Source: Anthoceros angustus (taxonomy: Eukaryota > Plantae > Anthocerotophyta). Taken from it: DNA of 64,000 nt. Shown here piece after piece: positions 1 through 64,000 of this stretch. The translations under genes and the position numbers were made by a program. The number at the start of each line of letters is the position of its first letter. Position 1 is the first letter of the stretch. The stretch spans positions 620,001-684,000 of the forward strand of contig MU008160.1 in assembly GCA_010909165.1 (NCBI GenBank). Reading direction: 5' to 3'. The notes beneath the pieces are model-generated. The model was not told the DNA's origin. It was given only the letters and a program-made list of their open reading frames with translations, and did not search any database.

Positions 1-783
1 CTTGGCCCTTCTGCTTGCAACACCTCTTGCCGTACAACTTCAATCACACTTGTACTTTGCTCATGACCCTCTCCTTCCAACTGCGCCAGTGCTCTCAACT
101 CCTTGTCATGAAATCGGTCATCAATAGCCACAATCCGCTCTCTAGTTTTCACACGAGAAATAAAATCTGCATTCACATCCTGCTTCCCTGCAATTTCTTA
201 AACTCTTCCATCTCCTACGTACTTCGAAATCTTCGCTACCTTGCCAGATTCTAGCTCTAAGTCTTCTATGGCATTTGGATCTACATACGTTCCCTCCGGA
301 CTCCAACCTATGCTATCTCCCGAACCTTTATCAGGAAAATTCATATCATAGGCCTTGCTTTTGTAGAAAGCTACATACTTCTGGCAGTCGTGGTGGTACT
401 CTCTCCAAGGAACCATAAATCCTTTCTACATAATCATACAAAGGTTCCCTCCTCTTTCTTCGCAAAGTCCTCAACCGGGCCGACGTGTGATGTGCATAAC
501 TCAGGCCACATAATCAGTTAAAAAATGCAGCTTTCAAATCATCCCAATCCGGTGGTGGTGCAGCCCCATAGGTACGACTATACCAGTGTCGGGCATGACT
601 TTGAAGCACTCCAGGAAAAATTCGGAAACCTATGACTGAGGCTTCTAAATTTACATGAGACACATGTTCAAAAGTTCACACAAAAGCCTCGGCGTCTTCA
701 CCTCGTTTATTCTCCCCAAATTTTACATATTGCTGGCGGCTATGGGGTCGCTGACTCCCACCACCTCCGCTTCCTCCACTCAT
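1..783 (-). pseudogene. gag: Ty3/Gypsy-type gag of a third element (runs off window start)
   Basis: ATG at 783: MSGGSGGGGSQRPHSRQQYVKFGENKRGEDAEAFV*TFEHV...RIFPGVLQSHARHWYSRTYGAAPPPDWDDLKAAF, then EPLYDYVERI; resembles the Retrotrans_gag pattern. In-frame TGA shared by all copies. Confidence 0.75.
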
Positions 784-959
784 GGTCGAGGGCGTCCACA
801 GGGCAGCTACTCCAGCTCCTCCCTCCAGACTCCAACCACTACCAGGGAGAGGGGTGTTTTACAAAACCCCTTTTGCAAATCTCCCAATCTTTACAGCTCT
901 AAACACCTCCGTTATAAATTGGTTTAAGTTTCGCTGGTGTGGCAAGTTTTAAGACTCGG

Positions 960-1430
960 TTTACGACGGGGTTTCTAGTTGGATGATGTGGCACTCTTTT
1001 GGGTGCTCATTTACAACAACGGATTCATGACGTGGCTCTCACGTTGTACATAACGTTGTAAAAGCTTTTTTTTTTCAAAATTTGATCTTTATTTTTCTAA
1101 AAATCTTTATTAACATCTCTAATCACAAAAATATGATTGGAAGCCATTTACAATGCATGTATGACGTGGCTCCTTGTTAGATTACGTTAAAGCCTTTTCT
1201 CAAAATTTGTTCTTTATTTCTTCAAAATAAAGAACAAATTTTGAGAAAAAGGCTTTTACAACAAAGATGATATTTATTGTAGATTACGTTGTAAAAGCCT
1301 TTTTCTCCAAATTTATTATTATTATTATTATTACTATCTATAATAATATAATATAATAATGATAATCACAAAGATATTTATTAATAAACCCAAAAAAAAT
1401 ATGATTGGAGGCCATTTACAACAGAAGAGA
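960..1430. repeat. AT-rich modular repeat block with a 31-bp-stem hairpin (mirrors ~22980-23340 and ~56150-56510)
   Basis: TACGTTGTAAAAGC(C)TTTT x3; AAAAATATGATTGGA.GCCATTTACAA x2; hairpin 1189-1256 (perfect in the copy at 56319-56385). Confidence 0.8.
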
Positions 1431-2863
1431 TGATTTACGGAGGTGAAAGAACGATGGAAAGAGACCATCTAGGAAGGGACAACAAATGGGGACCCGGGGG
1501 TCGGAGTAAAGAGGAGCAACCGAGCTCCCTACCTAAAGTGACCAATCGCACTCACAATGTCATATGCGTAGAATAAACGGCCCGCAAACCACGAGGAAGA
1601 GGAAAGGCATCACCCACCGCCGCCTTTATGGAGAATCGCTGAGAGCGCCTGAAGAGCAATAGAAACCCGGAAGTATGCCGTGAAGTACGAGAGGACAGAC
1701 TATGCCTCACAAGATGGTAAGCTTTGGCACAAGACTTGATGAATTTGTCAAAGTCCTCACCATTGCCCCATACGCTTTAGAGCAAGCGGATAAAGAGGTG
1801 GCCCGCTTGCATCCCGCTATACTTATGGACCTTGAGAGCCAGACGGCAGCACCCCACCGGACTTGGTGATGACTGAGCGGAGGTGGCGCCACGGTGGTCA
1901 AGAACCACTACATCCGCCACCACAACCGGTCGCCACGACAAGGTATAAGTCCGCCCGATTGAACGACCAAGAAGAGTATACTCCCGCCTCCTCCGTGCCA
2001 TATAGCCACTTTCGCAGCAATGGCAAACATGACGCCACGGATGGCGCCATGAGTGGCAATGCGCGACTTCTGGGGACAACGAGCAAGGTGGACACCGAGA
2101 CGCCAAGAGCAGAGCCGCACTCACAAGTGAGGAGCGAAGAAGCCACAGCCGGAGTAGGCCGAGACGGAATCGCATCGCAGAGTGAAGGTGGTGCGATGTG
2201 AAATCCTCATGCATGGGCGGGCCAAGAGCCAAGCACCGCCTCCCTTCCTGTAACAAGAGCAAGCCGCGCCTAGTGGACTCGGAGATGGAGGGGTCCCGGA
2301 GGATGATCAAAAGCCCGGCCGAGCCGCTCGAGCAGATGCCTCGCAATCCCTAAAGCCATCGTGATAAATGTAGAGAAAGGAGGGAAGTCCTTCCGAGCAT
2401 CTCCGATAACATGTCTCCGGCCCGCCTCAAGGACGATTGAGAGAGAAGGTTCCTCCTCCACACTTGATACGAGATCCTCGAGAAAGGGCTTGTCATGGAG
2501 GATGAAACGGAAGCCAAGGCAGAGGGCCCAACTCCCCAAGAAAGCCGGGAAGAGACCTATGAGAGCAGCCCCACGCCCAAATTGCACAGCAGTGGATGCT
2601 TGCTGGCCAGTCGCCTGTGGCACTCAAAAGCCCCGAGCCCAAGATGTCCCCAAGAGTATCCATAATCTTCAGATCAAACCCCGAGCCGGACAAAAGGACC
2701 TGAGACGGAGGCAGACGAATGAGGTACCTGGCGCCTAGCAAAACAAGGAAAGGATTCCAAAGGCCACCGAGCATCCTCCAAGAAAGGGAGGTCTTCAATG
2801 GGAGAGGTCCTCTGCAAGGGCCTTGTATGGGACTTTTGGCCGATGGCCAGCCGCACAATCCCG

Positions 2864-3549
2864 TGTCGTTGTAGGAAGAAGTCCGCTCCAAGGGAATGAT
2901 AGGCCCGCTTACCGCTTCTGTGTGATTACTGCCCCTAGCGCCTGCTCACCTCAACTCACACACACATACTCCTAACTACTCACAACGTTTCACCGTGACA
3001 GCCCGTATGGCTAAACGCTTAAGGGACCTGCTCATCAGATCGCTCACATACATCCTCACGATCCGCCCTTTCTCTCTCACGCTACACTCTTCGCCTTAGA
3101 AAAGACGCTGGTTACGCAGCCTCCTCCGCTGGCCGCCTCCGTCCGTGCTCTACACGCCCTCCCGAGTTCCTCCGCTCACGTTGCCCGCTCGGCCGGGACC
3201 GCCCCGGACGAGCACGGTCACCACCCTTCCCCGCACACACCACAACGCTAAGTCCGCCACCGGACCTTGATCAATCTCCCGAGTCGCCGCGGCTCGCTGA
3301 CTCAGACTCACGCTTAGCAAGAAGACTCACAAAGGTCCGCAAGAACGCGATCAACACCAAGAGAAAGATGCTTTACTAGAGCAGCCTCACCCTCTTATAT
3401 CGCGCCCAAGGTGGCGCCTTTATTACACCCCTATTCGAAATGATAGCCACCGGTATACCCTAATCGCCGCCCACCATTTATCCCCTATCTCCTTCGCCGA
3501 CGTGGAAGGTCCTGGCCCCGCCCAATGGGTGGTCCAACTCGTCCCGACA
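2864..3549 (-). repeat. Putative 3' LTR of Gypsy element A (~690 bp; mirrors ~20940-21604 and ~57884-58548); boundaries approximate
   Basis: TGTCG...CGACA terminal inverted pentamer; minus-strand TATAAG at ~3394-3399 also seen in element B (~25048-25053); homologous to 24554-25204. Confidence 0.55.
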
Positions 3550-3767
3550 GCTTGTGGTGCACCCAATCGGATGATCCGTGAGGCGGGCCCTCCTCTCCCG
3601 AATCTCGCCGTTACCGGGCGGTTCGACAACCGCTACACACGACGCCATCCTCCCTCGGCCCCTCGGGTCCTTCACGGGGCCACCACCATCGGCCTCTAGC
3701 GTCGGCGGGGCTCCTCCCCACCCCCCGAGGTCTGCCCCTCGACTCGAACTCGTGAGTCCGCTTATTT

Positions 3768-3915
3768 CGGGTCCGCCAGGTCCGACCTTGTTCGGGTCCG
3801 GACCTCGTGGTCCGGACGGGGTCCGGACTGTGGTCCGGACGACGGGGTCCGGACTCGTGGTCCGACTTATTACCGAGGTCCTGTGGTCCGGCCTCCGGGT
3901 CCGGACAAAGTCCGA
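3768..3915. repeat. Degenerate tandem array of GGTCCG(G)AC (also ~20575-20760, ~25375-25530 and mirrors)
   Basis: About ten GGTCCG/AGTCCG cores separated by 3-12 nt. Confidence 0.75.
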
Positions 3916-6298
3916 CTCACGCCCACCCTTTCCTCACGGACCTCCGTGGCTCTCCTCAAGTCCTACTGCTCCCGATCGCCTGTGACTTCGCTGGCCCCTC
4001 CTTCCATGGTGAGGTGCGGGTGCTTACCTGATCCGCCTCCTCGCTCGCCTCCGCTGCCTCCCGCTATCTCCAAACAGGCCACTAGGGTCCCCTGTGGCCC
4101 TGTGGCCTTCATCTCCTTCTCGAGCCTTCCGTGGGTCCGTCTGCTTGCGCCGCCGCCGAGGCTTTCATCGCTTCAGAGCTCAGTGGTAATAGGCAAAGTC
4201 CGAATCGACTTGTTGAATTGCCTCTTCCACGTGTGCGGGCACCCATACTCCCTCCGCCATAAGTGCCCCGGAGTCAAGGCGCGCCGCTGTTGGGCCACCT
4301 CCCGGCCGACGGATGCCTGAGCTGGTCAGATCACGCGAGGCTACAAGGGCGGCCTCGTCACCTCCTACTACTGTCTACCGCCGCCTCCCCCTGCTGCTTC
4401 TTTCCATCGCCACCATCTGCCATAGGCACTGCTCCTCCGCCTTCTCAGGGACTGCCAGCCTTCTTTCTCGCCCAGGCTCGCCTCCGCTCATTCCGCCTTT
4501 AGCCCGCCTCCTCTCCAAAGGCGGATACCTCCGTCCGACACCGGACTTCCTCCACTCGTAGCCCGGCAACGCCCAACCTCGATAGTCGCTGATTTTCCTC
4601 CGCCTTCGGGACGGAGCCGAGGCACTCTGCTTCGCGTTTCGAGGTCGGGATTCTCCTCGTTGAGAGTCACCTGCCTCCGACGGACCTTGGAGTTGTAGGC
4701 CAGCTGCTCCGGCTGGCCCCATCCGCCGCCGCCCCTTCTACCTCTCAGCACTGCACTTGAGATCCCTATCTCCCGAGGCCGCCCTGCCTCGCCCATAGCC
4801 GCCGGCCTTCGAGTTAGCCGCCTGGCCGACCTTCTCCACCGGGTTCCCGATCACGCCTCAGAGGATCCCTGGCCGCTTGCCGGCTTCCGACTTCGCCCGC
4901 TTACCTCGGGCCTCGCCCACTTGGCGCCGCTTAGCCGGCCGCCTCCGCCAGTCCCGAGCTCTCCGGCCGTCGCGAGTGTCTTTCCGCCACCCGGCTGCTT
5001 CTTCTCGATCCGAGCGAGGGACTCCGCCTTTCCTTTGCCCCTACCGCCTCACTTGCTCTTGGAGTTCCACCATCCTCCTCCGGTGGCCTCCACTCGGGTC
5101 TTCTCTCCACTACCACGTAGACCCTAAAGCATTCTGGCCATGACGTGGTAGAAGGATCGCCGTGTTTCTTCCACTCACCGCGAGGCCCCCACAAAGTCCG
5201 AGTGGAGCTGCATTTCGGTCCGGGCCAAGGACCTCCATACCGCAGCCCCGAGTAAGTCCGGATCGGGTTCTCCTGATCTAATCCAGACCCTCGTGTCCCA
5301 GGGTGAGTGGGTCCCGAGTCTCACCCTCTTGGCCTCTTGGCCTCTAACCCTTGTGCTCTTCTCCTGGGCCTTGAGGAGGTGAGGGGTCCGGAGCAAGCTC
5401 TTGGCTCCGCTTGGGACAGACTGCCGGATGGGCCGCTGCGACTTCGCCTCCCGCTTTGTGGAAGTAATCATGGCGTTGTCTCAGAATCGCTGGGTCTGCA
5501 GCGCCTTTCACCCTACGCCCGCATTACTCGCCTACAGCTGGAAGTGAATACCGCTATAACGGCTCAAGGTTACGGCCCCGCCTCACCTGCATGCCCGACC
5601 TCCACCAGGTGGCCCAGCACGTGCCAATCCCTCGTCTGGGTCTCACGCCCACCCCAGGTTACTTCCGGCGATTTCTATCCTATTTGACCGGGTGGGTCCT
5701 GACTTATCCTGCCATCCCAGAGTCCGAGCTCGCATAGTGGTACCAGTCCGTTGTTCACCTGTAGTCCGAGTATACCCGAGCCTCGTCCAAGCGCTACCCC
5801 ACTTCTCCCTTCCACTTTATTTATCCTTCAACTCTAAAAATGTAAACCCCTACTTATTTCCTAACTCCTGAGCATAGCCCACATACTCCCTTCTCATCCG
5901 TCAATGCCTCCGCCAACACTAAGCATGATACTCTCACCCGCCACCCGCTTACTCCGAGTGAGCACAGCCTCCATCTAGCCGAGACCTGGACTTGACCCGC
6001 CGTCATACTTGCACCACTTGTACGGACCCATCCATCTCTGTGAAGTTTCCTGGAAAATGCATGTGATTTACATCATAAAGGAGGGCCAGTCCCTCCTTAT
6101 ATACTCCCTGACCGTAGGGCGATCGTACAATCTTTCACCGGGCTTTTGCACTCATCTTCAAATTGAGCTTCTTCCCCGCCCTCCGTGTCCGTGACACTCC
6201 TAAGAGTCGCCGAGTTGGCTTTCCTCCTCCGCCGCCTCCTTCCATCATTACCGGGGTAAGTGGGCACTTCAAACTCTACCGGCATGAGAGTGTCCGTA

Positions 6299-6538
6299 GG
6301 TAAGGGTATTAAAGCCCAATATGCTTAGACTAATACACTTAGTCTAAGTTAGGTGTCGATTAAGTATCATTAGTTAGCTTGGAAGCTAATCACTAGGAAG
6401 CTTCTTGTGCTCCTTCCTTAGCTTCTTGTGGAGCCCTATTGGAGGTATAAATACCCTCAAGCCTCATCTCAATGTGAGAGAGCTACTCTTGCCTCCTCCT
6501 CTCCTCTCCTCTTCCACCATGGTGCCCACGATCCTTCA
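6299..6538 (+). repeat. Copia 5' LTR
   Basis: Direct repeat of 11161-11425; ends in CTTCA followed by the PBS. Confidence 0.9.
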
Positions 6539-6609
6539 AGCGGTATCGAGCCATGGTTTGGTTGTGTTGTGATGCTAGAATTTTCTAGCTGCGGGACGGC
6601 TCGTGGAGT

Positions 6610-7260
6610 GCAGGTGATCGGCGGCGTGCAGCCGCGGCGGATGAGGTGGCGAGGCAAGCGCGACCGCGGGCGGCGAGCGGCGGAGGCCGTGGCGGCGCGG
6701 CAGCGGGCGTGCGAGCCGGCCGCGGGCCCGGCAGGCAGCGGCCGCGCGGCCGCGGCGCGGGCGGGCCGCGGGCGGCGGCCGAGGCAGCAGGCGCGGCCCC
6801 GGCCAGCCCGCGGCGCCGCCGGCCCAGCGCGGCCTTGGCCCGCGGCGCAGCGCCTTGAGCCCCGCGGCCGCGGCCGGCAGCGCCCGCGAGCCAGCGCCCG
6901 AGCCGCAGGCCGAGCCCGCGCCAGCGCGCCAGCCTTGCGCGCCCATGAGCCCGCGGCGCCGCGCCGGGCGCCAGCGCGGCCGCGCGGCGCCTGGCGAGCC
7001 CGCGGGCGCGCGCGGCGCCCGCGCCAGCAGGCCCCGCGGCCTTGGCGTGAGCCCGCGAGCCCGCGCAGCGCCGCCTTGAGCCCGCGCAGCGCCCGGCCGG
7101 CGCGCCCGGCCGCCAGCGCGCGCGGCCGCGCGGCGCGCGCGCGGGGTGTGGCGCGGCGCGTGTAGCCGCGGCCTTGCTGGCCGTCTTGGCGCAGCGCGTG
7201 GCCAGCGGCGTGCGTGGTAAGAGTGCGTGGCGGCGGGCGGCGGCAGGCGTGGCGGAAATT
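6610..7260. repeat. Extremely GC-rich low-complexity tract in the Copia 5' leader (also ~17290-17930 and ~61555-62200)
   Basis: e.g. 6721-6780 is 58/60 G+C; CGCGG/GGCC/CCCGC words; lies between PBS and gag ATG. Confidence 0.9.
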
Positions 7261-7396
7261 GAGGTCGGGCGGTGGCGGTCGTCGAGCGATTCGGATTACT
7301 CGGTGGAGCGATCAGCGGCAAAATACCGGGCCACGGTGGTCTTCTTTGACTTTTCTAACAAGGCGAGTTGAGTGTTTAATGTATCGATTTTTGAGT

Positions 7397-10300
7397 CATG
7401 ATGTCTTCATCGTCGAGAGCGTCATGTTCAATATCGAGAAGTTAGATGGTACTAACTTCCGTTCGGAAAGAACAAGTGTATAATGTTCTAGTGCGAAAAG
7501 CGGATCAAGCCCATAAAGTTGTTAGGCGTCAAACGGATAGTATGACGGGATGAGTGGCGGGACTGGATGAGCTTGCTAGATCTACTATCATGCTAACATT
7601 GTCAAAAGCGGTGTACTTCAATGTGAAAGATAAGACCACGAGTTACGGATGGCGGTATGTGACTGTATGAGAAGCAAAGTGCGGCTTCTCGGTGTATTGG
7701 TTGAAGCTGGTGGACTTGAAGATGAAGGAAGGGACGAGGATGTCCGATCATCCGAATGATTTCAATACCATTTTCAGACTCTCCTCTCATCTCAGGTTTC
7801 CCAGTTAGTAGAGCTATGTTTCATTGGTCACAGGAGGTTGGGACTACCTTTAAATCGGCTGAGTAATTGCCGCTAGTGGTCTTACCATTGTAAATGTAGA
7901 AGGTAGCACATGGCGAGGAGGTGAGCAGGAAAAACATGGAACCTTCCAAAGGTTCCGGTGCCCTCATAGTGAGAGGGAGGTCCCGCTGCGAAGGGAAGCA
8001 ACAGGAGAAGCTTCTCTCGTAGCAAATCTCGTAGTAACAAGAATGTGGAGTGTCACTATTGTCACAAAAGGGGTCACTTCAAAAAGTGCGAGAAGTTCAA
8101 AAGGACCAAGGAAAAGAGAAGCGGGACAAGAAGGCGACTTAAATGCATCGAGTTGGAAGAGTTAAACTACATTGAGGACGGAGATGTCCTTATCTCTTCT
8201 TACTTGAATCTTGCAATTAACGTGGATAGTCATTTATTACGCAATTGGATAATTGACTCGGTGCATCTTTCCATGTTACTCCTCATAGAGTGGTTTAAAC
8301 GTATGATGCTACAAGGAAAGGATCGTTAGGCTTGGAAATAACTATGCATGCGGATCGCGGGCGTAGGTGATGTGCAACTCAAGTTTGACAACGGATCTTC
8401 ATTCATCTTTGAAGGGCGTTAGGCATGTTCGAAGTTGACAAAGAGCATGATTAGCGCGGGGCGGTTGGATGATCTTTGGTTACCACTTTGGTTTGGGGAT
8501 CACTCTTGGAAGATCTCCAAAGGTTCTCTTGTGTTAGCTCGTGGATCGAAGTGTGGCACTTTGTACTCACTTGGTAAACCATCAAAGATCATGATGTATG
8601 ACAGAGCGACCAAATGTTTCCTTGTGGCATTGCGGTTAGGACATATGTCTCGAGAAGGGAATGAAGGTTTTATCTCGTTACGGTTATATCATTCTTAACT
8701 TCTCGATCTCTCGATGTGTGAGCCTTTGTTTATATGGGAAGCAGACAAAATCATCACATCGAACACGAGGTAAAAGTAAGTAAACCTCTTGAGTTGGTTC
8801 ACGATGTATGTGGACCTATGCCTCTTGCATCATTAGGCGGTGCCTCTTATTTTGTCACTTTCATAGATGATTTCTCACGCAAGGTGTGGGTTTTATCCTT
8901 TGAGGAAAAGGATGAAGTTACGGTGTTTGAAATTTGTCACCCTTGTAGAATCGATCACCGATTGAAGTGTCTAAGGGCGGATAATGGTGGAAGTATGTTT
9001 CCGGTCATTACATGATTCCAAGGAATCAAAAGAGAATTGGCCGTATACTCCTCCACAAAATGGTGTGGTGGCGGATGAAGCAGAACCATTCGAGAGGATC
9101 GTAGTTTGTTGTCAAACTGGATTGCCTAATGGGTTTTGGGCGAGCGGTGTCTCTGCAGTTCATCTTATTAATGATCTCCTAATAAAACATTGATGAGCGA
9201 GTTCGGAGGAGCTATAGTGCGGAAAGAAACCATCCTACAAGCATCTGCGAGTGTTTGGGCGTGAGGCATCTTGCCATGTTCCAAAAGAGTTTTGGGACAA
9301 GTTGGCACCTAAGTCCAAGAAATGTATTTTTCTTGGCTATGGTGATTCGGTGAGATGGGATACCGTTTGTGGGATCCGAGGCTAGAAAGGTTGTTCGTAC
9401 TAACACGTGTTCTTCAATGAGAACAAGATGCAAGCCTACTCCAAGCTGGAGGTGCGAAGGGTGATCTTCCAAGAAGATGGACATGATCATCATGGGCGGG
9501 TTGATACCGTGGTAATGTGCGAGCACATTCCTCCACCGATGAAGAACCAAGAGTCGAACAAGCTCCTATAGAGGTGCACATGCCGTAGGTCGAGCTTACG
9601 ACCTCGGCGGTATGATCCATCTCTGGATTATGTTATGCGGAGTTGTGGGGAACCCTCTTCTTACAAAGAGGCTCTGTCAGCAGTAACAAGTGGGAGAAGG
9701 CCATGCGATCGAAATGAATTATGCATAAGAACCAAACTTGGGAGTTGGTTCTTGCCTAAGGATAAGAAGGCACTCAGGCAAATGGTGTACAAGATGAAGG
9801 TCATACGCTTGATGGCAAACCAAAGTACAAGGCTGGTTGCTAAGGGTTTCAAGCAACAACAGGCATTGACTTTGATGAGATTTTCTCACGAGTCAAAATG
9901 ACAACTTTGCGATGTGTTCTTGCTTTGGTTGCAGGATGATATGGAACTTGACGGATGGATGTCAAGGCGGCATTCTTGCATGGTGACCTTCAAGGACGTC
10001 TACATGCACAACGGAAGGTTTTGTTGAGAAGGGCAAAGAGCATCGGTGTGCGAGGTTGAGGAAGAGCCTTTATGGTTTGAAGCAGGCACCAGTGGTATCA
10101 CAAGTTCCACTCATTTATGCTTTCTCAAGGCTACAAAGCGTGGCGATGAGGATCATTGCCTCTATCTGAAGCAAGCTAAGGATCAAAGCTTGCTCATTTT
10201 GATCCTCTATGTGGATGATATGCTAATTCTTTGGAGCGATCTTGATGAGATTTGTTGAAGTCAAAGTTGAATGCTCACTTTGAAATAGCAGACTTGGGAG

Positions 10301-11115
10301 GCGAGCCATATACTTGGCATGCGTATTCGTCGGAGCAGACATAAGCGTCGCTTTATTTGTCTCGAGACGGAATACATTAAGTGCTTCAACGTTTCAACAT
10401 GGAGAAGGAAGCCATTGGGTACTCCATTGCCTCCATATGTGAAACTTTCAAGCGCGGATTGCCCAAGCTACGAGGAGGACAAAAGCTGAAATGGAGAAGG
10501 TCCCATACTCATCATAGGGAGTTTGATGTATGCAATGATTGCTACGTCACGACATTGCCTTTGCGGTGGGAGTGGTTAGCGAGTTTATGTCAAACCACGG
10601 CAAGAAGCATTGGGAGGCGATAAAAGGAGTTATGAGGTAATGGTACAAAAGCTTTGTGCATATGTTTTGGTAGTGAAGATGCATGTGTGGTTGGGTACGG
10701 ATGCGATTATCACGGATATGGACAAAAGGAGGTCCACATCGAGTTATGTCTTCACGTGCCTTTGGAGGCGATCTCATGGCGATCTCGTTTGCGATCGTGC
10801 ATTCGCTATCTACCACAGTAGTATGTTGCGACAGCGAGGCTTGCAAGGAAGCCATATGGCTTGCTCGTTTAGTGGGAGACTTGGGGATCAAGGTTGAGTG
10901 CCGGTGTTGCATTGTGATAGCAGTGCTATCCAATTGGCAAAGAATCCGTGTTTCATGCGAAGACTAAACATGTGGATGTGAAGTATCACTTCATTCGAGA
11001 GGTGTTGGACGACAGAGGGTACAACTTGTCAAGGTTCACACTGACCGAACCCTAGATATTCTTACCAAGGGACTCTCTACAGCAATTTGCACAAGCTCGG
11101 ACAATGGGCATGAGA
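7397..11115 (+). pseudogene. gag-pol: Copia gag-pol polyprotein, fragmented by indels
   Basis: MFNIEKLDGTNF (gag); CHYCHKRGHFKKC zinc knuckle; WIIDS (protease); RLGHMS; DVCGPM..ASLGGASYFVTFIDDFSRKVWV (integrase); ARLVAKGFKQ and LILYVDDMLI (RT); DKRRSTSSYVFT, EACKEAIWLARL, FHAKTKHVDVKYHFIRE (RNase H). Confidence 0.93.
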
Positions 11116-11160
11116 TAGTCCATTCTCCTCTGAAGGTAAATTGGCCTTTAAGTGGGAGGT

Positions 11161-11425
11161 TGTAAGGGTATTAAAGCCCAATATACTTAGACTAATACAC
11201 TTAGTCTAAGTTAGGTGTCAGTTAAGTATCATTAGCTTAGCTTAAGCTAATCACTAGGAAGCTTCTTGTGCTCCTTCCTAGGAGCTTCTTGTGGAGCTTC
11301 CTAGGGAGCCCTATTGGAGGGTATAAATACCCTCCAAGCCTCATCTCAAATATAGTGAGAGAGCTACTCTTGCCTCCTCCTCTCCTCTCCTCCTTCCACC
11401 AGCATGGCTGCCCCACGATCCTTCA
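11161..11425 (+). repeat. Copia 3' LTR
   Basis: Starts TGTAAGGG right after the PPT and ends CTTCA. Confidence 0.92.
11322..11329 (+). promoter_or_regulatory. TATA box of Copia LTR (TATAAATA)
   Basis: Canonical TATAAATA, present at the equivalent position in the LTR copies at ~6447, ~18100 (-) and ~61384. Confidence 0.7.
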
Positions 11426-12300
11426 CGAGGTCAAGAAGTGCAGGGGGTGTGTGAGTCACCTTCTGCTTCTCGGGCATGCAGTGCGGATGGCACTTAGTAT
11501 CCGGTCATGGGCGTAGTTCATGAGTTTATTAGATCCTGCGGATGAGCCCATTTGTCTTCTCTGTCATTGGCCTTAGGATTGTAGGGTGCCGTCTTGCGAT
11601 GATTGATGCGAAATACTCCGTCATGGCGGCCACCACATCATTAAGGAAATGGGTTCCCCTATCACTTACCAAGCGGCGGACATCCGTGCGGGTTATGATG
11701 TTCTCGTCATTTGGCCACGGTATTTGCGAGTCCGTTCTTGTCGCCTCTACCACAGTGCGGTGGTCCGTTGCCACGGGATGTATCTCCTTTGTGTGTGTGT
11801 CTTGTCGTGGTCCAGTCCAACAAAGTCAATACCCCACTTTTGAAAGGTGCGGTGCCAATATCGGTACTAGCGGCCCAGTGTCGTCGGGGTTGGCTTTCCG
11901 ATCCGTGACAAGCATCACACTTCTTCTAAGCGGTGGGTGTCCCCATACATTGTTGGCCACCGGTATCCGCTTCAAAATCTTTTGGTGGTGACTGTCTTTC
12001 GTAGTGTCACCCCAATCCTTTGCATTCCCTTGGCTCCACATCTCTGCGGTTGCAAGTACCTTCGTTCTACTCCGTCCGGCCCTAATTTGAACACACACCG
12101 TTGTACATTACGAAGGGTCGAGCATAGTGCACGAATGCCTCCCTCATCCAGAGTGATTTTGAGCTCCATTCCCAGAGGTGCCTCTTTCTTCGTAGGTCGG
12201 ACGGCGGACCCTCCTTCTCACGCTAAGGCTGCAGTTCTCGTAGCTTGGGGTTCGTCTGGGCTCCTCCGGTTGTACTTTTCTGCGGATGAGACATTGGTTG

Positions 12301-13190
12301 CCGCAGAAAGTACAACCGAGGAGCCCAAATGACCGAACCCCAAGCTACGAACCGGCAATTAGTAGCGAGAAGGGAGGGTCCGCCCGTCCGACCCACGAAG
12401 AAATAGAGCGGTACCTGGGAATGGAGCTTCAAATCGACTCGTGGATGAGGGAGGCATTCGTGCACTATGCTCGACCCTTCGTAATGTACAACGGTGTGTG
12501 TCAAATTAGGGCCTGACGGAGTAGAACGAAGGTACTTACAACCGCAGAGAGGAGCGGCCGTCAAGGGAATGCACGAAGGATTGGGGTGGACACTACGCAA
12601 AGACAGTCACCACCAAAAGATTTTGAAGCGGATACGGTGGCCAACAATGTATGGGGACACCCACCGCTTGAAGAAGTGTGATGCTTGTCGGATCGGAAAG
12701 CCAACCCCGACGACACGGGCCGCTAGTACCGATATTGGCACCGCACCTTTCAAAAGTGGGGTATTGACTTTGTTGGACCTATACACCCACGACAAGACAC
12801 ACACAAAGGAGATACATCCCGGTGGCAACGACCATCGCACTGTGGGTAGAGGCGGTGGCAAGAACGGACTCGCAAATACCGTGGCCAAATTCTCGCACGA
12901 GAACATCATAACCCGCACGGATGTCCGCAGCTTGGTAAGTGATAGGGGAACCCATTTCCTTAATGATGTGGTGGCCGCCATGACGGAGTATTTCGCATCA
13001 ATCATCGCAAGACGGCACCCTACAATCCTAAGGCCAATGGGTCGACAGAGAAGACAAATGGGCTCATCCGCAGGATCTCGAATAAACTCACAAGTGAACT
13101 ACGCCCATGACTGGATACTGTCGCCATCCGCACTGTGCCTCCGATAGCAAGCAGAAGGTGACTACACACCCGACCCCTTACTTGACCACG
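12301..13190 (+). pseudogene. pol: Gypsy integrase, N-terminal and core (mirror of 11426-12285 minus)
   Basis: WPTMYGD..CDAC.RIGKP; PILAPAPFQKWGIDFVG; LVSDRGTHFLNDVVAAMTEYF; EKTNGLIRRILNK; interrupted by Copia in the PTPYL.YG motif. Confidence 0.92.
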
Positions 13191-16100
13191 TGAAGGATCG
13201 TGGCTCCGGGTGGAAGGAGGAGAGGAGAGAGGAGGCAAGAGTAGCTCTCACATTTGAGATGAGGCTTGGAGGGTACCTCCAATAGGCTCCCTAGGAAGCT
13301 CCACAAGAAGCTCCTAAGAAGGAGCACAAGAAGCTTCCTAGTGATTAGCTTAGCTAAACTAATGATACTTAATCGACACCTAACTTAGACTAAGTGTATT
13401 AGTCTAAGTATGGGCTTTAATACCCTTACAACCTCCCACTTAAAGGCCAATTTACCTTCAGAGGAGAATGGACTATCTCATGCCCATCTGTCCGAGCTTG
13501 TGCAAATTGCTCGTAGAGAGTCCCTTGGTAAGAATATCTAGGTTCGGTGTGAACCTTGACAAGTTGTACCCTCTTGTCGTCCAACACCTCTCGAATGAAG
13601 TGATACTTCACATCCACATGTTTAGTCTTCGCATGAAACACGGATTCTTTGCCAATTGGATAGCACTGCTATCACAATGCAACACCGGCACTCAACCTTG
13701 ATCCCCAAGTCTCCCACTAAACGAGCAAGCCATATGGCTTCCTTGCAAGCCTCGCTGTGCAACATACTCTCTGTGGTAGATAGCGAATAATGCACGATCG
13801 CAAACGAGATCGCCATGAGACGCCCGTGCGTGAAGACATAACTCGATGTGGACCTCCTTTTGTCCATATCCTCGCATAATCGATCTGTACCCAACCACAC
13901 ATGCATCTTCACTACCAAAACATATGCACAAAGCTTTTGTACCATTCGGATACCTCATAACTCTTTATCGCCTCCCAATGCTTCTTGCCGGTTTGACATA
14001 AACTCGCTAACCACTCCCACCGCAAAGGCAATGTCGACGTGTAGCAATCATTGCATACATCAAACTCCCTACACTGATGAGTATGGGACCTTCTCCATTT
14101 CACTTTGTCCTCCTCGAGCTTGGGCAATCCGCGAAAGTTTCACATATGGAGGCAATGGAGTACCCAATGGCTTCCCTTCTCCATGTTGAAACGTTGAAGC
14201 ACCTGTTAATGTATTCCGTCTCGAGACAAATAAAGTGACGCTTATGTCATTCCGACGAATACGCATGCCAAGTATATGGCTCGCCTCCCAAGTCTCATTT
14301 CAAAGTGAGCATTCAACTTTGACTTCAACGAAATCTCATCAAGATCGCTCAAAGAATTAGCATATCATCCACATAGAGGATCAAAATGAGCAAGCTTTGA
14401 TCCTTAGCTTGCTTCAGATAGAGGCAATGATCCTCATCCACGCTTGTAGAAAGCATAAATGAGTGGAACTTGTGATACCACTGGGTGCTGCTTTCAAACC
14501 ATAAAGGCTCTTCCTCAACCCGCACACCGATGCTCTTTGCCCTTCTCAACAAAACCTTCCCGCATGTAGACGCCCTCTTGAAGGTCACCATGCAAGAATG
14601 CTCTTGACATCCATCCGCAAGTTCCATATCATCTCGCAACCAAAGCAAGAACACATCGCAAAGTTGTCATTTTGACTAGGTGAGAAAATCTCATCAAAGT
14701 CAATGCCTGTTGTTGCTTGAAACCCTTAGCAACCACGGGCCTTGTACTTTGGTTTGCCATCATGACCTTCATCTTGTACACCCATTTGCACGTAGTGCCT
14801 TCTTATCCTTAGGCAACGGAACCAACTCCCAAGTTTGGTTCTTATGCAATAATCATTTTTGATCGCATGGCCTTCTCCCACTTGTCTTTGTTACTCGCTG
14901 ACAGAGCCTCTTTGTAAGAAGAGGGTTCCCAACTTCAAGATACATAATCCAGATGGATCATACCGCTGAGGTCGTGTAATCCGCCTCGACCACGGCACTG
15001 TGCACCTCTATAGGAGCTTGTTCGACTCTTGGTTCATCTATGGAGGAATGTGCTCCACATTACATATCAACCCCGCCCATGATGATCATGTCCATCTTCT
15101 TGGAAGATCACCCTTCGCACCTCCAGCTTGGAGTAGGCTTCCTGCATCTTGTTCTCATTGAAGAACACGTCTAGTACGAACAACCTTTCTAGCCTCCGGA
15201 TCCCACAAACTATCCCATCTCAATCACCATAGCCAAGAAAAATACATTTCTTGGACTTAGGTGCCAACTTGTCCCGAAACTCTTTTGGAACATGGCGATG
15301 CCTCATGCCAAACACTCGCAGATGCTTGTAGGATGGTTTCTTTCCGCACCATAGCTCCTCCGAACCTCATCAACTTTTATTAGGAGATCTGTTAATAAGA
15401 TGAACCGCAGAGACACCGCTCGCCCAAAACCCATTAGGCAATCCAGAGTTTGACAACAAACTACGCATCCTCTCGAATGGTTCTGTTTCATCCGCCACAC
15501 ACCATTTTGTGGAGGAGACAATAATTCTTTTGATTCCTTGGAATCAATGACCGGAAAGCTAAACATACTCCACCATTATCTCCTTAGACACTTCAATCGG
15601 TGGATCGATTCTCTACAAGGGTGACAAATTTCAAACACCGCCGAACTTCATCCTTTTTCCTCAAAGGATAAACCCACACCTTGCGTGAGAAATCATCTAT
15701 GAAAGTGACAAAATAAGAGGCACCGCCTAATGATGCAGAGGCATAGGTCCACATACCCGTGAACCAACTCAAGAGGTTTACTTCTACTTTACCTCGTTCG
15801 ATGTGATGATTTTGTCTGCTTCCCATATAAACAGTGCTCACACATCGAGAGATCGAGAAGTTAAGCAGTGGATATAACCGTAACGAGATAAAACCTTCAT
15901 TCCCTTCTCGAGACATATGTCCTAACCGCAATGCCACAAGGAAACATTTTTGCTCACATGATCACATGATCTTTGATGTGTTTACTGGTGAGTACAAAGT
16001 GCCACACTCGATCCACGAGCTAACACAAGAGAACCTTTGGAGATCTTCCAAGAGTGATCCCCAAACCAAGAAGTAACCAGATCATCCAACCGTCTCGCGC

Positions 16101-18259
16101 TAATCATGCTCTTTGTCAACTTGAACATGCCTAACGCCCTTCAAAGATGAATGAAGATCCGTTGTCAAACTTGAGTTGCACATCACCCACGCTGCGATCC
16201 GCATGCATAGTTATTTCCAAGCCTAACGCATCCTTTCCTTGTAGCATCATACGTGTTAAACCACTCTCTATGAGGAGTAACATGGAAAGATGCACCGAGT
16301 CAATTATCCAATTGCGTAATAAATGACTATCCACGGTTAATTAAAGATTCAAGTAAGAAGAGATAAGGACATCTCCGTCCTCAACGTAGTTTAACTCTTC
16401 CAACCGATGCAAAGTCGCCTTCTTGTCTCCGCTTCTTCTCTTTCCTTGGTCCTTTTGAACTTCTCGCACTCTCTTTTGAAGTGACCCTTTGTGACAATAG
16501 TGACACTCCACATTCTTGTTACGACTACGAGATTTGCTACGAGAAAAGCTTCCGTTGCTTGCTTCCCTTCGCAGCGTGGACCTCCCTCTCACTATGAGGG
16601 CACGGAACCTTTGGAAGGTTCCATGTTTTTCCTGCTCACCTCCTCGCCAATGTGCTACCTTCTACATTTACAATGGTAAGACCACTAGCAAAGGCAATTA
16701 CTCGAGTGCACGAAGGTATCCCAACTCTCCGTAATGTGACCATGAAACATAGCTCTCACTAACTGGGAACGTGATACCTTGAGATGAGAGTCGGCTGAAA
16801 ATGGTATTGAAATCATTCGGATGATCGGACATCCTCGTCCCTTCCTTCATCTTCAAGTCCACCATGCTTCAACCAATACACCGAGAAGCCGCACTTTGCT
16901 TCTCATACAGTCATACGCCATCCGTAACTCGTGGTCTTATCTTTCACATTGAAGTACACCGCTTTTGACAATGTTAGCATGATAGTAGATCTAGCAAGCT
17001 CATCCAGTCCCGCCACTCATCCCGTCATACTATCCGGTTTGACGCCTAACAACTTTATGGGCTTGATCTTTTCGCACTAGAACATTATACACTTGTTCTT
17101 TCCGAACGGGAAGTTAGTACCATCTAACTTCTCGATATTGAACATGACGCTTTCGATGATGAAGACATCATGACTCAAAAATCGATACTGATAAAACACT
17201 CAACTCGCCTTGTTAGAAAAGTCAAAGAAGAAAAGCCACCGTACGGTCCGTGTCTTTTGCCGTTGATTCCACCGAGTAATCCCAATCGCTCGACGATCTC
17301 GCCACCGCGCTGCACTCAACCGCGGCCGCCACGCCCGCCGGCCCCGCCCCGCCACGCACCGCGCCACCGCGCGCCCGCACGCCACCGCCGCGCCCGACGC
17401 ACGGCGCGACGCGCTGCCGGCGCCGGGCGCGCACCCCCGCTGCGCGCCACGCTGCGGCCAGCCGCGCGCCGGGCGGGCCGCGGCCAAGGCTGCGCTGCGG
17501 GCGCGGCGCAAGGCCTGGGCCCCTGGCTGCGCCCCGCCGCCGCGCCGGCCCGGGGCCTCGGCCGGGGCGCCGCGCCGCGCTGGCCCGGGGCTGCGCGCGC
17601 GCCGGCCGTGGGCGCCGCGCCCGCTGGGCTCGCCGCGCACGCTGCTCGCGCGCGCCGCGGGCGCGCGCTGGGCCGCGCCGCGCGCGGGCCGGCCGGCCTG
17701 CGCGCTCAAGGCCCGCTGCGGGCCCCGCTCGCGGCCCCGCGCCGCGCGGCCCCGCGCCGGCCCGCGCCGCCCCGCGCCGCGCCCGCGGCCGCCGCTGGCC
17801 CGCCGCCCGCCGCGCTCCGCGGCTCGCCGCCTGCGCTCGCCTGCGGTCCGCACGGCCTCGCCGGCCGCCCGCCCGCGCGGTCGCGGCTTGCCCACGCCTC
17901 ATCCGCGCGCGCGCTGCGCCCTCGCCGCGATCGGATCACCCCACGAGCTGCCGCCCCGCAGCTAGAAAATTCTAGCATCACAACACAACCAAACCATGGC
18001 TCGATACCGCTTGAAGGATCGTGGGCAGCCATGGTGGAAGGAGAGGAGAGGAGGAGGCAAGAGTAGCTCTCTCACATTGAGATGAGGCTTGGAGGGTATT
18101 TATACCTCCAATATTCCCTAGGAAGCTCCACAAGAAGCTCCTAGGAAGGAGCACAAGAAGCTTCCTAGTGATTAGCTTAAGCTAAACTAATGATACTTAA
18201 TCGACACCTAACTTAGACTAAGTGTATTAGTCTAAGTACATTGGGCTTAATACCTTACA
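13191..18259 (-). mobile_element. Mirror copy of the Copia element
   Basis: LTRs 13191-13430 and 18012-18259; same domains on the minus strand; flanks CCACG / CACG. Confidence 0.94.
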
Positions 18260-18680
18260 CACGGACACTCCCGTAATGCCGAGAGTTTGAAGTGCCCACT
18301 TTCGAGTAATGATGGAAGGGAGATCCGAGGAGGAAAGCCAACTCGGCGACTCTTGGGGTTTGTGCAAAGGTGAGGATGTGGAAGAAGCTCAAATTGAAGA
18401 TGCATTGGTAAAACCAGAAGATTTGCACGATCGCCGATCATGAATCGAGTATGTAAAGGAAGGGGACCGCCCTCCTTTATGATAGTCACACATGCATTTT
18501 CTGCAAACTTCACCGAGATGGATGGGTCCGTATCAAGTGGTGCAAGTATATGACAACGGGTCCGCCCAGCCACGACACTAGATGGAGAGCTGCCCACTCA
18601 AACGGGTGGTGAAGAAGATATCATGCTTAGTGTTGGCGGAGACGCCAATGTATGAGAAGGGGAGTATGTGGGCGGTACTC
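18260..18680 (+). pseudogene. pol: Gypsy integrase C-terminus (continues 13190 across the Copia insertion; mirrors ~5880-6298 and ~60810-61228)
   Basis: MPVEFEVPT motif (ORF 6097..6285-), then a degenerate FPGKLH..GP region. Confidence 0.8.
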
Positions 18681-21600
18681 GGGAGTTAGGAAATAAGTAG
18701 GGTTTCGCTTTTTTTAGGATTGAAGGATAAATAAGGCGGAAAGGAGGAATAAATTGGGGTAGCGCCGGACGAGGCTGAGTACTCCGGACTGAGTGAACAA
18801 CGGACCTTTGTACCACTATGGAAGCCCGGACTACGCCGGAGTAACGGATAAGTCCGGAACCCACCCGGTCAAGGATAAGTACGCCAGGAAAGTAACCCAG
18901 GAGGGGGCGTGAGGATGACGCAGGCGGGGCGCCACGTGAGTGGCGGAGGTCGCATGCAGTGAGGCTGACCGAACCGCCGGTTATAAGGGTATTCACGCCC
19001 CAAGGGCGGGCGTAGCGCCGGAAGCGTAGGGTCGTAGGGCGTAGCCATGCACCCACGAGGGCGCCTTCCCGCCTAGAAGCTTCTACAAGCTGGCAAGGAG
19101 CAGGAGGTCATCGCGCAGCCCATCCTCGAGCGGTCTCTCCCCCAGCGGGGCAAAAGAGCTGTTCCTGACCTCACCTCCTCCGAGCCCAGAAAGAGGGCAA
19201 AGGAGTTAGAGGCGAGGGCCAAAGAGGGTGAGACCGGACTACCACTGGACCCGAGGGTCCCGATGACGAGTCCACCGACTTACTCCGGATCATGGTATGG
19301 AGGTCCTTATCGAGAAATGCCGCTCCACCACGGACTTTGTGGGGGCCTCACAGCACGCCGTGGAAGAAACACGCGAAGTCCCGCCATATTATGGACGGAA
19401 TGCTTTGGGGTCTCGTGTGGCCAAATGGAGAAGACCTGTGGAAGTGGAGGCCACCCGGAGGAGGATGGTGGAACCCAAGAGCAAGTGAAGGCCGAGGGGC
19501 AAAGGAAAGTGGAGTCCCCGCCGATCGAAGGAAACGGGTGGCGGAAGAGGCCCGAGGCGAGAGAGCTCGACCGCGGAGGCGGCCCGCCAGAGAAGCCGCG
19601 CAAAGGCGGCGAGTGAAGCCGGGCAAAGAGCGACCGGGATCACTGACGGATCGAACCGGTGGAAAGAGTCGACAGTACCGAGAACCTGGCTAGACAAAGG
19701 CTATGGAGGCAGGCGCACTCGGGAGATAGGGATCTCGAGCACACCGCAGAGAAGGAGGCGGGCATGGAGGACAAAGAAGGACACGCCGAGCTACAACCCA
19801 AGATGCGCTTGAGAAGCAGTGATTCTCAACGAGAATCCACGACTCGAGCAAAAGAGTAAGCCCGCCCGTCTCAAGACGGAGGAAAATCGCCATCATCCAA
19901 GGAGTTGGACGCTGCGTGAGCCGGAGGAAGTCCTGGACGGAGGTATCTCACCGCCTGGAGAGGGAGCCGGAGCTAAAGGCCGAATGAACGGAGGAGCGCG
20001 AGCACGAAGGTAAAAGAAGCCGCCGTCCACCGAAAGGCGGAAGGGAACGCCGCTATGGCGGTAAGCCGGGCGGAAAGGAAACGACGGAGCCGGAGCAGTG
20101 AGCAACAGCTGCAATGCAGGAGGTGACCGAGGCCGCCTTGTAGCCTCGCGTGATACGCCTGCCACCGCCAACCGGCAGGAGAGGTGGCCCAACAAGCCGA
20201 AAAGACGCCTCGAACACTTATGGCGGAGGGAGTATCGGTGCCCGCACACGTGGAAGAGGCAATTCAACAAGTCGATCTGCACTTTGCCTATTACCACGAG
20301 CCCGGGCGAGAAGCCTCGACTCAGAAACGGGACGGACCTCGGAAGGCCTGTGGAAGGAGATGAAGGCCACGGGAGACAGTGACCCTAGTGGCCTGCTTGA
20401 GATGACGGAGCGCGGAGAGGAGCAACCGGAGGAGCAACGAGGGAGCGGATGCGATCGAGGTAAGCACCCCGACCTCACCATGGAAGGAGGGGCCAACGGC
20501 GAGTCAGGCGATCGGGAACAGGAGGACTGAGGAGAGCCACGGAGGAGTCCTGTGAGGGAGGAAACCCGGTGATGGAGTCCGACTTTGTCCGGACGAGGGG
20601 AGGCGACCGTCCACCCCAGAATAAGTCCGACCAAGTCCGACTACAGTCCGACCTCAAGTCCGGACTGCACAACTGACCCCGAGGTCCGGACCCCGCAGAC
20701 AAGGTCGGACCTAGCCGGCCGACCTGTGAAGCCGGACTCGGGTTCGTGAGTCGAGAGACCTCGAGGACCGGGCCGCGGCAAGAAGGAGGAGCCCCTCGAC
20801 TTACGCTAGGGGAGCCGAGGGTGGCCCCACCGCTGGACCTGGAGGCCAGTGAGAGGTAACGGGCGTCGATCACGCAGAGCCCAACCCGGCATTCCGGAGA
20901 GGAGGGGCCCGCCACGGATCATCCGATTGCACCACAACCTGTGACGGGGATTGACCACCCATTCCGAGGGCCTGTGGACCTTCTTCTACCGAGATAGGGG
21001 AGAAGATGTAGGCGTCGATTAGGGTATACCGAGCTGGCTATCACCGTAATAGGGTGTAATAAAGACGCCACCTTGGGCGCAGATAAGAGGGCCGAGGCTG
21101 TAGTAAAGCATCTTTCTTGGTGTTGATGCCTGCCTGCACCTTGTGAGTCTTCACAACGTGAGTCCCGAGTCACCGAAAGGTGCACACCCGGAGATTGATC
21201 AAGGTCCCGTGACGGACTTAACGCTGTGGTGTGCAGGAAGGTGATCACGACCGTGCTCGTCCGAGCCGCGTCCGCACCGAATGGACTGAACGCGGAGCCG
21301 GAGGAACTGGAGGTGTGTAGAGCCTGACGAGAGGCCCGCGGAACGGAGGAGGTCCGGATCAGAACGCCCTTTTTTCTAAGATCAAGAGAAGTGAGGAGAG
21401 AGGAAAGGACCGGATGCGTGAGGATGTATGAACGATACGGACGAACGGTCTAAACGCTTGGCCATACCGGCCCAGACGGTGAAACGCAGAGTAGTTAGAG
21501 TATGTGTGTGAGTTGAGACCTAATAGCGCTAAGGATGAGAATCACCCGAACGCGTAAACGGGGCCTATCATTCCTTTGGAACGGACTTCTTCCTACAACG

Positions 21601-23553
21601 CGACGGATTGTGCGCTACTGCTGGCCATCAAGAAAAGTCACAAGGCCCTTGCAGAGGACCTCTCCTATTGAAGACCTCCTTGTCGGAGGATGCCTGTGGC
21701 CTTTGGAATCCTTTCCTTCGCTTTTGCTAGGCGCCTGGTACCTCATTCAGACGCCGCCTGCCTGGCCCTTTGTCCCGGCCCGGGTTTGATAATAAGATTA
21801 TGGATACTCTTGGGGACATCTGGGCCTGGGGCTTTTGAGTGCCTGGGGCGACTGCTCACCGGGCAAGCATCCCCGCCTGCAATTTGGAGGCGAGGATCGC
21901 CTCATCGAGGTCTCTTCCCACGGCTTGGGGAGTTGGGCCCTCCGCCTCGCCTTGGCTTCCTGCTTCATCCTCCATGACAAGCCCTTTCTCGAGGATCTCG
22001 ATCAAGTGTGAGGAGGGAACCTTCTCCAATCGCCCTGAGGCAGCGTAGACATGTTATCGCAGATGCTCTAAGGACTTCCTCCTTTCTACATTTATCATCG
22101 ATGGCTTTAGGGATTGTGTGCATCTCGCCGAGAAGCCTCGGCCAGCTTTTCCGCCCTCCGTGACCCTCCATCTCTGTGTCCACTAGAGCGCCCTTTTGTT
22201 CGGAAGGGAGTGTGTTGGCCACCGCCCGCCCATGCATACGGGATTTCACATCGCACCAACCACCTTCACTATCGCGATGCGATCTGCCTCGCCTACTCCA
22301 CCGGCAGGGCTTCTTCGCCTCACTTGTGAGTGCGGCTCGCCTGACGCCTCGTGTCCACCTTGCTCGTTGTCCCCACGGGTCATCGCCACACCATGACGCC
22401 ATCCGTGACGCCATGTTTGCCATTGCTCGCGAAAGTGGCTATATGGCCCGGAGGGAGCGGAGTATACTCTTCTTACGTCGCTCAATCGGACTTATACCTT
22501 GTCCGTGGCGACTGTGTGTGGTGGCGGATGTAGTGGTTACACGACCGACGTGACGCCACCTCCGCCTGTGTCATCACCAACCGCCCAGCGTGCCGCTGCA
22601 GCCGCCTCTCAAGGTCCGCAAGAGCAGGATGCAAGCGGGCCACCTTTTATCCCGCTTGCTCTAGAAACGATGGCAATGGTCGAGGACTTTGACAAATCTA
22701 TCAAGTCTTGTGCCAAAGCTACCATGCAGCAGTATAGTGTGGCGTCTCCTGTGATCACAAAGATACTCCGGCTGGTTTATTGTTTTCAGCCGCCTCAACG
22801 GATTCTCCATGGCGACGGTGGTGATGCCTTCCTCTGGTTTGCTGCGCTTATTCTACCTGTGATATGACATTGTGGTGCAGCTTGGTCACTTTAGGGAGCA
22901 TTCTCTTCACTCACCCCGGGTCCCCATTTGTTGTCCTTCCTAGATGGTCTCTTTCCATCGTTCTTCACCTCAAGTAAATCATCTTCATAAATGGCCTCCA
23001 ATCATATTTTTTGGGTTTATTAATAAATATCTTAGATAATAATAATAATATTTGGAGAAAAAGGCTTACAAGCGTAATCTACAATAAATATCATCTTTTT
23101 TAAAAGCCTTTTCTCAAAATTTGTTCTTTATTTTGAAGAAATAAAGAACAAATTTTGAGAAAAGGCTTTACAACGTAATCTACAACAAGGGAGCCACGTC
23201 ATCGCATGTTGTAAATGGCTTCCAATCATATTTTTGTGATTAGAGATGTTAATAAAGATTTTAGAAAATAAAGATCAAATTTGAAAAAAGCTTTACAACG
23301 TTATGACAATGGAGAGCCATCATGAATGTTGTTGTAAATGAGCACCCAAAAGAGTGCCACATCATCCAACTAGAAACCCGTCAGAACCGAGTCTTAAAAC
23401 TTGCCACACCAAATGAAACTAAACCAATTTATAACGGAGGTGTTTAGAGTCAGAAGATTGGGAGATTTGCAAAGGGTTTTGTAAAACACCTCTCCCCGGT
23501 AGTGGTTGGAGTCCTGAGGAGGAGCCGGAGTAGCCGCTCAGGACGCCTCAACC

Positions 23554-24510
23554 ATGAGTGGAGGAAGGAGGTGGGAGTCGACCCCATAGCCGCCAAAGAA
23601 TATGTAAAATTTGGGGAGAATAACGAGGTGAAGACGCCAGGCTTTTGTGTGAACTTTTGAACATGTGTCTCATGTAAATTTAGAAGCCTCAGGTCATAGG
23701 TCTCGAATTTTTCTGAGTGCTTCAAAGTCATGCACTCGGTATAGTCGTACCTATGGGGCTGCACTCACCACCGATTGGGATGATTTGAAAGCTGCATTTT
23801 AATTATGTGGCCCGAAGAGTTATGCATCACACGCCGGCTGAGGACTTTGAAGAGGAGGGAACCTTTGTATGATTATGTAGAAAGGATTTATGGTTCCTTG
23901 GAGAGAGTACCACCACGATCGCTGTATATGTAGCTTTCACAAAGCAAGGCCTATGATATGAATTTTCTGATAAAGGTTCGGATAGCATAGGTTGGAGTCA
24001 GGGAACGATGTAGATCCAAATGCCATAGAAGACTTAGAGCTAGAATCGGCAAGGTAAAGATTTCAAGAATGAGAGATGGAAGAGTTTAAGAAATTGGGAA
24101 GCAGGATGTGAATGCGATTTTATTTCTCGTGTGAAAACTAGAGAGCGGATTGTGGCTATACAGATTTCATGACAAGGAGTTGAGGAGACCACGATTGGAA
24201 GGAGAGGGTCATGAGCAAAGTACAAGTGTGATTGAAGTTGTACGGCAAGAGGTGCAAGGGAAGGGCCAAGTGTCCATAAACGCAGGTTTGTGGTTTGGTT
24301 GCATGTAATAATCTAAGAGTTCAAGATGAAGTAAAGGAGCATCAACGGTGGAGGACAGGAGTGCCTTTTAGGGTGAGCAATCGAGGGCGTAGTGGGAGTG
24401 CAAGTGGCGATGGTGGCAAGAGCGATGGAGAAAAAGAAATCACTTTGGAGAAAGGAAAAGCGGCATGCAAAAATGGTGTCTGGGAGGTACGTGAGCTGGA
24501 GCCGGAGCAA
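23554..24510 (+). pseudogene. gag: Same gag in the mirror arm; abuts the LTR of element B (also ~54978-55934 minus)
   Basis: Reverse complement of 1-783 plus downstream continuation. Confidence 0.7.
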
Positions 24511-24553
24511 GGATGGCTTAGTGTGGCGCCGACCGGACGCCAGCGCACAATCC

Positions 24554-27500
24554 TGTCAGAAGGAGTCCGTTCCCAAGGAATGATAGGTCGCTTGCTGCGC
24601 TTCGCGATTCTTACTTCACTTTGCGTCCTCGCCTTCAACGCATACATTCGCCGGGCCGCGCATCTAATACTCGCAACGTTTCACCGACAGGCCCGTGTGG
24701 CCAAACGCTTAGGACGTCATGAGACGCTCACGTTTCACTTGCACCTCTAGTCCGCTTCTTCTCCACTCACACTACATCTACCTTAGGAAAACGCGCTACC
24801 GGCCCTCACGGCCTCCGTCCGGCCCACGCCTCGAGTCCTCCACCACTGCCCGTTGATTCACCGCTTTGACGAATTCACGGGTCCGCCACCCTTCTCTACA
24901 CCACCATACGTTAGGGTCCGCTACCGTAACCTTGATCGCCTCTCCGGTCGCGTGCTCGCCAGTGACTCAGACTCACGTTAGCAAGAAGACGACAAGGGTC
25001 AAGAAACGCCAGATCACCAAGAGAAAGATACTTTAGAGTGCCTCACTCTTATACTGCCGGAGGTCGGCGCTTTATTACATTTCTATTCGAGCCGTGGCTC
25101 AAGACGCCTTAATCGCCGCCTACCATCCTATTCCTCCCTCCTATCTCCTTCTTCGGCTGGAAGGTCCCGGTTCACTGGATTGGTGGTCCAATCTCCTACC
25201 GACAAGGCGCACAATCGGATGATCCGGGGGACCCTTCCTCTTCCCGAATCTCGCCGTTGTTACCGGCGGCGGTCGACCACCGCACATTACAACGCTGCTT
25301 CTCGCCCCAAAGGTCCCTCCTAGGGGCCACCGACTGTCGCTTCCCCAACGTAAGCCTGAGGGGACTCCTCTCATTTCGAGTCCGGACCGAGGTCCGGCCT
25401 CGACCCCGAGTCAACTTGAGTCGCCTTCCCCGAGTCCGGCCTCACTGGGTCCGGCTCATCTTCGGGGTTCGACCTCAAGGTCCGATCACACGGGTCCGCC
25501 CCAAGCTCCGACCCTTACTCGGACCTCATCGCTAGGTCCTCATCCTTCCCACCGACCCTTGTCTTGGGTCGGCTTCCTCCTTCCACTCTTCAAGGCCCCC
25601 GCCTATCTTCCCGAGCAGTGCTGCGCCGACTTACCGGGTTGTATCGGCCGCTGCCCCGCCTCCTCGATGCTCTTCTCCCCGCTACTGCCTCCAAACAGGC
25701 CACTAGAGTCCCTGCCCATGCCCTTCATCCCTTCGAGCCTTCCAGGGTCCGTCGAGCGGCCGAGGTCGCCAATGTCTTAAGGAGCTCAGCGTGGTAATAG
25801 GCAAAGTCCGAATCAACTCCGAATTGCCTCTTCCACGTGTGCCCGAGCACCCGATACCCCTTCGCCATAGGTGCCCGGGCGGCCCCGCTTGTTGGGCCAC
25901 CGCCAGTTTGATTGGAGCCGGGCAGACACGCGAGGCTACAAGGGCGGCCTGCCCTCGCACCGCCGCCGCTGTTCACCGCTCAGCCCCGCTGCTTCCGCCC
26001 GCTAGCTTACCATAGCGCAGCTGCCCTTCCGCCTTTCTCAATCGGACCAGAATTTTTCTCAAGGCCCAGCGCTCGCCTCCTCCGCTCATTCCGGCCGTTA
26101 ACTCCGCCATCTCCTCTCCAAAGTGGGCAACTCGCTCATGCGGCCTCGCCTGTGTCCTTCTCCATTTCGCGACGCCCCGCCTCGCTCCATCGCCGCATTC
26201 CTCCGCCCGTGAGCCGAGCTTATTTCTCGTGATCCGCGATCACGCCCGCAGACTACCATTCCTCTCAATGGTAACTTGAGCCGCAGCCTGTGGTCTCCTT
26301 GGTCTTCCATCTCCGCTGGCGTTCCACCACAATGAGACCGAGATCCTCCATCTCCTTGCTCGGCTTCCTCCTCCTGCATGGCTGGCCTGCACTGCCCGCC
26401 GCCTCGCCTCTTCTTCAGTTAGCAGCTATCCTCGCTGCCTCCTCCACCGGGTTCCGATCACGCGATAGTGATCACGGGCCTCTTAGCGCCCGCCTTTGCC
26501 GCTTTCACTGAGCCGCCCATTTGGCGCCCGGGTCCGCCGCCCGCCAGTCACGAGCTCCGCTTGCGCCCGGCCTCTTCGCCTCCCGCCGCGCTTACTCCTC
26601 CGCTCAGAGGTCTTCCGCCTGCTTGGGCCTCCTCAGGCTCGCCACCGCCACCCACTGAAGGAATTTAGTCCGTCCCGCTTGATGGACCACTTCCTCTCGG
26701 CCTCCCTGCTTCTTCTCGATGCGGCCGAGCTTCGCCTTCCTCCTGCCTCCCGGCCTCCAACCGCCTCCCGGAGGAGCACCATACGCCCGGTGGCTTCTAC
26801 CTCCGGGTCTTCGGCAGAGACCCCAAAGCATACCGTCCATGACGAGCTGTGACCCGCCGTGTTTCTTCCACGGCCACATCGTGAGACCCCACAAAGTCCG
26901 TGAGGGAGCGGGCATTTCGGTCCGCCAAGGACCTCCATACCGCAGTCGAGTAAGTCCGACTGGGTTCGACCTAATCAGACCCTTAGGTCCCGAGTGCCGA
27001 GCTCCCGAGCCACCTCCTTGGCCCTCTTGGCCGCCAGCCTTTATTTGCCCTCTTCGCCTGGGCTTGAGGTGAGGGGTCCGGAGCTAGCCTTTGCCCCTTC
27101 CTGTCGGGGACAGATCGACTGGCGGCCGCTGACCTCGCTCCTTGAGCGCGGGCCCTTTCTCGCCTCCCACCGCCTCTTCACCTCACTGCAAGGGGTAAGG
27201 GCACCGCACCGCCCGAGGTGCTGGTAGACGCTGCCTTGCGCTTCCCGCCGAGTCCGGCGGGCTCGGCTGTCGGCTGGGCACGGAGCCGCAACCGCCAACT
27301 CCCTCCGCTGCTCCTCCCGCCGCTGGTTGCTCCGAGGAGGCACGGAGAAGGGAAGCGGGATTTCTTCCCATACTTCCTGGGTGGTGAGGGGGTCCGCTCC
27401 AGACGTATGGAGTCCCAATCCTCCCGCCCTCCTCCCGGTCCGCTTTGGCCTTAGGGGGTCGGCCCCCACCTCGGGCGCCTTGCACGCCCACTTCCCGCAG

Positions 27501-28765
27501 GCCTCCACTTCCGAGCGCCCGATCTCTCTCCCTCCTTCAGAGCTCAAATGTCCCCATACATGAATGTATGGGGATGCCCCGATGGCGAGGGCTTCGCCTC
27601 ACCATGGCCTGACGAACCGGGCGAAGATAATCCTTCCTCACCCGCCTCTTCCCCGTAACGCATGCTGAATACTAACAATTATCACCAAGGTGATCCACCT
27701 TGGTGAGCGGTGTTCCAATGGACAATGATCCACGCTTACTCTACCGTCAAGGTCCGATATCAACCATTGGTTGTCCGCCGCGGCTCCTGTGCCCTGGCGC
27801 TGGCGCCCTATCTTTCCCTTCGCCTTGAGGGGCTCGAACCACGCCTTCTTCCTCCTTTGGGCGGTTGTAGGTCGCCTCAGACCTCCAAGGTCCATCGCCT
27901 AGATCCTCCCGAGGTTCTTGACCGAACCTCCTTGTTGGCCGCCAACATCTTCCCGGCGAACTCCCGACAGAGCGACATCAAACGTCTGCACTGAACACAT
28001 CCAAGTGCCACTGACTAATCCGCTTCCTCCACCAGGCCCAAAGTCCGGATAGCGGGTCACAATGTTGCGCCTACTGTGTTCCATGGCTCCTGCACCTCCG
28101 CAGCCTTTTGGGTGCCATCGCCTTTCTTCTCCCTCGGCCGAGCCGCCGGCCGAGTCCGCACGAGCGCGCCTCCGCTGTCACGCCCAACCCGACGGAGCCG
28201 AAGATGCTCTCAAAGAGATAGCGCCAGAGAGCCGGGTTGGAGCGCAAGAGACCGCGAATTGTCTCGAGGTCCAGAAATGACCTCCTCTTCGGCCGCGCTG
28301 GAGTAACCGGGCGGAAGGCGCCTCTTCCCTCGTCAGAATCGCGAGGTCTCGCATGGCTTACTCGACCCACGCCCGCTTACTCGCCTTACGCCACAGATTG
28401 CCTTACGCTGCTCGGGCGTGAATACCGCTATAACGGCCTGCAAGGCTACCCGACTCGCTGCATGCCCGACCTCCACTGTGGCCCACGTGGCGCCGCTTAG
28501 TCCTCTCACGACTCAACTTCTAAGTTACTTTCGGGCGACGATTTATCCTGCTTTTGACCCGAGTGGGTCCGGACTTATCCACACCGACGTAGTCCGTGCT
28601 CGCCATGGTGGTCCGGCACGTTGCCCACCGAGTCCGAGTATACTCCGGAGTCCACCGAGCGCCATCCGTGCTTATTCCTCCTTTTCCGCCTTATTTTACT
28701 ATTCCAACCTACCAAAAACAAAGCCCCACTTAATTCCTACCCCCAAGGGAAGTCCATAGCCCACA
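24554..28765 (-). mobile_element. Gypsy element B: second, diverged family member; 3' LTR (24554-25204) plus 3' region; truncated at the end of pol
   Basis: Colinear similarity to 2864-5885 (e.g. GTAATAGGCAAAGTCCGAATC, GTGAATACCGCTATAACGGC). Homology ends at CATAGCCCACA ~28755-28765. Has ~1.15 kb (27170-28320) that element A lacks. Confidence 0.75.
25700..28330 (-). pseudogene. Putative additional ORF of the Gypsy family (same sense as pol), helical/charged, unknown function, frameshifted
   Basis: Peptide blocks shared by A and B after frame correction: MEVL.EKC.S.TDFVG.S..AVEETR and AHVEEAI..VDSDFAYYH.ELLK. Confidence 0.45.
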
Positions 28766-28779
28766 CTTAGCCATGCCGG

Positions 28780-29990
28780 TATGGAGGATTGTGGAGAGAC
28801 CACACCTAGGTGTGCTTGCAGTGGAGTTGCAAGAAAGGGTGTCGATGGGTCCAAGGTCAGAGAAGTTCTTGCCAAGAAAACACAAAAGTGAGGAGATCGC
28901 TAGATCGCAATTTTGGCTAGTCATGAGACTAGGGAGCATGAAGATGGGGTGGCGGCGTCGAGAGATGCACGTCGGCGACTTGCGCATACACGGATACTGC
29001 AGTACGTCGGCGTGTGGGAGAGCTAGTTTTGCAAGCCAAGTTGAGGCGAGTGTGGCCACGGCATCAACATCCACCGGTGAGCCAACTAGAAATGGCAAGG
29101 TGTGCATGGAAGGAGAGATCGAACATGAAGGACCCCATGTCCATGTTATTTGTTGAATGGTGAGGAAGGAAAATTCTTAGATCACGGAATTATGCTTGAT
29201 GGCTTGTCAAGTGAAGGGCGTCTTGTTTTTCTTCACAAATCGCGCCTTATTGTCTAAGAGATGGGGTCTTATACAATCTTGGTACGGATGAGAAGATTCG
29301 ATGTTGTTTGGAAGAGAAGGAACCCTCTTTTGTCATAGAAGCTTTGTTGGAGCCATTCTTGGTACAAATCATGGTGAAGATCCACGGATGCACGGGCTTT
29401 TGGTGGGCTATGATGCGAGAGATGTTTGGGATTTTATTCCGAGGTGTGATGCATGCCAGCAGGTTGGGAGGCCGACCTTGTCGACCACGATGGCCTCTTA
29501 CTTAAATCCTACGTAGCTTTGGCACCTTTCAAGAAGTGGGGCATAGACTTTGTGGGTCTAATCAAGCCACCCACAAAATGGATAAGGAAGCGATATTTTG
29601 CTACGGACTAATGCACAAAAATGGTAGAAAATTTGGGGCAACCAGGGAAGGATGATGTGCCTCGGGCAAAGGTGTTTCTCCTTGAAAACTTCATAACTTC
29701 GGTATGGATGTCCTTTGGAGTTGGTCGATAGAACTCATTTCCTCAACTGATTGAGTCTCTTACATCCTACTTCAATATTCGGCATTGAAAGACAACTCCA
29801 CAATTCAAGGCAAATGGTTTCTGGCCGATTTGGTTCTTCTATATGATAGCCGTTATATGGACTTCGAGGAAGCTTAGGTTGAGGTGGATGGGACCTTATG
29901 AGGTTGTGGCGGTGTATAAGAAAGGATCCGCAACAGAGAAATGTAGCTCCGACGAGTTTGATCAAGAAGGGTTGAGGAGGCCTCACCATC
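28780..29990 (+). pseudogene. pol: Degenerate Ty3/Gypsy pol fragment (integrase); mirror 49498-50708 minus
   Basis: DGVLYNLGTDEKIRCCLE; CDACQQVGRP; LAPFKKWGIDFVGLIKP; RYGCPLELV; KLRLRWMGPYEVVAVY. Confidence 0.85.
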
Positions 29991-30029
29991 CTTTACCTTG
30001 CCCAATTCTCGCCATGAGGCCTAAAGTTG

Positions 30030-31760
30030 CAGCTCTAAGTTTTTATCTCGCACGGAGGTGTTAGCCAAGTGTCTACCGTTTGGATTTCTCCGAATGATAG
30101 GGTTTGAAAAGAGAATCGATGTAGTGTTGCGCGGTAAGTGTGCATGCAACTTGAACAAAGTGTTTGCTTGCACAAGTATTGACGCAATTCTCTCAAACCT
30201 AGTGCAATAAACCTCTTGAGATATAAATGCACGCCGACGTCCTGCGACTCCAAATTTGGAGCATAAGTGCGCAATTGATCCGGCCACTGGTACAAAGGTG
30301 TGTCCAGAAGCATTTAAAGTGAGTTGGCACATTAGGTCTTCTTTTGGGCTCGGATGCATGGCCTGGGTTCGCAAATGTGAAAACAATGAAATGAGACGAT
30401 GTGCATCGGATGGTTAGCCAAAATGGGGGAGACAAACCCCTATGCTAAGAGACAACATTTACCAAGGTACATCAATCTACTCAATGACAAAGATTCTTGG
30501 CCATAGTTGGAACATGCATCTTCAATAGTAAGGACAGAGCCATCTTGAAGAGTGAATGTACCATGTTTGCTCATGAATTTGCTCAAGAATCAAGTTGTGT
30601 GGAAATCAATCATATGAAATTGATCTTTGTGTTTAGAGATGTCCGAGGTGGCACCAAAATCCGGTACCATCCGTCATCTGATCTGAATGAGCAACACACA
30701 TCGAAGATTCTTCACGGAAGGTTTGGTGTCATCGAGTGCTTATCTTGTATTGCTACACTTACGTACTTTTAGGAGTCCACCGAGGCTCTCCGATTTTCTT
30801 CTTCATTCTCTAGCCCAATGGTCAGCAATACCACACCGATATAGTTACCCTTGGCGCTTTGAAGATGTTGACGGAGAAGGATCGGATCTAACCAAATCGC
30901 CTCTCAATTTTCCTTTATTTACGAAATTTGCGCATTAACACTTTCCTGCTTTTACTCTTAGGAGTATTGGCAGAGAACAATCGATCTGCTCTTCCTAGTA
31001 TAAAACACCAATTACCTCTTGAAGGGTGATTGTACTTGAACTTGCGAAGCGAGTGGCATTAGCCTTATAAATTGGACCATTTTGGCTAGTCACAAAGGAC
31101 CGATAAGGAGGAGGTAGATTGGACAAGAGTTGGGCAACAACATCTAATTCCAACATTTGAGTTCCAATCAACGACGTGATCTGCGGTCTCGGATGGCGAA
31201 ATTTGCTAGTGTATGTTGCAACTTTGTCTCCTTCTCTCATTTTTAGGCCATAGAACTCCTACCTTGGAGCCGCAGTGTCATCATATTATTGACTGATATG
31301 TCTTCTCAACCGATTCGGATGGCGGAAGCTTACGTGAGATACTCTATATCAAGCACAAGGTCGCGATCCAATCCCCAACGGGCAAGGCGATAGATATCTT
31401 GCTCCCATTGTGCGCGATCTCATTTGTTGGTCGAATAGCGGGTCCGCTTCTTAAGTGAGCCATCGACAATGCTCCATACTCCTCGAGGTAGTAAGGTTGA
31501 TTTCATGCGCACTCTCCATCTTTGGGTATCTAGTGCCGTTAAGACGATCCTTTCAACTCAAAGGTAAACATCCAGGACATGATGGAGTTGTTGAACAAGG
31601 ATAATGTAAGATAGCTACGTCACAAAGTGTGTATCCGTATCTTGTATACCAAAAGTGAGAACTAACATGTTAATGTAGGAAGGTTTGAAGGGATTCGCCT
31701 CGGGTAGATGGGATTTCTCGTCTCGTTCTTTTTATAAAGTCTCCACATTCCCCTTGCATC
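30030..31760 (-). mobile_element. Degenerate Ty1/Copia fragment (LTR end/PBS, gag, protease, start of integrase); mirror ~47730-49460 plus
   Basis: PBS-like TGGTATACAAG at 31651-31641; RLNGT.Y..WRVRMKST..RGVWSIVDG; MREGDKVATYTSKF..LELDVVAQLLSNLPPPYRSFVTS..ITLQEVIGVL; HVPTMAKNLLSLSRL. Confidence 0.75.
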
Positions 31761-32856
31761 TGCATGTTGAGAACTTGAGGCATCCACATATATTTGACCC
31801 GGAAAGGCCTCATGGAAATCTGTCACACGTGTTTTGATATTTAGTACGCAGCAGACACGCAGAAAATCTGAGAAGGGTGCATCTCAAGTCTCAAGCTGGA
31901 GGCAAGGAAACCCACAAGGTCTTCCACTCCGCCATACATTCACGAAGACCTCCAATGTGGGGACTGCAACTTGGAGGAGATTCTCGCTCTACCAAACTCT
32001 TGTCTTCCATCGGGGTCTTATTCAAGCATGGTCGGCCGATTAAGCATAAGCACCGATTCCGGTGACCGCGATGGCCTCATGTTCTGCCGAGGTCGGCGGC
32101 ACCGGCAAGGGGCCATCACGCCACCATTTATTAAAACGAGCTTTCTTCACGTCCGTCAGTGCGTAGTCATGGGTGCCTTGAACATCCCTCCTAAAGGACT
32201 TTTAGTTAAGCACTCCTCACCTCCGTATCTCCGATTGGGTGCCATTTGGCAACCATATGGTAGATGACGTTTCAATTGGTTTGTGTTGTGTCGTTCGAAG
32301 TGGGTACCCAACAGAAATCCGTCTTGACTCTCTAAAGGGCGGGGTGGTTACACAGTACCTGGGCATCCTGCCATAGTCTGTTGTTAGACTCATGTTCCGA
32401 CAGCGGTCCCTGAACGATGGCCACAGTATGGCAACCGGACCTTGTGGACCCAACAAATTGGTCTGTGTACATTCTACTAGGAGATCCTGCTCACCTCACT
32501 TCAGGAGTCAACCCCGGCAAACATAAGCCTCAGGTGCAGCAGTGTCAGGAGCCCAGCACTTCCACGTCCGAGAAAATGTGTGTGGGGACAGATTCTCCAG
32601 CGATGGTCGTCGCCAGGAGCAGGAGCACTTGTGGCAACAATTTTTCTGGACCCTACCATGTGGTGGGACAACAGACGAGATAAGAAGAGCTCCCGCCCTG
32701 ACTTCCGGCGTAAGGGTCCGGCGAGGTCCTGTGGTTAAACAACATGTTTAAGCCAGCTTGGGTTGATGAGCAGCTCGTTTCCTTGGATATGCAGATGGGT
32801 CATGCCTCCTTCCAGTCGAGCTCCGGATAAGCCTGAACCTGGCAGGTGCAGGAGAA

Positions 32857-35800
32857 ATGGGCGTCGTAACGGCTGGAACCGTGAGCATGTCAGCAGGGGA
32901 AGCTTCTGAGGCCGTTGGAGCCCTGGAATCTCTGGCGCAGACAGACTCCCTATTTCTCAGTCTCTGTTTTACACTGTGCTAAACTGTGTACAGCTAAGAA
33001 GGATCTGGTTGTGGGCGACGAGTTCATGATCTCACTGTCAAACTTGGGTACGAGTCGAATGCATACTTGGGGAACCATATCTTGCGCATGTATGCATGTG
33101 GAGGTAGGCTGCAGGAGGCCATGGATGTGTTCACCAGGGTGGGCAAACCAGATGCCTTCATGTGGTTTCCATAATCTCTGCATATGCTAAGCATGGGAAA
33201 CCTAATGAGGCCATACAACTGTACCATGAGATGCGTAGGTCAGGAGTGAAGGCGGATGCTCACGTCTTTGTAGCTGCCCTTCAAGCTTGTGCATTTGCCG
33301 CCGACGAATCTGGCAGAAAAGTGCACTGTGATGTGTGTGGCATTCCTCCTGACTTGTTTGTTGGCAACTGCCTGTGGACATGTATGCAAAATGTGGCGAA
33401 CTGAAGATGCACGCCAGGTGTTTGACAGCATGGCACGGATGTGGTGACATGGAATGCCCTGATATCTGTATGCAAAATGTGGTGAACTGAAAGATGCACG
33501 CCAGGTTTTTGACAGCATGGCCAAAGGATGTGGTGACATGGAATGCCCTGATTGCTGGGTATGCAGCAAGGACTCGGACATGAGGCACTTGTTCTGTATG
33601 GACAAATGGAGCAGGAGGGCTGATTTTGGCTAACCATGTTACTTTTGCTTGCCTTCTGAAGGCCTGTGCAAGCACTGGTGCCTTACAGAAGGGCAGGCAG
33701 CTGCACACCTGATTGTCGAAAGAGGACTGCTGGATAACATAGTGTTGTGCAACTGGTGGACATGTATGCAAAATGTGGTGAACTGGAAGATGCACGCCAG
33801 GTTTTTGACAGCATGAACAAAGGATGTGGTGACATGGAATGCCCTGATTGCTGGGTATGCAGCAAGGACTTGGACATGAGGCACTTGTTGTGTATGGACA
33901 AATGGAGGAGGGGGCATTTTGGCTGACCATGTTACTTTTGCTTGCCTTCTGAAGGCCTGTGCAAGCAGTTTTACAGAAGGGCAGGCAGCTGCACTCACAG
34001 ATTGTCAAAAGAGGACTGCTGGATAACGTAGTGTTGGGCACCTGCCTGGTGGACATGTATGCAAAATGTGGTGAACTGGAAGATGCACGCCAGGTTTTTG
34101 ACAGCATGGCCACAAAGGATGTGGTGACATGGAATGCCCTGATTGCTGGGTATGCACAGCAAGGACTTGGCCAAGAGGCGCTTGTTGTGTATGGACAAAT
34201 GGAGGAGGCAGGCCTCATTTTGGCTGACCATTACTTTTGCTTGCCTTCTGAAGGCCTGTGCAAGCACTGGTGCCTTACAGAAGGGCAGGCAGCTGCACTC
34301 ACAGATTGTGGAAAGAGGACTGCTGGATGATGGTGTTGGGCACCTGCCTGGTGGACATGTATGCAAAATGTGGTGAACTGGAAGATGCACGCCAGGTTTT
34401 TGACAGCTTGGCCACAAAAGGATGTGGTGACATGGAATGCCCTGATTGCTGGGTATGCACAGCAAGGCTCAGAGAGGCTTGTTGTGTATGGACAAATGGA
34501 GCAGGAGGGCCTCATTTGGCTGATGTTACTTTTGCTTGCCTTCTGAAGGCCTGTGCAAGCACTGGTGCCTTACAGAAGGGCAGGCAGCTGCACTCACAGA
34601 TTGTTGAAAGAGGACTGCTGGATAACGTTTGGTGGGCACCTGCCTGGTGGACATGTATGCAAAATGTGGTGAACTGGAAGATGCACGCCAGGTTTTTGAC
34701 AGCTTGGCCATAAAAATGTGGTGACATGGAATGCCCTGATTGCTGGGCAAGGACTAGAAGGCGCTTCTTGTGTATGGACAAATGGAGCAGGAGGCCTCAT
34801 TTGGCTGACCATGTTACTTTTGCTTGCCTTCTGAAGGCCTGTGCAAGCACTGGTGCCTTACAGAAGGGCAGGCAGCTGCACTCACAGATTGTTGAAAGAG
34901 GACTGCTGGATAACGTAGTGTGGGCAACTGCCTGGTGGACATGTATGCAAAATGTGGTGAACTGGAAGATGCACGCCAGGTTTTTGACAGCATGAACACA
35001 AAGGATGTGGTGACATGGAATGCCCTGATATCTGGGTATGGTACTTGTGATGATGGTCACAGAGCACTAGCTTGTTTTGAGGAGATGCGGGTTCAGCCTG
35101 ATGGTGCTACTTTTACTTGCCTTTTAGCATGCAGTCATGAGGACTGGTCCAGGGTCGCAAGCACTTTGATTCCATGGCTGAACAGCATGGCATCAAACCT
35201 ACTATTGAGCATTACATTGCATGATTGATCTTCTTGGGCCATTTAGATGAGGCAGAAGATGCTATTTCATGTGAGGCCAAAGTAATGTTGTGGGCTTGAC
35301 GTCTTTGTTGAATGCCTGCAAAAGTCACGGGGATATAGAGGGCGATGTGGTGTTTTGAAAGCATTGTTAGGCTGGACCTCAGGGGCGTCTATATGTGCTC
35401 ATGGCCAATGCCTACGCAGATGCAGGTAGGTGTGGACCGATGTAGACAGGATTGAAACACAGAGAAGGCAGCAGGAGCTAACAAGAAACCTGCAGTGGCG
35501 ACCATTGAGGTGAATAAGCAGGTACATAGATTTCTGGTGGGAGAAAGGAGAGAGGATATTGCTTAAAGGTAGAGAGCACGAATGCACGTCTGAAGCAGGA
35601 AGGAGGCGTACCTCACACAAAGTTGGTGTTGAAGCCACTGTGTGAGAAGGAAAAGGAAGATGCGCTTTGTGGGCATGCTGAGAAGCTAGCTCTGGCGTTT
35701 GGTCTGTTGAACACTCCAGTGGGACACCTCTGGTGGTAACGAAGAATCTACGCATGTGCAGTGACTGCCACAGTTCCACGGAGATCATGTCAAGGCTTGA

Positions 35801-35867
35801 ACAGAGGGACATTGTTGTAAGGGATGGGTACCGTGCATCGATTCGCAAATTGAAGGGTCGACCGTGA
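32857..35867 (+). CDS. PLS-class PPR protein with E1-E2 and DYW:KP (GRP-ending) deaminase domain; candidate organellar U-to-C RNA editing factor; frameshifted in this sequence (read error or pseudogene); start codon uncertain
   Basis: Repeated P (VVTWNALIAGYAQQG), L (HVTFACLLKACASTGALQKGRQLHSQIVERG) and S (VLGTCLVDMYAKCGELEDARQVFD) motifs. P2/L2/S2 at ~35005-35280; E1 NVVGLTSLLNACKSHGDIE; E2 YVLMANAYADAG; KKPA at 35483; GHAEKLALAFGL at 35671; LRMCSDCH at 35748; KGRP-TGA at 35853-35867. Reconstruction needs several frameshifts. Confidence 0.92.
33500..35000 (+). repeat. Five near-identical tandem P-L-S coding units (~290-300 nt each as written)
   Basis: GACATGTATGCAAAATGTGGTGAACTGGAAGATGCACGCCAGGTTTTTGACAGC recurs at ~33760, 34052, 34354, 34650 and 34939. 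Confidence 0.93.
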
Positions 35868-38800
35868 GGTGTGCCCAAGTGTACGCCACAGAACATTGCT
35901 TATTTTCTTGGGGTTGAATGTGCTTGCCTAACCCAGGAGGACCATGAGTCTCCATTCCAGACTTTCGACCAAAGTTTGGGGATTTTTTCAAGAACAATGG
36001 AACGAACCATGAGGGAGCTCAATTCGTGACCTCTGGTCGTTTTGTTCTTTTGCCATCGACCCATTTGTTGCCGAAAACACGGCCATAAACAAGCTCGAAG
36101 AAACTGGAAGCATCGTTTTGAGAAGCTTCCAGAGTCCGCCGTGGAGTCCATGGCCAGATACCATGACAGGAGGGTTAGGCTTGCGGTTGCAGAACTAATG
36201 TACCGCGGCTCCCAGCCTTCGAGTTTGATATAATATAATATAAAATTATATCATATGCTTATGATTATCTCATCCACGTACAACGCAGGCGCTAATGGTC
36301 ACTACCTACAAACTGCCCTTTGGCGAGACCCACTACACTGGCTATTGGCGAGGACTCTAAAATTGCTCGATCAATAGTGAGTGATTGAGGATCAAGGGTG
36401 AGCTTTTCGAGATTTAGGAATCAAAAGATTTACCGTGTGAGGGACTCAATAGTAATCCTCCTCACAGGAGTGAGGGGCTCTAAACAAATCATCTTCATGT
36501 TAAGTATGGTATTCAAAATCTTCCTCCTCAACATGCAAAATGAAGTGAGGACTTTAAAATACTTTTGAAGAGGAAGAGTCCTCACGACTCTTCCTTTTAG
36601 AGTGAGTCCTCAGGGGAAGAGCTCCTACCGGTCAGGGTGTCACCGCCAATCGATGTCATGGCGAGACTACGAGGAAGAGGAGGATCGTCATCGCTATGTG
36701 TAGAGGATCATTGATGAGGGCGAAGAGCTATTGAGACTCCGCATGAAGAATCTCATGGTGGCTGCTTGAGGGTGAGTTGAGGATGCCCCAGGAGGGGTTT
36801 GGATATTTGAGAAAGGAACTGTCTGTGTCATGTTAAGAAGTCTTATGGGACGTTAAACATCGCCTTATAGGACTAAACCTATTGTACATAGTGACAAAGG
36901 ATGTGTGCCACTAGAGGTAGCCTTGGGGGTCAAGGTTTGCTCTACATTTTTGGTCAATACATGTTCTCTTTGAATTGAAAGCAAACATCGTGATTCCGTG
37001 GACATTAAGAGGTCCTGTAAGACCCATTGCCATGAAGGTGGAAAGATCGTCACGCACTCGGGTTTATATGCCGTCCATGCTTGAACTCACTGATCATGTC
37101 TGACAAACAACATGAAGTCCCGCTTTTGTGTACCTTTTGAAAGCGCTCAGTAAGAGGTCCCTCCTCCTCCATAGGTCCGAACTGGATTGATCCCCAGCCG
37201 GAGTTGAGAGTGGTATTAGTATGGCCAGTGCCCCTACCGCCATTGGGATTGTCCCAGTGAATGCTGACTCCCAAGTATCCGAGTCAATGCCGGACTATCC
37301 AAGAATGGCGCTTGCAAAGAAAGTAATGGGGCACCTCCTCTCACCTCCTTAGCTTGATGCGAAATCTGAAGGGAGACTATGTACAGAGGGAGATGAGTCA
37401 CTCAAGTTGGCCATGTCCCTTGAAATTGCTAATCCTCCGCTGCCTTCTTGCGTATGCACGCCAGCGAGGTAATTTGCTGAACACTACGGATCTCAGTATG
37501 CTGACGTCCCATGTTCACCAAAGTGCATATTCCATGCAAACTACCAAAAAGAATGCAATCCTCTGCGGGCCCGTGAAGGAATCAACCGAACCTAGCGACA
37601 CGATGCAAAGGGCCCGCTCACTGGAAAATTCCACAATGCCGCACTTTGTCCCATGACAGAAATAAGATGCACGGGCAGCATGTCTTACCTGTATGGAGCT
37701 CGCAACCATGGTGGTGTGCCATGGTCCAGACCCCTATGGTGCCATAGGCGTATTGCTCATCTTTCATGACGCATAGATGGAGGACACGTTAGATAGATGT
37801 CAAGTTAGAGGGAGGTTAGCAAGGATAAAACTTAGTCCCATGGCGTACCGAATAAGAAGAGCGTGTTCTTTGGCCTTGTGAACAGAAATCCAGTTCAAAT
37901 GACGGCCGGCTTTTGGATGATAAGTGGATCTCCTCCGATCACCATATCTAGCTAGGATAGATGTCACATAAAGCAAATGGCCAATTTAAGCCTTCTCAAG
38001 AGAATCTTAGAAGAGGTTCCTTTCAAAATGTTTGAAGAATCCAAAGCTTAGATCAAGGCAAGCATGGAGTTGTTGGAAAGTCAACAATGTCCTTGCTCAC
38101 AAGTCTTCTTTTATTCAATTGAGCGATGATAACAAAGCCTGTGAAAACTCTAAACCGCACTGGGCCTAAATCAATTTGCGTACGACAGCAATGGCTCTTC
38201 TTCTCTCCTCACCTTCTCCATGGCGTGGACTCACAAAATTAAATACGTGAATTGATTCAAGTTTCCGCCTTGCTCAATAATTTCTCCAACATTGCAACCA
38301 TGTTGCTCTCAGACGCGCATGTTTGTCAGCTGCACCCCATGATTCCACTGTTTCTGAGAACACCACAATTTCTTCATTGCCACGCGGCTCCGCTTCCCAA
38401 CGAATTCTCAAACTTAACCCTGGGAGAAACATTGCCACGGATTTGCATTAGTTCCCCATCACCCTGCCCAGATTGGCACGGAAGGAGAGAGGGGTGAGGA
38501 GAGGAAGGCCATGCCTTGGCATTGGTAGGTCCACTAAGCACCGCAACGATATTTTGGCAGCCTAAAACGCAATGTTGGCATTCCTAACCTATGCAGAATT
38601 AGACCGTCGAAACAGATCGAGAATCTCCTTCAATTTGCATTCACAAATTGAGGAGAGGCCTAAATGGATGGCGGAGTAGTGGAATACCTTGTTGGTTTCC
38701 TCACCTTTGATTTATTCAGATGCTCGCTCATTACTAAAATAAAAAAAATATGACAAGATTTCTATGAATATTCCAAAGTTCCCAGCGTCTAGGGTTTAAC

Positions 38801-38999
38801 ATAAGTTGAATGGCCTCAAAAAACATGCCTCAAGTACATAGAAGCATAGCGAAGCAAGATGATGGTTCGCAGTATGTATGGGTTCATGTGAGAACAAAAG
38901 AAAGTGCATGTTTGAGGATTTGCTAGTAAGTACAGATTGATAAAAGAAAAAGTTCATAGCTTATTTACTTTAAAGTTCCTTGTTGGAAGGATTATAGGG

Positions 39000-39400
39000 T
39001 TAACTAATGTACAACTCTTGAGTATCAAGTTAACAATTCAACTAGTTAGTGGTCAAGAAAATTACAAAGGTTAGAATCATATCTACTTCTAGGTATTTAT
39101 TAACTCCAATTGTTGGAAATTCCTTGGCTCGGCTAGTGCTTTAATTAGTTAGTGGTGGAGAAAGCTTTAGTAAATTACAAGAGGTTGAGAATCTTATCTA
39201 TCCTCAAGTATTTTTAACTCCCAATTAATTTGGAAATTCCTAGGCTGCATCGATAAACAATTCAACTAGTTAGTGGTTATGAACTTTTACTAAAGTATAA
39301 GAGGTCAAAATAAGACCCCACATGGAAACTTAATAAGAAGAGGTTATGAATTAGTGTCTACCTTTGGGTAATTTATAAGACCCAATTAAGTTGGAAATCC
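39000..39400. repeat. Degenerate ~112-bp AT-rich tandem repeat, ~3.5 copies (mirror ~40088-40488)
   Basis: TAGTTAGTGGT at ~39043, 39146, 39267; CAATT..TTGGAAAT(T/C)CC at ~39108, 39222, 39380. Confidence 0.65.
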
Positions 39401-39648
39401 CTCCTCTTGCATTATAAAAGGTGATTGTATTTCTTGCATTAGAACTTTCTTCAAAGTCTAATCTATAATCAAAAGTATCAAGGTAGTTGTGGTGGCCTAC
39501 ACGCTTGGTGATGGTGAGTCGTTGATGTTGTAAGAGCCTTGTGTTGAGAAATGTTTGAAACCCATAAATCGCTAGTGTACACAATCGTGGCTTTTTTTCT
39601 TACAATGTTTTGGTTTTCTAATCCTCAATTTCCTAACAATTTTCTTTG

Positions 39649-39839
39649 CATCTTTTTAATTGCAAATGATTATTGTTGCCTATATGCCAAGGAATCTCCA
39701 AAAGTATACAAAGAACCATTGTATCTATGAGAAGATGCATGCGTGGTTACAATGCTCATAAATGAGATACATAGGATAATCATTTGAATACTTGATGACA
39801 TATTGAAGAATATTTTCTCCATCTTTTAAAGAAAACATC
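39649..39839. other. 191-bp spacer at the axis of the giant inverted repeat
   Basis: Complementarity stops at G39648/C39840 (C39649 faces C39839). AT-rich. Confidence 0.95.
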
Positions 39840-42800
39840 CAAAGAAAATTGTTAGGAAATTGAGGATTAGAAAACCAAAACATTGTAAGAAAAAAAGCCA
39901 CGATTGTGTACACTAGCGATTTATGGGTTTCAAACATTTCTCAACACAAGGCTCTTACAACATCAACGACTCACCATCACCAAGCGTGTAGGCCACCACA
40001 ACTACCTTGATACTTTTGATTATAGATTAGACTTTGAAGAAAGTTCTAATGCAAGAAATACAATCACCTTTTATAATGCAAGAGGAGGGATTTCCAACTT
40101 AATTGGGTCTTATAAATTACCCAAAGGTAGACACTAATTCATAACCTCTTCTTATTAAGTTTCCATGTGGGGTCTTATTTTGACCTCTTATACTTTAGTA
40201 AAAGTTCATAACCACTAACTAGTTGAATTGTTTATCGATGCAGCCTAGGAATTTCCAAATTAATTGGGAGTTAAAAATACTTGAGGATAGATAAGATTCT
40301 CAACCTCTTGTAATTTACTAAAGCTTTCTCCACCACTAACTAATTAAAGCACTAGCCGAGCCAAGGAATTTCCAACAATTGGAGTTAATAAATACCTAGA
40401 AGTAGATATGATTCTAACCTTTGTAATTTTCTTGACCACTAACTAGTTGAATTGTTAACTTGATACTCAAGAGTTGTACATTAGTTAACCCTATAATCCT
40501 TCCAACAAGGAACTTTAAAGTAAATAAGCTATGAACTTTTTCTTTTATCAATCTGTACTTACTAGCAAATCCTCAAACATGCACTTTCTTTTGTTCTCAC
40601 ATGAACCCATACATACTGCGAACCATCATCTTGCTTCGCTATGCTTCTATGTACTTGAGGCATGTTTTTTGAGGCCATTCAACTTATGTTAAACCCTAGA
40701 CGCTGGGAACTTTGGAATATTCATAGAAATCTTGTCATATTTTTTTTATTTTAGTAATGAGCGAGCATCTGAATAAATCAAAGGTGAGGAAACCAACAAG
40801 GTATTCCACTACTCCGCCATCCATTTAGGCCTCTCCTCAATTTGTGAATGCAAATTGAAGGAGATTCTCGATCTGTTTCGACGGTCTAATTCTGCATAGG
40901 TTAGGAATGCCAACATTGCGTTTTAGGCTGCCAAAATATCGTTGCGGTGCTTAGTGGACCTACCAATGCCAAGGCATGGCCTTCCTCTCCTCACCCCTCT
41001 CTCCTTCCGTGCCAATCTGGGCAGGGTGATGGGGAACTAATGCAAATCCGTGGCAATGTTTCTCCCAGGGTTAAGTTTGAGAATTCGTTGGGAAGCGGAG
41101 CCGCGTGGCAATGAAGAAATTGTGGTGTTCTCAGAAACAGTGGAATCATGGGGTGCAGCTGACAAACATGCGCGTCTGAGAGCAACATGGTTGCAATGTT
41201 GGAGAAATTATTGAGCAAGGCGGAAACTTGAATCAATTCACGTATTTAATTTTGTGAGTCCACGCCATGGAGAAGGTGAGGAGAGAAGAAGAGCCATTGC
41301 TGTCGTACGCAAATTGATTTAGGCCCAGTGCGGTTTAGAGTTTTCACAGGCTTTGTTATCATCGCTCAATTGAATAAAAGAAGACTTGTGAGCAAGGACA
41401 TTGTTGACTTTCCAACAACTCCATGCTTGCCTTGATCTAAGCTTTGGATTCTTCAAACATTTTGAAAGGAACCTCTTCTAAGATTCTCTTGAGAAGGCTT
41501 AAATTGGCCATTTGCTTTATGTGACATCTATCCTAGCTAGATATGGTGATCGGAGGAGATCCACTTATCATCCAAAAGCCGGCCGTCATTTGAACTGGAT
41601 TTCTGTTCACAAGGCCAAAGAACACGCTCTTCTTATTCGGTACGCCATGGGACTAAGTTTTATCCTTGCTAACCTCCCTCTAACTTGACATCTATCTAAC
41701 GTGTCCTCCATCTATGCGTCATGAAAGATGAGCAATACGCCTATGGCACCATAGGGGTCTGGACCATGGCACACCACCATGGTTGCGAGCTCCATACAGG
41801 TAAGACATGCTGCCCGTGCATCTTATTTCTGTCATGGGACAAAGTGCGGCATTGTGGAATTTTCCAGTGAGCGGGCCCTTTGCATCGTGTCGCTAGGTTC
41901 GGTTGATTCCTTCACGGGCCCGCAGAGGATTGCATTCTTTTTGGTAGTTTGCATGGAATATGCACTTTGGTGAACATGGGACGTCAGCATACTGAGATCC
42001 GTAGTGTTCAGCAAATTACCTCGCTGGCGTGCATACGCAAGAAGGCAGCGGAGGATTAGCAATTTCAAGGGACATGGCCAACTTGAGTGACTCATCTCCC
42101 TCTGTACATAGTCTCCCTTCAGATTTCGCATCAAGCTAAGGAGGTGAGAGGAGGTGCCCCATTACTTTCTTTGCAAGCGCCATTCTTGGATAGTCCGGCA
42201 TTGACTCGGATACTTGGGAGTCAGCATTCACTGGGACAATCCCAATGGCGGTAGGGGCACTGGCCATACTAATACCACTCTCAACTCCGGCTGGGGATCA
42301 ATCCAGTTCGGACCTATGGAGGAGGAGGGACCTCTTACTGAGCGCTTTCAAAAGGTACACAAAAGCGGGACTTCATGTTGTTTGTCAGACATGATCAGTG
42401 AGTTCAAGCATGGACGGCATATAAACCCGAGTGCGTGACGATCTTTCCACCTTCATGGCAATGGGTCTTACAGGACCTCTTAATGTCCACGGAATCACGA
42501 TGTTTGCTTTCAATTCAAAGAGAACATGTATTGACCAAAAATGTAGAGCAAACCTTGACCCCCAAGGCTACCTCTAGTGGCACACATCCTTTGTCACTAT
42601 GTACAATAGGTTTAGTCCTATAAGGCGATGTTTAACGTCCCATAAGACTTCTTAACATGACACAGACAGTTCCTTTCTCAAATATCCAAACCCCTCCTGG
42701 GGCATCCTCAACTCACCCTCAAGCAGCCACCATGAGATTCTTCATGCGGAGTCTCAATAGCTCTTCGCCCTCATCAATGATCCTCTACACATAGCGATGA

Positions 42801-43620
42801 CGATCCTCCTCTTCCTCGTAGTCTCGCCATGACATCGATTGGCGGTGACACCCTGACCGGTAGGAGCTCTTCCCCTGAGGACTCACTCTAAAAGGAAGAG
42901 TCGTGAGGACTCTTCCTCTTCAAAAGTATTTTAAAGTCCTCACTTCATTTTGCATGTTGAGGAGGAAGATTTTGAATACCATACTTAACATGAAGATGAT
43001 TTGTTTAGAGCCCCTCACTCCTGTGAGGAGGATTACTATTGAGTCCCTCACACGGTAAATCTTTTGATTCCTAAATCTCGAAAAGCTCACCCTTGATCCT
43101 CAATCACTCACTATTGATCGAGCAATTTTAGAGTCCTCGCCAATAGCCAGTGTAGTGGGTCTCGCCAAAGGGCAGTTTGTAGGTAGTGACCATTAGCGCC
43201 TGCGTTGTACGTGGATGAGATAATCATAAGCATATGATATAATTTTATATTATATTATATCAAACTCGAAGGCTGGGAGCCGCGGTACATTAGTTCTGCA
43301 ACCGCAAGCCTAACCCTCCTGTCATGGTATCTGGCCATGGACTCCACGGCGGACTCTGGAAGCTTCTCAAAACGATGCTTCCAGTTTCTTCGAGCTTGTT
43401 TATGGCCGTGTTTTCGGCAACAAATGGGTCGATGGCAAAAGAACAAAACGACCAGAGGTCACGAATTGAGCTCCCTCATGGTTCGTTCCATTGTTCTTGA
43501 AAAAATCCCCAAACTTTGGTCGAAAGTCTGGAATGGAGACTCATGGTCCTCCTGGGTTAGGCAAGCACATTCAACCCCAAGAAAATAAGCAATGTTCTGT
43601 GGCGTACACTTGGGCACACC

Positions 43621-46600
43621 TCACGGTCGACCCTTCAATTTGCGAATCGATGCACGGTACCCATCCCTTACAACAATGTCCCTCTGTTCAAGCCTTGACA
43701 TGATCTCCGTGGAACTGTGGCAGTCACTGCACATGCGTAGATTCTTCGTTACCACCAGAGGTGTCCCACTGGAGTGTTCAACAGACCAAACGCCAGAGCT
43801 AGCTTCTCAGCATGCCCACAAAGCGCATCTTCCTTTTCCTTCTCACACAGTGGCTTCAACACCAACTTTGTGTGAGGTACGCCTCCTTCCTGCTTCAGAC
43901 GTGCATTCGTGCTCTCTACCTTTAAGCAATATCCTCTCTCCTTTCTCCCACCAGAAATCTATGTACCTGCTTATTCACCTCAATGGTCGCCACTGCAGGT
44001 TTCTTGTTAGCTCCTGCTGCCTTCTCTGTGTTTCAATCCTGTCTACATCGGTCCACACCTACCTGCATCTGCGTAGGCATTGGCCATGAGCACATATAGA
44101 CGCCCCTGAGGTCCAGCCTAACAATGCTTTCAAAACACCACATCGCCCTCTATATCCCCGTGACTTTTGCAGGCATTCAACAAAGACGTCAAGCCCACAA
44201 CATTACTTTGGCCTCACATGAAATAGCATCTTCTGCCTCATCTAAATGGCCCAAGAAGATCAATCATGCAATGTAATGCTCAATAGTAGGTTTGATGCCA
44301 TGCTGTTCAGCCATGGAATCAAAGTGCTTGCGACCCTGGACCAGTCCTCATGACTGCATGCTAAAAGGCAAGTAAAAGTAGCACCATCAGGCTGAACCCG
44401 CATCTCCTCAAAACAAGCTAGTGCTCTGTGACCATCATCACAAGTACCATACCCAGATATCAGGGCATTCCATGTCACCACATCCTTTGTGTTCATGCTG
44501 TCAAAAACCTGGCGTGCATCTTCCAGTTCACCACATTTTGCATACATGTCCACCAGGCAGTTGCCCACACTACGTTATCCAGCAGTCCTCTTTCAACAAT
44601 CTGTGAGTGCAGCTGCCTGCCCTTCTGTAAGGCACCAGTGCTTGCACAGGCCTTCAGAAGGCAAGCAAAAGTAACATGGTCAGCCAAATGAGGCCTCCTG
44701 CTCCATTTGTCCATACACAAGAAGCGCCTTCTAGTCCTTGCCCAGCAATCAGGGCATTCCATGTCACCACATTTTTATGGCCAAGCTGTCAAAAACCTGG
44801 CGTGCATCTTCCAGTTCACCACATTTTGCATACATGTCCACCAGGCAGGTGCCCACCAAACGTTATCCAGCAGTCCTCTTTCAACAATCTGTGAGTGCAG
44901 CTGCCTGCCCTTCTGTAAGGCACCAGTGCTTGCACAGGCCTTCAGAAGGCAAGCAAAAGTAACATCAGCCAAATGAGGCCCTCCTGCTCCATTTGTCCAT
45001 ACACAACAAGCCTCTCTGAGCCTTGCTGTGCATACCCAGCAATCAGGGCATTCCATGTCACCACATCCTTTTGTGGCCAAGCTGTCAAAAACCTGGCGTG
45101 CATCTTCCAGTTCACCACATTTTGCATACATGTCCACCAGGCAGGTGCCCAACACCATCATCCAGCAGTCCTCTTTCCACAATCTGTGAGTGCAGCTGCC
45201 TGCCCTTCTGTAAGGCACCAGTGCTTGCACAGGCCTTCAGAAGGCAAGCAAAAGTAATGGTCAGCCAAAATGAGGCCTGCCTCCTCCATTTGTCCATACA
45301 CAACAAGCGCCTCTTGGCCAAGTCCTTGCTGTGCATACCCAGCAATCAGGGCATTCCATGTCACCACATCCTTTGTGGCCATGCTGTCAAAAACCTGGCG
45401 TGCATCTTCCAGTTCACCACATTTTGCATACATGTCCACCAGGCAGGTGCCCAACACTACGTTATCCAGCAGTCCTCTTTTGACAATCTGTGAGTGCAGC
45501 TGCCTGCCCTTCTGTAAAACTGCTTGCACAGGCCTTCAGAAGGCAAGCAAAAGTAACATGGTCAGCCAAAATGCCCCCTCCTCCATTTGTCCATACACAA
45601 CAAGTGCCTCATGTCCAAGTCCTTGCTGCATACCCAGCAATCAGGGCATTCCATGTCACCACATCCTTTGTTCATGCTGTCAAAAACCTGGCGTGCATCT
45701 TCCAGTTCACCACATTTTGCATACATGTCCACCAGTTGCACAACACTATGTTATCCAGCAGTCCTCTTTCGACAATCAGGTGTGCAGCTGCCTGCCCTTC
45801 TGTAAGGCACCAGTGCTTGCACAGGCCTTCAGAAGGCAAGCAAAAGTAACATGGTTAGCCAAAATCAGCCCTCCTGCTCCATTTGTCCATACAGAACAAG
45901 TGCCTCATGTCCGAGTCCTTGCTGCATACCCAGCAATCAGGGCATTCCATGTCACCACATCCTTTGGCCATGCTGTCAAAAACCTGGCGTGCATCTTTCA
46001 GTTCACCACATTTTGCATACAGATATCAGGGCATTCCATGTCACCACATCCGTGCCATGCTGTCAAACACCTGGCGTGCATCTTCAGTTCGCCACATTTT
46101 GCATACATGTCCACAGGCAGTTGCCAACAAACAAGTCAGGAGGAATGCCACACACATCACAGTGCACTTTTCTGCCAGATTCGTCGGCGGCAAATGCACA
46201 AGCTTGAAGGGCAGCTACAAAGACGTGAGCATCCGCCTTCACTCCTGACCTACGCATCTCATGGTACAGTTGTATGGCCTCATTAGGTTTCCCATGCTTA
46301 GCATATGCAGAGATTATGGAAACCACATGAAGGCATCTGGTTTGCCCACCCTGGTGAACACATCCATGGCCTCCTGCAGCCTACCTCCACATGCATACAT
46401 GCGCAAGATATGGTTCCCCAAGTATGCATTCGACTCGTACCCAAGTTTGACAGTGAGATCATGAACTCGTCGCCCACAACCAGATCCTTCTTAGCTGTAC
46501 ACAGTTTAGCACAGTGTAAAACAGAGACTGAGAAATAGGGAGTCTGTCTGCGCCAGAGATTCCAGGGCTCCAACGGCCTCAGAAGCTTCCCCTGCTGACA

Positions 46601-46631
46601 TGCTCACGGTTCCAGCCGTTACGACGCCCAT
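43621..46631 (-). CDS. Mirror copy of the PPR-DYW:KP gene (same sequence and frameshifts)
   Basis: Reverse complement of 32857-35867 within the giant inverted repeat; mirror ORFs have identical translations. Confidence 0.9.
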
Positions 46632-49600
46632 TTCTCCTGCACCTGCCAGGTTCAGGCTTATCCGGAGCTCGACTGGAAGGAGGCATGACCCATCTGCATA
46701 TCCAAGGAAACGAGCTGCTCATCAACCCAAGCTGGCTTAAACATGTTGTTTAACCACAGGACCTCGCCGGACCCTTACGCCGGAAGTCAGGGCGGGAGCT
46801 CTTCTTATCTCGTCTGTTGTCCCACCACATGGTAGGGTCCAGAAAAATTGTTGCCACAAGTGCTCCTGCTCCTGGCGACGACCATCGCTGGAGAATCTGT
46901 CCCCACACACATTTTCTCGGACGTGGAAGTGCTGGGCTCCTGACACTGCTGCACCTGAGGCTTATGTTTGCCGGGGTTGACTCCTGAAGTGAGGTGAGCA
47001 GGATCTCCTAGTAGAATGTACACAGACCAATTTGTTGGGTCCACAAGGTCCGGTTGCCATACTGTGGCCATCGTTCAGGGACCGCTGTCGGAACATGAGT
47101 CTAACAACAGACTATGGCAGGATGCCCAGGTACTGTGTAACCACCCCGCCCTTTAGAGAGTCAAGACGGATTTCTGTTGGGTACCCACTTCGAACGACAC
47201 AACACAAACCAATTGAAACGTCATCTACCATATGGTTGCCAAATGGCACCCAATCGGAGATACGGAGGTGAGGAGTGCTTAACTAAAAGTCCTTTAGGAG
47301 GGATGTTCAAGGCACCCATGACTACGCACTGACGGACGTGAAGAAAGCTCGTTTTAATAAATGGTGGCGTGATGGCCCCTTGCCGGTGCCGCCGACCTCG
47401 GCAGAACATGAGGCCATCGCGGTCACCGGAATCGGTGCTTATGCTTAATCGGCCGACCATGCTTGAATAAGACCCCGATGGAAGACAAGAGTTTGGTAGA
47501 GCGAGAATCTCCTCCAAGTTGCAGTCCCCACATTGGAGGTCTTCGTGAATGTATGGCGGAGTGGAAGACCTTGTGGGTTTCCTTGCCTCCAGCTTGAGAC
47601 TTGAGATGCACCCTTCTCAGATTTTCTGCGTGTCTGCTGCGTACTAAATATCAAAACACGTGTGACAGATTTCCATGAGGCCTTTCCGGGTCAAATATAT
47701 GTGGATGCCTCAAGTTCTCAACATGCAGATGCAAGGGGAATGTGGAGACTTTATAAAAAGAACGAGACGAGAAATCCCATCTACCCGAGGCGAATCCCTT
47801 CAAACCTTCCTACATTAACATGTTAGTTCTCACTTTTGGTATACAAGATACGGATACACACTTTGTGACGTAGCTATCTTACATTATCCTTGTTCAACAA
47901 CTCCATCATGTCCTGGATGTTTACCTTTGAGTTGAAAGGATCGTCTTAACGGCACTAGATACCCAAAGATGGAGAGTGCGCATGAAATCAACCTTACTAC
48001 CTCGAGGAGTATGGAGCATTGTCGATGGCTCACTTAAGAAGCGGACCCGCTATTCGACCAACAAATGAGATCGCGCACAATGGGAGCAAGATATCTATCG
48101 CCTTGCCCGTTGGGGATTGGATCGCGACCTTGTGCTTGATATAGAGTATCTCACGTAAGCTTCCGCCATCCGAATCGGTTGAGAAGACATATCAGTCAAT
48201 AATATGATGACACTGCGGCTCCAAGGTAGGAGTTCTATGGCCTAAAAATGAGAGAAGGAGACAAAGTTGCAACATACACTAGCAAATTTCGCCATCCGAG
48301 ACCGCAGATCACGTCGTTGATTGGAACTCAAATGTTGGAATTAGATGTTGTTGCCCAACTCTTGTCCAATCTACCTCCTCCTTATCGGTCCTTTGTGACT
48401 AGCCAAAATGGTCCAATTTATAAGGCTAATGCCACTCGCTTCGCAAGTTCAAGTACAATCACCCTTCAAGAGGTAATTGGTGTTTTATACTAGGAAGAGC
48501 AGATCGATTGTTCTCTGCCAATACTCCTAAGAGTAAAAGCAGGAAAGTGTTAATGCGCAAATTTCGTAAATAAAGGAAAATTGAGAGGCGATTTGGTTAG
48601 ATCCGATCCTTCTCCGTCAACATCTTCAAAGCGCCAAGGGTAACTATATCGGTGTGGTATTGCTGACCATTGGGCTAGAGAATGAAGAAGAAAATCGGAG
48701 AGCCTCGGTGGACTCCTAAAAGTACGTAAGTGTAGCAATACAAGATAAGCACTCGATGACACCAAACCTTCCGTGAAGAATCTTCGATGTGTGTTGCTCA
48801 TTCAGATCAGATGACGGATGGTACCGGATTTTGGTGCCACCTCGGACATCTCTAAACACAAAGATCAATTTCATATGATTGATTTCCACACAACTTGATT
48901 CTTGAGCAAATTCATGAGCAAACATGGTACATTCACTCTTCAAGATGGCTCTGTCCTTACTATTGAAGATGCATGTTCCAACTATGGCCAAGAATCTTTG
49001 TCATTGAGTAGATTGATGTACCTTGGTAAATGTTGTCTCTTAGCATAGGGGTTTGTCTCCCCCATTTTGGCTAACCATCCGATGCACATCGTCTCATTTC
49101 ATTGTTTTCACATTTGCGAACCCAGGCCATGCATCCGAGCCCAAAAGAAGACCTAATGTGCCAACTCACTTTAAATGCTTCTGGACACACCTTTGTACCA
49201 GTGGCCGGATCAATTGCGCACTTATGCTCCAAATTTGGAGTCGCAGGACGTCGGCGTGCATTTATATCTCAAGAGGTTTATTGCACTAGGTTTGAGAGAA
49301 TTGCGTCAATACTTGTGCAAGCAAACACTTTGTTCAAGTTGCATGCACACTTACCGCGCAACACTACATCGATTCTCTTTTCAAACCCTATCATTCGGAG
49401 AAATCCAAACGGTAGACACTTGGCTAACACCTCCGTGCGAGATAAAAACTTAGAGCTGCAACTTTAGGCCTCATGGCGAGAATTGGGCAAGGTAAAGGAT
49501 GGTGAGGCCTCCTCAACCCTTCTTGATCAAACTCGTCGGAGCTACATTTCTCTGTTGCGGATCCTTTCTTATACACCGCCACAACCTCATAAGGTCCCAT

Positions 49601-50722
49601 CCACCTCAACCTAAGCTTCCTCGAAGTCCATATAACGGCTATCATATAGAAGAACCAAATCGGCCAGAAACCATTTGCCTTGAATTGTGGAGTTGTCTTT
49701 CAATGCCGAATATTGAAGTAGGATGTAAGAGACTCAATCAGTTGAGGAAATGAGTTCTATCGACCAACTCCAAAGGACATCCATACCGAAGTTATGAAGT
49801 TTTCAAGGAGAAACACCTTTGCCCGAGGCACATCATCCTTCCCTGGTTGCCCCAAATTTTCTACCATTTTTGTGCATTAGTCCGTAGCAAAATATCGCTT
49901 CCTTATCCATTTTGTGGGTGGCTTGATTAGACCCACAAAGTCTATGCCCCACTTCTTGAAAGGTGCCAAAGCTACGTAGGATTTAAGTAAGAGGCCATCG
50001 TGGTCGACAAGGTCGGCCTCCCAACCTGCTGGCATGCATCACACCTCGGAATAAAATCCCAAACATCTCTCGCATCATAGCCCACCAAAAGCCCGTGCAT
50101 CCGTGGATCTTCACCATGATTTGTACCAAGAATGGCTCCAACAAAGCTTCTATGACAAAAGAGGGTTCCTTCTCTTCCAAACAACATCGAATCTTCTCAT
50201 CCGTACCAAGATTGTATAAGACCCCATCTCTTAGACAATAAGGCGCGATTTGTGAAGAAAAACAAGACGCCCTTCACTTGACAAGCCATCAAGCATAATT
50301 CCGTGATCTAAGAATTTTCCTTCCTCACCATTCAACAAATAACATGGACATGGGGTCCTTCATGTTCGATCTCTCCTTCCATGCACACCTTGCCATTTCT
50401 AGTTGGCTCACCGGTGGATGTTGATGCCGTGGCCACACTCGCCTCAACTTGGCTTGCAAAACTAGCTCTCCCACACGCCGACGTACTGCAGTATCCGTGT
50501 ATGCGCAAGTCGCCGACGTGCATCTCTCGACGCCGCCACCCCATCTTCATGCTCCCTAGTCTCATGACTAGCCAAAATTGCGATCTAGCGATCTCCTCAC
50601 TTTTGTGTTTTCTTGGCAAGAACTTCTCTGACCTTGGACCCATCGACACCCTTTCTTGCAACTCCACTGCAAGCACACCTAGGTGTGGTCTCTCCACAAT
50701 CCTCCATACCGGCATGGCTAAG

Positions 50723-53700
50723 TGTGGGCTATGGACTTCCCTTGGGGGTAGGAATTAAGTGGGGCTTTGTTTTTGGTAGGTTGGAATAGTAAAATAAGGC
50801 GGAAAAGGAGGAATAAGCACGGATGGCGCTCGGTGGACTCCGGAGTATACTCGGACTCGGTGGGCAACGTGCCGGACCACCATGGCGAGCACGGACTACG
50901 TCGGTGTGGATAAGTCCGGACCCACTCGGGTCAAAAGCAGGATAAATCGTCGCCCGAAAGTAACTTAGAAGTTGAGTCGTGAGAGGACTAAGCGGCGCCA
51001 CGTGGGCCACAGTGGAGGTCGGGCATGCAGCGAGTCGGGTAGCCTTGCAGGCCGTTATAGCGGTATTCACGCCCGAGCAGCGTAAGGCAATCTGTGGCGT
51101 AAGGCGAGTAAGCGGGCGTGGGTCGAGTAAGCCATGCGAGACCTCGCGATTCTGACGAGGGAAGAGGCGCCTTCCGCCCGGTTACTCCAGCGCGGCCGAA
51201 GAGGAGGTCATTTCTGGACCTCGAGACAATTCGCGGTCTCTTGCGCTCCAACCCGGCTCTCTGGCGCTATCTCTTTGAGAGCATCTTCGGCTCCGTCGGG
51301 TTGGGCGTGACAGCGGAGGCGCGCTCGTGCGGACTCGGCCGGCGGCTCGGCCGAGGGAGAAGAAAGGCGATGGCACCCAAAAGGCTGCGGAGGTGCAGGA
51401 GCCATGGAACACAGTAGGCGCAACATTGTGACCCGCTATCCGGACTTTGGGCCTGGTGGAGGAAGCGGATTAGTCAGTGGCACTTGGATGTGTTCAGTGC
51501 AGACGTTTGATGTCGCTCTGTCGGGAGTTCGCCGGGAAGATGTTGGCGGCCAACAAGGAGGTTCGGTCAAGAACCTCGGGAGGATCTAGGCGATGGACCT
51601 TGGAGGTCTGAGGCGACCTACAACCGCCCAAAGGAGGAAGAAGGCGTGGTTCGAGCCCCTCAAGGCGAAGGGAAAGATAGGGCGCCAGCGCCAGGGCACA
51701 GGAGCCGCGGCGGACAACCAATGGTTGATATCGGACCTTGACGGTAGAGTAAGCGTGGATCATTGTCCATTGGAACACCGCTCACCAAGGTGGATCACCT
51801 TGGTGATAATTGTTAGTATTCAGCATGCGTTACGGGGAAGAGGCGGGTGAGGAAGGATTATCTTCGCCCGGTTCGTCAGGCCATGGTGAGGCGAAGCCCT
51901 CGCCATCGGGGCATCCCCATACATTCATGTATGGGGACATTTGAGCTCTGAAGGAGGGAGAGAGATCGGGCGCTCGGAAGTGGAGGCCTGCGGGAAGTGG
52001 GCGTGCAAGGCGCCCGAGGTGGGGGCCGACCCCCTAAGGCCAAAGCGGACCGGGAGGAGGGCGGGAGGATTGGGACTCCATACGTCTGGAGCGGACCCCC
52101 TCACCACCCAGGAAGTATGGGAAGAAATCCCGCTTCCCTTCTCCGTGCCTCCTCGGAGCAACCAGCGGCGGGAGGAGCAGCGGAGGGAGTTGGCGGTTGC
52201 GGCTCCGTGCCCAGCCGACAGCCGAGCCCGCCGGACTCGGCGGGAAGCGCAAGGCAGCGTCTACCAGCACCTCGGGCGGTGCGGTGCCCTTACCCCTTGC
52301 AGTGAGGTGAAGAGGCGGTGGGAGGCGAGAAAGGGCCCGCGCTCAAGGAGCGAGGTCAGCGGCCGCCAGTCGATCTGTCCCCGACAGGAAGGGGCAAAGG
52401 CTAGCTCCGGACCCCTCACCTCAAGCCCAGGCGAAGAGGGCAAATAAAGGCTGGCGGCCAAGAGGGCCAAGGAGGTGGCTCGGGAGCTCGGCACTCGGGA
52501 CCTAAGGGTCTGATTAGGTCGAACCCAGTCGGACTTACTCGACTGCGGTATGGAGGTCCTTGGCGGACCGAAATGCCCGCTCCCTCACGGACTTTGTGGG
52601 GTCTCACGATGTGGCCGTGGAAGAAACACGGCGGGTCACAGCTCGTCATGGACGGTATGCTTTGGGGTCTCTGCCGAAGACCCGGAGGTAGAAGCCACCG
52701 GGCGTATGGTGCTCCTCCGGGAGGCGGTTGGAGGCCGGGAGGCAGGAGGAAGGCGAAGCTCGGCCGCATCGAGAAGAAGCAGGGAGGCCGAGAGGAAGTG
52801 GTCCATCAAGCGGGACGGACTAAATTCCTTCAGTGGGTGGCGGTGGCGAGCCTGAGGAGGCCCAAGCAGGCGGAAGACCTCTGAGCGGAGGAGTAAGCGC
52901 GGCGGGAGGCGAAGAGGCCGGGCGCAAGCGGAGCTCGTGACTGGCGGGCGGCGGACCCGGGCGCCAAATGGGCGGCTCAGTGAAAGCGGCAAAGGCGGGC
53001 GCTAAGAGGCCCGTGATCACTATCGCGTGATCGGAACCCGGTGGAGGAGGCAGCGAGGATAGCTGCTAACTGAAGAAGAGGCGAGGCGGCGGGCAGTGCA
53101 GGCCAGCCATGCAGGAGGAGGAAGCCGAGCAAGGAGATGGAGGATCTCGGTCTCATTGTGGTGGAACGCCAGCGGAGATGGAAGACCAAGGAGACCACAG
53201 GCTGCGGCTCAAGTTACCATTGAGAGGAATGGTAGTCTGCGGGCGTGATCGCGGATCACGAGAAATAAGCTCGGCTCACGGGCGGAGGAATGCGGCGATG
53301 GAGCGAGGCGGGGCGTCGCGAAATGGAGAAGGACACAGGCGAGGCCGCATGAGCGAGTTGCCCACTTTGGAGAGGAGATGGCGGAGTTAACGGCCGGAAT
53401 GAGCGGAGGAGGCGAGCGCTGGGCCTTGAGAAAAATTCTGGTCCGATTGAGAAAGGCGGAAGGGCAGCTGCGCTATGGTAAGCTAGCGGGCGGAAGCAGC
53501 GGGGCTGAGCGGTGAACAGCGGCGGCGGTGCGAGGGCAGGCCGCCCTTGTAGCCTCGCGTGTCTGCCCGGCTCCAATCAAACTGGCGGTGGCCCAACAAG
53601 CGGGGCCGCCCGGGCACCTATGGCGAAGGGGTATCGGGTGCTCGGGCACACGTGGAAGAGGCAATTCGGAGTTGATTCGGACTTTGCCTATTACCACGCT

Positions 53701-54934
53701 GAGCTCCTTAAGACATTGGCGACCTCGGCCGCTCGACGGACCCTGGAAGGCTCGAAGGGATGAAGGGCATGGGCAGGGACTCTAGTGGCCTGTTTGGAGG
53801 CAGTAGCGGGGAGAAGAGCATCGAGGAGGCGGGGCAGCGGCCGATACAACCCGGTAAGTCGGCGCAGCACTGCTCGGGAAGATAGGCGGGGGCCTTGAAG
53901 AGTGGAAGGAGGAAGCCGACCCAAGACAAGGGTCGGTGGGAAGGATGAGGACCTAGCGATGAGGTCCGAGTAAGGGTCGGAGCTTGGGGCGGACCCGTGT
54001 GATCGGACCTTGAGGTCGAACCCCGAAGATGAGCCGGACCCAGTGAGGCCGGACTCGGGGAAGGCGACTCAAGTTGACTCGGGGTCGAGGCCGGACCTCG
54101 GTCCGGACTCGAAATGAGAGGAGTCCCCTCAGGCTTACGTTGGGGAAGCGACAGTCGGTGGCCCCTAGGAGGGACCTTTGGGGCGAGAAGCAGCGTTGTA
54201 ATGTGCGGTGGTCGACCGCCGCCGGTAACAACGGCGAGATTCGGGAAGAGGAAGGGTCCCCCGGATCATCCGATTGTGCGCCTTGTCGGTAGGAGATTGG
54301 ACCACCAATCCAGTGAACCGGGACCTTCCAGCCGAAGAAGGAGATAGGAGGGAGGAATAGGATGGTAGGCGGCGATTAAGGCGTCTTGAGCCACGGCTCG
54401 AATAGAAATGTAATAAAGCGCCGACCTCCGGCAGTATAAGAGTGAGGCACTCTAAAGTATCTTTCTCTTGGTGATCTGGCGTTTCTTGACCCTTGTCGTC
54501 TTCTTGCTAACGTGAGTCTGAGTCACTGGCGAGCACGCGACCGGAGAGGCGATCAAGGTTACGGTAGCGGACCCTAACGTATGGTGGTGTAGAGAAGGGT
54601 GGCGGACCCGTGAATTCGTCAAAGCGGTGAATCAACGGGCAGTGGTGGAGGACTCGAGGCGTGGGCCGGACGGAGGCCGTGAGGGCCGGTAGCGCGTTTT
54701 CCTAAGGTAGATGTAGTGTGAGTGGAGAAGAAGCGGACTAGAGGTGCAAGTGAAACGTGAGCGTCTCATGACGTCCTAAGCGTTTGGCCACACGGGCCTG
54801 TCGGTGAAACGTTGCGAGTATTAGATGCGCGGCCCGGCGAATGTATGCGTTGAAGGCGAGGACGCAAAGTGAAGTAAGAATCGCGAAGCGCAGCAAGCGA
54901 CCTATCATTCCTTGGGAACGGACTCCTTCTGACA
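50723..54934 (+). mobile_element. Mirror copy of Gypsy element B
   Basis: Reverse complement of 24554-28765. Confidence 0.75.
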
Positions 54935-57883
54935 GGATTGTGCGCTGGCGTCCGGTCGGCGCCACACTAAGCCATCCTTGCTCCGGCTCCAGCTCACGTA
55001 CCTCCCAGACACCATTTTTGCATGCCGCTTTTCCTTTCTCCAAAGTGATTTCTTTTTCTCCATCGCTCTTGCCACCATCGCCACTTGCACTCCCACTACG
55101 CCCTCGATTGCTCACCCTAAAAGGCACTCCTGTCCTCCACCGTTGATGCTCCTTTACTTCATCTTGAACTCTTAGATTATTACATGCAACCAAACCACAA
55201 ACCTGCGTTTATGGACACTTGGCCCTTCCCTTGCACCTCTTGCCGTACAACTTCAATCACACTTGTACTTTGCTCATGACCCTCTCCTTCCAATCGTGGT
55301 CTCCTCAACTCCTTGTCATGAAATCTGTATAGCCACAATCCGCTCTCTAGTTTTCACACGAGAAATAAAATCGCATTCACATCCTGCTTCCCAATTTCTT
55401 AAACTCTTCCATCTCTCATTCTTGAAATCTTTACCTTGCCGATTCTAGCTCTAAGTCTTCTATGGCATTTGGATCTACATCGTTCCCTGACTCCAACCTA
55501 TGCTATCCGAACCTTTATCAGAAAATTCATATCATAGGCCTTGCTTTGTGAAAGCTACATATACAGCGATCGTGGTGGTACTCTCTCCAAGGAACCATAA
55601 ATCCTTTCTACATAATCATACAAAGGTTCCCTCCTCTTCAAAGTCCTCAGCCGGCGTGTGATGCATAACTCTTCGGGCCACATAATTAAAATGCAGCTTT
55701 CAAATCATCCCAATCGGTGGTGAGTGCAGCCCCATAGGTACGACTATACCGAGTGCATGACTTTGAAGCACTCAGAAAAATTCGAGACCTATGACCTGAG
55801 GCTTCTAAATTTACATGAGACACATGTTCAAAAGTTCACACAAAAGCCTGGCGTCTTCACCTCGTTATTCTCCCCAAATTTTACATATTCTTTGGCGGCT
55901 ATGGGGTCGACTCCCACCTCCTTCCTCCACTCATGGTTGAGGCGTCCTGAGCGGCTACTCCGGCTCCTCCTCAGGACTCCAACCACTACCGGGGAGAGGT
56001 GTTTTACAAAACCCTTTGCAAATCTCCCAATCTTCTGACTCTAAACACCTCCGTTATAAATTGGTTTAGTTTCATTTGGTGTGGCAAGTTTTAAGACTCG
56101 GTTCTGACGGGTTTCTAGTTGGATGATGTGGCACTCTTTTGGGTGCTCATTTACAACAACATTCATGATGGCTCTCCATTGTCATAACGTTGTAAAGCTT
56201 TTTTCAAATTTGATCTTTATTTTCTAAAATCTTTATTAACATCTCTAATCACAAAAATATGATTGGAAGCCATTTACAACATGCGATGACGTGGCTCCCT
56301 TGTTGTAGATTACGTTGTAAAGCCTTTTCTCAAAATTTGTTCTTTATTTCTTCAAAATAAAGAACAAATTTTGAGAAAAGGCTTTTAAAAAAGATGATAT
56401 TTATTGTAGATTACGCTTGTAAGCCTTTTTCTCCAAATATTATTATTATTATCTAAGATATTTATTAATAAACCCAAAAAATATGATTGGAGGCCATTTA
56501 TGAAGATGATTTACTTGAGGTGAAGAACGATGGAAAGAGACCATCTAGGAAGGACAACAAATGGGGACCCGGGGTGAGTGAAGAGAATGCTCCCTAAAGT
56601 GACCAAGCTGCACCACAATGTCATATCACAGGTAGAATAAGCGCAGCAAACCAGAGGAAGGCATCACCACCGTCGCCATGGAGAATCCGTTGAGGCGGCT
56701 GAAAACAATAAACCAGCCGGAGTATCTTTGTGATCACAGGAGACGCCACACTATACTGCTGCATGGTAGCTTTGGCACAAGACTTGATAGATTTGTCAAA
56801 GTCCTCGACCATTGCCATCGTTTCTAGAGCAAGCGGGATAAAAGGTGGCCCGCTTGCATCCTGCTCTTGCGGACCTTGAGAGGCGGCTGCAGCGGCACGC
56901 TGGGCGGTTGGTGATGACACAGGCGGAGGTGGCGTCACGTCGGTCGTGTAACCACTACATCCGCCACCACACACAGTCGCCACGGACAAGGTATAAGTCC
57001 GATTGAGCGACGTAAGAAGAGTATACTCCGCTCCCTCCGGGCCATATAGCCACTTTCGCGAGCAATGGCAAACATGGCGTCACGGATGGCGTCATGGTGT
57101 GGCGATGACCCGTGGGGACAACGAGCAAGGTGGACACGAGGCGTCAGGCGAGCCGCACTCACAAGTGAGGCGAAGAAGCCCTGCCGGTGGAGTAGGCGAG
57201 GCAGATCGCATCGCGATAGTGAAGGTGGTTGGTGCGATGTGAAATCCCGTATGCATGGGCGGGCGGTGGCCAACACACTCCCTTCCGAACAAAAGGGCGC
57301 TCTAGTGGACACAGAGATGGAGGGTCACGGAGGGCGGAAAAGCTGGCCGAGGCTTCTCGGCGAGATGCACACAATCCCTAAAGCCATCGATGATAAATGT
57401 AGAAAGGAGGAAGTCCTTAGAGCATCTGCGATAACATGTCTACGCTGCCTCAGGGCGATTGGAGAAGGTTCCCTCCTCACACTTGATCGAGATCCTCGAG
57501 AAAGGGCTTGTCATGGAGGATGAAGCAGGAAGCCAAGGCGAGGCGGAGGGCCCAACTCCCCAAGCCGTGGGAAGAGACCTCGATGAGGCGATCCTCGCCT
57601 CCAAATTGCAGGCGGGGATGCTTGCCCGGTGAGCAGTCGCCCCAGGCACTCAAAAGCCCCAGGCCCAGATGTCCCCAAGAGTATCCATAATCTTATTATC
57701 AAACCCGGGCCGGGACAAAGGGCCAGGCAGGCGGCGTCTGAATGAGGTACCAGGCGCCTAGCAAAAGCGAAGGAAAGGATTCCAAAGGCCACAGGCATCC
57801 TCCGACAAGGAGGTCTTCAATAGGAGAGGTCCTCTGCAAGGGCCTTGTGACTTTTCTTGATGGCCAGCAGTAGCGCACAATCC

Positions 57884-60800
57884 GTCGCGTTGTAGGAAGA
57901 AGTCCGTTCCAAAGGAATGATAGGCCCCGTTTACGCGTTCGGGTGATTCTCATCCTTAGCGCTATTAGGTCTCAACTCACACACATACTCTAACTACTCT
58001 GCGTTTCACCGTCTGGGCCGGTATGGCCAAGCGTTTAGACCGTTCGTCCGTATCGTTCATACATCCTCACGCATCCGGTCCTTTCCTCTCTCCTCACTTC
58101 TCTTGATCTTAGAAAAAAGGGCGTTCTGATCCGGACCTCCTCCGTTCCGCGGGCCTCTCGTCAGGCTCTACACACCTCCAGTTCCTCCGGCTCCGCGTTC
58201 AGTCCATTCGGTGCGGACGCGGCTCGGACGAGCACGGTCGTGATCACCTTCCTGCACACCACAGCGTTAAGTCCGTCACGGGACCTTGATCAATCTCCGG
58301 GTGTGCACCTTTCGGTGACTCGGGACTCACGTTGTGAAGACTCACAAGGTGCAGGCAGGCATCAACACCAAGAAAGATGCTTTACTACAGCCTCGGCCCT
58401 CTTATCTGCGCCCAAGGTGGCGTCTTTATTACACCCTATTACGGTGATAGCCAGCTCGGTATACCCTAATCGACGCCTACATCTTCTCCCCTATCTCGGT
58501 AGAAGAAGGTCCACAGGCCCTCGGAATGGGTGGTCAATCCCCGTCACAGGTTGTGGTGCAATCGGATGATCCGTGGCGGGCCCCTCCTCTCCGGAATGCC
58601 GGGTTGGGCTCTGCGTGATCGACGCCCGTTACCTCTCACTGGCCTCCAGGTCCAGCGGTGGGGCCACCCTCGGCTCCCCTAGCGTAAGTCGAGGGGCTCC
58701 TCCTTCTTGCCGCGGCCCGGTCCTCGAGGTCTCTCGACTCACGAACCCGAGTCCGGCTTCACAGGTCGGCCGGCTAGGTCCGACCTTGTCTGCGGGGTCC
58801 GGACCTCGGGGTCAGTTGTGCAGTCCGGACTTGAGGTCGGACTGTAGTCGGACTTGGTCGGACTTATTCTGGGGTGGACGGTCGCCTCCCCTCGTCCGGA
58901 CAAAGTCGGACTCCATCACCGGGTTTCCTCCCTCACAGGACTCCTCCGTGGCTCTCCTCAGTCCTCCTGTTCCCGATCGCCTGACTCGCCGTTGGCCCCT
59001 CCTTCCATGGTGAGGTCGGGGTGCTTACCTCGATCGCATCCGCTCCCTCGTTGCTCCTCCGGTTGCTCCTCTCCGCGCTCCGTCATCTCAAGCAGGCCAC
59101 TAGGGTCACTGTCTCCCGTGGCCTTCATCTCCTTCCACAGGCCTTCCGAGGTCCGTCCCGTTTCTGAGTCGAGGCTTCTCGCCCGGGCTCGTGGTAATAG
59201 GCAAAGTGCAGATCGACTTGTTGAATTGCCTCTTCCACGTGTGCGGGCACCGATACTCCCTCCGCCATAAGTGTTCGAGGCGTCTTTTCGGCTTGTTGGG
59301 CCACCTCTCCTGCCGGTTGGCGGTGGCAGGCGTATCACGCGAGGCTACAAGGCGGCCTCGGTCACCTCCTGCATTGCAGCTGTTGCTCACTGCTCCGGCT
59401 CCGTCGTTTCCTTTCCGCCCGGCTTACCGCCATAGCGGCGTTCCCTTCCGCCTTTCGGTGGACGGCGGCTTCTTTTACCTTCGTGCTCGCGCTCCTCCGT
59501 TCATTCGGCCTTTAGCTCCGGCTCCCTCTCCAGGCGGTGAGATACCTCCGTCCAGGACTTCCTCCGGCTCACGCAGCGTCCAACTCCTTGGATGATGGCG
59601 ATTTTCCTCCGTCTTGAGACGGGCGGGCTTACTCTTTTGCTCGAGTCGTGGATTCTCGTTGAGAATCACTGCTTCTCAAGCGCATCTTGGGTTGTAGCTC
59701 GGCGTGTCCTTCTTTGTCCTCCATGCCCGCCTCCTTCTCTGCGGTGTGCTCGAGATCCCTATCTCCCGAGTGCGCCTGCCTCCATAGCCTTTGTCTAGCC
59801 AGGTTCTCGGTACTGTCGACTCTTTCCACCGGTTCGATCCGTCAGTGATCCCGGTCGCTCTTTGCCCGGCTTCACTCGCCGCCTTTGCGCGGCTTCTCTG
59901 GCGGGCCGCCTCCGCGGTCGAGCTCTCTCGCCTCGGGCCTCTTCCGCCACCCGTTTCCTTCGATCGGCGGGGACTCCACTTTCCTTTGCCCCTCGGCCTT
60001 CACTTGCTCTTGGGTTCCACCATCCTCCTCCGGGTGGCCTCCACTTCCACAGGTCTTCTCCATTTGGCCACACGAGACCCCAAAGCATTCCGTCCATAAT
60101 ATGGCGGGACTTCGCGTGTTTCTTCCACGGCGTGCTGTGAGGCCCCCACAAAGTCCGTGGTGGAGCGGCATTTCTCGATAAGGACCTCCATACCATGATC
60201 CGGAGTAAGTCGGTGGACTCGTCATCGGGACCCTCGGGTCCAGTGGTAGTCCGGTCTCACCCTCTTTGGCCCTCGCCTCTAACTCCTTTGCCCTCTTTCT
60301 GGGCTCGGAGGAGGTGAGGTCAGGAACAGCTCTTTTGCCCCGCTGGGGGAGAGACCGCTCGAGGATGGGCTGCGCGATGACCTCCTGCTCCTTGCCAGCT
60401 TGTAGAAGCTTCTAGGCGGGAAGGCGCCCTCGTGGGTGCATGGCTACGCCCTACGACCCTACGCTTCCGGCGCTACGCCCGCCCTTGGGGCGTGAATACC
60501 CTTATAACCGGCGGTTCGGTCAGCCTCACTGCATGCGACCTCCGCCACTCACGTGGCGCCCCGCCTGCGTCATCCTCACGCCCCCTCCTGGGTTACTTTC
60601 CTGGCGTACTTATCCTTGACCGGGTGGGTTCCGGACTTATCCGTTACTCCGGCGTAGTCCGGGCTTCCATAGTGGTACAAAGGTCCGTTGTTCACTCAGT
60701 CCGGAGTACTCAGCCTCGTCCGGCGCTACCCCAATTTATTCCTCCTTTCCGCCTTATTTATCCTTCAATCCTAAAAAAAGCGAAACCCTACTTATTTCCT

Positions 60801-61228
60801 AACTCCCGAGTACCGCCCACATACTCCCCTTCTCATACATTGGCGTCTCCGCCAACACTAAGCATGATATCTTCTTCACCACCCGTTTGAGTGGGCAGCT
60901 CTCCATCTAGTGTCGTGGCTGGGCGGACCCGTTGTCATATACTTGCACCACTTGATACGGACCCATCCATCTCGGTGAAGTTTGCAGAAAATGCATGTGT
61001 GACTATCATAAAGGAGGGCGGTCCCCTTCCTTTACATACTCGATTCATGATCGGCGATCGTGCAAATCTTCTGGTTTTACCAATGCATCTTCAATTTGAG
61101 CTTCTTCCACATCCTCACCTTTGCACAAACCCCAAGAGTCGCCGAGTTGGCTTTCCTCCTCGGATCTCCCTTCCATCATTACTCGAAAGTGGGCACTTCA
61201 AACTCTCGGCATTACGGGAGTGTCCGTG
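57884..61228 (-). mobile_element. Third traversal of Gypsy element A (3' LTR to integrase C-terminus)
   Basis: Reverse complement of 18260-21604. Confidence 0.78.
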
Positions 61229-64000
61229 TGTAAGGTATTAAGCCCAATGTACTTAGACTAATACACTTAGTCTAAGTTAGGTGTCGATTAAGTATCATTA
61301 GTTTAGCTTAAGCTAATCACTAGGAAGCTTCTTGTGCTCCTTCCTAGGAGCTTCTTGTGGAGCTTCCTAGGGAATATTGGAGGTATAAATACCCTCCAAG
61401 CCTCATCTCAATGTGAGAGAGCTACTCTTGCCTCCTCCTCTCCTCTCCTTCCACCATGGCTGCCCACGATCCTTCAAGCGGTATCGAGCCATGGTTTGGT
61501 TGTGTTGTGATGCTAGAATTTTCTAGCTGCGGGGCGGCAGCTCGTGGGGTGATCCGATCGCGGCGAGGGCGCAGCGCGCGCGCGGATGAGGCGTGGGCAA
61601 GCCGCGACCGCGCGGGCGGGCGGCCGGCGAGGCCGTGCGGACCGCAGGCGAGCGCAGGCGGCGAGCCGCGGAGCGCGGCGGGCGGCGGGCCAGCGGCGGC
61701 CGCGGGCGCGGCGCGGGGCGGCGCGGGCCGGCGCGGGGCCGCGCGGCGCGGGGCCGCGAGCGGGGCCCGCAGCGGGCCTTGAGCGCGCAGGCCGGCCGGC
61801 CCGCGCGCGGCGCGGCCCAGCGCGCGCCCGCGGCGCGCGCGAGCAGCGTGCGCGGCGAGCCCAGCGGGCGCGGCGCCCACGGCCGGCGCGCGCGCAGCCC
61901 CGGGCCAGCGCGGCGCGGCGCCCCGGCCGAGGCCCCGGGCCGGCGCGGCGGCGGGGCGCAGCCAGGGGCCCAGGCCTTGCGCCGCGCCCGCAGCGCAGCC
62001 TTGGCCGCGGCCCGCCCGGCGCGCGGCTGGCCGCAGCGTGGCGCGCAGCGGGGGTGCGCGCCCGGCGCCGGCAGCGCGTCGCGCCGTGCGTCGGGCGCGG
62101 CGGTGGCGTGCGGGCGCGCGGTGGCGCGGTGCGTGGCGGGGCGGGGCCGGCGGGCGTGGCGGCCGCGGTTGAGTGCAGCGCGGTGGCGAGATCGTCGAGC
62201 GATTGGGATTACTCGGTGGAATCAACGGCAAAAGACACGGACCGTACGGTGGCTTTTTCTTCTTTGACTTTTCTAACAAGGCGAGTTGAGTGTTTTATCA
62301 GTATCGATTTTTGAGTCATGATGTCTTCATCATCGAAAGCGTCATGTTCAATATCGAGAAGTTAGATGGTACTAACTTCCCGTTCGGAAAGAACAAGTGT
62401 ATAATGTTCTAGTGCGAAAAGATCAAGCCCATAAAGTTGTTAGGCGTCAAACCGGATAGTATGACGGGATGAGTGGCGGGACTGGATGAGCTTGCTAGAT
62501 CTACTATCATGCTAACATTGTCAAAAGCGGTGTACTTCAATGTGAAAGATAAGACCACGAGTTACGGATGGCGTATGACTGTATGAGAAGCAAAGTGCGG
62601 CTTCTCGGTGTATTGGTTGAAGCATGGTGGACTTGAAGATGAAGGAAGGGACGAGGATGTCCGATCATCCGAATGATTTCAATACCATTTTCAGCCGACT
62701 CTCATCTCAAGGTATCACGTTCCCAGTTAGTGAGAGCTATGTTTCATGGTCACATTACGGAGAGTTGGGATACCTTCGTGCACTCGAGTAATTGCCTTTG
62801 CTAGTGGTCTTACCATTGTAAATGTAGAAGGTAGCACATTGGCGAGGAGGTGAGCAGGAAAAACATGGAACCTTCCAAAGGTTCCGTGCCCTCATAGTGA
62901 GAGGGAGGTCCACGCTGCGAAGGGAAGCAAGCAACGGAAGCTTTTCTCGTAGCAAATCTCGTAGTCGTAACAAGAATGTGGAGTGTCACTATTGTCACAA
63001 AGGGTCACTTCAAAAGAGAGTGCGAGAAGTTCAAAAGGACCAAGGAAAGAGAAGAAGCGGAGACAAGAAGGCGACTTTGCATCGGTTGGAAGAGTTAAAC
63101 TACGTTGAGGACGGAGATGTCCTTATCTCTTCTTACTTGAATCTTTAATTAACCGTGGATAGTCATTTATTACGCAATTGGATAATTGACTCGGTGCATC
63201 TTTCCATGTTACTCCTCATAGAGAGTGGTTTAACACGTATGATGCTACAAGGAAAGGATGCGTTAGGCTTGGAAATAACTATGCATGCGGATCGCAGCGT
63301 GGGTGATGTGCAACTCAAGTTTGACAACGGATCTTCATTCATCTTTGAAGGGCGTTAGGCATGTTCAAGTTGACAAAGAGCATGATTAGCGCGAGACGGT
63401 TGGATGATCTGGTTACTTCTTGGTTTGGGGATCACTCTTGGAAGATCTCCAAAGGTTCTCTTGTGTTAGCTCGTGGATCGAGTGTGGCACTTTGTACTCA
63501 CCAGTAAACACATCAAAGATCATGTGATCATGTGAGCAAAAATGTTTCCTTGTGGCATTGCGGTTAGGACATATGTCTCGAGAAGGGAATGAAGGTTTTA
63601 TCTCGTTACGGTTATATCCACTGCTTAACTTCTCGATCTCTCGATGTGTGAGCACTGTTTATATGGGAAGCAGACAAAATCATCACATCGAACGAGGTAA
63701 AGTAGAAGTAAACCTCTTGAGTTGGTTCACGGGTATGTGGACCTATGCCTCTGCATCATTAGGCGGTGCCTCTTATTTTGTCACTTTCATAGATGATTTC
63801 TCACGCAAGGTGTGGGTTTATCCTTTGAGGAAAAAGGATGAAGTTCGGCGGTGTTTGAAATTTGTCACCCTTGTAGAGAATCGATCCACCGATTGAAGTG
63901 TCTAAGGAGATAATGGTGGAGTATGTTTAGCTTTCCGGTCATTGATTCCAAGGAATCAAAAGAATTATTGTCTCCTCCACAAAATGGTGTGTGGCGGATG
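61229..64000 (+). mobile_element. Third traversal of the Copia element (5' LTR 61229-61476, gag, protease, start of integrase; cut by window end)
   Basis: Reverse complement of 15489-18259. Confidence 0.94.

Follow-up and report, generated by a model that had tools for sequence, protein, structure and literature searches.

A frame-broken GRP-type DYW:KP deaminase gene, a candidate U-to-C RNA editing factor, in an Anthoceros angustus contig

U-to-C exchange is the rarer direction of plant organelle RNA editing, and the enzymes that perform it are sought as programmable base editors. Proteins of the DYW:KP family are marked by a Lys-Pro box instead of the PG box and by an Ala or Cys after the catalytic His (HAE or HCE) (PMC9478123; PMC11845758). 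In PMC9478123 their C-terminal triplet is described as variable, the hornwort members are divided into two subgroups, DRH and GRP, named for their last three residues, and GRP proteins are given Glu at the position of PG-type Lys103 and Met92 at that of PG-type Val95. KP2 and KP3, two designer proteins based on the GRP subgroup, converted U to C when assayed in E. coli (Ichinose et al., 2022; PMC9478123). Two further papers report that Lys88 is essential for U-to-C editing (PMC11845758, 2025) and propose a lysine as the nitrogen donor (PMC11332814). According to the 2025 paper, only consensus designs had been assayed by then and no natural DYW:KP protein, so any intact natural GRP-type gene is a usable test object.

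We analyzed 64,000 nt of Anthoceros angustus DNA (assembly GCA_010909165.1, contig MU008160.1, positions 620,001–684,000), referred to here as the window, and found in it a GRP-type DYW:KP domain whose reading frame is repeatedly broken. We consider it probable that this is the catalytic domain of a nuclear PLS-class, GRP-type DYW:KP gene that encodes a U-to-C editor, and that the frame breaks are sequencing errors. The class, the hornwort GRP subgroup and the signature residues have all been described before, and the gene in the window is an ordinary member. The original prediction had likewise called the class known, and this agrees with the catalogue of the family across 22 hornwort genomes (PMC13386178, citing Gutmann et al., 2020) and with the GRP subgroup of PMC9478123. 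Hornwort genomes contain many genes of this kind, and the locus by itself adds little.

A deaminase domain in three frames

At 35462–35867 on the forward strand, a DYW deaminase domain (Pfam PF14432) is spread over three shifting frames and can be read as three pieces:

35462–35563, + strand: piece A, frame 2; end of E2 and KP box, ...GANKKPAVATIEVNKQVHRFLVGERREDIA; colinear with the GRP-ending protein P0153 at 73% identity
35563–35736, + strand: piece B, frame 1; KVESTNARLKQEGGVPHTKLVLKPLCEKEKEDALCGHAEKLALAFGLLNTP, with the HAE catalytic motif; PF14432 E 1.1e-8
35715–35867, + strand: piece C, frame 0 (codons to 35864); GTPLVVTKNLRMCSDCHSSTEIMSRLEQRDIVVRDGYR...KGRP, then TGA; PF14432 E 8.1e-12

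Piece B matched PF14432 with 35.2 bits over profile positions 2–41 of 93 and piece C with 45.2 bits over positions 40–78. Both scores exceed the gathering cut-off of 24 bits, the two pieces jointly cover positions 2–78, and the matches are far beyond chance. Piece C also matched three entries in the PDB: 9kfx (a synthetic PPR-DYW), 7w86 (DYW1) and 7o4e (OTP86). The peptide strings quoted in the original prediction are present across the three frames, among them ...EDALCGHAEKLALAFGLLNTP... in frame 1 of 35563–35736, but the last ~15 profile positions are unmatched in the window. The prediction was also right that the program-made list of open reading frames splits the domain, and that KPA, HAE and GRP all occur.

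The KP box reads KKPAVATIEV from 35483 onward and replaces the PG box. HAE, rather than HSE, lies at 35671–35679 in the context CGHAEKLA, and CSDCH at 35758–35772, with a spacing between the two as in homologues; together they form the HxE(x)nCxxC zinc signature. Piece C carries the remaining residues of interest together with its CxDCH motif. Lys88 and Met92 stand beside the CxxC in VVTKNLRMCSDCH (TKNLRMC), where the Lys88 numbering is inferred from the equivalence of Met92 with PG-type Val95 in PMC9478123. At the GRP-specific position, that of PG-type Lys103, there is a Glu (CHSSTEIMS in the window and CHSSTEILS in the GRP protein P0008, against CHSSTKI in DRH types). The terminal triplet GRP is encoded by ggt cga ccg tga at 35856–35867 in the frame of piece C and aligns with the GGRP and stop of two intact homologous loci (L001 and L002). 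As assembled, the tail (RDGYRASIRKLKGRP and a stop) is ~13 nt plus 2 nt short of intact homologues, and the GSCxC residues are therefore absent. The second C-terminal zinc site (H..F..G.CxC) is incomplete in this state, with HRF off-frame and the GSCxC codons falling inside the 13-nt gap relative to L001 and L002. Thus, the domain in the window has every KP/GRP signature residue except the C-terminal GSCxC.

Placement in the GRP subgroup

For comparison with other domains we joined the pieces into 138 residues, with an X at each break, and used blastp in place of per-protein sums of tblastn bit scores, which were distorted by multi-HSP effects. The joined domain was 74.8% identical over 127 aa to P0153, 62–68% identical to other hornwort-type KP domains and ~46% identical to PG-type domains. 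A HMMER search with piece B against 1.84 billion representatives returned 186 matches, the best of which were KP-type at 66–72% identity. A follow-up search yielded four natural GRP-ending proteins (P0008, P0152, P0153 and P0157) and many DRH-ending ones; nearly all of these matches came from Logan assemblies, and one Nothoceros aenigmaticus transcript and one Ceratopteris protein were also present.

In an IQ-TREE phylogeny of 92 DYW domains the window fell within the GRP clade (support 100/98), which was itself nested in a hornwort DRH-like group (100/90) within the KP half of the tree, the KP/PG split being supported at 100/99. When the last 15 residues were cut from every sequence, the window still grouped with the four GRP proteins (SH-aLRT 88.1, UFBoot 98). 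Membership of DYW:PG was rejected, the window lying far from that group in both the full and the tail-trimmed tree. Motifs, identities and both trees agree in placing it in DYW:KP. The original prediction had named clustering with DYW:PG as the outcome that would speak against it; because the window groups with the GRP clade in both trees, this test leaves the prediction standing. Sequence comparison thus supports the assignment of 35462–35867 as the C-terminal catalytic domain of a DYW:KP protein of the GRP subgroup.

Members of that subgroup, the basis of KP2 and KP3, share with the window the KPAxA box, HAE, Lys88, Met92, CxDCH, Glu for Lys103, the GRP end and the order E1-E2-DYW, as judged from the four GRP-ending Logan proteins. 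P0153 and P0008 also have in common with it an N-terminal WWDNR...PDF(R/K)...LWL...P.WVD.QL module. Unlike these proteins, the window is frame-broken, is without GSCxC as assembled, and carries five near-identical tandem triplets in its PLS array. Since its best DYW identity to any GRP protein is only that to P0153, it represents a different gene or species. The DRH subgroup (for instance P0154, P0155, P0159 and the Nothoceros aenigmaticus transcript P0006, the nearest named relative among the matches) has a KP-type domain, HAE and Lys88 as well, at the 62–68% identity given above, and forms sister groups with the GRP proteins in the tree. It differs from the window in having KPAKAC rather than KPAVA(G/T), a Lys at the position that is Glu or Thr in GRP proteins, and a DRH end. 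Canonical DYW:PG proteins such as OTP86 (7o4e and 7o4f) and DYW1 (7w86) belong to the same PF14432 fold family, contain the HxE...CxDCH zinc site and likewise close a PLS-E1-E2 array. They differ in their PG box, HSE motif, DYW end and C-to-U activity, and lie across the KP/PG split.

The surrounding gene

Frame-tracking over tblastn matches gave a conceptual reading of ~3.4 kb (~32.5–35.87 kb) with the order N-terminal PDF-like module, PLS array, P2-L2-S2-E1-E2-DYW:KP:

32480–35867, + strand: PPR editing-factor gene, as far as homology reaches
32622–32790, + strand: N-terminal module, ...WWDNRRDKKSSRPDFRRKG / EVLWLNNMFKPAWVDEQLVSLD (also read as EVLWLNNMFKPAWVDEQL); found by tblastn and common to the intact GRP proteins P0153 and P0008
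33466–34940, + strand: five near-identical tandem P1-L1-S1 triplets, 288–302 nt each as assembled

Colinearity with P0153 extends over the last ~330 aa, with 44–79% identity per piece. The N-terminal module is colinear with residues 62–118 of P0153 and 83–138 of P0008, and no Pfam family matched it. Each tandem unit differs from the consensus by 6–14 mismatches and 4–15 deleted bases, the deletions being private to single units, which suggests a true unit of ~306–309 nt. Directly upstream of the first of these triplets, at 33380–33465 on the forward strand, there is an 86-nt partial unit (MYAKCGEL...VVTWNALIS), after which a fresh MYAKCGEL begins at 33466. The partial unit may be a truncated repeat or else a stutter, and a real one would interrupt a single PPR motif.

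As assembled, the gene has no single start-to-stop open reading frame and is untranslatable. Complete read-through requires at least 37–49 frame changes, about one per 70–90 nt. A homology-guided frame path can be read end to end without an in-frame stop; because the path search penalized stop codons by construction, this demonstrates no more than the existence of such a path.

Frame breaks and function

We compared the breaks in the gene with the noise of the contig itself. The beginning of the window contains a fold-back whose arms, 1–12275 and 12310–24270, share only 81.6% identity; between them there are 1051 mismatches with a ts/tv of 0.8 and 631 gap events of 1–31 nt, including two of 13 nt and one of 31 nt. 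Such a profile marks two raw long-read passes over a single locus rather than diverged DNA, and it puts the contig error level at roughly 9–10% per arm if errors are shared equally. The gene itself is also present a second time:

43621–44005, - strand: mirror copy of the DYW:KP domain, exact, in the second arm of a 24-kb inverted duplication

The duplication pairs 15489–39648 with 64000–39840 (24.16 kb, 191-bp spacer, 99.996% identity, a single 1-nt gap). Within it 32000–37000 is 100% identical to 47488–42488 in inverted orientation, and the whole gene recurs at 47008–43621, likewise without a difference. The duplication looks like one read used in both orientations by the assembler, rather than a biological palindrome or a second sequencing pass. 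Use of the mirror copy (43.6–47.0 kb) as a second read for indel correction was therefore rejected, since a 100% identical copy carries no independent information on the gene. Searches for an accurate copy of the gene elsewhere found none, the best identity being 72% in a library search with piece B. They gave nothing closer with the DYW region of P0008 or with the N-terminal region of P0153, the latter output being swamped by multi-repeat PPR scores. A profile of the C-terminal third of P0153 plus seven pieces of the window also found nothing closer, the best match staying at 74.8%.

DNA alignment of the DYW region with L001 and L002 placed six gaps in the window, of 1, 1, 3, 1, 2 and 13 nt, each of them a deletion on the side of the window; there were no insertions. 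A 1-nt gap ends piece A at ~35561–35565, the 3-nt gap removes a His codon within piece B, another 1-nt gap ends piece B at ~35719, and the 2-nt and 13-nt gaps lie within the last 35 nt of piece C. The 13-nt gap takes out GSCxC, which is kept in all homologues.

Because the contig is noisy at the level of single reads, as the identity, ts/tv and gap events of the fold-back indicate, the frame breaks are most likely deletion-biased sequencing errors of an unpolished long-read contig and not mutations. The density of breaks in the gene matches the contig's own noise. Natural pseudogene decay produces far more substitutions than indels. Here, indel events and substitutions stand at ~1:1 to 1:2, in comparisons of the tandem units as well as of the two fold-back arms. 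This ratio and the low ts/tv argue against a true pseudogene, one that arose when a GRP-type PPR-DYW:KP gene was duplicated, in a family that expands in this way, and the duplicate decayed until it no longer encoded a working enzyme. So do the gaps in the DYW region, all deletions as in deletion-biased read noise, the equality of break density and contig noise, and a domain still 75% identical to its intact homologue. The many frame changes required, the loss of the C-terminal GSCxC and the truncated 86-nt unit are what decay would also leave, and we regard a pseudogene as unlikely, though of the alternatives it deserves the most weight. That the real locus is intact we hold to be likely. For practical purposes, frame breaks in this assembly should not be taken as pseudogenes, and the noise in the present sequence disqualifies it as a template.

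For an intact gene, we infer the activity by analogy to designer GRP consensus proteins, which suggests that the protein would edit U to C. Its PPR array would dock on one organellar transcript, base by base; as predicted from the family, residue 5 and the last residue of each P and S motif would specify the RNA base, and for the repeated triplets, with N/D at P1 and T/D at S1, the reading would be roughly U-n-G. E1-E2 would then bring the target uridine, which lies downstream of the RNA bound by the array, into the zinc site (HAE...CxDCH), and this KP-type site may aminate it to cytidine, the proposed nitrogen donor being Lys88. An intact gene might instead encode something other than a dedicated U-to-C editor, such as a deaminase with C-to-U or dual activity, or an RNA binder without catalysis. 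The designer KP6 also performs C-to-U editing, single changes switch the direction, and that report knew of no assay of a natural KP protein (PMC11845758). The GRP-based KP2 and KP3, however, edited U to C in E. coli and showed no activity in the C-to-U direction (PMC9478123), and the window retains Lys88, HAE, Met92 and CxDCH, and we consider this alternative very improbable.

A more elaborate version of the preferred reading, that of an intact U-to-C editor, would take the array into account. Such a natural editor would be recently remodelled, its array derived from five-fold tandem amplification of one P-L-S triplet and headed by an OSB-like PDF nucleic-acid-binding module, and under the PPR code its target would be a periodic RNA of roughly (U-n-G)n. 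We give this only a small chance. If true, it would illustrate the origin of new editing specificities, and the gene would offer a candidate for the first assay of a natural KP protein.

Elsewhere in the window, ten of the longer open reading frames (133–298 aa) on both strands between 12310 and 30400, examined as a possible second gene for gauging frame-break density, had no Pfam match at E up to 0.01. Several of them are located in stretches of ~60% G+C.

Follow-up and report, generated by a model that had tools for sequence, protein, structure and literature searches.

A contig that runs through a stretch of DNA and then back through the reverse complement of that stretch raises the question whether the chromosome carries such a palindrome, with the genes in it doubled, or whether the palindrome arose during sequencing and assembly. 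We addressed this question in a window of 64,000 nt, which is the whole stretch of DNA analysed here and is plant-like nuclear DNA. By direct comparison, positions 15489-39648 (+ strand) are the reverse complement of positions 39840-64000 (- strand), forming a mirror pair of 24,160 nt. The sole mismatch between the two arms is a 1-nt homopolymer difference at position 17230, with AAAA on the left and AAAAA on the right (near 62258). The arms are separated by a spacer of 191 bp (39649-39839). The preliminary description had reported a near-perfect palindrome with a 191-bp spacer and one 1-bp homopolymer difference, and this is confirmed by the direct comparison. Mirrored coordinate pairs of the arms sum to 79488 or 79489. 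The left limit at 15489 is merely the exact mirror of the window end at 64000, indicating that the arms are clipped by the window and that, as had also been proposed, the repeat is not bounded within it. The right arm leaves the window at its end, and the part of the locus at 12301-15488 (+) has, according to the mirror geometry, its right-arm partner past that end. A chance or low-complexity origin of the palindrome is excluded by an exact mirror of 24 kb.

The spacer, around which the sequence turns, is AT-rich and has no second copy within the window. BLAST pairing of the arms reaches 8 nt into it, joining 39649-39656 with 39832-39839, where six of the eight positions are paired and two are mismatched. 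The predicted folding of the spacer was no better than that of shuffled sequence (z = -0.89), and no palindrome was found inside it. A special structure or a repeat origin of the spacer was rejected, since its fold is at the level of shuffled sequence and no further copy occurs in the window. In addition, a 25-nt direct repeat with 76% identity was observed, with one copy at the boundary between left arm and spacer (39635-39659, AACAATTTTCTTTGCATCTTTTTAA) and the other at the right end of the spacer (39806-39830, AAGAATATTTTCTCCATCTTTTAAA). This repeat is possibly due to chance in AT-rich DNA.

Self-comparison of the window revealed a second fold-back. Positions 1-12285 (-) mirror 12301-24270 in one colinear alignment of 12,702 columns with 82% identity, and the alignment extends as far as a loop at 12286-12300, about 15 nt long, which places the turn at about 12293. 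A locus of 27.4 kb, running from about 12293 to 39839, is written out three times in the assembly, and its arrangement, which can be read directly from the sequence, is a zigzag: reversed copy 1 (1-12285), which exits at the window start, is followed by forward copy 2 (12301-39839), which contains the left arm, and by reversed copy 3 (39840 to beyond 64000), which is the right arm. Copies 1 and 3 are direct repeats of each other, and copy 2 is inverted relative to both. No clean microhomology was found at either junction, that of the 191-nt loop or that of the loop of about 15 nt. Small loops and the lack of clean microhomology are the form expected of a polymerase strand switch or snap-back, which may take place in a library molecule or in the cell.

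A switch in the cell would leave a real chromosomal structure. Triplications of the DUP-TRP/INV-DUP type form by template switching and consist of three copies, the middle one inverted, with two breakpoint junctions, and the zigzag resembles them in its three copies, the inverted middle copy and the two junctions. The window might hold a real and very recent inverted duplication of the chromosome, or a triplication of this type if copy 1 is counted, whose copies were collapsed to one consensus; we regard this as unlikely. Fold-back priming, template switching at a break, or breakage-fusion-bridge could have produced such a duplication, and the PPR-DYW gene in the arms would then truly be present in two or three copies, which is equally unlikely. 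In its most specific form, two strand switches, with loops of 15 nt and 191 nt, would have very recently duplicated or triplicated a 27.4-kb hornwort-like nuclear segment with a PPR-DYW gene of the reverse-editing type, and the product would have persisted as a near-perfect palindrome with a short spacer; this form seems to us distinctly improbable. The evidence that bears on these possibilities comes from the differences between the copies and from the quality of the arms.

Over the 12,702 columns of their alignment, copy 1 and copy 2 differ by 1122 mismatches and 712 indel events. Transitions and transversions are about equally frequent in the three BLAST blocks (135/142, 205/255 and 20/13), and the gaps are overwhelmingly of 1-2 nt, mostly of 1 nt. 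Of the 1-nt indels, 44-46% lie beside an identical base, compared with a background of 48%, so they are not enriched at homopolymers, which argues for random indels and not for the homopolymer slips that remain after consensus polishing. Identity is 66-80% in the GC-rich part and 88-94% close to the turn. Real divergence in plants shows many transitions and few indels. Because the indels between copy 1 and copy 2 rival the mismatches in number, transitions about equal transversions, and the gaps are mostly of 1 nt and not bound to homopolymers, the differences are best read from their pattern as random read error and not as evolution. The same spectrum of mismatches and indels rules out copy 1 as an old biological inverted repeat. 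Copy 1 resembles little more than one poor read. In contrast to a DUP-TRP/INV-DUP triplication, therefore, one copy here differs by noise of the read-error type only.

The arms themselves are also noisy, and four lines of evidence bear on this point, three of them from inside the arm: the repeat units of the PPR-DYW gene, the long terminal repeats (LTRs) of a retrotransposon, the counts of missing bases, and the homopolymers. The left arm carries a heavily frame-broken PPR-DYW gene of the PLS class at about 32998-35864 (+), recognized by Pfam matches to PPR, PPR_2 and DYW_deaminase on its pieces. Its mirror at 43624-46490 (-) has mirrored open reading frames (ORFs) and, in keeping with the arm identity, identical frame breaks. 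The gene switches frame every 60-100 bp. It includes 5.3 PLS units in tandem, each about 296 bp long, at 33467-35029 (+), with the mirror at 44459-46021 (-), and these units can be compared with one another. Five of them, 288-302 bp long, were aligned in 307 columns, and 37 of the 266 ungapped columns are variable. The alignment contains 22 gap runs in 1475 bp, 17 of which break the frame, and 60 of about 1535 bases are missing; the gaps fall at differing sites despite the same local sequence context.

A second internal comparison is provided by a Copia-type LTR retrotransposon of about 5.1 kb at 13185-18259 (-), which was recognized by its LTR direct repeat and by integrase and gag matches. 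The integrase (rve) match lies at 15596-15961 (-), and the copia gag match was found among the ORFs. The LTRs are about 250 bp long (13185-13430 and 18006-18259), and mirror copies of the element lie at 6300-11431 (+) and from 61229 (+). Both LTRs of the arm-side element and their mirrors in copy 1 were placed in a four-way alignment. Some bases are missing from an arm-side LTR although its mirror partner in copy 1 and the sister LTR both have them; examples are TTTATA, absent from the LTR at 13185-13430, and TA and a further 3 nt, absent from that at 18006-18259. The former has 11 singleton missing bases and four substitutions; the latter, which lies inside the visible arm, has at least four singleton missing bases and several multi-way gap columns. 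No column of the four-way alignment splits the arm pair from the copy 1 pair. Decay of the PPR-DYW gene to a true pseudogene was considered as a source of the frame breaks and is unlikely, since the arm lacks bases that are kept by copy 1 and by the sister LTR.

The counts of missing bases agree in direction. Over the whole alignment of copies 1 and 2, 732 bases are missing from the arm copy (copy 2) and 417 from copy 1; when only the visible arm is considered, the counts are 610 and 315, respectively. In addition, homopolymers of five or more are depleted in comparison with a first-order expectation (7 observed against 36 expected for C5, and 10 against 27 for G5), and the longest ones are nearly absent from the whole window (1 against 15 for C6 and longer, and 0 against 9.5 for G6 and longer). 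This depletion points to compression of the nanopore type, and reading frames on this contig are not trustworthy. Taken from these comparisons within the sequence, the error of the arm would be roughly 2-6% and would consist mostly of scattered deletions outside homopolymers.

The scattered errors of one arm are repeated base for base in the other, with one difference per 24,160 positions. If two arms had been read independently, with an error of about 3-5% each, well over a thousand differences would be expected over this length, as are found between copy 1 and copy 2. The observation that noisy arms show a single difference implies that they are one sequence determination, laid down in both orientations. 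It had been claimed earlier that frameshifts of the error type are identical in both arms, and this is correct, as the arms match base for base; it is also the fact on which the interpretation mainly turns. Separate sequence evidence for each arm is the hallmark of a genuine palindrome, and it was not found here, because the arms share scattered errors at the percent level. The assembly evidence for the palindrome is the junction 39839/39840 alone, and that for the other turn is the junction at about 12293 alone.

These results can be set against what is known of genuine large palindromes, such as those of ampliconic regions of sex chromosomes, and of fold-back inversions from breakage-fusion-bridge, in which the arms have independent sequence and many molecules span the junction. 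The present structure is like them in its kilobase arms with more than 99.9% identity, its short unique spacer and the doubling of the genes in its arms; it is unlike them in that the arms share random errors and thus are without independent support. A real duplication might still be printed in this form, since identical arms are also printed when an assembler merges the two halves of a true inverted repeat into a single graph edge. The unique 191-bp spacer is of ordinary genomic composition, and its edges carry short, imperfect inverted repeats of the kind known from fold-back inversions; both features would suit a real duplication. Meanwhile, a search of the window for a nanopore adaptor, using a 25-nt pattern and allowing up to three mismatches, gave no match, including at the turns. 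This also favours a real duplication, although the test is a weak one in noisy sequence. The sequences of the 15-nt and 191-nt loops are not adaptor-like. A missed PacBio hairpin adaptor was set aside on loop length, as the loops measure 15 and 191 nt and such an adaptor would be a single one of 45 nt.

Against a real duplication stand the scattered errors shared by the arms, which leave it without independent support, and the third copy (copy 1), which differs by error-like noise only and is as poor as if it came from few reads. A real clonal structure at full depth should give three copies of equal consensus quality, because reads coming in from both sides should polish all of them equally. 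Moreover, a long perfect palindrome with a short spacer is unstable, while nanopore ligation libraries commonly contain fold-back chimeras.

We therefore consider it probable that the palindrome arose during sequencing and assembly, through fold-back chimeric long reads, and that the PPR gene is not truly doubled. The preliminary description had preferred a fold-back chimera with a single consensus over a real inverted duplication, and three results support this preference: the arm is noisy, its noise is copied exactly, and a second fold-back lies 27.4 kb away with arms whose differences follow the pattern of sequencing errors. The window has the make-up of such a chimera in that a sequence is followed by its own reverse complement across spacers of 191 bp and about 15 nt, the arms share their errors, and copy 1 differs from copy 2 in an error-like manner. 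The arm errors and their exact duplication are direct observations; we infer the origin of the turn-arounds, in chimeric reads as opposed to the chromosome, and the assembler step by which the arm would have been mirrored.

The turn-arounds, with loops of about 15 nt and 191 nt, would be the strand-switch junctions of fold-back chimeric long reads, and such reads could pull the assembler back and forth through one locus. A contig that takes one turn must turn again to regain its original direction, which would explain why the turns are paired. Copies 2 and 3 would have been built on common evidence, that is, on the same reads or the same graph edge used in both orientations, and would share every error for this reason. 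Copy 1 would have been built on other and poorer read sequence; a read running from copy 2 into copy 1 would explain why copy 1 is the poorest copy. We rejected a simple path of miniasm along one read and back along its reverse complement, since it predicts noisy arms beside the spacer, contrary to the data. A graph edge that was collapsed, or a single read set from which both arms took their consensus, would fit better.

Published observations on long reads are consistent with this scheme. Inversion artefacts of the fold-back type are frequent in nanopore reads, to the point that whole samples have been discarded for them (10.1101/2024.07.25.604944), and in one ligation library 3.17% of the reads were chimeric (PMC8495745). 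In a study of plant plastomes, palindromic nanopore reads that had not been split gave palindromic contigs (PMC7092973), and palindromic reads may be nested (Pacasus paper, PMC6218980). Base calling worsens past an inverted junction (PMC7229812), and the poor quality of copy 1 fits such a loss. R9 nanopore reads were the basis of published hornwort assemblies of similar size, which used either miniasm, racon and Pilon (PMC8075897) or wtdbg and Pilon (PMC7027989). The zigzag is like fold-back chimeric reads in that a first part is followed by its reverse complement with a short spacer or none, in its multiple turns, and in the degraded quality past the junction. It is unlike the reported cases, which mostly concern DNA from whole-genome amplification or long-range PCR or concern single reads, in that it lies inside a long contig and in that two of the three passes are identical base for base.

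The two turns also recall another kind of molecule, a linear DNA of 27.4 kb with hairpin-closed ends, that is, a dumbbell, either an extrachromosomal fragment or a closed library molecule, that was read round repeatedly. Two fixed turns 27.4 kb apart with small loops are the geometry of reading a closed dumbbell. However, each independent pass round such a molecule would bring errors of its own, but passes 2 and 3 are identical, and the loop sizes are unequal (15 and 191 nt). The content is, moreover, that of ordinary nuclear DNA, namely a PPR-DYW gene, a Copia element and GC-rich repeats. No genes of a replicon or virus and no telomere-resolvase gene were found in the window; Pfam found PPR-DYW and Copia gag and integrase matches, and the other ORFs were without match. 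We regard a dumbbell as extremely improbable.

The distinction affects how the locus is to be annotated. If the palindrome is an artefact, as we think, about 37 kb of the window (copy 1 and copy 3) are redundant, the PPR-DYW gene and the Copia element are counted two or three times, and any biology of hairpin RNA, gene doubling or palindromes that is inferred here is spurious. A real palindrome would add a new bryophyte example of inverted duplication by template switching, and would be a rare case of a long palindrome with a short spacer that is tolerated in a plant nucleus.

Some features of the locus may be noted apart from the question of its origin. The PLS units of the PPR-DYW gene are about 90% identical in DNA, and are closer to one another after the error-like gaps have been discounted. 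The similarity of the units suggests a very recent internal tandem amplification of PLS triplets, which would be unusual for PPR arrays. In the LTR alignment of the Copia element, five columns split the 5' from the 3' LTR and do so consistently in both readings, which indicates that the element is young and its LTRs are non-identical. Positions 17000-28000 and their mirrors are GC-rich (56-63%), with a strong strand skew and many overlapping ORFs on both strands; in Pfam scans, the minus-strand and GC-rich-region ORFs at 17-30 kb gave no match. The GC-rich stretches at 17000-28000 show the poorest agreement between copy 1 and copy 2 (66-80%). Short internal repeats were also observed, in that 25656-26123 resembles 4033-4520 and 25790-25901 resembles 20183-20298.
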